Virus record (IMG/VR): IMGVR_UViG_3300020169_000003
Length of the DNA: 35,657 nt
Reading direction: 5' to 3' (one strand)
Origin: a virus
Shown here: in pieces, positions 1-35,657 of the stretch
How positions within the stretch are numbered: position 1 is the stretch's first letter
Layout of the letters: every line of letters begins with the position of its first letter
Translations under genes and position numbers: made by a program
The notes under the pieces: generated by a model
What the model was told of the DNA's origin: nothing
The model's input: the letters and a program-made list of their open reading frames with translations, nothing else
The model's database searches: none

Positions 1-127
1 TCCGTACAGCGCACACATTTGTAGCTGCTGCATCTTATTTCTCACGTCTTGCAGCCGCAGGTGACACTACGCACGTAGCCTACAAGCAACCGCTGACGAA
101 TTACATTACGTCACTTGTTGAACTTGG
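1..127. repeat. Terminal direct repeat, copy 1 (identical to 35531..35657): circular-assembly overlap or terminal redundancy
   Basis: The string tccgtacagcgcacacatttgtagctgctg...tcacttgttgaacttgg is read at both ends of the window. The copies match over the full 127 nt by direct comparison. Confidence 0.95.
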
Positions 128-746
128 TGGTGCTTACTGGGATACAATGGAATCCGCTGCATCCTTCGTAGGTGTAGGTATTCAAGGTATTACTGTTCCT
201 CTACGTGACGGTATGCCTGTCCCTACGCAAAATAACTTTGTTGCAGGTGACTTGGATCAATTGACTGGTCTCAAGGGTGATGCCTCGACTAAGTATTTGG
301 GGACTGGAGTAAATGAAGGATCATTGTCTCAAAACGACTCTTCCATATCTGTATACCTAACGACAGATCGTGACGTAACTCCTACTTCATCATACATTGG
401 CGGAACTATTGGAGTTTTTGCCATTGTAGATAATGCGACTGGATTTAGGTCAAGGCATATGAGTTCGTCACTGCAGACTAATGGAACATCAACTGCTGTT
501 GGTGGAATTATTGGCATATCTCGTGACAATTCCAGTGATTACGATTGGCGTGACGTAGACGCAAGTGGAACAAATATTGATACATCAACAAGTCAGGGCA
601 ATCTTGCAGTTGAAGTGTTTGCATCTAATGGCGGAAGTTTTCTTTGCTCGGCTCGCCTAGCAACTTATCACGCTGGCCCTGCACTTGACCTTGCAACCTT
701 AGAAGGTCTGCAAGACACCCTAATCACAGAAATCGCAGCAATTTAA
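3..746 (+). CDS. C-terminal half (module B) of a junction-spanning 504-aa two-module structural protein; continues from 34762..35657
   Basis: Frame 3 is open from base 3 (RTAHTFVAAASYFSRL...) to the TAA at 744..746. After removing the 127-nt overlap it is in phase with the ORF that runs off the 3' end. The track ORF 147..746 is only the internal-Met part. Confidence 0.8.
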   Translation, partial: RTAHTFVAAASYFSRLAAAGDTTHVAYKQPLTNYITSLVELGGAYWDTMESAASFVGVGIQGITVPLRDGMPVPTQNNFVAGDLDQLTGLKGDASTKYLGTGVNEGSLSQNDSSISVYLTTDRDVTPTSSYIGGTIGVFAIVDNATGFRSRHMSSSLQTNGTSTAVGGIIGISRDNSSDYDWRDVDASGTNIDTSTSQGNLAVEVFASNGGSFLCSARLATYHAGPALDLATLEGLQDTLITEIAAI

Positions 747-748
747 TT

Positions 749-1066
749 ATGACCCCATCAGAATATCTACTAACTAATCCTACGTCTGACGAACACAGCT
801 ACAACTATCTGCTGATTCCTGCAGAACTGCGGGACTCAATGATCGCCAAGCAGGACACCTTGACTACTAGCAATCATATCAGCCCAGTGCTGTTGATTGA
901 CGGACGCTACGGTGCTTGCTGTGACCTCTACACAGAGGTCGGCGTAGGCGGCATCTACCACGAACTATGGGAGATGCTTGACCAAGCTAAACTGGATGAA
1001 TGCGAAGTCGTAGACAAAGATACATTCCTGGCACTGCTACCACCTGACCCAGAACCTGAAGTATAA
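749..1066 (+). CDS. Hypothetical protein (105 aa)
   Basis: Track ORF, tightly packed in the plus-strand structural arm, with an acidic C-terminus (PPDPEPEV). No motif recognised. Confidence 0.6.
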   Translation: MTPSEYLLTNPTSDEHSYNYLLIPAELRDSMIAKQDTLTTSNHISPVLLIDGRYGACCDLYTEVGVGGIYHELWEMLDQAKLDECEVVDKDTFLALLPPDPEPEV

Positions 1067-1233
1067 TGCAGGACATTATTTACAAGTCAACTATTGGCAC
1101 AGGGGGCTTTGTCGCTACTATCGAATTGAATAGCATTAACGAAATTCTAGGACTAGTTGTGGGTCTTGCTACTCTAGTCTATATGACTGCATCGGCAGTC
1201 AAGGTAATCAAGGAACTCATAGACAAGGATTAA
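1066..1233 (+). CDS. Small membrane protein (55 aa), holin-like candidate
   Basis: Below the track cutoff. The ATG shares its A with the upstream TAA (TAATG). Translation: MQDIIYKSTIGTGGFVATIELNSINEILGLVVGLATLVYMTASAVKVIKELIDKD, with one clear hydrophobic helix and a charged tail. The TAA is at 1231..1233, 1 nt before the next start. Confidence 0.5.
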   Translation: MQDIIYKSTIGTGGFVATIELNSINEILGLVVGLATLVYMTASAVKVIKELIDKD

Positions 1234-1234
1234 T

Positions 1235-1630
1235 ATGACACCAGAACTGATAGCAATGCTAGGCGGGGGCGTAAGCGGCTTCGTAATGAAGATGATTGCG
1301 GCACAGGCCGATAATCAAGCACGTCTCTTTGAGCGTATGATTGCTCGTCAGACTGTAGCGGACGAGTCAGCGGACAAGGCAGCAGCTCGTGGTGGTGTCT
1401 ATATGCGTCGTGCAATTACGGCGGCAGTTATCTTTGCCATTGTAATAGCCCCATTTGTCTTCGCATTCACGGACATAGGTGTCAGTATTCAATCAGAATC
1501 CAAAGGCTTCCTAGGGCTATTCAAGAGCCTAGAATGGACTACTGTACAGGGTTTTGTTATCCTACCAGAGATCCGCCAAACAGCTTTAGCCATCGTAGGG
1601 TTCTACTTTGGTTCCTCACAAGTCAAATAA
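1235..1630 (+). CDS. Membrane protein (131 aa), holin/lysis-associated candidate
   Basis: Hydrophobic segments are LGGGVSGFVMKMIAA, AITAAVIFAIVIAPFVFAF and ALAIVGFYFG. It is adjacent to another small TM protein. Confidence 0.55.
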   Translation: MTPELIAMLGGGVSGFVMKMIAAQADNQARLFERMIARQTVADESADKAAARGGVYMRRAITAAVIFAIVIAPFVFAFTDIGVSIQSESKGFLGLFKSLEWTTVQGFVILPEIRQTALAIVGFYFGSSQVK

Positions 1631-1737
1631 CAAATAACAAATAATATTATGTACGGACGAAAAACAAAAAGTGCTGGCAAAGGATCCTGTGGTGAACGTG
1701 GTGGAAAGAAAGGCAAGTAGTGCCTGATAAGTCCAAG

Positions 1738-1965
1738 ATGAAGTGCAACGTACCCCGCCGTGAAGTACAAGGTGGGAAGAAGTTCGTCGTGAAAGCCTGC
1801 CAAGGTGGGACAGAGAAACTCGTACGATTCGGGGATGCTAATATGAGCATCAAGAAGGATCAGCCAAAGCGTAAGAAAAGCTACTGCGCTCGTAGCGGTG
1901 GCATCAAAGGTAAGACTAATAAACTATCAGCTAACTACTGGAGCCGTAAGGCTTGGGACTGCTAA
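1738..1965 (+). CDS. Small basic Cys-containing conserved phage/virus protein (75 aa from ATG 1738; the track uses GTG 1720)
   Basis: MKCNVPRREVQGGKKFVVKA...VRFGDANMSIKKDQPKRKKSYCARSGG...SANYWSRKAWDC. The pattern K-C-N-x-P-R ... V-R-F-G-D-x-x-M-x-I-K ... R-K-x-S-x-x-A-R ... Y-W-S resembles a widely distributed uncharacterised viral family, recalled from memory and not verified. Confidence 0.55.
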   Translation: MKCNVPRREVQGGKKFVVKACQGGTEKLVRFGDANMSIKKDQPKRKKSYCARSGGIKGKTNKLSANYWSRKAWDC

Positions 1966-1974
1966 AATAATATA

Positions 1975-4752
1975 ATGCCTGAATACCGCACATACGGAGC
2001 ACAAGACGATAGGATTCTAGAGGACCTCGATATGGGGTACACTGGGTTTAATGACTATCTACGTCCCGATCAACTAGAGCGTGGCCTATTAGCTTCTAGT
2101 AAAAACGGTAGACTTGGTCTTAACGGTGAGTGGCAGGTTAGACCAGGGATTGATTTAGTAGCCGCTCCTTTTGCTAGTGGTGACGATGTCCTTCGACTTC
2201 CAACTACTTCCGAATTAGAAGCAGTTCCTCCAGTTGTTGGCTTACTGCCAACTACAATTAGGTCCGCTTCCTTAACTACGAATGTAGTTACTATTGTTAT
2301 TGATGACCCAGCCGTTGAGCCAGGTCACGTGTTCATTGTTGGGGACGAGATTACAGTCAGCGGTATTGAATTTGGGGCGGACACAAATCCCAACGGAACT
2401 TTTATACTAACTTCCGTAACAGATAACACTGGAACAATATCCCTTACATATGATTTAGTTGGAGGAGATGCAACATATACTTTGCCAGTTGCTTTGCCTC
2501 AAGTCCTTCCATTTGCACTAAATGACATCCAAGGTTCGGCAGTCATTGGTTACAATATGCTACTGGATCAAGGAGGAATTTCAGGTGTTTATGCTAGTAC
2601 AGCGTACAGTAATCCAAATGATTCCGCTAGTCAGTGGGTGCTACTAGGGTCAAACGTAAGCGCACTAGCTATTAACCTAGCGGACCCAACAATTACATAT
2701 GACCTTCCGTACAAAAAGGGAGAAACAGCACCTCCGCTATCGGATATGATTCAAGCCTTTAACAAGGTGTTCTTGTTTCGTGACGGACAGACTGCGCTAG
2801 AATGGGACGGAAGCTTTTTGCCTGTAGCAGTAACTGACCTAGTTGTTGATGGTACTTATTCTATTACTGATTTGGGTGACACGACTCAATTGCAGTGGAA
2901 TACAATCGCTGGAACTTCGGGCATAACTTATGCAGTAAATGATACCATTACGGTTGATGCTGTAGGCACAGGAACGGGTACAGCCCGTTCTGGATTTACA
3001 CCAGTAAAGAGTGGTAAGTACACTCAGCCAGTTCAGATTGATTGCTTGCCTGGAGAGTTTGCTATTACTAATAGTATCGCTTCAGTTTCTGGATCTCACG
3101 ATGTAAAGGTTGGGGATGATATTACTGTAATGTCAGCAAGTATTAGCGGAGCAACAGACGCAGACTCTGGGCTAAGCATTGGTCAGGACTACGTTGTAAA
3201 TAAAGTTTACGAATTAAATGCAGGCACTGCCAATATCACTGGTGTTACTGATGCAGAGTTGCAAAACTCAGGAGACTTTGATGGTTTTTATAAATATACT
3301 ATTACTACAGACGTAGCACATAATTTAGTAATCGGTGAACCCATCATTATGGATGGATGGACTCCCAATGGCACTGCATTTAATGGATCATTTTTTGTTC
3401 AAGGGGTTCCAGATTCTTTTAATTTTGTTATCTATACCACTTTTAATGTTAATCCAACTGATGTGTCATATACAAATGCTCGTGTTGGAATTAATGCAGG
3501 CTTTCAGTTTGTGATTGATTCACGCACAGTTAGTACTCACGTAAATGACGGTGCATCTTTATTGACTGATCCTATCTTTACTAAAAAAGTTTCGGTTGGA
3601 CTGGGCTTTACTCATATGCCAGCTCCACCCTATGCGACCTATCACCAGCGTAGACTGGTTATGCCATATCGCTATTCGGTTGATGATCCAGAAGGGCAAT
3701 ACACCGTCCGTGATAACCTTGATGAAATTATTGTATCGGACATATTGGACTCAGATACCTATGACCAAATATACAATCAGTACAGGTTCAATGCTGGAAC
3801 GGCTGACTTTAACGTTGGACTACTGTCCTTTGCGGATGACAAGCTAGTAGTATTTAACCGTAATTCAATTCACTTAGTAGGTGGCAGCAGCCCTGCAAAC
3901 TCAAGTGTTCAATTAATTACAAATGAAGTAGGTTGCTTGGCCCGTAGGACAATTGTTCAAATTGGTAACAACGTAATGTTCCTATCTGACAATGGTGTAT
4001 ACGGAGCAAACTTCCAGGATCTGTACAACCTTCGTGGTAGCGAACTACCGCTAAGTAGTAGCATCCAGACTACCATTGATAAGATTAATCGTCAGCACTG
4101 GGATCAGTCCGTGGCTGTTTACTTTAACAATCGCTATTACATTGCGGTTCCAACTGACGGAAGCACCGTCAATAATACTATCCTTGTTTTTAACTTTATC
4201 AACAAGCAGTGGGAGTCCGTAGATAGCACGTCTGACGTGGACTGGGACATTGAGAACCTGATCGTAGCTGGTAAGAAAAGTGATCGTGCGGTATACGCAG
4301 TGAATGCCCTTGGAGGGCTTCACAGGGTTGATGCTCGCCCTGATGGCGTTGATCGACTGGCTACTACCATTCCAGTTCAAGGCGAACAGGAGGGCGTTAT
4401 CTACAGTATTCCTGCTGAAGTAACTACCCGTCAGTTTACCTTTAATGACTTCGGTCGTAAACGCTGGAGTGAATTTGAGATGCACGTGCAGTCCAGTGCA
4501 TCAGAGCAATCTGACTTTGATATTTCAGCGGAAGTAGAAAACATTGACGCAGAGGTAAATCTTAATACATTGAGTTCATACATTGGTGGAAGTCTCGAAA
4601 TTGACGAAGATGTTTCCATCCGTGGTAGAATAGGTAACCGCCGAGGATACGGCATTCAATTTACAATTAATAATACACAGGGTCGCCCAAGAGTCCGAGG
4701 AATCAAAGTCTCTGGAGCAACTGCATCAAGATCAACAACTAGCGTACAATAA
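1975..4752 (+). CDS. Large tail protein (925 aa), nozzle / tail-tubular-B-like candidate
   Basis: Called on size and position upstream of the fibres. The C-terminal part (VVFNRNSIHLVGGSS...VGCLARRTIVQIGNNVMFLSDNGVYG...NNRYYIAVP...ILVFNF) looks like a beta-propeller tail/stabilisation protein. The N-terminal part carries three copies of a 'G(D/E)xIxVxG...NGxF' repeat. Confidence 0.5.
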   Translation: MPEYRTYGAQDDRILEDLDMGYTGFNDYLRPDQLERGLLASSKNGRLGLNGEWQVRPGIDLVAAPFASGDDVLRLPTTSELEAVPPVVGLLPTTIRSASLTTNVVTIVIDDPAVEPGHVFIVGDEITVSGIEFGADTNPNGTFILTSVTDNTGTISLTYDLVGGDATYTLPVALPQVLPFALNDIQGSAVIGYNMLLDQGGISGVYASTAYSNPNDSASQWVLLGSNVSALAINLADPTITYDLPYKKGETAPPLSDMIQAFNKVFLFRDGQTALEWDGSFLPVAVTDLVVDGTYSITDLGDTTQLQWNTIAGTSGITYAVNDTITVDAVGTGTGTARSGFTPVKSGKYTQPVQIDCLPGEFAITNSIASVSGSHDVKVGDDITVMSASISGATDADSGLSIGQDYVVNKVYELNAGTANITGVTDAELQNSGDFDGFYKYTITTDVAHNLVIGEPIIMDGWTPNGTAFNGSFFVQGVPDSFNFVIYTTFNVNPTDVSYTNARVGINAGFQFVIDSRTVSTHVNDGASLLTDPIFTKKVSVGLGFTHMPAPPYATYHQRRLVMPYRYSVDDPEGQYTVRDNLDEIIVSDILDSDTYDQIYNQYRFNAGTADFNVGLLSFADDKLVVFNRNSIHLVGGSSPANSSVQLITNEVGCLARRTIVQIGNNVMFLSDNGVYGANFQDLYNLRGSELPLSSSIQTTIDKINRQHWDQSVAVYFNNRYYIAVPTDGSTVNNTILVFNFINKQWESVDSTSDVDWDIENLIVAGKKSDRAVYAVNALGGLHRVDARPDGVDRLATTIPVQGEQEGVIYSIPAEVTTRQFTFNDFGRKRWSEFEMHVQSSASEQSDFDISAEVENIDAEVNLNTLSSYIGGSLEIDEDVSIRGRIGNRRGYGIQFTINNTQGRPRVRGIKVSGATASRSTTSVQ

Positions 4753-4754
4753 TT

Positions 4755-5384
4755 ATGGCGGATATTACAATTACCCCAGCAGGGTTACCATTCGGCGGAA
4801 CTGATACCGTAACTTCAACTCGGCTTAATGAAGCCCGTAACCCTACGGCTGCCTTGGATGCAGGAACCATAGTCAACGCAGACGTGTCAGCTACTGCTGA
4901 TATTTCAGGCAGCAAACTTGCCAATACAAGCGTGACCTTTGCAAAGCTTGATGATGTCATCGACGATGACACAATGGGTACTGCCACTAATACTACTTTA
5001 GCTACTTCGGAAAGCATTAAAGCTTATGTTGATGAATACGCTATGAAGTACAGCACTGCCACCGGGACCATAAGTATTGGCATTGCGTGGGCAAACTGGG
5101 ACCTGTCGGGCACAATTGGAACGCAACGCTGTCTTGTCATTCTCGAATTGTACAATTCGAGCGCTTCGTATAACCTAAATTTCCGCACACCTGGTTCAAA
5201 TAGGACATCCTTTGACGCTCAAAGTAATGCGGGATGGGGAGCATCTGGCGGCATTGTGAGTACTTTATCCAGGGGTTCATCCTTTGCAGTGGTCACTGAC
5301 GCATCTGGTATTATTGAAGTTGAATCCTCATTAGCAGCAACCGCTGTGTCCTATAGGATCTTAGCATACCAAAAACTAGCTTAA
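4755..5384 (+). CDS. Tail fibre / receptor-binding protein paralog 1 (209 aa)
   Basis: Shares the segment 'N(T/A)xVTFAKLxDVIDDDTMxTATxxTLATSESIKxYVD' with the next ORF. The C-terminal ~110 aa is unrelated. Confidence 0.6.
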   Translation: MADITITPAGLPFGGTDTVTSTRLNEARNPTAALDAGTIVNADVSATADISGSKLANTSVTFAKLDDVIDDDTMGTATNTTLATSESIKAYVDEYAMKYSTATGTISIGIAWANWDLSGTIGTQRCLVILELYNSSASYNLNFRTPGSNRTSFDAQSNAGWGASGGIVSTLSRGSSFAVVTDASGIIEVESSLAATAVSYRILAYQKLA

Positions 5385-5421
5385 TGAACCCTTTCCTCCA
5401 ATCAGCTTAACAATTTAAATT

Positions 5422-6039
5422 ATGGCCATTATAAATAAAGGAACAGCTTTCTCCAACGGAGAGCAACTATCAGCAAGCAAGCTTAATGATTTAGTAGATG
5501 GAGCTACCTTTGGTACTGACTCTGTTGATAACGCCAGTACACTGGTAAACGCTAGCGGAGCTATTACAGTTCGGGATAGCGGGATTACTACCGCCAAGAT
5601 TGCAAATGCTAACGTGACTTTTGCGAAGCTTACAGATGTTATTGATGATGATACAATGGCTACAGCTACTGCCGATACTTTGGCTACGTCCGAAAGCATC
5701 AAGTCCTATGTCGATACAACAGTAGATAATCTGCCAAGTCTTAAGGCTCACTGTGTGTGGGACGGCACTTTAACAGGAACAAATGCTCCGATTAGCGGAA
5801 GTGGAGTTGCAAATGTAACTCGTAACGGAAATGGTAATTGGACTATTAATATGTCTGTTTCAGCTCCATCAAGTAGTTTTACAACTCTAGCAAGTTCTCA
5901 AGCTAAGAGTAACGGAACTACTAATAATGCAACTGGTGCGTACTCAACTAGCACTGTAACTGCATTGGTAACCCGTGAGCAAGCTGATGGTTCTGGTGCT
6001 GATGGAGACACGCCAATATCATTCGCTGCTATTTGGTAA
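5422..6039 (+). CDS. Tail fibre / receptor-binding protein paralog 2 (205 aa)
   Basis: Has the same conserved N-terminal ~95 aa as 4755..5384. The C-terminus is Ser/Thr/Asn/Gly-rich and divergent. Confidence 0.6.
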   Translation: MAIINKGTAFSNGEQLSASKLNDLVDGATFGTDSVDNASTLVNASGAITVRDSGITTAKIANANVTFAKLTDVIDDDTMATATADTLATSESIKSYVDTTVDNLPSLKAHCVWDGTLTGTNAPISGSGVANVTRNGNGNWTINMSVSAPSSSFTTLASSQAKSNGTTNNATGAYSTSTVTALVTREQADGSGADGDTPISFAAIW

Positions 6040-6040
6040 T

Positions 6041-6529
6041 ATGAACCCCCGCCTGCAATCAGTACAACTAGCGTTGCAAAACGCTACGCAAAAGGAAGCC
6101 CTTGTTTTTATTGATAAGGTAGTGAACTTCTGTATTGAAGGCCAGAACAGCAAGGTCCTTGAAGGGTGGAGCGAGGATACGATCAGACTTCTCGTTGCGT
6201 ACCATATATCAAAGAATACATTCCTACATACTGAATCCAAGGATGCAGAAATAACTGGAGTTCTGATGTGGTACAATTGTAACTATGAAGACAACTGGAA
6301 ATTTGTTGAAGAATGGCATTTGGATGACAAGAATGGAGATACTGTTTTTCTTGCATTTATGTGGGCATCTAATACTAAAGATTTTAAAAGGCTGATAATG
6401 AATCTGATTGTTAATGAGCCAACTGTATTATCTAAAAAACTCACTAGTCTAAGGACTAAAAACAAACAACCAACTAAAATTGATTACAGCACAAAAGTGT
6501 TTGCTAAGATTTTAAGTTTAAAAGATTAG
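6041..6529 (+). CDS. Hypothetical protein (162 aa) in an AT-rich insert
   Basis: ATG 6041 lies 1 nt after the fibre-2 stop. The track ORF 5975..6529 begins earlier, inside the fibre gene. Hand counts of 60-nt lines give about 27-33% G+C, against the mid-40s in flanking genes. Confidence 0.6.
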   Translation: MNPRLQSVQLALQNATQKEALVFIDKVVNFCIEGQNSKVLEGWSEDTIRLLVAYHISKNTFLHTESKDAEITGVLMWYNCNYEDNWKFVEEWHLDDKNGDTVFLAFMWASNTKDFKRLIMNLIVNEPTVLSKKLTSLRTKNKQPTKIDYSTKVFAKILSLKD

Positions 6530-6538
6530 GAATATATT

Positions 6539-7903
6539 ATGGGAAGCAAAGGAGGAAACGAACCAGAAATGCCAGATCCACGTAAAACTGGGCCAGCTAA
6601 TATGATGGCCGAGTATATGTTTGGATACGGAGCAGGCAAACAACAATACAAGGGAATTACTGACGCAGGATTACAAAGCAGGATTCTTGGGGCTGAAAAA
6701 CAATTTAGACCACAGTACCTAGATTTAGAACTTACTGATTTAAGCAATAGATTGTATGGACTTGAGGCTGGTCGTGAAAACCCAAGAATTCAAACATTAA
6801 ATCAGCAAATTAAGGCTAAACAAGCTGAGAGGCTAAGAGCAATGCGAAGCGGTGAGCCTGTTAAAAAGATAAACCGGCAACTAAGAAGTCTCAGAGAAGC
6901 CCTTGCAGAAACTCCTGAAACCATTGATGAGGCAACTCCAGGTATGTTTGAACTCAGTCGAGCAGCGGCAGAGGAAGCAGGCATAACACAGCGGAGTGAA
7001 GAGGATCTACAACGTGCAGCGGACGTAGGAGCACTTGAGCAGTACGCTCCTCAAGTTGTTGAAGCGTACCGTGAAGCTGATCCTTATAGCACTGGACTTG
7101 CAGAGTCCCAGACTGCTATGGCGCAGGATCTTTACCAACGTGCTCAAGGTTTAAACCCAGAGCAGCAGCGTATAGCTGACCAGCAAGCCTTGCAGATGTC
7201 TCAGCGTGTAGGTCGTATAGGGGATGAAAGCTCTGTAGCTAGTCAGATCCTTGGACGCGAGAACTATCTTTCTGGTTTGCGTTCTGAAGCAGCAGGTATG
7301 GGACAACAGGCTTTTGGTATGAACAAATTAATGGCTGGTGACTCAGGTATGGCTATACTTGGCCGACCAACTCAGTCTGCTGTAGGGGGGTCCGCATTAA
7401 TGGGATCTACTCAAGGTCTGCGTACTGGACCTGCACTGTTTGATCCTAATGCTGGTGTTAATTACGGTATGCAGAACCAAGCGAATATGATGGGACTACA
7501 GGGTGCTCAAGCTCAGGCTGCTGCATCTCGATCCGCTGGTATGTCTGGTATGATTGGACAGATTGCACCCGCAGTACTAGGGAGTGCTAGCAAGTATGCA
7601 GCAGGTAAACTTGCTACTAGCGCAGCCGCTACTGCAGCGGGAGGGGCCGCTAAAGCAGGAATCGGAGCAAAACTCGGTACGATTGGTTTAAAGGCCCTTG
7701 CAATGTTTTGCTGGGTAGCTCGTGAGGTTTACGGAACTGAAACCGACGAGTGGATGAAGTTCCGTGAGTGGATGCTTAACGATGCTCCTAGTTGGTTCCG
7801 TAAGCTTTACATTAAGCACGGCGAACGCTTTGCTAAGTTTATTTCCAATAAGCCTCGTCTTAAAGCAATCATTCGTAAATGGATGGATACAAAAATTAAA
7901 TAG
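6539..7903 (+). CDS. Internal virion / ejection-type protein (454 aa)
   Basis: Its position parallels the T7 gp14-16 block. It has a Gln/Ala/Gly/Met-rich low-complexity centre, a hydrophobic stretch, and the C-terminal motif CWVAREVYGTETDEWMKFREWMLNDAPSWF, which I recall from marine phage structural proteins (unverified). Confidence 0.45.
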   Translation: MGSKGGNEPEMPDPRKTGPANMMAEYMFGYGAGKQQYKGITDAGLQSRILGAEKQFRPQYLDLELTDLSNRLYGLEAGRENPRIQTLNQQIKAKQAERLRAMRSGEPVKKINRQLRSLREALAETPETIDEATPGMFELSRAAAEEAGITQRSEEDLQRAADVGALEQYAPQVVEAYREADPYSTGLAESQTAMAQDLYQRAQGLNPEQQRIADQQALQMSQRVGRIGDESSVASQILGRENYLSGLRSEAAGMGQQAFGMNKLMAGDSGMAILGRPTQSAVGGSALMGSTQGLRTGPALFDPNAGVNYGMQNQANMMGLQGAQAQAAASRSAGMSGMIGQIAPAVLGSASKYAAGKLATSAAATAAGGAAKAGIGAKLGTIGLKALAMFCWVAREVYGTETDEWMKFREWMLNDAPSWFRKLYIKHGERFAKFISNKPRLKAIIRKWMDTKIK

Positions 7904-7905
7904 TT

Positions 7906-8748
7906 ATGGCATTTCAAACAGGATCACAAATCGACCCCCGTCTAATGCAGGCGGATTACAGCGGCTTTACAAACGCCGCTAACATACGAGCGAACGCACT
8001 AGCTAACCTTGGTCAGCAGATTGGTGGGGCTATTGAGTCCTACGGCATCAGGAAGGAGAAGAAGGCTAACCAGAAGCTTAGATACGAATCCATCTTGCCT
8101 TATACAACTCAACAGTTCGGAGCTGAAGAAGGAGAGAAAATGGCACAGCAATTTGCACTTGATCCGGCATTGACATCCCAGGTAATGCAGTTTGCTACAA
8201 TCCAAAAGGATCAAGAAGTTCTCGATAAAGCTCTTGCAGTAAGTACGAATACTGATGGCACGACTGACTGGGGACAAACTGTTCAATCTTATATTGAATT
8301 AGGTGGAAGTGATCCACGGATGGTTGCCGGTCTAGCTTCGGAAGCACGTAAATCCGATCCTAAGGAAGCATTTACTCCATCAGTAATGGAGGTAGATGGC
8401 GTGACATTCGCTATAACCAGTAAGGGAGGTGCTCAAGTTATTAGTACCCCTGACGGTGGTGAGATTAAATTACCGGCAGGTGCTCAATTGACCGAGTACA
8501 AGATTAAAAAACTTGCAGAAGCCAAAGAACTATATAGGTCAGGAGATGCAAGTTCAGCCCAGGACATTATTACTGGTCTAGGACTTCAAGATAAACTAAG
8601 CAACGCACCATTTACTCCAAAGGAAATTTTTCCTGGAGTTGTACCTGAAGTTGTACCCAAAGTTGTTACCCCGGATGGTACTGCAGTTGGTGATGAAGAA
8701 GAGAGCCTTCAAGATATTATTGCCAGAAATCTAACACCAAATCAATAA
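7906..8748 (+). CDS. Internal virion-type protein (280 aa)
   Basis: Track ORF, translationally coupled to its neighbours (TAATG overlap with the next gene). No enzymatic motif seen. Confidence 0.45.
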   Translation: MAFQTGSQIDPRLMQADYSGFTNAANIRANALANLGQQIGGAIESYGIRKEKKANQKLRYESILPYTTQQFGAEEGEKMAQQFALDPALTSQVMQFATIQKDQEVLDKALAVSTNTDGTTDWGQTVQSYIELGGSDPRMVAGLASEARKSDPKEAFTPSVMEVDGVTFAITSKGGAQVISTPDGGEIKLPAGAQLTEYKIKKLAEAKELYRSGDASSAQDIITGLGLQDKLSNAPFTPKEIFPGVVPEVVPKVVTPDGTAVGDEEESLQDIIARNLTPNQ

Positions 8749-11700
8749 TGGAGTTTACCGATGAACAGCTCGAAACCGCTATTCGTAATGCTGATTCTGC
8801 TGGTAACGTACAGGACGTACAGGCATTAGCAGTTGAATACAATCGTCGCAAGCAGGCATCTCAACAGGACAGGGGTCTAGTTGAAGAGGTAGCCTACCTT
8901 GCGGATGACTTTGCGAATCAATTCACTCTATCAATAGCTAATATAGCTGGTTCTCCAGTTGATCTTATTAGCTTCGGGTTGAACAAGATATCCAATGCTA
9001 TCATTGACGAGGATATAGTATACCCTGATTCCTTTGGCGGTTCATCGAGTATCAAGAGGGCCTTGGCGTATATAGGGACTCGTGAAGAGGCTCCTAGGAC
9101 TAAAGCTGGTTATGTGGGTCAAGTAGGAGGTGAAGCTGCTGCTTTTACTATGCCCCTGCTTAAGCTGGCGCAGGTAACAAGTAAGACAAAGGCAGTCACG
9201 GGAGCTGGTAAGGTTGCTCAAGCTATTGCAAAGGACTTCACAGATGAAGCGGTTACTAAAACTGGGAGGCTCCTTGCCATTGAATCCGGGGCCGCAACAA
9301 CCGGTGGACTTGCAGGAGAGTACGCTGAGAATGAGAATCTAAGCCCAGGTGCTGCATTGGCCGTAGAGGTCCTTGCTGGCGTAGCTGGTGGCTTTGCTGG
9401 TGCTGGTGCGTATAATATTCCCAAGTCCCTCCTCAAGAAGGTACAGGGCAAGAATGCTACAGAGATAATGGAAATGGTATCCAATGGTTCTATTGAGTAC
9501 AAGGATCTGGACTGGGCGTTGGAAAGTAAACCGTTGTTTAAGGACGATGGTAGATTCACATTTGATGAATCATTACAGCCCGGTGACATTGAAACAAGGG
9601 GCAAGGGCATTCAGTTTCACGGAACATCCGAGCCAGTTTCAGTTTTACGTTCTGCTGATGATGCTGCGTCAGAAATGAATATATATGGACAGGGTTTTTA
9701 TACAACGGAGGCTCTGGATGTAGCGGAAGGATATACGAAAAAAGGAAAGGGTTCAAAGCCAAGCATTTATAAAGTACAGGAGGTCGCTCCAGTTAATATA
9801 TTAAATATTGATGAATTTCAATTTAAAGATTTAGGTGAACTTGGACTAGGTTATGAGTTCAAGGAAGTAATAGATGAACTTCCCAATAATGCTACTGTAC
9901 GTCAAGTCTTTGACGCTATTAGAGATGAAGTTGATTTGCCAACATACGAAATACAAGAGATGGCATTTTATCCTATAAATGACAGAATACAGGAACTAGG
10001 ATACGGTGGTATTGAGCACATCGGAGGAAAGATATTTAAGAAAAAACCTCACAAGGTTAAGATTTATTTTGATGCTGAAAATCAAATTAATTTATCTGAA
10101 ATAAAACCAGAGGGATCACTTCCTGGTGTAGTCAAGAAACCCTTGGATGCACCAAAGCCAACAATGCCGGGTGTTGTCCGTGAATCATTTGAGTTCCAAG
10201 CTGCACGTCAAGAGATAGCCAATAACGTTTCCAACAAACAAAAGGTTGAGGCTGCTGTTGCATTGAACAACTTGGACAACTATAGACCCGATTCTCCATT
10301 AAATCCAAAGAGGATGATCAACAAGATCCTGTCGGTATTTGCTCCGTCAAAGGTTCTTGGTAACGATATTGTAAATGAAATTGAAATGGCCAAGGGTACT
10401 ATTAACCGAGCACAGGAGTTAGGTGCTAGAGTTAAACGTGTAGTAGGTCGTCTGGAAAAGAAGGACCCGACTGTACGAGAAAGTGTTGACGTTTTCCTAA
10501 AGGGCGGAGAGATGGCCCCATCACTTGACCCAGTTAAGGTTGAGTTAATTAAGTGGAGAGAAACAATTCAGGAGTTACAAGGTACATTACTTCAAGGTAT
10601 GGATGATGAAGTCTTTGAGGGACTATCAAAGGCAGGCCAGAAGGAAGTACGTGAAACTATCGAGGCTTCTATCGAACAGGGTTACTTGACTCAGACATAT
10701 AAGATCTTCCAGGATCCTGACTATCGACCTACCAAGGCTCAAGAAGATGCCGCACTAAAGGAGATACAGCTGAAGATTATGATGGGTGCTGATGCTGGGA
10801 CTATGACAATGCCACAAGCTGAGGACTTAGCCCGCAAGCAAATGGACCACCTAAGGAAAAGTTCAGCGCGGCAGAGAAAGGCGGAAGGAAGGCAACAGGG
10901 AGCCGTGAAGGAATCCAAGGGTATACTACGTGAGCGCAGTAATCCAGGACCAGCGGAACGCGCTTGGCTTGGTGAGGTCACTGATCCCAAGGAGCGAGCA
11001 TTTAGTACAGCTAATAGATTAGCTAGACTAGCATCATCAAAAGCTGAGGATGTTGCGATAGCTAAATTCCTTTTGGATTCTGGAGTTGCTACACGCAGGC
11101 CAGCTAACCCCGATCAAGTTCAGATGAAGTTCCGAACCATTGAGGGGGACTCATCAGTGTTCATTGATCCAGAGGTAGCGCACTCATTAGATATGATGCG
11201 CTTTGGAGAAGCCAATACTGTTAAATCCGGGATAGCTGGGTATCTGGATAGAATCTGGAATGCTTGGGTTGGTACTTCAAAGTCAACTAAGGTTTTACTA
11301 AATCCTGAGTCCTATATGGTTAATTTATTTGGAGCCGTGGCTAGTACTATTTCCTCTGGGATTATACCAACCCCTAAGGGGTTTCGTTCGGCTCTGTCTG
11401 ACTTCGGATCCTGGGATGATTTACTTTCCGGTAAAAACACTGTAGGCCGACGCGCACTACTGGATGACATCGATAAGATGAACCAGTACGGATTGAAGCC
11501 CAAGAGCGTTAATGCTGCTGACATCGAGCAAAATGTTATCAAGGGACTGGAGGGATTAAATAAATCCTTGAAGGGAGGCATAAGGGCAACAATGGATGGG
11601 TTCGGCAAGGCTTACTCCGTTGGTGATACATCAATGCGATATGTAGTATGGAAAGGTAACCAGAAGCAATTAAAGAAAATGTTCCCGGACTATAGCGTTT

Positions 11701-13121
11701 CTGAAATCGAAGCTGCTGCTGCTCGACTGACAAATAATACATTCCAAAATTACGACAAGCTGAGTAATATAATTCGCCGATTATCAAGGGCGGGATTGGC
11801 TGACCAGTTCGTGCCATTCACGGCTGAACTTACTCGCAATATGTACAACCAGGGTAAGTACGTTGCTCAGATGACTGCTGGTACGTTCGGCAAGGAGATC
11901 GGTCTTGACCCAGCTAGGGCAAATAAAACTCAAATGCGCTTACAAGGCGTAAAGCGTGGGGCAGCATTAGCGGCGGTAACAGCCGGAACAGATGCCGCTA
12001 TTACACAGTATAACGAATTAAAGGGAGTAACGGAGAAGGACGAGGAACAGTTCGGGTTTTCAATTGCCCCAGAATGGGACAGCAGTAAGAGGTTGATAAT
12101 CATCCCGGATAAAACTGGACGGAAGGGCCGATATGTCAACCCAAGCTATTTGGTTCCGCAGGGTATGGCCGCACAAGCGTTTGAGGCTGGGTTCAGTGGG
12201 TCTCCATTAGCTAATCTTATAGAATTTTCCAAGGATCAGTATATCGGAGCACCTGGTACATTCCCTGTACGAGCAATAGGCCAGATAATATCTGGACGTG
12301 ACCTAAATGGAAAGCTGATTAGTGTAGATCCCCGCACACAAGAGGTAGCTAAGGATGTTATGGGTGTCATCTACGATGAAACATTGAAACCAGGTGCGCA
12401 GAGAACTATCGAAAGATGGAGTGATTCACTCTCAGGTATAGGTGATCGCACTACAAAGGATAACGCACTACGTATGCTGGGTATCCGTGACTACCAGTGG
12501 GATGCCGAGAAATCATTTACCAATAAACTTCGTGAAATATCTGAACCAATGCGTCAAGCAAAGGGTACGTACTCATCGGCACTTCGTAAGTTCACAGATA
12601 ACAACATACCAAGAGAAGAACTGGATGCTACCTATGAGGAGATGAATACGGCTCGACGCTTGAATATGGATATTATGCGCCAGCACTACCTAAACCTAGG
12701 TGGTGGGACGTGGAAGTACTCACAGGATGAACGAATTGTTATGATGAAGGAAGCGGGGGTATCATCCGCAGACATCTTAGACGTAATAGAAAACACTTAT
12801 ACTGACATACCTCTGGTAAAGGAGGAATCAACATCTCAAATATACGATGACATCCCCGGTGGCACTAAGGAGAAAGCGGCCTACTTGAGAAAATTATCAA
12901 AGACTGAGCCGTTCTTGGCCAGAAAACTAAGAGCTATTCATACGAAGTCCGACAACCTTACTGAGAAAGAACACTTGATACGTACATTAAGCCCACAGCG
13001 CAGAGCTGATCGTCTCATTGAAATGGGTGCTCACGAGAATCGAGCACTGATGAGGGAGATGATGTTAAAGAATATCGCAAACCCAGAGATTTTGCACATC
13101 ATCAAACTACGGACCAAGTAA
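8748..13121 (+). CDS. Giant virion-associated polyvalent-type protein (1457 aa) with an embedded ADP-ribosyltransferase-like segment
   Basis: It is the largest ORF and the last gene of the structural arm. The N-terminal motif is EQLETAIRNADSAGNVQDVQALAVEY. Residues ~285-430 read GKGIQFHGTS...NIYGQGFYTTE...LGYGGIEHIGG, an H-Y-E-like arrangement. Confidence 0.55.
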   Translation: MEFTDEQLETAIRNADSAGNVQDVQALAVEYNRRKQASQQDRGLVEEVAYLADDFANQFTLSIANIAGSPVDLISFGLNKISNAIIDEDIVYPDSFGGSSSIKRALAYIGTREEAPRTKAGYVGQVGGEAAAFTMPLLKLAQVTSKTKAVTGAGKVAQAIAKDFTDEAVTKTGRLLAIESGAATTGGLAGEYAENENLSPGAALAVEVLAGVAGGFAGAGAYNIPKSLLKKVQGKNATEIMEMVSNGSIEYKDLDWALESKPLFKDDGRFTFDESLQPGDIETRGKGIQFHGTSEPVSVLRSADDAASEMNIYGQGFYTTEALDVAEGYTKKGKGSKPSIYKVQEVAPVNILNIDEFQFKDLGELGLGYEFKEVIDELPNNATVRQVFDAIRDEVDLPTYEIQEMAFYPINDRIQELGYGGIEHIGGKIFKKKPHKVKIYFDAENQINLSEIKPEGSLPGVVKKPLDAPKPTMPGVVRESFEFQAARQEIANNVSNKQKVEAAVALNNLDNYRPDSPLNPKRMINKILSVFAPSKVLGNDIVNEIEMAKGTINRAQELGARVKRVVGRLEKKDPTVRESVDVFLKGGEMAPSLDPVKVELIKWRETIQELQGTLLQGMDDEVFEGLSKAGQKEVRETIEASIEQGYLTQTYKIFQDPDYRPTKAQEDAALKEIQLKIMMGADAGTMTMPQAEDLARKQMDHLRKSSARQRKAEGRQQGAVKESKGILRERSNPGPAERAWLGEVTDPKERAFSTANRLARLASSKAEDVAIAKFLLDSGVATRRPANPDQVQMKFRTIEGDSSVFIDPEVAHSLDMMRFGEANTVKSGIAGYLDRIWNAWVGTSKSTKVLLNPESYMVNLFGAVASTISSGIIPTPKGFRSALSDFGSWDDLLSGKNTVGRRALLDDIDKMNQYGLKPKSVNAADIEQNVIKGLEGLNKSLKGGIRATMDGFGKAYSVGDTSMRYVVWKGNQKQLKKMFPDYSVSEIEAAAARLTNNTFQNYDKLSNIIRRLSRAGLADQFVPFTAELTRNMYNQGKYVAQMTAGTFGKEIGLDPARANKTQMRLQGVKRGAALAAVTAGTDAAITQYNELKGVTEKDEEQFGFSIAPEWDSSKRLIIIPDKTGRKGRYVNPSYLVPQGMAAQAFEAGFSGSPLANLIEFSKDQYIGAPGTFPVRAIGQIISGRDLNGKLISVDPRTQEVAKDVMGVIYDETLKPGAQRTIERWSDSLSGIGDRTTKDNALRMLGIRDYQWDAEKSFTNKLREISEPMRQAKGTYSSALRKFTDNNIPREELDATYEEMNTARRLNMDIMRQHYLNLGGGTWKYSQDERIVMMKEAGVSSADILDVIENTYTDIPLVKEESTSQIYDDIPGGTKEKAAYLRKLSKTEPFLARKLRAIHTKSDNLTEKEHLIRTLSPQRRADRLIEMGAHENRALMREMMLKNIANPEILHIIKLRTK

Positions 13122-13126
13122 CGAAA

Positions 13127-13158
13127 AGCCCCGTCCTCCACACATAAAGGACGGGGCT
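13127..13158. terminator. Hairpin terminator at the convergence of the two arms
   Basis: AGCCCCGTCCT (13127..13137) pairs perfectly with AGGACGGGGCT (13148..13158) around a 10-nt loop. On the minus strand the hairpin is followed by TTTTCGT. It starts 6 nt after the 1457-aa ORF stop. Confidence 0.6.
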
Positions 13159-13277
13159 ACCGTAACGAAACAAGGAGTCAAATAGGACATAAACCGATCC
13201 CGCTGCGGATTACTCCAACAGCTTACCTTGTTATTTCAGTGAGAAAAGGACGCAAACTCACTGATAAGTATTATACA

Positions 13278-14006
13278 CTATGGTTTCTTATATTTGATAA
13301 GTAAATCTTTTAGGTTACGCTTCTCATCCTGTAACTCCTTTCGCTGCTCGGTCATACGATCAATGCGGTAGGATAGAAGCCTGGATTCCTGCCGAATCAT
13401 ATCGATCTGGGTCTGGATTCTTTCAATGTTTTCTTCATTGTCTTGCATCCTCTGAACTTGTATGGAAGCCTTCTCTTTGTCAACAAATAACTCAGGAAAA
13501 TTTAACCCTTCTAGGGGATAATTTAACTCCTCGTAGCAGAAGGTATCACGGGCAATAGCGGCCTCCTTCTCGTCATCAAAGTAGCCCAGTTCATACAGCT
13601 TCCTGCTCTTGCCTCTACCTACATCAATTGTAACTCGGCATCTTTTCTTTCCAGATGGCCAGTATACTCCGCGGTACTTGGAATTGCCCTTTATCTTTTG
13701 TGACCCCCTTAGATTCTGAGATCGTGTGACGTACCGAAGGTTGTACGGAGCATTGTTTAATTTATCCCCATTGATATGATCAACGTCATAGTTGTTGGGT
13801 CTCGATCCAAGGAAGGCTCTTGCGATTAAATCGTGAATCTTTAATGAATGTGAGTTAATGGTATGCTGCACGTAACCTCTACCGTCCGTGCATCCAAAAG
13901 TACGACCTCTACTGCGCGGAACGTGAACCTCTATACTGCCATCCGAGTAACAGGTTACTCTTATTCCATTTACGCTTATATCCCTTGATGTTTCTGTAGC
14001 TATCAT
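13278..14006 (-). CDS. HNH-AP2 homing endonuclease (242 aa)
   Basis: The HNH_3-type motif is DHINGDKLNNAPYNLRYVTRSQN. It is followed by an AP2-like motif, SKYRGVYW...RVTIDVGRGKSRKLYELGYFDDEKEAAIARD. Confidence 0.8.
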   Translation of the reverse strand: MIATETSRDISVNGIRVTCYSDGSIEVHVPRSRGRTFGCTDGRGYVQHTINSHSLKIHDLIARAFLGSRPNNYDVDHINGDKLNNAPYNLRYVTRSQNLRGSQKIKGNSKYRGVYWPSGKKRCRVTIDVGRGKSRKLYELGYFDDEKEAAIARDTFCYEELNYPLEGLNFPELFVDKEKASIQVQRMQDNEENIERIQTQIDMIRQESRLLSYRIDRMTEQRKELQDEKRNLKDLLIKYKKP

Positions 14007-14413
14007 AGTTCTTGTGTATTGATGGTTTGTGCGCTGCGATTGTATAGGTAACCGGTACGCTTGGTTATTATTTGTACTGCTTCAAAGTCCGTAGTCCAAG
14101 GCATCTCACGATCCTCGAACCCGAAGTCATAGTCATCCCGAATTAGCTTAGAGATATTCCAGACATACAGAAGGTGTTGGTATCCATTAACATAGATGAA
14201 ATCCTTCTTTACTGATTCAGCGATACCGATATTAGTATCAAGCTTTAGCTGCTCAATAATCCAGGGATCGTATGCCTTTCGGCGTACCTTGATCTCCACT
14301 AAGTAGTCAATGCTCTCGTAATCAAAAGGACTGAACTCGTCCTCGGCCTTGATCAGCTTATTCATTTTAGGAAAAGCCAACATTATATTTTGTGCTACTT
14401 GTTCTTCTGTCAT
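14003..14413 (-). CDS. Hypothetical protein (136 aa), possible PD-(D/E)XK nuclease fold
   Basis: SPFDYESIDYLVEIKVRR gives a D-x9-E-x-K arrangement. It overlaps DnaB by 1 nt and the HNH-AP2 gene by 4 nt. The fold assignment is tentative. Confidence 0.4.
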   Translation of the reverse strand: MTEEQVAQNIMLAFPKMNKLIKAEDEFSPFDYESIDYLVEIKVRRKAYDPWIIEQLKLDTNIGIAESVKKDFIYVNGYQHLLYVWNISKLIRDDYDFGFEDREMPWTTDFEAVQIITKRTGYLYNRSAQTINTQEL

Positions 14414-15753
14414 TATCCGAACCTCCCTGTGCAGTGATAGAATTTAAACGTACCTCCGATGTCGCGCTCACCTTCACGGTTCTTAGCTATCTCGTAGGTT
14501 AGACGGGTGAAACCTCCACGGGCATCTTTATCCTTAGAGGATTCAACATCTCCGTTCGAGGGATACATAAGCAGAACAACGTCGGCATCATTCTCGATGT
14601 CCCCGGAATCCTTTAGGTCATACAGTTTGAGTCGGCCATTCTTGGCTCCCTCTCGGTTGACCTGTGCTAGTAGGATAATGGCTATATTGAGATCAATAGC
14701 CATCTGCTTAATTTTGTGAGAGATACTGGCGATGCCCTCTGCCTTACCCATCTTGGAAGAGAAAGGTATAAGCTGCAAGTAATCAATGACCAGTAGCTTT
14801 ACTCCGTGCTTGTTCACAAACTGACGGGTCTGACTGTATAGATCATCGGCACTCTTGACTGAGTGCGAGGTGTACACAGGCATTGTCTTGAGATTAGAGA
14901 TAGTCTCGTGAACTCGCTTGACCTGTTCCGGCTGGGCTACGTTGTCCTCCACGCTGCGAAGGTTGACACCTGAGATAACCTGCGTCAGTCGCTTAGTAAG
15001 CTGCTTCTGGGGCATCTCCAAGGAGAAGATTCCACAAGCGTGACCATCCTTTGCTACAGCCTGGGATACAATATACAGGGCCAGTGCGGACTTACCACAG
15101 GAGGTAGGCGCAGCTACAGTCATTACTTCACCAGCAGCTATGCCCCGATTGCCAAGCTCACTATCCAAGTGATTGGTATGAGTCTTAACAACGTCGGGTA
15201 CGTAGTCACCTGCCTGCATCCTAGCGATGTCCTCCAGTAGTTCGTCAGCAGACGAACCGATCCCGGATTTATCTTGGCTGAATAAGGGACGTGCAGTAAT
15301 CTCGGACTCAAGGGTGCTACGAATCTCGTCATAGCTAAGAGCCTCGGACTCCACATTCTCGACAGCAAGCCGGCAGGACCGCATAATCTCACGGAGCCTA
15401 GCTTTCTCTGCTACGATGTTAGCATAGAACTTAGCTGTAAGCTCGCTGTAAACGCCGTCAGCTACAGATAGGATACCTGCTATGCCACCGACCTCGTCAA
15501 GCCCTCTAAGGGACTTCAGATGCTCTGCAATGGATACCTCGTCAATGGGCTTACTCAGTTGAGCAAGGTCACCTATGGCTTGGAACAGTAATTGAAATCG
15601 TCGTACGTAAAAATCCTCGGCCTCCAGTAAAGGGCGCACCAGATCATATACGGATGCGTCACCTGGGAATAGGCAGGATGCTATTAATTTTCTTTCAGCC
15701 TCAACACTATGTGGCTGGTTCGTCGTCAGTAGGTCTATTTCGTTCATTATCAA
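14413..15753 (-). CDS. dnaB: Replicative DNA helicase, DnaB family (446 aa)
   Basis: The N-terminal motif is PHSVEAERKLIASCLF. The Walker A motif is AAPTSCGKSALAL. Other motifs are LLVIDYLQLI, SRGL-like 'LNIAIILLAQVNRE' and DIENDADVVLLMY. An alternative start exists at 15747. Confidence 0.9.
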   Translation of the reverse strand: MIMNEIDLLTTNQPHSVEAERKLIASCLFPGDASVYDLVRPLLEAEDFYVRRFQLLFQAIGDLAQLSKPIDEVSIAEHLKSLRGLDEVGGIAGILSVADGVYSELTAKFYANIVAEKARLREIMRSCRLAVENVESEALSYDEIRSTLESEITARPLFSQDKSGIGSSADELLEDIARMQAGDYVPDVVKTHTNHLDSELGNRGIAAGEVMTVAAPTSCGKSALALYIVSQAVAKDGHACGIFSLEMPQKQLTKRLTQVISGVNLRSVEDNVAQPEQVKRVHETISNLKTMPVYTSHSVKSADDLYSQTRQFVNKHGVKLLVIDYLQLIPFSSKMGKAEGIASISHKIKQMAIDLNIAIILLAQVNREGAKNGRLKLYDLKDSGDIENDADVVLLMYPSNGDVESSKDKDARGGFTRLTYEIAKNREGERDIGGTFKFYHCTGRFG

Positions 15754-15919
15754 GTAATTCTACCAGAGAACGAAGGACTTGTCCAAGGGACTTATGGGCT
15801 ACACGATTTAACTCTGGCATATGATAACAATCAATTGTGTTATAGATGGAGAGTGATACTTCGGCGGCTTCTTTTATTTTAGTCATTTCGTTGCGGTCTA
15901 TTTTATTATATTGGGTCAT
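15707..15919 (-). CDS. Hypothetical protein (70 aa)
   Basis: Track ORF. It overlaps the dnaB start by 47 nt in another frame, so coding status is uncertain. Confidence 0.4.
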   Translation of the reverse strand: MTQYNKIDRNEMTKIKEAAEVSLSIYNTIDCYHMPELNRVAHKSLGQVLRSLVELLDNERNRPTDDEPAT

Positions 15920-15927
15920 AAGAATTA

Positions 15928-15957
15928 CTTGCCCCCTACCGAATTGTAAGGGGCAAG
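15928..15957 (-). other. Intercistronic hairpin (8-bp GC-rich stem)
   Basis: CTTGCCCC (15928..15935) pairs with GGGGCAAG (15950..15957) around a 14-nt loop. It lies between two minus-strand genes and has no clear U-run. Confidence 0.3.
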
Positions 15958-15974
15958 CATCTTAGCACAGGGAC

Positions 15975-16310
15975 TTACTCCGACTCTGCTCTTTCGAGCA
16001 TCCCTATGGCTATCAACGAGTAGCCAATTAGGTCGCGGAAGATGTCCTTGGATTGGTCGCCATTAGTAACTACTTTTAGCTGACCATCGTTGCAGAAAGC
16101 CTTCGCTCTCTGGAATTTGTCCTGCATCCGAATGCATACACCTGTTAAGGGATGAACACCGAACTCGGAGGAGCCGTCAAAGTTTGCGAAGGGGTTATCG
16201 CAGCTTTCGCCTCCTGTGTAATCCGAGCATTTGTGAGCGGTTAGTTCCAAAATGGAACTGACCTCGTCACGCCGGAATGTTTCCCACCAGATCTTATCGA
16301 ATGAGGACAT
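15975..16310 (-). CDS. All-alpha NTP-pyrophosphohydrolase-like protein (MazG/DUF1599-like), tentative (111 aa)
   Basis: The pattern K-x-x-DY...NPFANF...G...IRMQDKFQRA...D...RDLIGYSLIAIGML resembles MazG/DUF1599-type proteins. This is from memory only. Confidence 0.35.
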   Translation of the reverse strand: MSSFDKIWWETFRRDEVSSILELTAHKCSDYTGGESCDNPFANFDGSSEFGVHPLTGVCIRMQDKFQRAKAFCNDGQLKVVTNGDQSKDIFRDLIGYSLIAIGMLERAESE

Positions 16311-16312
16311 TC

Positions 16313-16570
16313 TTAGAATGGGGTGTTGTCATTGGTTGGCGCACTTGCAGCTTTTGGCTCAGATGAACCACCGGCTGCTGCTCCGCCCTCTACTGGGTTC
16401 AGTGCCAAGGAGAGGAAGTTAGTACCGCTCTTGGCCGTCTTCTTCCAGCCCTTGAGGTAGTAGTCCTTACCCTCGACATTAATCTTCCCGCTGTAGTCAG
16501 GATGATTTGGTTTTTCTTTGCGGTCATTGACGAAGAATGTACCGGAGTTTGTGTTATCGTATTGTGACAT
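16313..16570 (-). CDS. Mini SSB-like protein (85 aa) with a Gly/Ala/Pro linker and SSB-type C-terminal tip
   Basis: The N-terminal ~60 aa (NSGTFFVNDRKEKPNHPDYSGKINVEGKDYYLKGWKK...FLSLAL) resembles DUF736-type small OB-like proteins. The linker is GGAAAGGSSEPKAASAP. The protein ends in ...NDNTPF (compare the bacterial SSB tip DDDIPF). It sits beside the ERF gene. Confidence 0.5.
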   Translation of the reverse strand: MSQYDNTNSGTFFVNDRKEKPNHPDYSGKINVEGKDYYLKGWKKTAKSGTNFLSLALNPVEGGAAAGGSSEPKAASAPTNDNTPF

Positions 16571-16593
16571 AATATTACTTTCGTTATTGGTTA

Positions 16594-16845
16594 TTAGTTG
16601 TGAGCGACATCTTCATCCAGCTTTACGGCACGGATGGTTGTGTCAGGTTGTTCTAGCTTGACGCTCAAGTGTTTAGCAAGTGCGTCGACCTTCTGATTAA
16701 GCAATTGATTCTGCTTATCCAAGAGTTTATTGTGCAGGTGTACTGCTTCAAGATTTTCTTTCATCTCTCCGATGATAGTTTCGTAATGGTTGTCCAGCAT
16801 TTGAATGCTTGAGATGACATCTATGATTTCGTTTCGTAAGTCCAT
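16594..16845 (-). CDS. Coiled-coil small protein (83 aa)
   Basis: Trimmed from track ORF 16594..17109 to ATG 16845, 2 nt after the ERF stop. Translation begins MDLRNEIIDVISSIQMLDNHYETIIGEMKENLEAVHLHNKLLDKQNQLLNQKVDALAKHL, which is heptad-like. Confidence 0.55.
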   Translation of the reverse strand: MDLRNEIIDVISSIQMLDNHYETIIGEMKENLEAVHLHNKLLDKQNQLLNQKVDALAKHLSVKLEQPDTTIRAVKLDEDVAHN

Positions 16846-16846
16846 A

Positions 16847-17305
16847 TTAGAATCCTTGTGTTTGTTTGGTTGTAGGTTTAGGCAATTTGCTGCCGTGGTC
16901 ATTAGTAGCGTCCGGATCTTTGGTATCGTCAATAGCAAAGAGTCCATTAAGTGCATATTTTCTGGCGTAGGATGAAGCACTGCCAGTAATCTGGGCTTGA
17001 TCCATTCCCTTCTTTGTTTCGGCGTGTTCTGCAAATCCATCTGCGGCGTGTAACAAGCCGCCAACGCAGTGTAGGCAGGCCGTAGACTTAACGAAGATGC
17101 GTCCTTCAAGTGCCATCAGTGCGTCAGTCAATATGAGTGCTGCCCCGTGCTTCTTGAGTAGTGGCTTGACCGCAGTAAGGATGTCCTCCGCTGATCGGTA
17201 TGCGTAGTTGCCGAAGTTATTCTTCTGGCCCTTGGGAGCCTTCAGCTCCGACTGTATTTCTTGTAGTATGTTCATTGTGCTTTCTTTGGTTTTGGTATTA
17301 CTCAT
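16847..17305 (-). CDS. erf: ERF-family single-strand annealing protein (152 aa)
   Basis: Motifs are NFGNYAYRSAEDILTAVKPLL and ITGSASSYARKYALNGLFAIDD, typical of ERF recombinases. Confidence 0.7.
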   Translation of the reverse strand: MSNTKTKESTMNILQEIQSELKAPKGQKNNFGNYAYRSAEDILTAVKPLLKKHGAALILTDALMALEGRIFVKSTACLHCVGGLLHAADGFAEHAETKKGMDQAQITGSASSYARKYALNGLFAIDDTKDPDATNDHGSKLPKPTTKQTQGF

Positions 17306-18017
17306 ATTTACTTTTGGTTAGTTTACGGAACAGCTCTTTACGCTGCTTTTGATTTTTACAGGAAGCAAGATCACCTTCACTTGCTCCTAGGTCTTTTAAC
17401 TCTGTGACTTGTTCAGATGCTGTCAAATCTATTTTTTCATATTTAATTCCTTTCTTATAATTATCAATAGCCCACAGTGGTTGCATATTGGTGTAGTGGA
17501 AGCATTCGAACTGATGACTGTCAATAGAAAAATCAAACATAGCGCAAGGCTTTATGTGATCCACGTGCCACTCACCGTAGTTATCCCACGTCATTCCAGC
17601 CGCGAATTGAGACTCAAGATGATCGCGAAGTTCATCCATCGAGCAACCCACCAGAGTTTCAGTTGAAGCTGACTTAGAGTTTCGACTTAATGCGTGGCTC
17701 ACTCTGGATCTTAGGTTTTTCTTGAACCGTTGGACATCTTTGGATGCTGGCACAAACGTTGATGGCGGTCTCCTGTCCCTTATGGTCTGCTGCATTGACT
17801 CAAACTTCTCAGAAGAAACCCACCGCTCGCCGGACTTGCACGATGCCATATACTGCCAGAACACCATACCATCTTTTCTTATATGTCCACGTGTGAGGTG
17901 ACGTTTATTTTTCGGTGGTCGATTGTCCGATCGGGGCTTGTCTAGTCCGCGCCTATTGATGTGCATTTTGGGTTTACGCCTGCGTCTTGTTATTTTATTA
18001 TCCTTCACGTGTTTCAT
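17298..18017 (-). CDS. HNH endonuclease (239 aa) with basic N-terminus and SAP/HeH-like C-terminal tail
   Basis: The HNH core is EWHVDHIKPCAMFDF...HYTNMQPLWAIDNYKKG. The N-terminus is Arg/Lys-rich. The last ~38 aa are shared with the neighbouring EndoVII-type gene. Confidence 0.8.
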   Translation of the reverse strand: MKHVKDNKITRRRRKPKMHINRRGLDKPRSDNRPPKNKRHLTRGHIRKDGMVFWQYMASCKSGERWVSSEKFESMQQTIRDRRPPSTFVPASKDVQRFKKNLRSRVSHALSRNSKSASTETLVGCSMDELRDHLESQFAAGMTWDNYGEWHVDHIKPCAMFDFSIDSHQFECFHYTNMQPLWAIDNYKKGIKYEKIDLTASEQVTELKDLGASEGDLASCKNQKQRKELFRKLTKSKYE

Positions 18018-18088
18018 AATTAATATAACCTAATTAAAATAAACTTAACCTAACTTAACCGTATGTAATAGCATTGCTTAAGCATAGC

Positions 18089-18535
18089 TTATTGATGATT
18101 CCTTTTTGTTATATTTCTAAATAATTCTTTACGTTGTTTAACATTCTTGCAGGCTGCAATCTCTTCGGTACTTGCTCCGATGTCTTCAAGTATTTCAACC
18201 TGAGCTTCTGCGTTATTGCTATTTGCGAACTTTCTTGTAAGTTGTGTAAGTCCTACAGGATGAAGGACATCGGTCATCTCCTGATCCAAGTAAGCAGCCA
18301 TTGCATCCAAAGTATTTGGCAAATCTTCCTTCTCACCCTTGCACATCTTGAGGAAAAAGTTCTCAACCTTTCCGAGAAGACTGTTGGCTTGGCGAGAGAT
18401 TACACCTCGTACCATTCCGGTCTGGTGGTCGTGATCCAGCACCCAGTCCTGCGTCTTGATGTTCAGGATAGGACACGAGATTGGCTTGTTGGCCTCCCGG
18501 AACTCCTTGATTTGATTCTGTGATAGGTATGTCAT
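18089..18535 (-). CDS. Recombination endonuclease VII-family nuclease (148 aa) with the same C-terminal tail
   Basis: CPILNIKTQDWVLDHDHQTGMVRGVISRQANSLLGK matches the Endonuclease_7 signature (C-x-x-C...DHDH-x-x-G-x-x-RG...N-x-x-x-G). Confidence 0.8.
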   Translation of the reverse strand: MTYLSQNQIKEFREANKPISCPILNIKTQDWVLDHDHQTGMVRGVISRQANSLLGKVENFFLKMCKGEKEDLPNTLDAMAAYLDQEMTDVLHPVGLTQLTRKFANSNNAEAQVEILEDIGASTEEIAACKNVKQRKELFRNITKRNHQ

Positions 18536-18561
18536 AATTAGGTACTAGTAGGTAATCAAAG

Positions 18562-18592
18562 ATGAAAATATACGCTATTCACCCGATATAAT
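18562..18592 (+). promoter_or_regulatory. Candidate sigma70-type promoter for the plus-strand inserted gene
   Basis: A perfect TATAAT lies at 18587..18592. A weak -35-like ATGAAA lies at 18562..18567 with a long 19-nt spacer. A GAGG Shine-Dalgarno lies at ~18607. Confidence 0.35.
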
Positions 18593-18621
18593 TTTTCCTT
18601 GAGTTGAGGTACTATGGGTGA

Positions 18622-18885
18622 ATGAGAATACTGCTTGCCCTTTTACTTTTCCTGCTCCCATTAATTACTTCGGCTGACCCAGCGATCAAGATACTTTGCG
18701 ATAGCGGGTTAACGCATTCAATTGCTAAGGCTAAAACAATCTATGCGAATGTCGGAGATCATATTTTTTATAAGGAAACAAAAGCTGCGAATGGTATGCT
18801 GCTGCTTACCGATGGCAAGGTGCAGAAGTTCAAGGCTGGTATGGGCAATCTAGTAGTGGTCGCGGTTGTGAAGAATTACTCATAA
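18622..18885 (+). CDS. Secreted small protein (87 aa), opposite-strand moron
   Basis: MRILLALLLFLLPLITSADP is a classic Sec signal peptide with a TSA/DP cleavage site. It is the only plus-strand gene inside the minus-strand early arm. Confidence 0.65.
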   Translation: MRILLALLLFLLPLITSADPAIKILCDSGLTHSIAKAKTIYANVGDHIFYKETKAANGMLLLTDGKVQKFKAGMGNLVVVAVVKNYS

Positions 18886-18903
18886 CTTAACCGCTAGGTT
18901 AAG
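18886..18903. terminator. Short palindromic hairpin between convergent genes
   Basis: CTTAACC (18886..18892) pairs with GGTTAAG (18897..18903) around the loop GCTA. The stem is AT-rich and there is no strong U-run. Confidence 0.3.
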
Positions 18904-18907
18904 AGCA

Positions 18908-19069
18908 TCATAGTGAATTAGTAGCCTCATCCTTGATGGCAGCGATTGCTTGCTTGAGTTGATTGTTCTCCTCCTGTAGCTGGAGGTTCTCATTGCGTAG
19001 ATATATGAAGTTCTCCCTTACATCCATAATGATGTCAGAAAGTGATGGCTCGTCTAGGTTATCAGTCAT
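18908..19069 (-). CDS. Small coiled-coil protein (53 aa)
   Basis: Below the track cutoff. Translation: MTDNLDEPSLSDIIMDVRENFIYLRNENLQLQEENNQLKQAIAAIKDEATNSL, which is leucine-zipper-like. It starts 12 nt after the upstream gene's stop. Confidence 0.5.
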   Translation of the reverse strand: MTDNLDEPSLSDIIMDVRENFIYLRNENLQLQEENNQLKQAIAAIKDEATNSL

Positions 19070-19081
19070 AATGTGTTCGCC

Positions 19082-19405
19082 CTACTGGGCTGTTGTTGGT
19101 AGTTTATAATTAGGTAGCTTGAACTGTCGTCGCCATAGTGCGTAGGTTGACTTGTGGATGCCGGACTGGTCCGCTGCTGTCTCAAGTGATATACCACTAT
19201 CCCGCATTGCGTCAATCTTTTTAACAACCTCGGCCTTCTCTTCAGTGCTGAGTCGATGAGTGATTCGGTTGCAGTTACTTCCGGGGATGAAGTGTCGTGT
19301 CCCTGCTGCCGCCTCAATCCTCTCATTGTCCTCAACCTCCTTGGCAATCCGGGCTTCCGCCCATCGCATAAAGCTGCTGTTTGATTCTGCTGTTGTGTCG
19401 TACAT
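19082..19405 (-). CDS. Helix-turn-helix DNA-binding protein (107 aa)
   Basis: EEKAEVVKKIDAMRDSGISLETAADQSGIHKSTYALWRRQF resembles IS3/resolvase-type HTH modules. It is a candidate early regulator. Confidence 0.6.
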   Translation of the reverse strand: MYDTTAESNSSFMRWAEARIAKEVEDNERIEAAAGTRHFIPGSNCNRITHRLSTEEKAEVVKKIDAMRDSGISLETAADQSGIHKSTYALWRRQFKLPNYKLPTTAQ

Positions 19406-19410
19406 TCTTC

Positions 19411-19605
19411 TTATTTAGTTAATTCCTTTGTTGATAATATTTTTCCTGTGCCTCCTCGCTTGAAGACACAGACCCCGCTCTTGTCCGGCATCTTCTTGAG
19501 AAGCAGGCGCACTGCTTCTTTCTCATCGTGCGCCCACTTACAAGTCCTGCCGACATAGCCCTCTGGCATATCGTCGTGATGTGTTCTGATCTCGTACTCA
19601 GTCAT
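19411..19605 (-). CDS. Hypothetical protein (64 aa)
   Basis: Track ORF with a 4-nt overlap with the upstream gene. Confidence 0.55.
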   Translation of the reverse strand: MTEYEIRTHHDDMPEGYVGRTCKWAHDEKEAVRLLLKKMPDKSGVCVFKRGGTGKILSTKELTK

Positions 19606-19847
19606 AGGAACAGGATGGTGAAGCCATAGCCCCCATTAGTCCCGATAACGTTGAAGTTAATCCACTCCTCGGCCTCCTCTTCGGTCATACCTTGCTCCAC
19701 AAATAGTCGAGTCATTATTTCGTATTCGTACACTAGGTTGCCATTGTGGTCAGTCCCTACTACAGCGTCGTCGAGTCCGTCAAACCGGATGGCCTCGGGG
19801 TCGCAGCAGTCAAGATGCCGTTCGATATCTGATATTGGTTGAATCAT
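19602..19847 (-). CDS. Conserved small phage protein (81 aa)
   Basis: FDGLDDAVVG...LVYEYEIMTRLFVEQGMTEEEAEEWINFNVIG resembles a recurrent phage family of unknown function (from memory). Confidence 0.6.
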   Translation of the reverse strand: MIQPISDIERHLDCCDPEAIRFDGLDDAVVGTDHNGNLVYEYEIMTRLFVEQGMTEEEAEEWINFNVIGTNGGYGFTILFL

Positions 19848-19848
19848 A

Positions 19849-20610
19849 TTACATTCTCAGGAGCCAGTAAAGCTCCGCACATTTCTTCGCTACCTTAATA
19901 CCCTTGTCAAGCTCCTTGTCATTCCAGACCTTGTGGTGGTGCTTCTTGGTATCGCAGTCAATGATGACGGAGATACAGCCCGGCAGGTAGTCCAGCTTGC
20001 GCTCCTTCATTAGCATATAGGCTTCGATGCCTAGCTGCTGGCAGTCCTTGTCGTAGCACTTGGCCTTACCCTTGGTATTGGTACGGCACTTGTAGTCCGC
20101 TAGGAACAGCTTGTCGTCACTGTCGTAGCCAATGAAGTCCACGCTGCCAGCGATCTTAATACGATTGCTTGCAATGATATGCTCACAGGATACAGGCTTT
20201 ACGCCCTCCTCGTGAACCCAATCCACAAACGGCATCGCCCACTCATTCCAGACGCTGTCCTCAGGTGCGCTACCCTCAGCTAGGTAGTTGTGATTAATGA
20301 AGTCCTCGATTACTTTGTGGACTGTCGTACCGAACTCCGATGACTCAATAGTTTCACCCGTAGCTGGATGCTCCCTTGTGCCATAGGTAAGACGCTCTAG
20401 CTCCTGCCAAACTAGGTCAGGGTACGCCCTCGCTAGTTGCGCCATCATACGGGGCTTATAGATACTGTCGAGGAACGCATCCTTTACGATGCCTAGCACA
20501 GTCGTAACAGAAGGATAAACCTTCGCTACTTTCCGCGCTTGTGCGGGTGTCATTATATCGGCCTCGAACTCAGGGTTCAGGACATCGTTGCAATTATAGA
20601 AGTGGCTCAT
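19849..20610 (-). CDS. PD-(D/E)XK (RecB/Cas4-like) exonuclease (253 aa)
   Basis: GSVDFIGYDSDDKLFLADYKCR gives the D...D-x-K nuclease core. It lies in a recombination module with the ERF and SSB-like genes. Confidence 0.6.
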   Translation of the reverse strand: MSHFYNCNDVLNPEFEADIMTPAQARKVAKVYPSVTTVLGIVKDAFLDSIYKPRMMAQLARAYPDLVWQELERLTYGTREHPATGETIESSEFGTTVHKVIEDFINHNYLAEGSAPEDSVWNEWAMPFVDWVHEEGVKPVSCEHIIASNRIKIAGSVDFIGYDSDDKLFLADYKCRTNTKGKAKCYDKDCQQLGIEAYMLMKERKLDYLPGCISVIIDCDTKKHHHKVWNDKELDKGIKVAKKCAELYWLLRM

Positions 20611-20795
20611 TTTCTTTTCTTTCCGTATGTTGGGTACGATGCGCGTCCCGTCTTGGTACGCCGTGCATCTTTAATTAGACCTAGCCGCCGAAAGTGGTCA
20701 ACCGCTTGGCGACCCTCCTCCATTAGCTTTCGATTTCGCATTACTGATTCGTAAAGATCAGCGAACTTGTTTGCTAGTTGACTTGCGTTACTCAT
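20607..20795 (-). CDS. Hypothetical basic protein (62 aa)
   Basis: Track ORF, overlap-coupled at both ends. Confidence 0.55.
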   Translation of the reverse strand: MSNASQLANKFADLYESVMRNRKLMEEGRQAVDHFRRLGLIKDARRTKTGRASYPTYGKKRK

Positions 20796-21085
20796 TACAG
20801 CTCCTCTTGATCCATAATGAACTCCACACCCTCGCGGAGAATGTCGATGCGCTGCTCTGATTCCGCAAAGTAACGGCCAGCGTAAAGCTCAATATTCTCT
20901 TGGTCAATAATGATTAGAGTGTCCTGTCCAAGTGTACTCTGGTTCGATTCCGGGATCATTGCACCTACCCAAATGAAACGCAGTTGCTCCTCCGCGATGA
21001 AGTGAAGGATGTCATCGGAACTGCGGCGTAATGTTTCTAGTTCTGTTTTTTCTGTATCCATTGTATTGTCTTTAGAATTTAGCAA
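20795..21085 (-). CDS. Hypothetical acidic protein (96 aa)
   Basis: Track ORF. The start is possibly at the second Met. Confidence 0.55.
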   Translation of the reverse strand: MLNSKDNTMDTEKTELETLRRSSDDILHFIAEEQLRFIWVGAMIPESNQSTLGQDTLIIIDQENIELYAGRYFAESEQRIDILREGVEFIMDQEEL

Positions 21086-21215
21086 TGAGAGTTGCGACCA
21101 GTAGCATAAGGCTGCCGCCTAGACAGCAGGCCAGCACCACACAGGCGGAGTAAAAGATCTTCTCGCCGCCCTTGACGAGATGATCGAGGTTTGTTTTTTC
21201 TTTATGATTTTTCAT
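21072..21215 (-). CDS. Small membrane protein (47 aa from ATG 21215; track version starts at 21314)
   Basis: The C-terminal TM helix is IFYSACVVLACCLGGSLMLLVATLIAKF. The longer track ORF reads into the repeat-rich intergenic region, so the shorter start is preferred, though uncertain. Confidence 0.4.
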   Translation of the reverse strand: MKNHKEKTNLDHLVKGGEKIFYSACVVLACCLGGSLMLLVATLIAKF

Positions 21216-21287
21216 TTTTATTACGTTGTTATCGGTGTTTAGGTATATCAAGGCTTGACATACTTTTTGATGTGATGTGTACCTTAA

Positions 21288-21364
21288 GACAGTCAGCCCT
21301 TGGTAGTCAATCATTAATTAATATAAAAAAGGGAGTCAATGACTGACAGTCATATGACTGACAG
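21288..21364. promoter_or_regulatory. Cluster of AGTCA/TGACT half-sites (operator-like)
   Basis: ATGACTGACAG occurs at 21339..21349 and 21354..21364. A 14-bp perfect palindrome CAGTCATATGACTG lies at 21347..21360. AGTCAATGACT lies at 21334..21344. Extra AGTCA copies occur at 21291 and 21305. Confidence 0.5.
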
Positions 21365-21376
21365 CCATAAGGTAGG

Positions 21377-21667
21377 CTAGATGTACCTTAGAGTCTCTTC
21401 GTAGATGGTTGCCCGGTCATCGTGAGTTAATACGATGGTCGGTAGATCGACCGGTGTATCGTCATTCGGCCAGTAGACCAGCGAGACGATCTCGAACCCG
21501 TCAAGGTCGCGCTCCTCCCAAGCTTCTGTGACTACGGACTCCCCAGCTTCGCTGCTGCACTCGCACTTAGTTGTCACGGCCTCCGCTTCGACTGTTACGT
21601 CAAAGTATTTGTCAGGTCGTAGCTCTAGGCCTCCCATTTGTATTGTTTGCATATTGTTATTGGTCAT
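21377..21667 (-). CDS. Hypothetical acidic protein (96 aa)
   Basis: Track ORF in the early arm. Confidence 0.55.
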   Translation of the reverse strand: MTNNNMQTIQMGGLELRPDKYFDVTVEAEAVTTKCECSSEAGESVVTEAWEERDLDGFEIVSLVYWPNDDTPVDLPTIVLTHDDRATIYEETLRYI

Positions 21668-21857
21668 TTTTTTCTGGGTCTTGGATTGTCTCGTAGTCAG
21701 TGCTTACAATTGGTCGGCAGATGCTTGCCGTTAAAAGGTCCTCGTCTTGCAGTAGCTCGATGTATCGCTGATGCGCATCGATGAAGTTATCGTAGCCCTC
21801 CCAGCCCTCTGAGTCACCTAAGTAGTCTGCTTCTGTCCAGTATATTACAATGTACAT
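21657..21857 (-). CDS. Hypothetical protein (66 aa)
   Basis: Track ORF with an 11-nt overlap with the downstream gene. Confidence 0.55.
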   Translation of the reverse strand: MYIVIYWTEADYLGDSEGWEGYDNFIDAHQRYIELLQDEDLLTASICRPIVSTDYETIQDPEKNDQ

Positions 21858-21860
21858 AGT

Positions 21861-22016
21861 TCAGTCCTGTTGGTATTGCTCAAGTGTCCGGCATCCTGTC
21901 CGTACGAACAGGATATCTAGATAGGTTTCCTCGCTGTTGCCATTGATTGACGTAACAAGAGAAATTTCCTCTTCGGTTGCTATATTCATTTCTATTAGTG
22001 TTTCGTATGTGTCCAT
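21861..22016 (-). CDS. Hypothetical small protein (51 aa)
   Basis: Below the track cutoff. Translation: MDTYETLIEMNIATEEEISLVTSINGNSEETYLDILFVRTGCRTLEQYQQD. It is preceded by the conserved AAGAAAGGA ribosome-binding cassette. Confidence 0.5.
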   Translation of the reverse strand: MDTYETLIEMNIATEEEISLVTSINGNSEETYLDILFVRTGCRTLEQYQQD

Positions 22017-22028
22017 TGTTATCCTTTC

Positions 22029-22346
22029 TTATTTGTTAAGTTTGCTAGTTAATTCCTTAATGCCCTTATTGAGCCGCTTGACTGCTTCCTCTTGAATACG
22101 GGTTAATTCCCGATCTTCCTCTGCATCTACGCTGTCCCTAATCTCCTTCAGATAGTCGCGATGCGCTGCTGCCCTCTCATATATAGCTTTAAGAGCCGCA
22201 ATAGCTTCCTCCTGCATCTCCTTACAGAAGTCCTGAGTGATTGACTCCTCGGCCATAAGCTTGCCAGCCGCCCGCAGTTTATCGGTAAAGAAATCAATTT
22301 CCCAATATCTGTCTTCGATGCTTAGTGATTCTGTTTTGTCTTTCAT
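22029..22346 (-). CDS. Coiled-coil protein (105 aa)
   Basis: Track ORF, charged and helical, preceded by the same AAGAAAGGA cassette. Confidence 0.6.
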   Translation of the reverse strand: MKDKTESLSIEDRYWEIDFFTDKLRAAGKLMAEESITQDFCKEMQEEAIAALKAIYERAAAHRDYLKEIRDSVDAEEDRELTRIQEEAVKRLNKGIKELTSKLNK

Positions 22347-22365
22347 TGTTTTCCTTTCTTATGTG

Positions 22366-22557
22366 TTATGCGTTTATGTCAGTAATGTAGTATTGAGTGA
22401 CGCACGAAACAAAGTTTTCAACGCTTTGCAAGTTTACTCCCTTGGCGTAATAGCGAATGAATCTTGCTGGCTCTGTTGTCTCAATACCTTGGCAAGCTTC
22501 TGTCTTATTAGCTCCGATTATTGCGTTAAATGCTTCTTTAGTTATTTCAATAGTCAT
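22366..22557 (-). CDS. Hypothetical protein (63 aa), first gene after an internal promoter
   Basis: Track ORF, preceded by the AAGAAAGGAAAAAAA-ATG cassette. Confidence 0.6.
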   Translation of the reverse strand: MTIEITKEAFNAIIGANKTEACQGIETTEPARFIRYYAKGVNLQSVENFVSCVTQYYITDINA

Positions 22558-22638
22558 TTTTTTTCCTTTCTTATGTGTTAAAGCTTAATCTTCGATTAAG
22601 CGCGATATGCAGCGGGCTTTTCCCGTGCCTCAATTACT

Positions 22639-22667
22639 GTTAAAGTCCTTTGTTTACTACGTGTCAA
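22639..22667 (-). promoter_or_regulatory. Candidate sigma70-type promoter reading leftward, with an A/T-rich UP-like tract
   Basis: On the minus strand, TTGACA (22662..22667) is followed by a 17-nt spacer and TTTAAC (22639..22644). Immediately upstream is AAAATATTTTAAAAATATAT. The -10 matches only 4/6. Confidence 0.35.
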
Positions 22668-22692
22668 ATATATTTTTAAAATATTTTCCCCG

Positions 22693-22728
22693 TGCTTCCC
22701 TTGCTTCCCTTACTTCCCTTACTTCCCT
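22693..22728. repeat. Four tandem 9-mers T(G/A)CTTCCCT
   Basis: Read directly: TGCTTCCCT TGCTTCCCT TACTTCCCT TACTTCCCT. They lie just upstream (minus sense) of the candidate promoter. Confidence 0.9.
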
Positions 22729-22867
22729 TGCCTAGCTCGCTGGCGTCTTTCCTTAGTCATTACCCTTGCCACAAATTAAAAGACCTTGTGCGTCCTTATA
22801 GCTGGCAAACCTTGTGCACTGGCGGGCTTTTCGGCGTGCCTCGCTTGCCAGGCTTATAGGCGGACAC

Positions 22868-22895
22868 AAAAAAGGCGCACGCTTTCACGTACGCC
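22868..22895 (-). terminator. Rho-independent terminator after the GP88-like gene
   Basis: On the minus strand, GGCGTACG-TGAAAG-CGTGCGCC forms an 8-bp stem with one G-U pair, followed by TTTTTTG. It begins 20 nt after the stop at 22915. Confidence 0.7.
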
Positions 22896-22914
22896 AATTT
22901 GCTTTGCTGTTTTC

Positions 22915-23796
22915 CTAGTGGATACCGATACCGATCGCAACACCGGCGAAGTCCCTTGAGCCGCACGCGTGCCGGCCTTGTGGTAAACAATTCCCGCAAT
23001 TGCCAGGACAAGCGAAGGCCTTAGTCTTTATCTGTCTAAGCTTTGCCAGCACATCGCGCCGGTATTCTTTAGACCCGGCTTTCGTCTTGTCTTGGTAAGC
23101 TCTTTTTTGAATGTGCGCTTTATCGACTTTGACGGCCAAGAAGTCCCCGCGGACCACTGGCAAGCCTAAGAAAGCATTTGCAAGGCCCGTGCGTTCGTGC
23201 CGGCTTCCGCTACTTGCATTTGTCAAGTAGTTTGGCGGCCAAGTGTAACCGGTTGAGTCAAGCTTTACGAATTCAAGCCACGATTTAGAGTACCCGTAAA
23301 CTTTAAGATCAGGCCGCAAATGGCATAAATCCATAAACATTTTTAAAGTTTCAACGTCTTTGAAATCACCGTCGACGAATAGGCGGACGGTCCGGCCAGT
23401 CTTTAGGCTCAAAAATGCCTTTTCAATTACTTCGGTATTCAGTCGCATTAATAAACTATTTTGCAATTGGCGGAAGAATGCCGCCGGATACCGCCAAGCC
23501 CTAAGAGAATAACAAAAATTGACGCAATCACCTTTGCCCGGACAATCCGCCAAAGCTAAAGAAGAGAAGGCCGCGAACGGTAATTTTTTATTACCTTTTT
23601 CCGCGAAAATTGAAAACGGTGGTTTTCCTGACAAGTCACTTTCTAAATAGGAAAGCATCTTTTCCGCGTAATATTGCCACGTACCGCGCTTTTCTAAAGC
23701 TTTGGGCCTTTCATTTATGCAATCAGTCAAAAGGCTTTTAATTACCTTTATATCATTAATTGCGCGAACTACGTTTATGCATTGGTTTCTATTCAT
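22915..23796 (-). CDS. Cys-rich protein (293 aa), GP88-like family candidate
   Basis: LPFAAFSSLALADCPGKGDCVNFCYSLRAW ... VRLFVDGDF ... KVYGYSKSW ... CPGNCGNCLPQGRHACG. The pattern recalls Pfam 'gene product 88' proteins (unverified). G+C is noticeably higher than the genome, with hand-counted lines at 47-65%. Confidence 0.45.
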   Translation of the reverse strand: MNRNQCINVVRAINDIKVIKSLLTDCINERPKALEKRGTWQYYAEKMLSYLESDLSGKPPFSIFAEKGNKKLPFAAFSSLALADCPGKGDCVNFCYSLRAWRYPAAFFRQLQNSLLMRLNTEVIEKAFLSLKTGRTVRLFVDGDFKDVETLKMFMDLCHLRPDLKVYGYSKSWLEFVKLDSTGYTWPPNYLTNASSGSRHERTGLANAFLGLPVVRGDFLAVKVDKAHIQKRAYQDKTKAGSKEYRRDVLAKLRQIKTKAFACPGNCGNCLPQGRHACGSRDFAGVAIGIGIH

Positions 23797-23824
23797 CTTT
23801 TTATGTGTTTATGTGTTTATTTGT

Positions 23825-23980
23825 TTAACTATTTTCGTCAATGAATTGAGGATTTGATTTATACCACCCGCGAAGCATAGCACCGCCAAAGCTTTTGGCA
23901 TCTGAATTAACCCAAGAGCGCGATTTGATCGGATATTTTTTTCCGTTTTCTTTTTCTGTTTTCTTTTTTTCGTTTTTCAT
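23825..23980 (-). CDS. Possible Lys-rich leader ORF (51 aa)
   Basis: Below the track cutoff. Translation: MKNEKKKTEKENGKKYPIKSRSWVNSDAKSFGGAMLRGWYKSNPQFIDENS. It ends 28 nt upstream of the GP88-like start. The poly-A-rich N-terminus makes coding status uncertain. Confidence 0.35.
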   Translation of the reverse strand: MKNEKKKTEKENGKKYPIKSRSWVNSDAKSFGGAMLRGWYKSNPQFIDENS

Positions 23981-24175
23981 ATGATTTATATTTATTCAGT
24001 TATAGTTAAGAGTGAGACGCTATCAGTGCAGTTAAATAAAAGGCCGTCAAGTATATTTTTCAATTACTTTTACCCGTCAAAGCCTTCCACTAGATGAGAT
24101 GATATAGATGACGGTGCGAATGATAGGTGCTCGAACACATCCCATCTTTACAAAACAAATTACCAACTCACGCAC

Positions 24176-24211
24176 CCGGCAACCGGCAACCGGCAACCTG
24201 GCAACCGGCAG
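24176..24211. repeat. Tandem heptamer array CCGGCAA x3 plus CCTGGCAA and CCGGCAG
   Basis: Read directly at 24176..24211 in the divergent control region. Confidence 0.9.
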
Positions 24212-24231
24212 TCAAGATCCTGACAGCTAGA

Positions 24232-24285
24232 CCAGTGAACAAATGTGCAGTAATGAACAAAGGAGCAGTAGTGAACGTTTGAACA
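24232..24285. repeat. Three imperfect ~18-bp repeats, GCAGTA(A/G)TGAAC core
   Basis: The units are CCAGT-GAACAAATGT, GCAGTAATGAACAAAGGA and GCAGTAGTGAACGTTTGA. An AT tract TATATATATACATATAC follows ~35 nt downstream, at 24321..24337. Confidence 0.7.
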
Positions 24286-24432
24286 GGGGAGGAGGGGATC
24301 AAGTCGAGTCGCGTCGTCAATATATATATACATATACAGCCCCTTAAAAAAATTACTCACTCAAGGGGCTTCTACCCCAGTACCAATCCCAGGACAGCAC
24401 TTATAGAAACCCTAGTAATCTCGTGTACCATA

Positions 24433-24460
24433 AGAAGTCAGTTTATGACTTCTCTTTTAT
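24433..24460 (+). terminator. Terminator-like hairpin in the control region
   Basis: AGAAGTCA (24433..24440) pairs with TGACTTCT (24446..24453) around a 5-nt loop, followed by CTTTTAT. Confidence 0.4.
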
Positions 24461-24657
24461 GATTCCCTTTATTTTATATTCATTAAAGGAATTACGTTTA
24501 GGACTTAACTGCCTTATGAAGTTGCTGCCTTATGGTACGCAGAGTATAACACGAAATCCGGGATTGTATACATATATAATGAACTTTCTTTTATGTATTA
24601 GCAATACTTATAGTATATTAACTTGACAAGTAGTAAATCTAATGATGAGGTACAGGT

Positions 24658-25245
24658 ATGGAAGATAAAGAAATGAGTGCCACTGAGAAGGAGAAGGCAG
24701 CTTTGCTGAGCGAGATTCAGCAGAGTATCCACGAGGTGGCCAATGAGAAGCGGGGTTTAAAGCTCAAGTGCTTGAGCGTCTATGATCCCGCGAAGGTAGC
24801 TAAGTTGCTTTACTTGTACAGTACGGGAAGCAGCCAGACTAGGCTGGTACGCCACTACGGGTTCGAGAGAGATACTGTTATTAGTGTACTGGCGGACTAC
24901 GCTGATCATATGGGTACGTTCAAGGAGTTAAGTGGTCGAATCGCGGCCAAGAACTATCTGAACCTAAGTAGCCTAGAGGAGGATTTAATTGATAAGGTAC
25001 GCGACCGTCTGGAGAATGATCCGGAGATGGAGGTCGGGTTCAAGGATATCAAGGAGTTATCCATAGCTAAGTCCAATGCTTCCAGGGAGGCTATGACGGC
25101 TAGGGGAGAGGCTACGCATATTACTGAGGAGCGCAAGGTGTACACCCAGGATGACTACGAGGCTACTATAGCTGCTGCTAGGAAACGGATAGAAGAGGCT
25201 AAGGTAGCTGATATAATAGAGATACAAGATGAAGATAACAATTAA
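24658..25245 (+). CDS. HTH protein (195 aa), small terminase subunit candidate
   Basis: It is the first gene of the late arm and lies upstream of TerL. The HTH-like segment is GSSQTRLVRHYGFERDTVISVL, and the tail is coiled and acidic. Confidence 0.45.
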   Translation: MEDKEMSATEKEKAALLSEIQQSIHEVANEKRGLKLKCLSVYDPAKVAKLLYLYSTGSSQTRLVRHYGFERDTVISVLADYADHMGTFKELSGRIAAKNYLNLSSLEEDLIDKVRDRLENDPEMEVGFKDIKELSIAKSNASREAMTARGEATHITEERKVYTQDDYEATIAAARKRIEEAKVADIIEIQDEDNN

Positions 25246-25423
25246 TAGCAACGACGAGGAGGTATCAATTGGTACTAAGCACGATGACCTTACTGCTAAT
25301 CAAGTAGCTGAGCTTATGTTTCGTATTAGCTTAGCTAATGGTTACCATCAACAAAACGTAGCTGACGCATTCTATGAAGTCGGTAAAGCACAGATAGAAA
25401 TGGAGGAATACTTTGAGCACTAA
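25229..25423 (+). CDS. Hypothetical protein (64 aa)
   Basis: Track ORF, overlapping the upstream gene by 17 nt. Confidence 0.55.
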   Translation: MKITINSNDEEVSIGTKHDDLTANQVAELMFRISLANGYHQQNVADAFYEVGKAQIEMEEYFEH

Positions 25424-25541
25424 AGGAAGCGGCCCTCGGAAGGGACACAATGCTGAGAAGCAGCGTAAGAACTACGATGATATTGACTGGTCCAAGAAAC
25501 CCTTGGCTCCTAGAACCGAACAACCAAAGGGTAGCAAATGA
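25413..25541 (+). CDS. Possible TTG-initiated basic micro-protein (42 aa)
   Basis: GGAGGA at 25402..25407 lies 5 nt before TTG 25413. The frame is open to the TGA at 25539..25541, which overlaps the next ATG (ATGA). Translation: LSTKGSGPRKGHNAEKQRKNYDDIDWSKKPLAPRTEQPKGSK. Confidence 0.35.
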   Translation: MSTKGSGPRKGHNAEKQRKNYDDIDWSKKPLAPRTEQPKGSK

Positions 25542-25801
25542 AGAATAAAACACCTGATATTGATCCGGACATTGCCTTTAACCACGTCCGACGAATGCTT
25601 GGGGATATTTCGCCGAACTTTGCTTTTATTATAATGGATGAGGACGGTGATCTATTCTATGATTACACGAACTATCGTATAGGTAGAATGCTAATGACTG
25701 AGTCCCTAGATGATATGGATTCTGACTTTGGTGACTTTGACTGGGATGATCTAGTTGAGGATGTTGAGGACGAGGACGACGATGAAGATGCCATCTTTTA
25801 A
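25538..25801 (+). CDS. Small protein (87 aa) with a poly-acidic C-terminus
   Basis: The C-terminal 35 aa read DDMDSDFGDFDWDDLVEDVEDEDDDEDAIF. Confidence 0.65.
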   Translation: MKNKTPDIDPDIAFNHVRRMLGDISPNFAFIIMDEDGDLFYDYTNYRIGRMLMTESLDDMDSDFGDFDWDDLVEDVEDEDDDEDAIF

Positions 25802-25803
25802 AT

Positions 25804-27474
25804 ATGCTTGATTTCACAGAGCACCCGATCCTCAAGCCGCCCACGGACGAGGAGATTGTACTTCTAGGAGAAGCTGATCCCAAGCTACTAGAGGAACTAC
25901 ACAGGGCGCACGAGGGCAGGATTCGGGCAGCTACGGATGATCCTATACGCTATGGGTTCGACCTACCGGGCTGGGAGCGTATGTCGGACTCCTTCAGGGA
26001 GTACAACGAGGTTCTAGCACTAGGCGGAAATCGCAGTGGCAAGACAACTGGATGCGCTAAGCGGATTATGGAGGCCGTGAGTTCTAACTTCGATGGACAC
26101 ATAGTATGCTTTTCTCAGAATGCGGATACCTCTATTAAGGTACAGCAGCCAGCTATCTGGGAGATGATGCCCAAGGAGTTCCGTAAGAAGACTAAGAGCA
26201 TTGACGGGTACATTAACTATTCAATGCAGAATGGTTTCACTGGGAGTTCGTTCGTGTTCCCGGATACTAGGACACGTGTGGACTTCAAGACTTATACACA
26301 GTTCAGTAATAACTCCACTATCCTTGAGGGTTTTGAATTCGGGTTCAAGAAGGGTAGTGTCAAGGCTGGGACTGAATCCAATATCGGAGCCTGGCTGGAC
26401 GAGTACTTAGGTGACGCGGCTTTGGTAAATACCCTTCGGTTCCGCCTAGCTACACGGGACTCAAAGATGGTGATTGGATTTACACCGATTGACGGGTATA
26501 CACCTTTCATCGCTGACTATTTAAAGGGAGCAGAGACCCTTGAGACTAGACCTGCCGCCCTCCTGAGGGGAAAGGAGGTTCCTACTAAGCAGTACAGTCC
26601 AAGCCGTGATGCGGCTGTGATCTACCTGCATTCGGACGAGAACCCATTCGGGGGTTACGAGCGAATCGCAAAGGATCTAGCCGGGCGACCAGAGGATGAG
26701 ATAAAGGTCCGTGCGTACGGATTACCCGTGAAGTCAGCCAATGCTCTGCTCCCTTACTTTAATACTGAGGTAAATGTGCTCAACGAGGAGCCCAACAAAT
26801 ACAAGATGACGTTCCCCGACATTTCCGACAAGTCGCAGTTCACCTGCTACCAAGTGGTTGACCCTGCGGGTGCAAGGAACTATACCTGCATCTGGGCTGG
26901 GGTGAACAAGGACGGCGAGGTATACATCCGCAAGGAGTGGCCGGATCGTAACACGTACGGGGAGTGGGCTATGTTCGGGGACCCGAAGTGGAAGTACGGC
27001 CCAGCAGCCAAGAAGATTGGTCTAAATGTTGAGGGGTACTGCGAATTATTTGAGGAGATTGAGGACGATCTAGGAATTAAAGTAATTGAAAGAATCGGGG
27101 ATTCGCGTTTCTTTGCTAGAGAGAATGAGAACAATGACGATCTATTTACTTCATTCTATGACTTCGGTCTAAGCTTTATACCATCTGATGGTAAGATGGA
27201 GGAACAAGGCATCACAGCTCTGGATGACTGGTTTAACTACAATCCAAATGTGGACATTGACCAGGCCAATAGACCAAGATGCTATATTCACGAGGACTGC
27301 GGTAACCTTATCGACAGCCTTATTAACTACAATGCAGGCGGAAAGCCAGAGGAAGCCCTAAAGGATTTCTTTGACGTTATTCGCTATCTGCGAATGTCGA
27401 ATGGTGGAGAAGGTCCTGACTTTCTTTCATCAAATGATATGATGACAACCAAACCGCGCAAGGGAGGATACTAA
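25804..27474 (+). CDS. terL: Terminase large subunit (556 aa)
   Basis: The Walker A motif is LALGGNRSGKTTG. The C-terminal nuclease-type segments are QVVDPAGARNYTCIWAGV and IGDSRF. Size and position are typical. Confidence 0.9.
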   Translation: MLDFTEHPILKPPTDEEIVLLGEADPKLLEELHRAHEGRIRAATDDPIRYGFDLPGWERMSDSFREYNEVLALGGNRSGKTTGCAKRIMEAVSSNFDGHIVCFSQNADTSIKVQQPAIWEMMPKEFRKKTKSIDGYINYSMQNGFTGSSFVFPDTRTRVDFKTYTQFSNNSTILEGFEFGFKKGSVKAGTESNIGAWLDEYLGDAALVNTLRFRLATRDSKMVIGFTPIDGYTPFIADYLKGAETLETRPAALLRGKEVPTKQYSPSRDAAVIYLHSDENPFGGYERIAKDLAGRPEDEIKVRAYGLPVKSANALLPYFNTEVNVLNEEPNKYKMTFPDISDKSQFTCYQVVDPAGARNYTCIWAGVNKDGEVYIRKEWPDRNTYGEWAMFGDPKWKYGPAAKKIGLNVEGYCELFEEIEDDLGIKVIERIGDSRFFARENENNDDLFTSFYDFGLSFIPSDGKMEEQGITALDDWFNYNPNVDIDQANRPRCYIHEDCGNLIDSLINYNAGGKPEEALKDFFDVIRYLRMSNGGEGPDFLSSNDMMTTKPRKGGY

Positions 27475-27848
27475 TGCCAAAGAAAAGATTAAGTAAAATT
27501 GCAGAAGAACAAGAAGTAACGTTCGATGAAGCTATTAAAATCGCCACCGAAAAACTGCCAGAGGGTTCCGTTACTGGAAAGGGACGAAATACTTGGGTAA
27601 CTGAGGAGGGTGCAAAGATACTTGAGGATTCCTTTATGATTGAGGAGATTATCCCTAAGCACTTCACCGGAACCGTCATAGCAGAATGCCCTAACCCGAA
27701 GTACAATGTTGTCTTCAGCAAAGAAATCGGTAAGAGAGCCAATGTGTTACTTCCTCGTAAGTGGCAGGGTAAGCTTCTTAAAAAGATAATTATCTTTGAG
27801 GCTATTGAGGATTCAAAAGGAGTAAGCTATCGCTATGTCGGAAAGTAA
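27474..27848 (+). CDS. Hypothetical protein (124 aa)
   Basis: Track ORF, with a 1-nt overlap with the TerL stop. Confidence 0.6.
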   Translation: MPKKRLSKIAEEQEVTFDEAIKIATEKLPEGSVTGKGRNTWVTEEGAKILEDSFMIEEIIPKHFTGTVIAECPNPKYNVVFSKEIGKRANVLLPRKWQGKLLKKIIIFEAIEDSKGVSYRYVGK

Positions 27849-28053
27849 GAATATAACTTTAGACAGGGATTGGTGCAGGGAGCAGTCCGACCGATTTGCT
27901 AGCTGGGAGATTCTCCGCAGGTATGTTCTGCACGAAAGTGGCGTATCAATGACAAATGGTGACCTATGTGATACAATAGGCGTATCATCGACTTACACTA
28001 TCCGATTGCTTAAATCTATACAAAAACGACTCGCTGAACAAAATGCTAAATGA
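27835..28053 (+). CDS. Small HTH-containing protein (72 aa)
   Basis: MTNGDLCDTIGVSSTYTIRLLKSIQKRL is a typical helix-turn-helix. The gene lies between TerL and the portal. Confidence 0.5.
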   Translation: MSESKNITLDRDWCREQSDRFASWEILRRYVLHESGVSMTNGDLCDTIGVSSTYTIRLLKSIQKRLAEQNAK

Positions 28054-30127
28054 ATCAATCTCTGAGTCCTTGACTTATGTCCAGGACGAACCCGACATCA
28101 AGACTCTCCGTTACGCTTACGATCAGACTGTAAGTGAGCTTGAGTCCTACTTTGACCTATGCCGTACTAGTTACGATGACCGTCGCAACTGGTGGCCTGG
28201 CAAGAGTCGAGATCACCGCAAGCACGGGGCTGACGCTTTCCCTTGGGAAGGCGCATCCGATATGGAGTGCCACGTTATTGATGAGCGAATTACTCGCCTA
28301 GTATCTTTGTTTATGGCATCGTTGAATCGAGCCAATGTCCGAGCGTTCCCAGTGGAGAGTGGTGATATTGCTCGCAGCAAGCTAGTATCCGGGTTCCTTA
28401 AGTGGATGGTTAGTTCTGGGTATATCCCTCGCTTCTATCGTGAGATGGAGTTAGGTGCTAACTACCTTCTTGAGCGTGGTTTACTTATTACCTATGTTGG
28501 CTGGCAACAGGAGGATCGTCGATTCCTCCAGAAGCTTGACCTGGATCAAATTGCTCAAATGTCCCCAGAGGTAGCCGATGCTGTTAACAGTGGGGAGATG
28601 GACGATGATCTAGTATCCTTGCTTCAAAACGTCTTTGAAGGAACATCCACTAAGCGAGCAAAGAAAGCAATCAAGGAACTACGCAAGTTTGGAGTAGCCG
28701 AATTGCCTATTACTCGCCGCCAAGTCAATGCTCCGGACGTTAAGACCCTAGCACCTGACGGTGATTTCTTTTTTCCAACTTATGTAACTGATCCGCAGCG
28801 AGCACCTTACTGCTTCTGGCGCACTTACTATACACCACAAGAACTAGAAAACAAGGTCGTCACCGATGGATGGGATGAGGACTTCGTTGAGCACGTTATT
28901 GAGAAATATCGTGGAGTAAATATAGATAGTATAGAGCGCGAGCAGGAGGGCCGTCGGAGCATTAGCCTAACAGATAGTACATACGAAGCAGGTGAATTAA
29001 TTGAAATCTGCTACGGATACCAACGCCTAATCGACCGAGAGGATGGCGCGGAAGGTATTTACTGTACGGTTTTTCATCGCGAATTTAGCGGTGATGAAAT
29101 CACACCTGGCTATGCTAAGTTTGAGTTGCTTAACGGATATGAGGATTATCCCGTAGTTGTCACCAAGTTGTCCGAGGACAGCAAACGTCTATATGACACA
29201 ATGACTATCCCCTCGGTTCTTAGGGGTATCCAGAATCAAGTAAAGGTTGAGCGAGATTCTCGTATTGACCGAAATAGCCTAGCAACCATACCTCCGATTA
29301 TGCACCCAGTTGGTCAAGCACCATCTGATTGGGGTCCAGGTCGTATGATTCCTTATCGCCGCAAAGGTGACTTGGATTTTGCTCCTATTCCAGCTTACAA
29401 TATTGGATCACTCGAAATCGAGAGAACCCTTACTGATACTGCTGACCGTCTAGTTGGACTGGACGAAGGATCAAATATTAGCCAAGTTCGCCAACAGTTC
29501 TTAGTTGATAAGTTTCTTAGCCACACTGCGGAGGTTATTCGTATGGCGTTTAAATGCTTTCAGCGTTTCGGACCCGATGAAGTATTCTATCGTGTAACAG
29601 GTATCCCTGATCCACAGGTAATGACCAAGGGTGAGCCGGACGAGAACTTTGACATCCTTATTGCCTTTGATGTTCAGAACACTGACCCAGAAACTGTGCA
29701 GACAAAGCTACAGCAGTTCGTGGCACTCAATCAGCTCAATGCAAATGGCCGTCTAAATGTGGATAGCCTGCTTGATATTGCTGCCGCTAGTATTGACCCA
29801 GTAATGGCTGATGCAGTTCTACAGCCAGTGGAGACAGCTCAACAGCAAGTAATCAAGGATGTAACCGATGACTTGACTAAGATCTTTTCGGGGATCGAAG
29901 TACCAGCACGTCCAGCGGGAGCACAGATTGCGATGCAAGCTATTCAGCAGTACGCCCAGCAACCAGACATTGCACAACGCTTAGAACAAGATGAAGCGTT
30001 CCGCGAACGTCTGGAAAAGTACGCAGGTCAGTACACCTTCCAGATGCAGCAAGCACAGAATGCTCAGATTGGTCGAGTCGGTACAGCACCTGCACAGATG
30101 GGTGAAATTCAAACACAAGGAATGTAG
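28043..30127 (+). CDS. Portal protein (694 aa)
   Basis: Called on size and its canonical position after TerL and before scaffold and capsid, plus a Gln-rich C-terminal tail. No searchable motif was verified. Confidence 0.7.
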   Translation: MLNESISESLTYVQDEPDIKTLRYAYDQTVSELESYFDLCRTSYDDRRNWWPGKSRDHRKHGADAFPWEGASDMECHVIDERITRLVSLFMASLNRANVRAFPVESGDIARSKLVSGFLKWMVSSGYIPRFYREMELGANYLLERGLLITYVGWQQEDRRFLQKLDLDQIAQMSPEVADAVNSGEMDDDLVSLLQNVFEGTSTKRAKKAIKELRKFGVAELPITRRQVNAPDVKTLAPDGDFFFPTYVTDPQRAPYCFWRTYYTPQELENKVVTDGWDEDFVEHVIEKYRGVNIDSIEREQEGRRSISLTDSTYEAGELIEICYGYQRLIDREDGAEGIYCTVFHREFSGDEITPGYAKFELLNGYEDYPVVVTKLSEDSKRLYDTMTIPSVLRGIQNQVKVERDSRIDRNSLATIPPIMHPVGQAPSDWGPGRMIPYRRKGDLDFAPIPAYNIGSLEIERTLTDTADRLVGLDEGSNISQVRQQFLVDKFLSHTAEVIRMAFKCFQRFGPDEVFYRVTGIPDPQVMTKGEPDENFDILIAFDVQNTDPETVQTKLQQFVALNQLNANGRLNVDSLLDIAAASIDPVMADAVLQPVETAQQQVIKDVTDDLTKIFSGIEVPARPAGAQIAMQAIQQYAQQPDIAQRLEQDEAFRERLEKYAGQYTFQMQQAQNAQIGRVGTAPAQMGEIQTQGM

Positions 30128-30130
30128 GAT

Positions 30131-30610
30131 ATGACACCTGATCAATACGCAAACAAGCGGACTGACGAGATGTTATTCCCCAAGCGACTACAGGAAGCAA
30201 ATGAAATGGCTATGGAAAGGGGTAAAAATTTTGGTTACCAAGTGCGACCAAAATTATTCCCTGGAGAAATAGAATATTTCAAGAAAAACCCTGATACTCC
30301 AGGATATGCTGACTTTGAAAGTGACTCCATTGTGTTAAACCCATTCTCTACATTGCCTGCCGAGGAATTAACTTTTTTGGTAGACAATGAAAGTATTCGT
30401 TTAAAAATGAATAAAGATGAGTTTGTCCCATCTGATTTTAAAATTACTCCAGAACAAAAAAAGTTCTTTGAAAAAACTCCCTACAAAGATAATCCTGTTG
30501 CTATGCGACAAACTATTCTTGCTAGGGCTTATAGTGGTGATAATCAATCAATGGAATATACACCAGAGCAACTCAAGGAACTTGAATCATATTTATCTAA
30601 TGGCGAATAA
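30131..30610 (+). CDS. Hypothetical protein (159 aa) sharing an N-terminal peptide with the lysozyme
   Basis: MTPDQYANKRTDE... The 17-mer CTGATCAATACGCAAAC at 30138..30154 is repeated exactly at 30619..30635. Confidence 0.6.
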   Translation: MTPDQYANKRTDEMLFPKRLQEANEMAMERGKNFGYQVRPKLFPGEIEYFKKNPDTPGYADFESDSIVLNPFSTLPAEELTFLVDNESIRLKMNKDEFVPSDFKITPEQKKFFEKTPYKDNPVAMRQTILARAYSGDNQSMEYTPEQLKELESYLSNGE

Positions 30611-31127
30611 TATTACAGCTGATCAATACGCAAACCAACGAGCAAAGGATCTACGAGCACAGGAATACTACGATATGATTGCCCTTAATGAGGGTGTCAA
30701 ACCAAAGGTATACAAGGACAGCAAGGGTCACAGGACCATTGGTGTTGGCTTTAATTTAGAAGATGCCGGTAATCGAAAGATCCTAAAGAAAGAAGGCATT
30801 GATATTAATGAACTCTTTAAGGGTAAAGAACTGAGTGACAAGGAAATCAAAAGACTGTACAATCATAGTCTAACCCAAGCTTTTAATGACGCTCAAAAGT
30901 TTGACAAAGGATTTGCTAAACGACCTGAGCCAGTAAAGAAGGCAATTGTCGATATGTCATTTAACCTTGGCCTTACTAAACTCAATAAGTTCAAGAAGAT
31001 GCGTGAAGGTCTTGAGGCAAATGACTACAGCGTAGCAGCAGATGAAATGGTTGATAGTGAGTGGTTCAAGCAAATCAAGTCCCGTGGTCCACGAACAGTA
31101 GGTTTAATGCGTTCAGCCGCTAAATAA
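30600..31127 (+). CDS. T4-type (GH24) lysozyme (175 aa)
   Basis: Trimmed from track ORF 30417..31127 to ATG 30600. ALNEGVKPKVYKDSKGHRTIGVGFNL matches the T4 lysozyme E...D...T catalytic region (compare [23 protein letters not shown]). Confidence 0.85.
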   Translation: MANNITADQYANQRAKDLRAQEYYDMIALNEGVKPKVYKDSKGHRTIGVGFNLEDAGNRKILKKEGIDINELFKGKELSDKEIKRLYNHSLTQAFNDAQKFDKGFAKRPEPVKKAIVDMSFNLGLTKLNKFKKMREGLEANDYSVAADEMVDSEWFKQIKSRGPRTVGLMRSAAK

Positions 31128-31128
31128 T

Positions 31129-31347
31129 ATGAATATACAAGATGACATCAATAGCTTGCACAGCTATGAATCCTTTGCTCGGTTTATTAAGATGGTTCAC
31201 GAACTCCGTGAAGAAGCCATCAGCGAGATGCACGAATCCTCAAGCGAGACTATCCAGCAGATTTCTGGTCGAATCATTACATATGATCAGATCCTACAAA
31301 TCTCCGGATGGGATAAGCTTCGATTAAAGCATTCGGATCGAATGTAA
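31129..31347 (+). CDS. Hypothetical protein (72 aa)
   Basis: Track ORF. It is preferred over the overlapping alternative frame 31142..31327, which has an implausible composition. Confidence 0.55.
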   Translation: MNIQDDINSLHSYESFARFIKMVHELREEAISEMHESSSETIQQISGRIITYDQILQISGWDKLRLKHSDRM

Positions 31348-31388
31348 CCCATATGTTATAATGCGCTCATCGCCCTCGCTCGGCGTTA

Positions 31389-32489
31389 ATGAGTGGTAAT
31401 AATATGACAGACGAAATCGAAACTGCTAACGCTGAAGCAGACAAAAATTCAGTGGACAACAATAATATATCCGTCGAGGATTTCGCAATGCGGAGACTTG
31501 GGGAACTTAATCCTGCGGCTGAAGAGCCACAAGAGGAAGTAACCGAAGAAACCGAGGAGCCGGAAACTGATGAAGTAACTGAGGAGGCAACTGAAGAATC
31601 AGTTGAGTCCGAGGAAGCTACTGAGGAGACCGAGGAATCCGATGATGTTCTTTCACAGTTAGACTTGGACGATATGTCCGAGGAGGACCTAAGGGAACTA
31701 GCTGACAAGCTAGGTAGCCGTGCTGTAGCTCGATTCGGTGAATTGACTGCTAAGCGCAAAGCTGCCGAAGAACGTCTTGCTAGTTTAGAAGCTGAACTCA
31801 AAAAAGCCCCGAACCCACTTGATACAAAAAAGAAAGTCGAAAACAATCCTTTTAGTAATCTTGATACAATTGAAAAATTGCAAGAGAAAGCTGCTGAGGT
31901 TGACGACATTGTTGAGTGGGCTGAGGATGTTCTTTTTCAGAGTGATGGCTATTCCGCAGATGAAGTAGTAACCGAGGTAGAAGGAAAGGACCTAACAAAG
32001 GCCGACGTACGAAGAGCTTTACTACAAGCACGTAAAGCACAGAAGACATTCCTTCCTGATCAATTGAATAACCTTCAATCGATTGAGCAAAGCAATCAAA
32101 TGCAGGAGCACCTAAGTGCTCAGGCTGAAGCTGAGCTACCCTGGATGAAAGGTGAAGATAATGACACACGTCGTCAATACGAAGCCATTATGAGCGACCC
32201 ACGGGTTGATACATTAATGACCAATCTTCCGCCTGATGTTAAAGCTCAAATGCCATATTTACTAGCACACGCTGCTAATAGTATTTATGGACGAAAGCCA
32301 GTAGCAAATACTAAATCATCAGTGAAATTAAATCCCCCAAGAACAGGTACACCCTCCTCGTCCAAACCAGAAAAGTCTATGGGAAAAACAGCCAAGGCTC
32401 TAAAAGAATTAGAGGCTCGGTTCAAAGAGACGGGTAGCGCAAACGATTTCGCCAACCTAAGAAAACTTAAAATGGCATCACGCCACTAA
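31389..32489 (+). CDS. Scaffolding protein candidate (366 aa)
   Basis: It lies immediately upstream of the capsid gene. The N-terminal tract is very acidic (EEPQEEVTEETEEPETDEVTEEATEESVESEEATEETEESDD) and the rest is helical and coiled. Confidence 0.6.
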   Translation: MSGNNMTDEIETANAEADKNSVDNNNISVEDFAMRRLGELNPAAEEPQEEVTEETEEPETDEVTEEATEESVESEEATEETEESDDVLSQLDLDDMSEEDLRELADKLGSRAVARFGELTAKRKAAEERLASLEAELKKAPNPLDTKKKVENNPFSNLDTIEKLQEKAAEVDDIVEWAEDVLFQSDGYSADEVVTEVEGKDLTKADVRRALLQARKAQKTFLPDQLNNLQSIEQSNQMQEHLSAQAEAELPWMKGEDNDTRRQYEAIMSDPRVDTLMTNLPPDVKAQMPYLLAHAANSIYGRKPVANTKSSVKLNPPRTGTPSSSKPEKSMGKTAKALKELEARFKETGSANDFANLRKLKMASRH

Positions 32490-32520
32490 CCTATTCATTA
32501 ACACAACTATATAACTAATT

Positions 32521-33519
32521 ATGGCATTCTCAAATACATTTGACACTACAAACCTCGGTTCGGGTGTTTCTAATCGTGAAGACCTCACTGACGTCTTGAC
32601 AATTCTAGCACCAGAAGAAACACCTATTCTTTCTTCTGCTAACAAAAAGGGCGCATCCGCAACTAAGGTTGAGTGGACTGTTGACTCTCTCTCGGCTCCC
32701 AGCACTGCTGGTATCGCTGAAGGTGCTGACGTTACAGCATTTACTGATCAATTCGCTGGTCGCGCTCGCCTTGGCAATCGCGTTCAAAAGTTCCGCCGGG
32801 ACTATATGGTTTCCGATCTGCAAGAAGCAGTCGATTCCGTTGGCCCAGCTAAGATTGCTCAAGCAGAAGCTAAAGCACTTCGTGAACTCAAGCGCGACAT
32901 CGAAGCAAGTCTTGCTTCAGCTAACACTCAGACAACCGAAGACGGTGCTGGTGTAGTCAATCGCCTTGGTGGTCTTGGTGACTGGATTCAAAATGCTGCT
33001 GGTTCGGGTAACGTTCCTGCTCCATTCCAAACTCCAGCCGCAAGCATCGCTGACGTAACTGATGGCAATTTCGCAGAAAGCGAATTGAACTCTCTTATCT
33101 CTTCGATCTTCAAGGTTACTGGTACATCCAACAACCTTATGTTGGTTGCTGATACAGCACTCCGTCAAGACATCAGCGACTTTGCTCGCATTGGTGGCGT
33201 ATCGGGTGACTCAGTTCGTGCAGTAAACTACAACGGCGAAAGCGGCACTATCAAGCTTTCCGTTGATCTCTATCAAAGCGATCACGGTATCGTCTCTGTT
33301 GTCAATGCTAACCCTGACTGTATGCCAGTACAAGCCGGCACTGCTGGAATGGCTGGTTACTTGGTGAATCCTGAATACTACGGTGTTCACGAACTCATCC
33401 CTATGGGCAGCACTCGTCTTCCAAATCTTGGTGGCGGCGACCGTGGCTTCGTTGATTGCGCTTTGACCCTCGGTGTTTACCACCCTGGTGCTCACGGCAA
33501 GATTGTCAGCACAAGCTAA
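32521..33519 (+). CDS. Major capsid protein (332 aa), HK97-fold type
   Basis: REDLTDVLTILAPEETPILSSANKKGASATKVEWTVDSL is the typical N-terminal signature of one HK97-like capsid family. A strong terminator follows. Confidence 0.8.
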   Translation: MAFSNTFDTTNLGSGVSNREDLTDVLTILAPEETPILSSANKKGASATKVEWTVDSLSAPSTAGIAEGADVTAFTDQFAGRARLGNRVQKFRRDYMVSDLQEAVDSVGPAKIAQAEAKALRELKRDIEASLASANTQTTEDGAGVVNRLGGLGDWIQNAAGSGNVPAPFQTPAASIADVTDGNFAESELNSLISSIFKVTGTSNNLMLVADTALRQDISDFARIGGVSGDSVRAVNYNGESGTIKLSVDLYQSDHGIVSVVNANPDCMPVQAGTAGMAGYLVNPEYYGVHELIPMGSTRLPNLGGGDRGFVDCALTLGVYHPGAHGKIVSTS

Positions 33520-33531
33520 ATAATTCTGGTT

Positions 33532-33561
33532 GGGGGGCGAAAGCCCCCCTGCCTTTTTTTT
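33532..33561 (+). terminator. Rho-independent terminator after the capsid gene
   Basis: GGGGGGC-GAAA-GCCCCCC (33532..33549) is followed by TGCC and a run of eight T (33554..33561). Confidence 0.85.
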
Positions 33562-33870
33562 ATGGATATTATTATTCCTGATTCGAATACTTACTCCGAT
33601 GAGGAGATTAATCGTGCCTTAATACAAGAGATCCAGGGTAGCCTAGATCTAGAAAGAGCGACCGAAAAGGATCGCTACCAACAAGCAGCTAAGGAGGCAC
33701 ATCAATTGAAAGGAACTGTCCACCCTACATTGGGACGGCCAGTGGCCACAATGCCAGCACGAGAGTTTTTTCGACTGGTAAAGAAGTACGGTCAAGAGAC
33801 TGTGCATTCTAAAGAATTTTTGCAGTACTACAATAAGAAGTTCCCAGAACTCAGCCCCAATAAAATTTAA
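33562..33870 (+). CDS. Hypothetical protein (102 aa)
   Basis: Track ORF. It starts directly after the terminator's T-run. Confidence 0.6.
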   Translation: MDIIIPDSNTYSDEEINRALIQEIQGSLDLERATEKDRYQQAAKEAHQLKGTVHPTLGRPVATMPAREFFRLVKKYGQETVHSKEFLQYYNKKFPELSPNKI

Positions 33871-34478
33871 TGCAGACAAAAACCTACAGCGATTTATATA
33901 ATTTAGTGCAAGCACTTTCGGGTGTAGGTAGTTTCACCGCAGAGGAGAAGCTTAATATTTTACAGTTCGTCAATCGTCGAGCATTTGAAGCATATCGGAC
34001 TAGCTCAAGTTGGCCACGATACGCTGTAATCGGAGAGGAGCGCACCCTTGGTACAAATGGACTTGTACCTTATGTGCAAGCTGGACTGGATAATATTTCT
34101 GATTTTCAACGTATTTACCGTAGTCAACCATTCCTACGTAACTCTGCATTGGAGTACGAGTTCTACGTTGATTCAAACGGAGCGCACGTAATTAATATAG
34201 TTACAAATGATTCGACTTCTGTATTTGTAAACTACCAGAAAGAACTACCTACGTTTACTGAGGAATCCACAAATATTCCTTATGAGTTCTTCTTCTACCT
34301 AGCGCACTCAGTGTATGCTGACTTCCTACGAATGGATGGTCAGACTGACAAGGCTATCACTGAAGAGCAAGTTGCCGGGACTTACCTAGCCCTTGAGCTG
34401 GAGAAAATCGACCTTCGCTCTAACAACAATACAATCAACAAAAAGTTTTCAACTTACGTAAGTCGTCAAGCACGATAG
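33870..34478 (+). CDS. Head-tail adaptor / tail-tubular-A-like candidate (202 aa)
   Basis: The call rests only on size and position (after the capsid, before the other tail genes). No motif recognised. Confidence 0.35.
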   Translation: MQTKTYSDLYNLVQALSGVGSFTAEEKLNILQFVNRRAFEAYRTSSSWPRYAVIGEERTLGTNGLVPYVQAGLDNISDFQRIYRSQPFLRNSALEYEFYVDSNGAHVINIVTNDSTSVFVNYQKELPTFTEESTNIPYEFFFYLAHSVYADFLRMDGQTDKAITEEQVAGTYLALELEKIDLRSNNNTINKKFSTYVSRQAR

Positions 34479-34502
34479 CAACCCCTGTGATACAATAATA
34501 TT

Positions 34503-34760
34503 ATGGCTAACTCAAAAAACAACGCACTGGAATTTTCCTCGGCTGGATCAGAAATCCTTGAAGCTGCGAATGCAGTAACAGGTAAACGCTATGGAGCGTT
34601 ACAAATCTTAAATGACACTGTGTTCGGTGCTTTGACTGCATCCAGCATTGATGGTACAGCTAAGCTAGTTGGACCAACCTTTGCTGCTGGAACAATCCTT
34701 TATGGGGCATTCAGCGAAGTAACAGTAACTTCTGGTATTGTAGCAGCGCACAAGTACTAG
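34503..34760 (+). CDS. Hypothetical small structural-arm protein (85 aa)
   Basis: Track ORF, Ala/Gly/Thr-rich. Confidence 0.55.
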   Translation: MANSKNNALEFSSAGSEILEAANAVTGKRYGALQILNDTVFGALTASSIDGTAKLVGPTFAAGTILYGAFSEVTVTSGIVAAHKY

Positions 34761-34761
34761 T

Positions 34762-35657
34762 ATGCACCTGAGCCTAAATAATAGCTTAGGCAAATGGATA
34801 TTGCCTAAAGAGCCATCACCGTTCTCGCCAGAGGCACTGAACTACTTTAGCCGCCTGGACGCAGCAGGGGACACCACCTACGTTGATTACAAGCAGCCAC
34901 TAGCTAACTACATTGATAGTCTAGTATCGCTGGGCGGAGCATACTGGGACACAATGGAATCCTCTACGTCCTTTGTGGGTGTAGGTATTCAAGGTATCAC
35001 AGTTCCCCTACGTGACGGGATGACTGTCCCTACGGAAAATAACTTTGTTGCGGGTGACTTGAGTCAGTTGACTGGTCTATTGGGTGATGGTACTTCGAAG
35101 GAAATAAACACTAACACGAATCAATCAAATTACGCACAGGATGACACTTCAGCCAGTGTATATAGAACAGAAACTGTAAGCGGAACCAATCCTTTTTACT
35201 TCGGAACAAACCTTGCAAATGGCTTTGGGGCTAGAGGCACAGCGAGCTTTATTACTGCCTGTTACGGTGCGCAAGCTATAACTGGAAGTGCTTCTACTAC
35301 CGTTGGTCTATTGGGACTTTCTCGCTCGGCTTCAACGGGCTATGACTACCGATCAAATGGGACAACTGGTACACGCACAACAGCATCGGTTACGCCAGCT
35401 TCTGGCAATCTGGATATATTTGCTATTAACGGAACAACAAGTGGTTCGTTCCGATTAGCAACCTACCACGCAGGTCCTGCACTAGACCTAGCTACCTTAG
35501 AGGGCTTACAAGCAACTTTACTTTCCGAGATCCGTACAGCGCACACATTTGTAGCTGCTGCATCTTATTTCTCACGTCTTGCAGCCGCAGGTGACACTAC
35601 GCACGTAGCCTACAAGCAACCGCTGACGAATTACATTACGTCACTTGTTGAACTTGG
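34762..35657 (+). CDS. N-terminal half (module A) of the junction-spanning 504-aa two-module protein; runs off the window end and continues at 128..746
   Basis: ATG 34762 lies 2 nt after the upstream stop. There is no stop codon to the window end, and it is in phase with frame 3 at the window start (35533 corresponds to base 3). It is absent from the track only because it has no stop inside the window. Confidence 0.8.
   Translation, partial: MHLSLNNSLGKWILPKEPSPFSPEALNYFSRLDAAGDTTYVDYKQPLANYIDSLVSLGGAYWDTMESSTSFVGVGIQGITVPLRDGMTVPTENNFVAGDLSQLTGLLGDGTSKEINTNTNQSNYAQDDTSASVYRTETVSGTNPFYFGTNLANGFGARGTASFITACYGAQAITGSASTTVGLLGLSRSASTGYDYRSNGTTGTRTTASVTPASGNLDIFAINGTTSGSFRLATYHAGPALDLATLEGLQATLLSEIRTAHTFVAAASYFSRLAAAGDTTHVAYKQPLTNYITSLVEL
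35531..35657. repeat. Terminal direct repeat, copy 2 (identical to 1..127)
   Basis: Direct comparison of both ends. Confidence 0.95.

Follow-up and report, generated by a model that had tools for sequence, protein, structure and literature searches.

An optional ART-fold cassette with valine at the canonical catalytic position in the largest virion-arm protein of a marine phage

The window analyzed here, a stretch of 35,657 nucleotides deposited as IMG/VR virus record IMGVR_UViG_3300020169_000003, holds a complete marine phage genome of ~35.5 kb whose largest virion-arm protein carries an ADP-ribosyltransferase (ART)-fold domain. Residues ~281–449 of this 1457-aa protein are a real domain of the ART superfamily (Pfam clan ADP-ribosyl), and the domain is an optional, horizontally acquired one of the "polyvalent protein" type. 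The subfamily to which it belongs is large, previously undelimited, and missed by current Pfam models. With moderate confidence, we favor the reading that it is an NAD+-binding domain of the ART-PolyVal/Tox-ART-HYD2 lineage, from an acid-less subfamily, carried as horizontally acquired optional cargo in a virion protein and acting by the mechanism set out below. The coordinates of all features are collected in Table 1.

As the initial annotation had stated, the host gene is the last and largest of the structural arm, which also contains a terminase, a major head protein, an internal-virion-protein-like ORF, and a lysozyme; HNH and DnaB genes on the minus strand come after it. With this position the gene shows a trait of polyvalent proteins, that of being encoded with phage packaging and late genes (Iyer et al. 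2017). The label "polyvalent-type" fits only loosely: polyvalent proteins combine at least two domains of disparate biochemical activity, whereas this protein has one recognizable enzymatic domain on a scaffold, although the same domain is found in genuine multi-enzyme polyvalent proteins. We predict that the 1457-aa product, which carries the cassette, is an ejection-type (internal virion) protein. Its N-terminal scaffold up to nt 9558 has 88.9% nucleotide identity to a genome with an empty slot (L077), and its C-terminal scaffold is 85–96% identical in many metagenomic relatives. The C-terminal scaffold was modeled by AlphaFold2 as nearly all helix (pLDDT 70.5) and gave tblastn matches to C75C1, Y3 ORF31, and phi18:3 gp123. 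The absence of a nameable domain in the remaining ~1000 aa held after searches with Pfam, PHROGs, and NCBIfam and after Foldseek of the all-alpha model; PHROGs and NCBIfam had no family for the whole protein or for the ART-like domain. In the Foldseek search of the C-terminal model against the PDB, with a library that included the A4 pre-ejectosome chains, the best match had an E-value of 0.1 with nothing below it, giving no support to a scaffold body of the A4 gp26/gp27 or T7 core protein type. What the body has in common with known ejection proteins is its all-alpha character and large size, not a detectable similarity.

Table 1. Positions in the window of the scaffold gene, the inserted cassette, and the motifs of the ART-fold domain
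Feature	Position (nt)	Strand	Basis
Scaffold gene, 1457 aa	8748..13121	+	Ends the + strand structural arm and is its largest gene; ORF list and translation
N-terminal conserved scaffold part, aa 1–270	8748..9558	+	Conserved as far as aa 270, whether or not a relative carries a cassette
Gly/Ala-rich hydrophobic segment, aa 198–222	9339..9413	+	Kyte-Doolittle window >1.4
Inserted cargo cassette, about aa 271–467: ART-like domain and short linkers	9559..10149	+	blastn breakpoints against L077 and L007
ART-fold core, aa 281–449	9588..10094	+	HMM envelope 281–449; AlphaFold2; Foldseek PDB and BFVD; hhalign
H291-G-T-S294, strand-1 NAD-binding motif (H-G-[ST], cf. PARP "HGS")	9618..9629	+	H 165/166, G292 166/166; aligned to canonical "YHGT"
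N311-I-Y313-G-Q-G-F-Y318-T-T-E321, strand-2 motif (cf. PARP "GKGIYFAD")	9678..9710	+	Conservation counts
D389 and R392, family-specific helical insert ("LRExYDExR")	9912..9923	+	D 157/167, R 158/167
E423 (unconserved) and adjoining invariant H424, strand 4	10014..10019	+	H424 160/165; strand from AlphaFold2 model
Strand 5, H435-K-V437-K-I439-Y-F-D-A443	10050..10076	+	hhalign column mapping
C-terminal scaffold: Pro-rich linker "DAPKPTMPGVVRESF", then ~950 aa almost all alpha-helical	10150..13121	+	AlphaFold2

The initial annotation had posited an ART-like segment from the motif strings GKGIQFHGTS (residues 285–294), NIYGQGFYTTE (311–321), and LGYGGIEHIGG (417–427), which place H291, Y318, and E423. 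These strings are present at those residues, and the resemblance is one of homology and not chance, as the domain is shared by 23 close homologues and by 1581 representative clusters at 50% identity (E ≤ 1e-3), mostly in proteins of at least 1000 aa. An AlphaFold2 model of the domain (overall pLDDT 81.7, core about 90+) contains strand 1 (289–293), strand 2 (317–320), strand 3 (339–345), a helical insert (359–416), strand 4 (421–426), strand 5 (435–440), and strand 6 (447–452). As modeled, the order strand 1, strand 2, helix, strand 3, and then strands 4-5-6 is that of the split beta-sheet ART fold. Foldseek of the segment yielded ART folds in both BFVD and the PDB. The 46 BFVD matches at E ≤ 1e-3 had ART-PolyVal-like proteins on top and included many such proteins, and the best PDB match was cyanophage A4 gp27 (E 1.5e-5), below which came RES, diphtheria toxin, PARP1/2, tankyrases, and PARP15, mostly ART folds with low-probability non-ART chains interspersed. 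Matches to enzymatically characterized ARTs were weak (E 0.01–1, TM 0.3–0.5), and a search of PDB sequences with the family profile returned only a spurious match (E 1.6). As proposed, the closest kin are ART domains found in the polyvalent proteins of phages and conjugative elements: when 171 family members were compared by hhalign with 10 canonical ART-PolyVal domains, the Prob was 97.8% and the E-value 9.6e-13 over 125 columns covering strands 1–5, and a canonical ART-PolyVal HMM built from 5 seeds detected subfamily members at 1e-5 to 5e-9. Among the 23 homologues, 19 matched DUF3990 (best 2e-9) and 14 matched ART-PolyVal (best 7e-8). The window domain itself lies under the Pfam gathering score for both families, with 18.6 against 32.2 bits for DUF3990 (E 0.0016) and 15.0 against 31.2 bits for ART-PolyVal (E 0.044; profile positions 10–55 only).

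Residue conservation was counted in an HMM alignment of 171 diverse homologues, representatives of clusters at ≤50% identity. Conservation of an H-Y-E triad among homologues, on which the initial annotation had staked its assignment, was found for H291 (165/166) and Y318 (166/166) and fails for the Glu alone. Position 423 is Glu in 27 of 165 sequences (R 34, T 33, S 23, and others) and falls on strand 4, the one that precedes the canonical catalytic strand, which rules out E423 as the catalytic Glu. Elsewhere in the strand-2 motif, N311 is conserved in 161 sequences, Y313 in 158, G314 in 166, G316 in 164, T319 in 159, and T320 in 155, and the near-invariant set as a whole comprises H291, G292, N311, Y313, G314, G316, Y318, Y329, D389, R392, H424, G426, G427, H435, V437, and I439. 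The canonical catalytic [E/D/Q] column corresponds to V437 (160/164), with H435 (164/164) two residues upstream, in a register that rests on profile alignment with an hhalign posterior of about 0.6–0.8; on the same strand, I439 is found in 156/164 and Pro at position 443 in 154. No conserved acid was present at the canonical strand-5 position among the aligned homologues, and the Asp of the canonical "GYDG" motif was ruled out as the missing acid, as it aligns with the variable position 420. The domain has the strand-1 His and strand-2 Tyr of clade H-Y-[EDQ] and lacks its strand-5 Glu, Asp, or Gln; with His on strand 1 and Tyr on strand 2, it does not have the R-S-E active site of T4 Alt and VIP2. 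The stretch with D389 and R392 falls in a template gap of the hhalign alignment and has no aligned counterpart in canonical ART-PolyVal. Because V437 takes the place of the strand-5 acid, with H435, H424, D389, and R392 invariant instead, the alignments assign the window domain to an acid-less sister subfamily of ART-PolyVal. Classical transferase chemistry is not guaranteed, since the canonical catalytic position has no conserved acid and E423 is variable.

The cassette is foreign in composition and under purifying selection. Its GC content is 37.4% compared with 45.7–47.8% in the flanks, its GC3 is 25.9% compared with 41–43%, and its dN/dS is 0.14–0.38. The syntenic genome L077, 89% identical at the DNA level, has 24 nt where the window has 9559–10149, and in comparison with L007, identity per 50 aa drops from 90–100% to 30–60% solely in the cassette region. 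Between the window and L079, synonymous differences are ~4-fold fewer in the cassette than in the scaffold (p 1e-7). A search for direct DNA repeats flanking the cassette found no exact 7–14 nt repeat between the two junction regions; at the peptide level, the junctions show an echo, "LPGVVKK ... MPGVVRE". The slot was compared among 57 close scaffold clusters, 34 of which have a linker of 13–44 aa there, the others carrying this ART-like domain, a canonical ART-PolyVal (P0203 and P0206), or ParB-like, methyltransferase, or unknown cassettes. Pfam gave nothing reliable on the unknown cassettes of P0165, P0172, P0182, P0198, P0207, P0211, P0212, and P0218; judged by eye, the P0172 cassette may be GNAT-like, those of P0211 and P0212 ParB-like, and those of P0198 and C75C1 R-variant ART-like.

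Beyond this scaffold, the subfamily domain often adjoins canonical ART-PolyVal in true polyvalent proteins, and it occurs in giant proteins with SLT, PBECR5, LPD38, ddrB-ParB, and canonical ART-PolyVal domains, the last of which score 50–113 bits with the Pfam ART-PolyVal model. Their co-occurrence on the same polypeptide makes the subfamily paralogous to, and presumably non-redundant with, canonical ART-PolyVal. Such polyvalent proteins have been predicted to enter the host with the injected DNA (Iyer et al. 2017, PMC5512222). A scan of bacterial genomes with one narrow pattern found 3 loci (a Comamonas MAG, Delftia tsuruhatensis, and a Peribacteria MAG) and, with a single narrow pattern and so few loci, says little about the distribution of the domain in prophages.

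The cassette is most likely an injected accessory effector. An effector delivered with the DNA had been proposed from the sequence, and the proposal is strengthened by the gene position, the optional cargo slot, and two further proteins, from which we infer packaging and ejection. The first, phi18:3 gp123 of Cellulophaga, is an MS/MS-verified virion structural protein distantly homologous to aa 636–1041 (22% identity over 28% of the query), and the second, A4 gp27, sits with its H-Y-D ART-like domain in a solved pre-ejectosome (PMC12002296). The ART fold of aa ~281–449 retains the strand-1 His and the strand-2 Tyr, with Val437 replacing the strand-5 acid, and the subfamily has fixed H435, H424, D389, and R392 as other polar residues. 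The cassette is inserted in a proline-rich linker of the large virion protein, which is mostly alpha-helical. In the mechanism that we propose, it would be packaged in the capsid with this scaffold as an ejection (internal) protein, be expelled with the DNA, and thereby get into the host as infection begins. There, as T4 Alt and the polyvalent-protein ART model suggest by analogy, it may use NAD+ to mono-ADP-ribosylate a host or defense target, and the route would be Glu-independent, either substrate-assisted as in the H-Y-I/L PARPs or His-assisted.

The cassette appears rather unlikely to be instead a catalytically dead ART-fold module, a pseudo-enzyme with a structural or binding role in the ejection-protein complex that might, for example, bind a host protein, DNA, or NAD+/ADP-ribose-like ligands but transfer nothing. 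The loss of both the strand-5 acid and the GYDG Asp speaks for such a module, and inactivity is known for the Glu-less PARP-like domains of PARP13 and TASOR. Moreover, the A4 gp27 domain, the closest relative with a solved structure, is built integrally into the pre-ejectosome (PMC12002296). However, since most close relatives leave the slot empty, the ART-like domain is not needed for scaffold structure, and its other occupants are enzymes (ART-PolyVal, ParB, methyltransferase). The invariance of the NAD-pocket motifs H-G-[ST] and Y-G-x-G-F-Y-T-T, and of the four extra polar residues, in clusters at ≤50% identity is typical of an active site rather than of decay, and PARP10/14/15/16 (H-Y-[I/L/Y]) and Tpt1/KptA (H-H-V) are active with a hydrophobic strand-5 residue in place of Glu (PMC7955679).

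We give only a small chance to a reading in which the "H-Y-V plus His" subfamily represents a phage-injected ART of a functionally new kind, Glu-independent, with a non-protein acceptor, and one of several interchangeable anti-defense cargos in a "payload bay". The acceptor would then be, for example, a phosphate or base on the leading genome end, host nucleic acid, or a nucleotide signal, and marine podophages would reshuffle their cargo (ParB-like, methyltransferase, canonical ART, or unknown) by recombination. In ART folds of the RES type, which degrade NAD+, the active site has been rebuilt. The RES toxins 6gw6 and 9r35 were the next best PDB matches after A4 gp27 (E 0.013–0.05, prob 0.92–0.96, TM to target about 0.53), and it has been suggested that phage ART versions may act as NADases or NAD+ phosphorylases (PMC9503650). 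Nevertheless, an NAD+-consuming hydrolase or phosphorylase (a RES/TNT-like NADase) that alters host NAD+ or ADP-ribose-derived signaling is quite improbable as an alternative to a transferase: the sequence is far nearer to ART-PolyVal and DUF3990 than to RES, bulk NAD+ depletion early in infection would probably mimic abortive-infection defenses and harm the phage, and a virion protein, packaged in few copies, would be ill-suited to a stoichiometrically demanding metabolic role. A nucleic-acid target (the phage DNA end or host RNA/DNA), modified by Glu-free phosphate or base ADP-ribosylation of the Tpt1/KptA or DarT kind for anti-restriction or anti-exonuclease protection, merits equally little credence: although the H-H-h (Tpt1/KptA) clade is characterized by a hydrophobic strand-5 residue (PMC7955679), the conserved basic R284, K332, R385, and R392 together with two His could bind phosphate, and the slot is shared with ParB-like and methyltransferase cassettes, types linked to Dar-type protection of injected DNA (PMC5512222), strand 2 has a Tyr and not the His of that clade, the profiles place the domain with the HYD2 lineage, a predicted protein modifier (PMC5512222), and Pfam shows no nucleic-acid-binding domain beside the cassette.

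The near-isogenic genomes, with scaffold proteins 85–96% identical and differing in the presence or identity of the cassette in one slot, are a clean natural experiment, and because these phages differ by a single cassette, its role in host range or defense evasion is directly testable. The replacement of the acid by Val, together with the invariant histidines, raises a mechanistic question about Glu-independent ADP-ribosylation. To our knowledge, for the ARTs of phage polyvalent proteins computational prediction is all that has been available since 2017, none having a demonstrated activity or target.

Among known systems, the window domain is most readily compared with ART-PolyVal (PF18760; Tox-ART-HYD2 clade), the prototype of which is the ART of the Roseovarius Plymouth podovirus 1 vRNAP (Iyer et al. 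2017, PMC5512222). The two have the same fold, profile homology over strands 1–5, the motifs "YHG[TS]" and "G-x-[FY]-[FT]-[ST]-x-D", and a habitat in large phage virion-associated and polyvalent proteins. In contrast to ART-PolyVal, the window domain has a 58-aa helical insert with the conserved D389 and R392, a variable residue for the GYDG Asp, Val437 for the strand-5 [E/D/Q], and invariant H424 and H435. DUF3990 (PF13151; ADP-ribosyl clan; a toxin of TA and Rhs/T6SS systems) is the best Pfam match, with aa 290–358 aligned to profile positions 4–74 and the region of strand 1, strand 2, and helix in common, but only the N-terminal half aligns, and in the window the domain is part of a phage virion protein, not a toxin that stands alone and is paired with an antitoxin. 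The "HGS" and "GxGxYFAD" motifs of PARPs resemble the "HGTS" and "GQGFYTTE" of the window domain, whereas similarity to the Glu-less PARPs and Tpt1 is weak and at the level of fold (Foldseek E 0.09–1), with nothing to indicate shared ancestry past the superfamily level, and the extra invariant His are specific to the window subfamily. Phage T4 Alt, a head-packaged, injected mono-ART that modifies host proteins, offers a functional analogy and has served as the model for polyvalent ARTs (PMC5512222, PMC9503650). Unlike the window domain, Alt belongs to the R-S-E clade and not to H-Y-x, is a separate protein and not a cassette in an ejection scaffold, and has an experimentally proven activity where that of the window domain is predicted.

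The best solved-structure match is gp27 of cyanophage A4/A-4L (PDB 9k3a chain B; Foldseek prob 1.0), an outer-layer pre-ejectosome protein (PMC12002296). This largest ejection protein of a podophage contains, at about aa 1420–1610, an H-Y-D ART-like domain with the motifs "LYHGT...WGSGTYFS...GDTTLVINP". It differs from the window protein in that the TM to the query is 0.47, its domain is C-terminal and keeps the Asp before strand 5, and no relationship to the window scaffold was detected for the remainder of gp27; the family HMM found nothing significant in A-4L gp26–29, so that the match is at the level of fold and motif. The term "ADP-ribosylation" has 0 occurrences in the A4 paper (PMC12002296), and the ART-like domain of gp27 is an unrecognized, unannotated one. 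Through it, the way in which the capsid stores such cargo becomes accessible to structural study.

An exact 127-bp repeat at the two ends of the window, representing either direct terminal repeats or a circular assembly overlap, indicates a complete phage genome of ~35.5 kb. The plus strand encodes a terminase, a 694-aa ORF in the expected portal position that matched no family, a lysozyme, and a major head protein and, beyond the terminal repeat, a 925-aa ORF, several unassigned ORFs, and lastly the 1457-aa scaffold gene. The minus strand follows with an HNH endonuclease, whose position relative to the scaffold gene is kept in three viral contigs (L077, L078, and L079), and a homologue of the DnaB-helicase gene (Pfam annotation in L077). 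This gene order agrees with the description of the scaffold gene as the last and largest of the structural arm. The 925-aa ORF, which had no Pfam match, is probably a second ejection protein bearing a cell-wall hydrolase domain. The lysozyme ORF overlaps the preceding ORF (30131-30610) by ~190 nt; its start site, or a possible frameshift, may deserve a second look.

Features discussed in the text
Feature	Position	Strand	Remarks
Repeat	1-127 and 35531-35657
925-aa ORF	1975-4752	+	aa 615-757 match PHROGs "internal virion protein", "virion structural protein", "amidase"
Scaffold gene	8748-13121	+	1457 aa
Cassette	9559-10149	+	~aa 271-467; ART-like core aa 281-449
HNH endonuclease	13278-14006	-	PHROG 99, E 6e-30; adjoins scaffold gene downstream, convergent
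Lysozyme ORF	30417-31127	+	Pfam Phage_lysozyme, 37.6 bits; between 694-aa ORF and head genes
A4 gp27 (phage A-4L, L001)	20116-25269	-	aa ~1420-1610: "LYHGT ... WGSGTYFS ... GDTTLVINP"
Phage C75C1 (L003)	8707-12738		aa ~235-360: "KLYRGG ... (V/I)(Y/F)(T/L)(S/T) ..."
vB_Pun_Y3 giant ORF (L002)	1-5084		directly upstream of ORF31; CDS >10 kb; "DdrB-like ParB superfamily domain"
L037	this domain 1265-1441; canonical ART-PolyVal 2403-2575		PBECR5, LPD38
L021	this domain 1208-1384; canonical 1747-1910		SLT, LPD38
L064	this domain 622-785; canonical 487-613		adjacent; no other domains detected
L053	this domain 448-622; canonical 268-386		ddrB-ParB

The cassette within the scaffold almost certainly encodes an ADP-ribosyltransferase (ART)-fold homologue. 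The window sequence alone matched the Pfam families DUF3990 (E 0.0016, 18.6 bits vs a 32.2 cut-off) and ART-PolyVal (E 0.044) below threshold; among 23 relatives, DUF3990 was matched by 19 (best 2e-9) and ART-PolyVal by 14 (best 7e-8). Searching 1.84 billion representatives with a profile gave 1581 clusters at E<=1e-3, 321 of them at <=1e-30. Bona fide ART-PolyVal domains (50-113 bits) were found in the same giant viral ORFs as this domain, and ten of these were extracted as a canonical set, to which the family aligned from strand 1 to strand 5 (hhalign probability 97.8%, E 9.6e-13, 125 columns). An AlphaFold2 model of aa 251-470 (mean pLDDT 81.7, core >90) has strands at 289-293, 317-320, 339-345, 421-426, 435-440, and 447-452; residues 359-416 form a helical insert. 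Foldseek with this model gave 46 BFVD matches at E<=1e-3, headed by "ART-PolyVal-like domain-containing" and "PolyVal ADP-ribosyltransferase" proteins. In the PDB, 9k3a_B ranked first (E 1.5e-5), followed by RES toxins (E 0.013-0.05) and, further down, diphtheria toxin, PARP1/2, tankyrases, and PARP15 (E 0.06-1). Together, these results support well both the ART fold and the polyvalent-protein lineage that the initial annotation had proposed.

The three motifs on which that proposal rested lie at residues 285-294, 311-321, and 417-427, and its H291, Y318, and E423 are located as described. The proposed H-Y-E triad held only in part when conservation was counted over 171 copies of the domain taken from representatives at <=50% identity: H291 (165/166) and Y318 (166/166) are conserved, but position 423 varies (R 34, T 33, E 27, S 23, others). 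Also conserved are G292 (166/166), Y313 (158), D389 (157/167), R392 (158/167), H424 (160/165), G426 (164), G427 (163), H435 (164/164), V437 (160/164), and I439 (156/164). Iyer et al. assigned the polyvalent ART residues as His in strand 1, Tyr in strand 2, and Asp in strand 5 (PMC5512222), and in our alignment the canonical strand-5 motif is [E/D/Q]-x-V-x-F-x-P. In the hhalign register (posterior ~0.6-0.8), V437 occupies the column of the canonical strand-5 acid, with H435 two residues upstream, and the canonical GYDG Asp aligns to position 420, which is variable in the family. By these counts and columns, the family reads as an H-Y-V (+H435/H424/D389/R392) variant that keeps the NAD-pocket His and Tyr and has no conserved acid. 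As H435 begins strand 5 in the model, it could stand in functionally for the acid.

The domain is a paralogue of canonical ART-PolyVal, not merely a divergent copy, and the two share one polypeptide in genuine polyvalent proteins (see table). The carrier ORF is at least 1000 aa in 58 of 72 viral loci and a stand-alone protein of <400 aa in nine; some proteins carry two or three copies.

In the scaffold, the domain is very likely optional mobile cargo. Compared in 50-aa blocks, the scaffold protein of L007, the closest viral contig, shows 90-100% identity outside aa 251-500 and 30-60% within that stretch, and nt 9559-10201 have no nucleotide match there between flanks that are 86-91% identical. 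Upstream of the scaffold gene, L007 1-7064 and window 1-8745 have no detectable nucleotide similarity despite 86% overall identity of the scaffold proteins, indicating strong mosaicism of the tail/ejection module. In the syntenic fragment L077 (89% nucleotide identity over alignable stretches, most of the locus), the slot is empty and 24 nt replace the cassette; the junctions (slashes) read ...KDDGTFN/MDAPAPQTPKPTMPGVV in L077 and ...KDDGRFT/FDES...[domain]...KKPL/DAPKPTMPGVV in the window. At the right junction (10124-10175, aa ~459-476), "SLPGVVKK" lies eight residues ahead of the scaffold's own "TMPGVVRE", an echo at the peptide level that may be a remnant of the inserting recombination; no exact nucleotide repeat was found behind it. 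Base composition marks the cassette as foreign (GC 37.4% and GC3 25.9% vs 45.7-47.8% and 41-43% in the flanks), and it is under purifying selection (dN/dS 0.14-0.38). It has ~4-fold fewer synonymous differences from L079 than the scaffold has (12 and 202; binomial p 1e-7), so its transfer or sweep is more recent than the divergence of the scaffold.

When the C-terminal 987 aa served as query, 58 clusters were retrieved, of which 57 could be aligned; the N-terminal 270 aa and C-terminal ~970 aa are conserved (85-96% identity in many clusters). In the slot between them, 34 clusters have a Pro/Ala-rich linker of 13-44 aa and ~22 have a cassette of 140-276 aa. Cassettes comprise this domain (window, P0170, P0194, and P0195), a 37-41% identical version (P0173 and P0178), canonical ART-PolyVal (P0203 and P0206), ParB (P0204, PF02195; P0179 and P0184, 61-71% identical to P0204; P0209, weak), a class-I methyltransferase (P0210; Methyltransf_11, 24.3 bits vs 21.2), and several of no known kind. 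The scaffold and slot recur in cultured phages: canonical ART-PolyVal (E 2e-6) in ORF31 of Pseudoalteromonas phage vB_Pun_Y3, and a "KLYRGG" segment in CDS3 of phage C75C1, precede homologous C-terminal bodies. This segment, also in the P0198 cassette at the equivalent position, resembles an ART-like variant with Arg in place of His; it escaped both our HMMs and Pfam. With its giant DdrB-like ParB ORF, vB_Pun_Y3 encodes a true polyvalent protein beside its scaffold homologue.

Delivery of the cassette into the host is likely, given that the scaffold gene closes the structural arm, that its product is large and has a C-terminal 950 aa modelled as helix almost throughout, that the N-terminal part contains a hydrophobic Gly/Ala-rich segment, and that aa 636-1041 are distantly homologous to gp123 of Cellulophaga phi18:3, a protein annotated as structural on MS/MS evidence. 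The scaffold body matched no PHROG or Pfam family and, by Foldseek, no solved ejection protein. The domain's top solved match, 9k3a_B, also points to ejection, being A4 gp27, the largest protein of the cyanophage A-4L pre-ejectosome, a pentameric assembly in which gp27 sits in the outer layer (PMC12002296). Its aa ~1420-1610 form an unannotated H-Y-D ART-like domain; this recognition is new, and the cryo-EM paper does not mention ADP-ribosylation or an ART-like domain (PMC12002296).

The cassette is best read as an accessory effector that rides on an ejection-type scaffold and enters the host together with the DNA. Relatives with an empty slot show that the cassette is dispensable for virion function, and the invariant pocket residues with dN/dS <1 show that it is functional. 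The domain would most likely bind NAD+ and transfer ADP-ribose to a host target; with the strand-5 acid missing, catalysis would have to rely on assistance from the substrate, as in H-Y-I/L PARPs, or from a His. Activity on NAD+ is somewhat more likely than not, a protein acceptor somewhat less likely than not. Alternatives are NADase activity, a nucleic-acid acceptor, and a non-catalytic role; the last would suit the lost acid, set against the invariant His and Tyr.

Also new is one defined payload slot in an ejection-type scaffold that stands empty in some near-identical marine phages and carries different enzymes in others. ARTs in polyvalent proteins were already known and computationally defined; what is added is a very large acid-less sister subfamily, missed by current models and co-occurring with the canonical domain. 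Polyvalent ARTs have been proposed to transfer ADP-ribose to a host target, and T4 Alt has been shown to do so (PMC5512222, PMC9503650); for the domain described here, such transfer is suggested by homology.

Follow-up and report, generated by a model that had tools for sequence, protein, structure and literature searches.

The 35,657-nt stretch of marine phage DNA analysed here (hereafter the window; IMG/VR record IMGVR_UViG_3300020169_000003) carries, divided between its two ends, a gene whose product appears to consist of two similar modules. The locus raises the question whether such a gene is real, and, if so, what its modules are, how they have diversified among phages, and what the protein may do.

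A two-module gene across the contig ends

The unit genome is circular and 35,530 bp long, and the final 127 nt of the window repeat its beginning (Table 1). When the two gene parts are joined at this overlap, they form one uninterrupted ORF of 1515 nt encoding 504 aa, as the sequence-only reading of this DNA had proposed. The ATG of the ORF lies one base past the stop of the upstream 85-aa gene.

As the ORF runs across the window ends and the overlap sits in a region that has a paralogue, the tandem duplication could be an assembly artefact fusing two strain variants over the contig junction. However, a gene for the identical protein, with no nucleotide differences, is located in the interior of three further contigs, JGI 3300020595 (35,587 bp), ENA ERZ807182 (18,376 bp), and ENA ERZ807183 (3,539 bp), which outside the module gene have 1, 9, and 0 mismatches to the window, respectively. 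Hence, the duplication is not a mis-join, the outcome that the sequence-only reading had considered fatal to its claim. Moreover, the 127-nt overlap and its module 1 paralogue share just ∼70% identity, so the overlap could not have caused a false join, and two or three modules are also present in 109 of the 120 closest homologues. As far as the assemblies show, the artefact is refuted, and we give it almost no credence.

The two halves of the protein (aa ∼21–258 and 259–504) are indeed paralogous, with 54% identity (BLASTP E = 9e-81). Between the modules, identity reaches 78% in the first ∼93 aligned codons and 86% in the last 28, in line with the earlier description of highly similar module ends, and drops to ∼30% in the centre. 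Two other statements of that description have to be corrected. The central segments, said to be unalignable, share 29% identity when aligned alone (E = 2e-10) and have common anchor residues. The flanks, said to be nearly identical at the nucleotide level, are 72% (N-frame) and 70% (C-frame) identical, with the longest exact match of 20 nt, and synonymous sites between the two modules of the window are saturated, apart from one 160-nt tract at 86% identity. This tract, which holds the longest exact match and has the lowest inter-module synonymous divergence (pS 0.29), is likely the left-hand recombination substrate. Other family members have an alternative leader of ∼32 aa (MALSLGS..KVYLGATE..AYLGATQVY).

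Table 1. Features of the module gene and its surroundings (window coordinates).
Feature	Position	Strand	Description
Upstream 85-aa gene	34503..34760	+	tightly coupled to the module gene; retained in relatives, with 59% identity in L007
504-aa ORF, first part	34762..35530	+	codons 1-256 and first base of codon 257
N-terminal leader	34762..34821	+	aa 1-20 (MHLSLNNSLGKWILPKEPSP); low-confidence model
Module 1 N-frame	34822..35088	+	aa 21-109; two helices, first strands, ...NNFVAGDL.QLTGL block (predicted)
160-nt tract in module 1	34930..35089	+	86% identical to 123-282
Module 1 core cassette	35089..35451	+	aa 110-230; core type 39 (clustering); most of the predicted beta-sandwich
Module 1 C-frame	35452..35535	+	aa 231-258 (RLATYHAGPALDLATLEGLQATLLSEIR..); predicted last strand and helix entering module 2; final 5 nt fall in the overlap copy (window nt 1-5)
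Overlap	35531..35657		exact copy of nt 1-127; assembler overlap marking a circular contig, not a biological repeat
504-aa ORF, second part	1..746	+	remainder of codon 257 through 504; stop at 744-746
Module 2 N-frame	6..281	+	aa 259-350
Partner copy of the 160-nt tract	123..282	+	within module 2 N-frame
Module 2 core cassette	282..653	+	aa 351-474; core type 22
Module 2 C-frame	654..743	+	aa 475-504; terminal-position variant ending ...LQDTLITEIAAI
Downstream 105-aa gene	749..1066	+	start 2 nt past the module-gene stop

Predicted fold of the modules

AlphaFold2 modelled the full protein with pLDDT 88.8 and pTM 0.80, and a single module with 94.2 and 0.91, respectively. In the model, helices and strands follow in the same order in both halves, which suggests that the modules share one fold, as had been assumed, and a predicted helix at aa 243–275 bridges the module boundary. 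It is predicted with high confidence that each ∼245-aa module comprises two N-terminal helices, a ConA-like (LamG-like) β-sandwich, and a C-terminal helix running into the next module.

The predicted structure has the two-sheet sandwich topology of ConA-like domains, and the top Foldseek matches in PDB were all ConA-like carbohydrate binders, with probability 1.0. This agrees with the lectin- or jelly-roll-type domain suggested by the sequence-only reading. The ConA-like matches (TM 0.44–0.52, E down to 3.6e-5) include AbnA domain 4, CBM40, a trans-sialidase lectin domain, and clostridial neurotoxin (BoNT) Hc, as well as galectins, laminin LG, and neurexin LNS pairs. Among phage proteins, Foldseek matched the Pan3 tailspike and CBA120 TSP2; structural matches in BFVD were phage proteins named ConA-like, LamG, tail fibre or adhesin, and single-module phage proteins at TM ∼0.75. 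As the Foldseek TM-scores are moderate (0.37–0.52), we assign the fold at the superfamily level only. In particular, the tailspike of the cyanopodophage Pan3 (PDB 9vyh chain p, 269 aa) is similar in size and matched both models with probability 1.0, but at TM of just 0.37–0.42 and rmsd of ∼8 Å, and with no detectable sequence similarity.

The window protein had no Pfam match at E ≤ 10, including LamG, Laminin_G, and ConA-like families, no LamG or lectin family was matched by 65 diverse family members, and sequence-profile searches of PDB with two-module and single-module alignments gave chance matches or none. No conserved motif for the binding of sugars or Ca was recognised in the module family. 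The protein matched PHROG 17104, a family of unknown function, in two stretches (E 2e-55), the best spanning profile positions 10–262 of 264. Pfam contains no model of the module family, and no protein related to it by sequence has a solved structure. Similar to ConA-like, LamG, LNS, and CBM40 domains, the phage modules are predicted β-sandwiches and form tandem arrays, as do laminin LG4-5 and neurexin LNS1-6. By contrast, those domains have no sequence-profile relationship to the phage modules and possess neither a helical frame at the two termini nor a helix that continues from one module into the next.

As glycoside hydrolases belong to the ConA-like superfamily, and Foldseek lists GH43- and GH54-associated domains and tailspikes, the modules could be enzymes of the glucanase branch, that is, polysaccharide depolymerases, instead of binding domains. 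However, in those enzymes the matches fall on binding domains with no catalytic role (AbnA domain 4, lectin wings, CBM40), and no acidic catalytic pair is conserved across the core types described below, making this option very improbable.

Core types and cassette exchange

At E ≤ 1e-3, a search of 1.84 billion representatives matched 1,186 clusters (50% identity) of the family, and chains of two or three modules are found in its distant relatives as well. We found 193 close homologues; of the best 120, single-module proteins number 11, two-module proteins 81, and three-module proteins 28. In an alignment of 238 modules, positions 4–100 and 217–246 are nearly invariant, while the core entropy is ∼3 bits, although, as homologues were selected by similarity to the window protein, types 39 and 22 are enriched and the frame conservation is inflated.

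The pairwise identity of cores is bimodal, and clustering yields at least 57 types. Only S113, S115, G170, R173, S194, and F205 are conserved across them. Of the 20 well-sampled types, 17 occur in two or more positional classes; one type is found in all positions and is joined to at least four N-helix variants. The variant of the C-frame tracks the position of the module, not the core type. In all, 96 proteins represent 89 distinct ordered architectures. The gene, the variable number of modules, and the discrete core types are real. Core types were repeated within one protein in one case, with 4.3 expected (P = 0.06); this is not significant, and we rejected the avoidance of repeated types.

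The sequence-only reading considered the middle hypervariable and subject to diversifying selection. Instead, the types are discrete, core and frame show about equal conservation inside a type, and within-type dN/dS varies from 0.17 to 0.95, never exceeding 1. Between types, strands differ as much as loops, and the differences include indels.

Nucleotide sequences of six loci were compared. One relative (L009) has a backbone ∼89–92% identical to the window, but homology is lost at nt ∼279 and regained at 654; these break points are the frame/core borders of module 2, and exactly the core 22 segment gives way to two other modules (7-46). In another relative (L007), the backbone is just 69–73% identical, while its cores 39 and 22 are 85–87% identical to those of the window and stand in the reverse order. 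Same-type cores in different phages have dS of 0.03–0.23, whereas for the frames flanking them dS starts at 0.18 and reaches saturation, most values exceeding 0.3; omega for these frames is mostly 0.05–0.3. The cores are younger than their frames and differ from them in history, and the breakpoints are at the frame/core borders. Given the discrete types, the low core dS, and the border breakpoints, these comparisons strongly support cassette exchange, as the sequence-only reading had suspected, and do not support ongoing hypervariation.

A conserved scaffold with a variable region superficially resembles a DGR target, and the core diversity might have been created in situ by a DGR or other hypermutation. 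Yet the whole-genome repeat search revealed neither a template repeat nor a second copy of either core, and no reverse transcriptase was present among the ORFs scanned. The between-type indels, the replacement of strands as much as loops, the frame-like conservation of the core inside a type, and the bimodal rather than continuous distribution of identities also argue against this origin, which we regard as practically negligible.

Gene neighbourhood and possible function

In the window, the module gene belongs to the structural operon and follows the major capsid protein gene. Among ∼30 neighbouring ORFs, Pfam and PHROG searches recognised only the SU10-type major capsid protein, the large terminase, a lysozyme-like protein, an internal-virion/amidase-like protein of 925 aa, DnaB, a nuclease, and an HNH endonuclease; no tail-fibre gene was recognisable among these ORFs. 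The 105-aa gene adjoins the module gene in relatives as well (84% identity in L007), and its homologue in the cyanomyovirus S-CBWM1 is two genes downstream of the module gene (36% identity, E 4e-10). Its product is a candidate partner or assembly factor. Pfam matched nothing in the 85-aa and 105-aa partners, the 887-aa neighbour, or the gp059-like domain considered below.

Cultured cyanophages carry homologues, namely, S-CBS4 gp056/gp057, KBS-S-2A CPKG_00050/00051, S-SRP02 p008, S-CBWM1 gp87, and S-CRM01 g24. These PHROG 17104 members are true sequence homologues, matching the module HMM at E 1e-22 to 1e-34 with ∼30% identity, and they resemble the window modules in length, in the frame motifs NFV.GD..TGL.GDG.TKY and RL..Y..G.ALDLA.L, and in the late-gene setting. 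Unlike the window protein, they have a single module per gene, sometimes in two adjacent genes, instead of fused tandems; all carry hypothetical annotations, and no study of any of them is known. Searched by megablast with 10.5 kb, cultured phages gave a single weak match, Phage C75C1, and in this closest isolate the slot of the module gene is occupied by an unrelated 449-aa protein. A literature search on proteomics of the cyanophage homologues, the Pan3 structure, and C75C1 provided nothing usable. Among 185,579 species genomes, close-clade patterns retrieved no relative, and a central family member as the query retrieved no more than seven loci, each on a contig of a MAG. Six of these contigs are 2–8 kb long and are probably binned phage DNA, and one is 425 kb long; no host link was obtained for these loci.

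The tail or tail-fibre side and the head side are both represented among the neighbours. The S-CRM01 homologue comes after a collagen-repeat 'tail fiber' gene, the S-SRP02 homologue is at the end of a block behind a tail fibre gene, and the neighbourhood of the S-CBWM1 homologue includes or adjoins tail or tail-fibre genes. In L007 and a further locus, L006, the gene directly upstream of the module gene bears the Pfam domain Phage_tail_C, matched in L007 by a 119-aa protein. In the window and the siphoviruses, the surrounding genes are head-proximal or belong to the neck. Four family members (P0093, P0101, P0104, and P0116) carry, fused to the module, a domain 40–42% identical to the whole of S-CBS4 gp059, annotated in GenBank as a 'virion structural protein'. 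S-CBS4 gp058 and gp059 were rejected as direct module homologues (module HMM E > 0.3), the fusion being the sole link.

We propose, with a probability of about 0.6, that the gene encodes a recombining beads-on-a-string protein of the late (structural) operon, whose ConA-like modules with swappable cores most likely bind glycans. Each ∼245-aa module would be a ConA-like/LamG-like β-sandwich within a conserved frame, to which its N-terminal part contributes two helices and the first strands, and its C-terminal part the last strand and a helix that merges with helix 1 of the following module. Strong purifying selection would maintain this frame because it folds and joins the modules; it probably also anchors the chain or brings about its oligomerisation. 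The core (∼120 aa, the bulk of the sandwich) would set the binding target, most likely a cell-surface glycan. Cores would constitute a population-wide library of discrete, anciently diverged types that travel between phages and positions by homologous recombination, with breakpoints inside the frame where it meets the core on either side; phages would therefore carry one, two or three modules in nearly any combination, the present one having '39' and '22'. We infer that the protein is present on the virion, binds glycans, and has a role in adsorption or host range.

The protein could instead act in or on the infected cell as a non-virion lectin-like factor, for instance in superinfection exclusion or surface masking, and reside in the late region by chance. 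Indeed, no proteomic evidence exists for any family member, database names are all 'hypothetical' or absent, and PHROG 17104 is classified as 'unknown function'. Against this stand the tight coupling of the gene within the structural operon, the fusion to the gp059-like domain, collagen-like and tail-fibre gene neighbours in three isolates, and a leader that by eye has no evident signal peptide or membrane segment. In addition, host-recognition proteins such as mosaic tail fibres typically swap cassettes in this way. We consider the non-virion role improbable.

Another possibility is an accessory head or neck fibre mediating weak, reversible sticking to glycans, not the primary receptor-binding protein of the tail. 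Decoration adhesins of this sort are T4 Hoc and the phi29 head fibres. In the window, the module gene comes after the major capsid protein gene and three small head-proximal genes; in siphoviruses S-CBS4 and KBS-S-2A, the homologues precede the tail genes, with the head-tail adaptor on one side and head-closure/neck genes on the other; and the S-CRM01 cluster adjoins the neck genes gp13/gp14. Moreover, the gene block moves among podo-, sipho-, and myoviruses, so an add-on fits better than a core tail part, and the C75C1 slot is filled by an unrelated protein. On the other hand, the S-SRP02 block comes after the tail fibre gene, the tail-tip domain Phage_tail_C is encoded directly upstream in L006 and L007, tailspikes are among the structural matches, and gene order is a weak guide to location. 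On balance, a head or neck fibre seems rather unlikely, though clearly less so than a non-virion role.

A broader, tentative version of the recombining-modules proposal, to which we give slightly less than even odds, is that the family serves aquatic phages as a plug-and-socket adhesin system not described before. A universal frame of helices and edge strands would accept any lectin-like core from an environmental library (at least 57 types in 120 close homologues, over 1,000 clusters at 50% identity family-wide), and chains of one to three modules would yield combinatorial glycan specificities. Cassettes would sweep horizontally between phage lineages far faster than genomes diverge, apparently crossing podo-, sipho-, and myoviruses. 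If so, host or strain range would be set by the module content and not by the genome backbone, and seawater could be typed directly for adsorption 'serotypes' with primers placed in the invariant frames.

Horizontal exchange of specificity domains is known for phage receptor-binding proteins, in mosaic tail fibres such as T-even gp37/38 and lambdoid stf, and in lactococcal RBP heads. There, as here, a specificity segment between conserved flanks is swapped by recombination later than the divergence of the backbone. The module family differs in that the exchanged unit is intra-domain, both flanks being conserved and part of the fold, and in having one to three repeats per chain, a predicted ConA-like fold, and interchangeable positions. 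Flagellin, too, combines conserved helical termini, used for assembly, with a divergent surface-exposed centre that forms discrete serotypes and is exchanged by recombination. This is a functional analogy only, as flagellin has an unrelated fold and biology and no tandem repetition. The principle of mosaic receptor-binding proteins is known, and the module locus is an unusually clean and quantifiable case of it: the family is uncharacterised yet widespread, the exchange unit, its borders, and the type library can be read from sequence, and one to three units are linked by a conserved helical connector.

Should the modules bind host glycans, the invariant frames would provide universal primer sites for surveys of the diversity of adsorption specificity in marine viromes, the cassette content may predict the strain-level host range of uncultured phages, and the frame would be a natural scaffold for engineering phage binding specificity. 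All five cultured carriers infect Synechococcus, and hence the hypothesis can be tested with existing isolates.

The module gene across the contig junction

The first 127 nt of the window are repeated exactly as its last 127 nt, and therefore the window is a closed circular contig of 35,530 bp. When the two ends are joined, a single ORF of 1515 nt encoding 504 aa is obtained (the module gene), confirming the junction-spanning protein of two paralogous modules noticed from the sequence alone. The module gene has its ATG one base beyond the stop of the 85-aa gene upstream, and the gene that follows begins two bases past the stop of the module gene. The identical protein is encoded inside three other contigs, JGI 3300020595 (35,587 bp), ENA ERZ807182 (18,376 bp) and ENA ERZ807183 (3,539 bp), with no nucleotide differences from the window in the gene itself and with one, nine and no mismatches, respectively, outside it. 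An assembly artefact has low probability, as it is contradicted both by these interior copies and by the 127-nt overlap, which is only ~70% identical to its module 1 paralogue, making a false join via the overlap impossible. The module gene is real, and the assemblies, so far as such evidence goes, exclude a mis-join.

The two halves are 54% identical (E = 9e-81). The identity is 78% in the first ~93 codons, 86% in the last 28 codons, and about 30% between them. The centres, which the sequence-only reading had called unalignable, align even in isolation, with 29% identity (E = 2e-10). The nucleotide flanks are not near-identical either, as the frames (the conserved N- and C-terminal parts of the modules) are 70–72% identical between the two modules, with the longest exact match of 20 nt, and only one 160-nt tract (repeat family D1) reaches 86%. 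Hence, the exchange mechanism argued from such flanks is not borne out.

Predicted fold and family

A Pfam scan of the 504-aa protein yielded no match. In PHROGs, each half matched phrog_17104 (E 2e-55), a one-module family of unknown function, and, judged by sequence, the window protein belongs there with uncharacterised cyanophage proteins. No paper on this family or its arrangement was found in a literature search of incomplete coverage. The AlphaFold2 model of the whole protein, based on a 61-sequence alignment (pLDDT 88.8, pTM 0.80), has in each module a pair of helices at the N-terminus, then a beta-sandwich with around twelve strands, and one helix at the C-terminus; helix 243–275 continues unbroken across the boundary between modules 1 and 2. 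A single-module model from 65 diverse relatives had higher confidence (pLDDT 94.2, pTM 0.91).

The Foldseek matches in PDB (probability 1.0, E down to 3.6e-5, TM 0.37–0.52) were nearly all concanavalin-A (ConA)-like or LamG-type carbohydrate-binding sandwiches. They include AbnA domain 4, CBM40, the lectin domains of trans-sialidase and Vibrio sialidase, clostridial neurotoxin Hc, galectins, legume lectins, laminin LG pairs, and neurexin LNS pairs, as well as two phage proteins, the tailspike of cyanopodophage Pan3 and CBA120 TSP2. The best matches in predicted viral structures were phage proteins named ConA-like, LamG, tail fibre or adhesin, with TM ~0.75 for single-module proteins. Profile searches of PDB sequences gave no relevant match, Pfam scans of 65 diverse family members found nothing, and sequence-profile membership in curated lectin families failed. 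Therefore the fold is assigned from predicted structure only, at the superfamily level: the modules resemble ConA-like/LamG domains by predicted fold and differ from them by sequence profile. At this level, the modules are predicted to belong to the ConA-like/LamG carbohydrate-binding fold, and the earlier guess of a lectin or jelly-roll fold was right. The modules are unlikely to be enzymes, as the core (the variable middle) lacks a conserved acidic pair and the structural matches are binding domains. We suggest that this chain of predicted lectin-fold modules is a virion-surface adhesin, in which the cores would bind cell-surface glycans, while the frame would fold, link and anchor the modules.

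A word-indexed search yielded 193 relatives. Among the top 120, one module is present in 11, two in 81, and three in 28, the modules of multi-module proteins always directly abutting. When 1.84 billion representatives were scanned exhaustively by HMMER with module 2, 1,186 clusters were obtained at E <= 1e-3, mostly single-module (~255–285 aa), with two- and three-module forms also seen among 30%-identical relatives. Hence, relatives differ in the number of modules. Among deposited phage genomes, the family is carried by five distinct phages, all infecting Synechococcus: siphoviruses S-CBS4 and KBS-S-2A, myoviruses S-CBWM1 and S-CRM01, and T7-like podovirus S-SRP02. The module system is thus directly testable with existing isolates.

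The window capsid protein is of the SU10 type, and the nearest isolate is Phage C75C1 (62% capsid identity). There, the module-gene position (15189–16538) holds an unrelated 449-aa hypothetical protein; by this comparison, the entire slot can be replaced. A single-module family member, 53% identical to the homologue P0201, is encoded at 4001–4741 of CALRBF010000001.1, a 425-kb contig labelled as a Parcubacteria MAG, which could be a very large phage or a prophage carrier.

Core types and cassette exchange

In the alignment of 238 complete modules cut from 120 homologues, positions 4–100 and 217–246 are nearly invariant, although this conservation is inflated, and core types 39 and 22 enriched, as the homologues were chosen by similarity to the window protein. 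Positions ~100–216 have mean entropy of about 3 bits, the only conserved core residues being S113, S115, G170, R173, S194, and F205. Pairwise core identity is bimodal (10–40% for most pairs, with a second peak at 70–100%), and clustering at 50% identity yields 57 discrete types. Same-type cores are as conserved as the frame, and in type 39 the core is more conserved (entropy 0.21 vs 0.57). Between types, variation is as high in strands as in loops (2.39 vs 2.65 bits). Given these three features, the centre does not count as hypervariable in the way that antibodies or DGR targets are; it is instead a library of complete sandwich bodies that diverged long ago. In-situ hypermutation as the source of core diversity is contradicted and has low probability. 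DGR involvement was rejected, as no second copy of either core was found in the window genome and no reverse transcriptase among the window ORFs scanned.

The order of core types is 39-22 in the window and 22-39, 39-45-22, 52-39-46, and 41-39 in homologues P0004, P0001, P0003, and P0016, respectively. Seventeen of the 20 well-sampled types were seen in two or more positional classes, 96 multi-module proteins have 89 distinct ordered architectures, and types 39 and 22 each follow four or more N-terminal helix variants. The C-frame tracks position rather than core type, ending with ...DTLITEIAAI when the module is last and with ...SEIRTA when it is internal. In L009, a contig with the backbone ~89–92% identical to the window, homology is lost at window nt ~279 and returns at nt 654, exactly at the N-frame/core and core/C-frame borders of module 2, and two other modules replace core 22. 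In another relative, L007, the backbone is only 69–73% identical, and cores 39 and 22 are 85–87% identical to those of the window, in the opposite order. Thus, discrete cores recombine at frame borders, and cassette exchange, proposed earlier, was correct.

By Nei–Gojobori estimates from short segments of six loci, dS of same-type cores is 0.03–0.23, compared with 0.18 to saturation, mostly above 0.3, in adjacent frames; therefore the cassettes are younger than their sockets. Omega is mostly 0.05–0.3 in frames and 0.17–0.95 in cores; given also the discrete, internally conserved types, the centres do not show the diversifying hypervariation ascribed to them. The frames are maintained by purifying selection on the protein and not by recent homogenisation, with the exception of the 160-nt tract, which encodes ...GGAYWD..SFVGVGIQGITVPLRDGM..NNFVAGDL.QLTGL and has pS of 0.29 between the window's own modules, vs ~0.8 in the remaining frame. 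It is the obvious left-hand recombination substrate.

The module gene works in the manner of the classic mosaic tail fibres and receptor-binding proteins, whose specificity segments pass from phage to phage. By contrast, its exchange unit is a domain interior whose two flanks are conserved and belong to the fold itself; the units are chained one to three times via a continuous helix and move between positions as well as genomes. A functional analogy may be drawn with flagellin, where conserved helical termini serve assembly and the exposed centre is discrete and recombining. While the principle of mosaic exchange is familiar, this system is unusually clean, widespread, and uncharacterised.

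Gene neighbourhood and other features

The module gene follows the capsid gene in the late operon. In five homologues (P0093, P0101, P0104, P0116, and P0120), a module is fused in-chain to a domain 40–51% identical to S-CBS4 gp059, annotated in GenBank as 'virion structural protein'; in P0101 this domain is in the middle, with a module on either side. S-CRM01 g24 comes directly after a collagen-repeat 'tail fiber' gene, S-SRP02 p008 is the last gene of the block behind the tail fibre gene, and S-CBWM1 gp87 is preceded by a 1,209-aa ConA-like protein and a collagen-like gene. In contigs L006 and L007, Pfam Phage_tail_C is present in the gene directly ahead of the module gene. The late-operon context, the gp059-like fusion, and the fibre-gene neighbours contradict a non-virion role, whose probability is low, and are contextual evidence for the virion-surface adhesin. 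Still, an accessory head or neck fibre rather than a tail protein is a serious alternative, because the neighbours in the window and both siphoviruses are head-proximal or neck genes.

In L007 (6952–9997), the module gene is directly preceded by two additional genes, absent from the window; the shorter L006 (758–1117) shows one, the 119-aa gene. The 887-aa protein of L007 has repeats similar to S-CBS4 gp059, and the C-terminus of its 119-aa protein passes Phage_tail_C with 24.3 bits (cut-off 23.7). The 105-aa gene that comes next after the module gene matches no known family, and the association is kept as far as cyanomyovirus S-CBWM1, where its homologue (6899–7225; 36% identity, E 4e-10) is two genes downstream; its product is a possible partner or assembly factor.

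The T7-like podovirus S-SRP02 (1580–5781) and the two siphoviruses, S-CBS4 (5873–10507) and KBS-S-2A (6470–11007), have in common a block of five or six genes, the module gene among them. For example, p003 is 60% identical to gp053, p005 is 75% identical to gp055, and the record of p007 notes similarity to CPKG_00053. The fibre-gene block seems to move across morphotypes.

Coordinates of features in the window
Feature	Position	Strand	Detail
Module gene	34762..35530 + 1..746		
160-nt tract (D1)	123-282, 34930-35089		
105-aa gene	749-1066		
202-aa gene, second variable slot	33870-34478		variable part about 33893-34300
29-nt motif, three copies	22011-22039, 22341-22369, 22553-22581		83% identical
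31-nt repeat, two copies	30129-30159, 30610-30640		87% identical
HNH endonuclease	13278-14006	minus	Pfam HNH_3, E 1.7e-14

The slot of the 202-aa gene holds 307–310 aa in contigs L008 and L009 (flanks ~90% identical) and 351 aa in Phage C75C1; homology between relatives and the window is kept at both ends and lost mid-gene. The HNH endonuclease is at the border of structural genes and oppositely oriented replication genes. The 29-nt motif (TTCATTGTT.TCCTTTCTTAT.TGTTAA-like), with spacing of 330 and 212 nt among small minus-strand early ORFs, may be a regulatory or promoter-associated repeat. The first copy of the 31-nt repeat is at the start of a 159-aa ORF, and the second, with ATT in place of ATG, lies a short way ahead of the lysozyme-like domain in the gene that follows; a duplicated N-terminus may be common to both genes.
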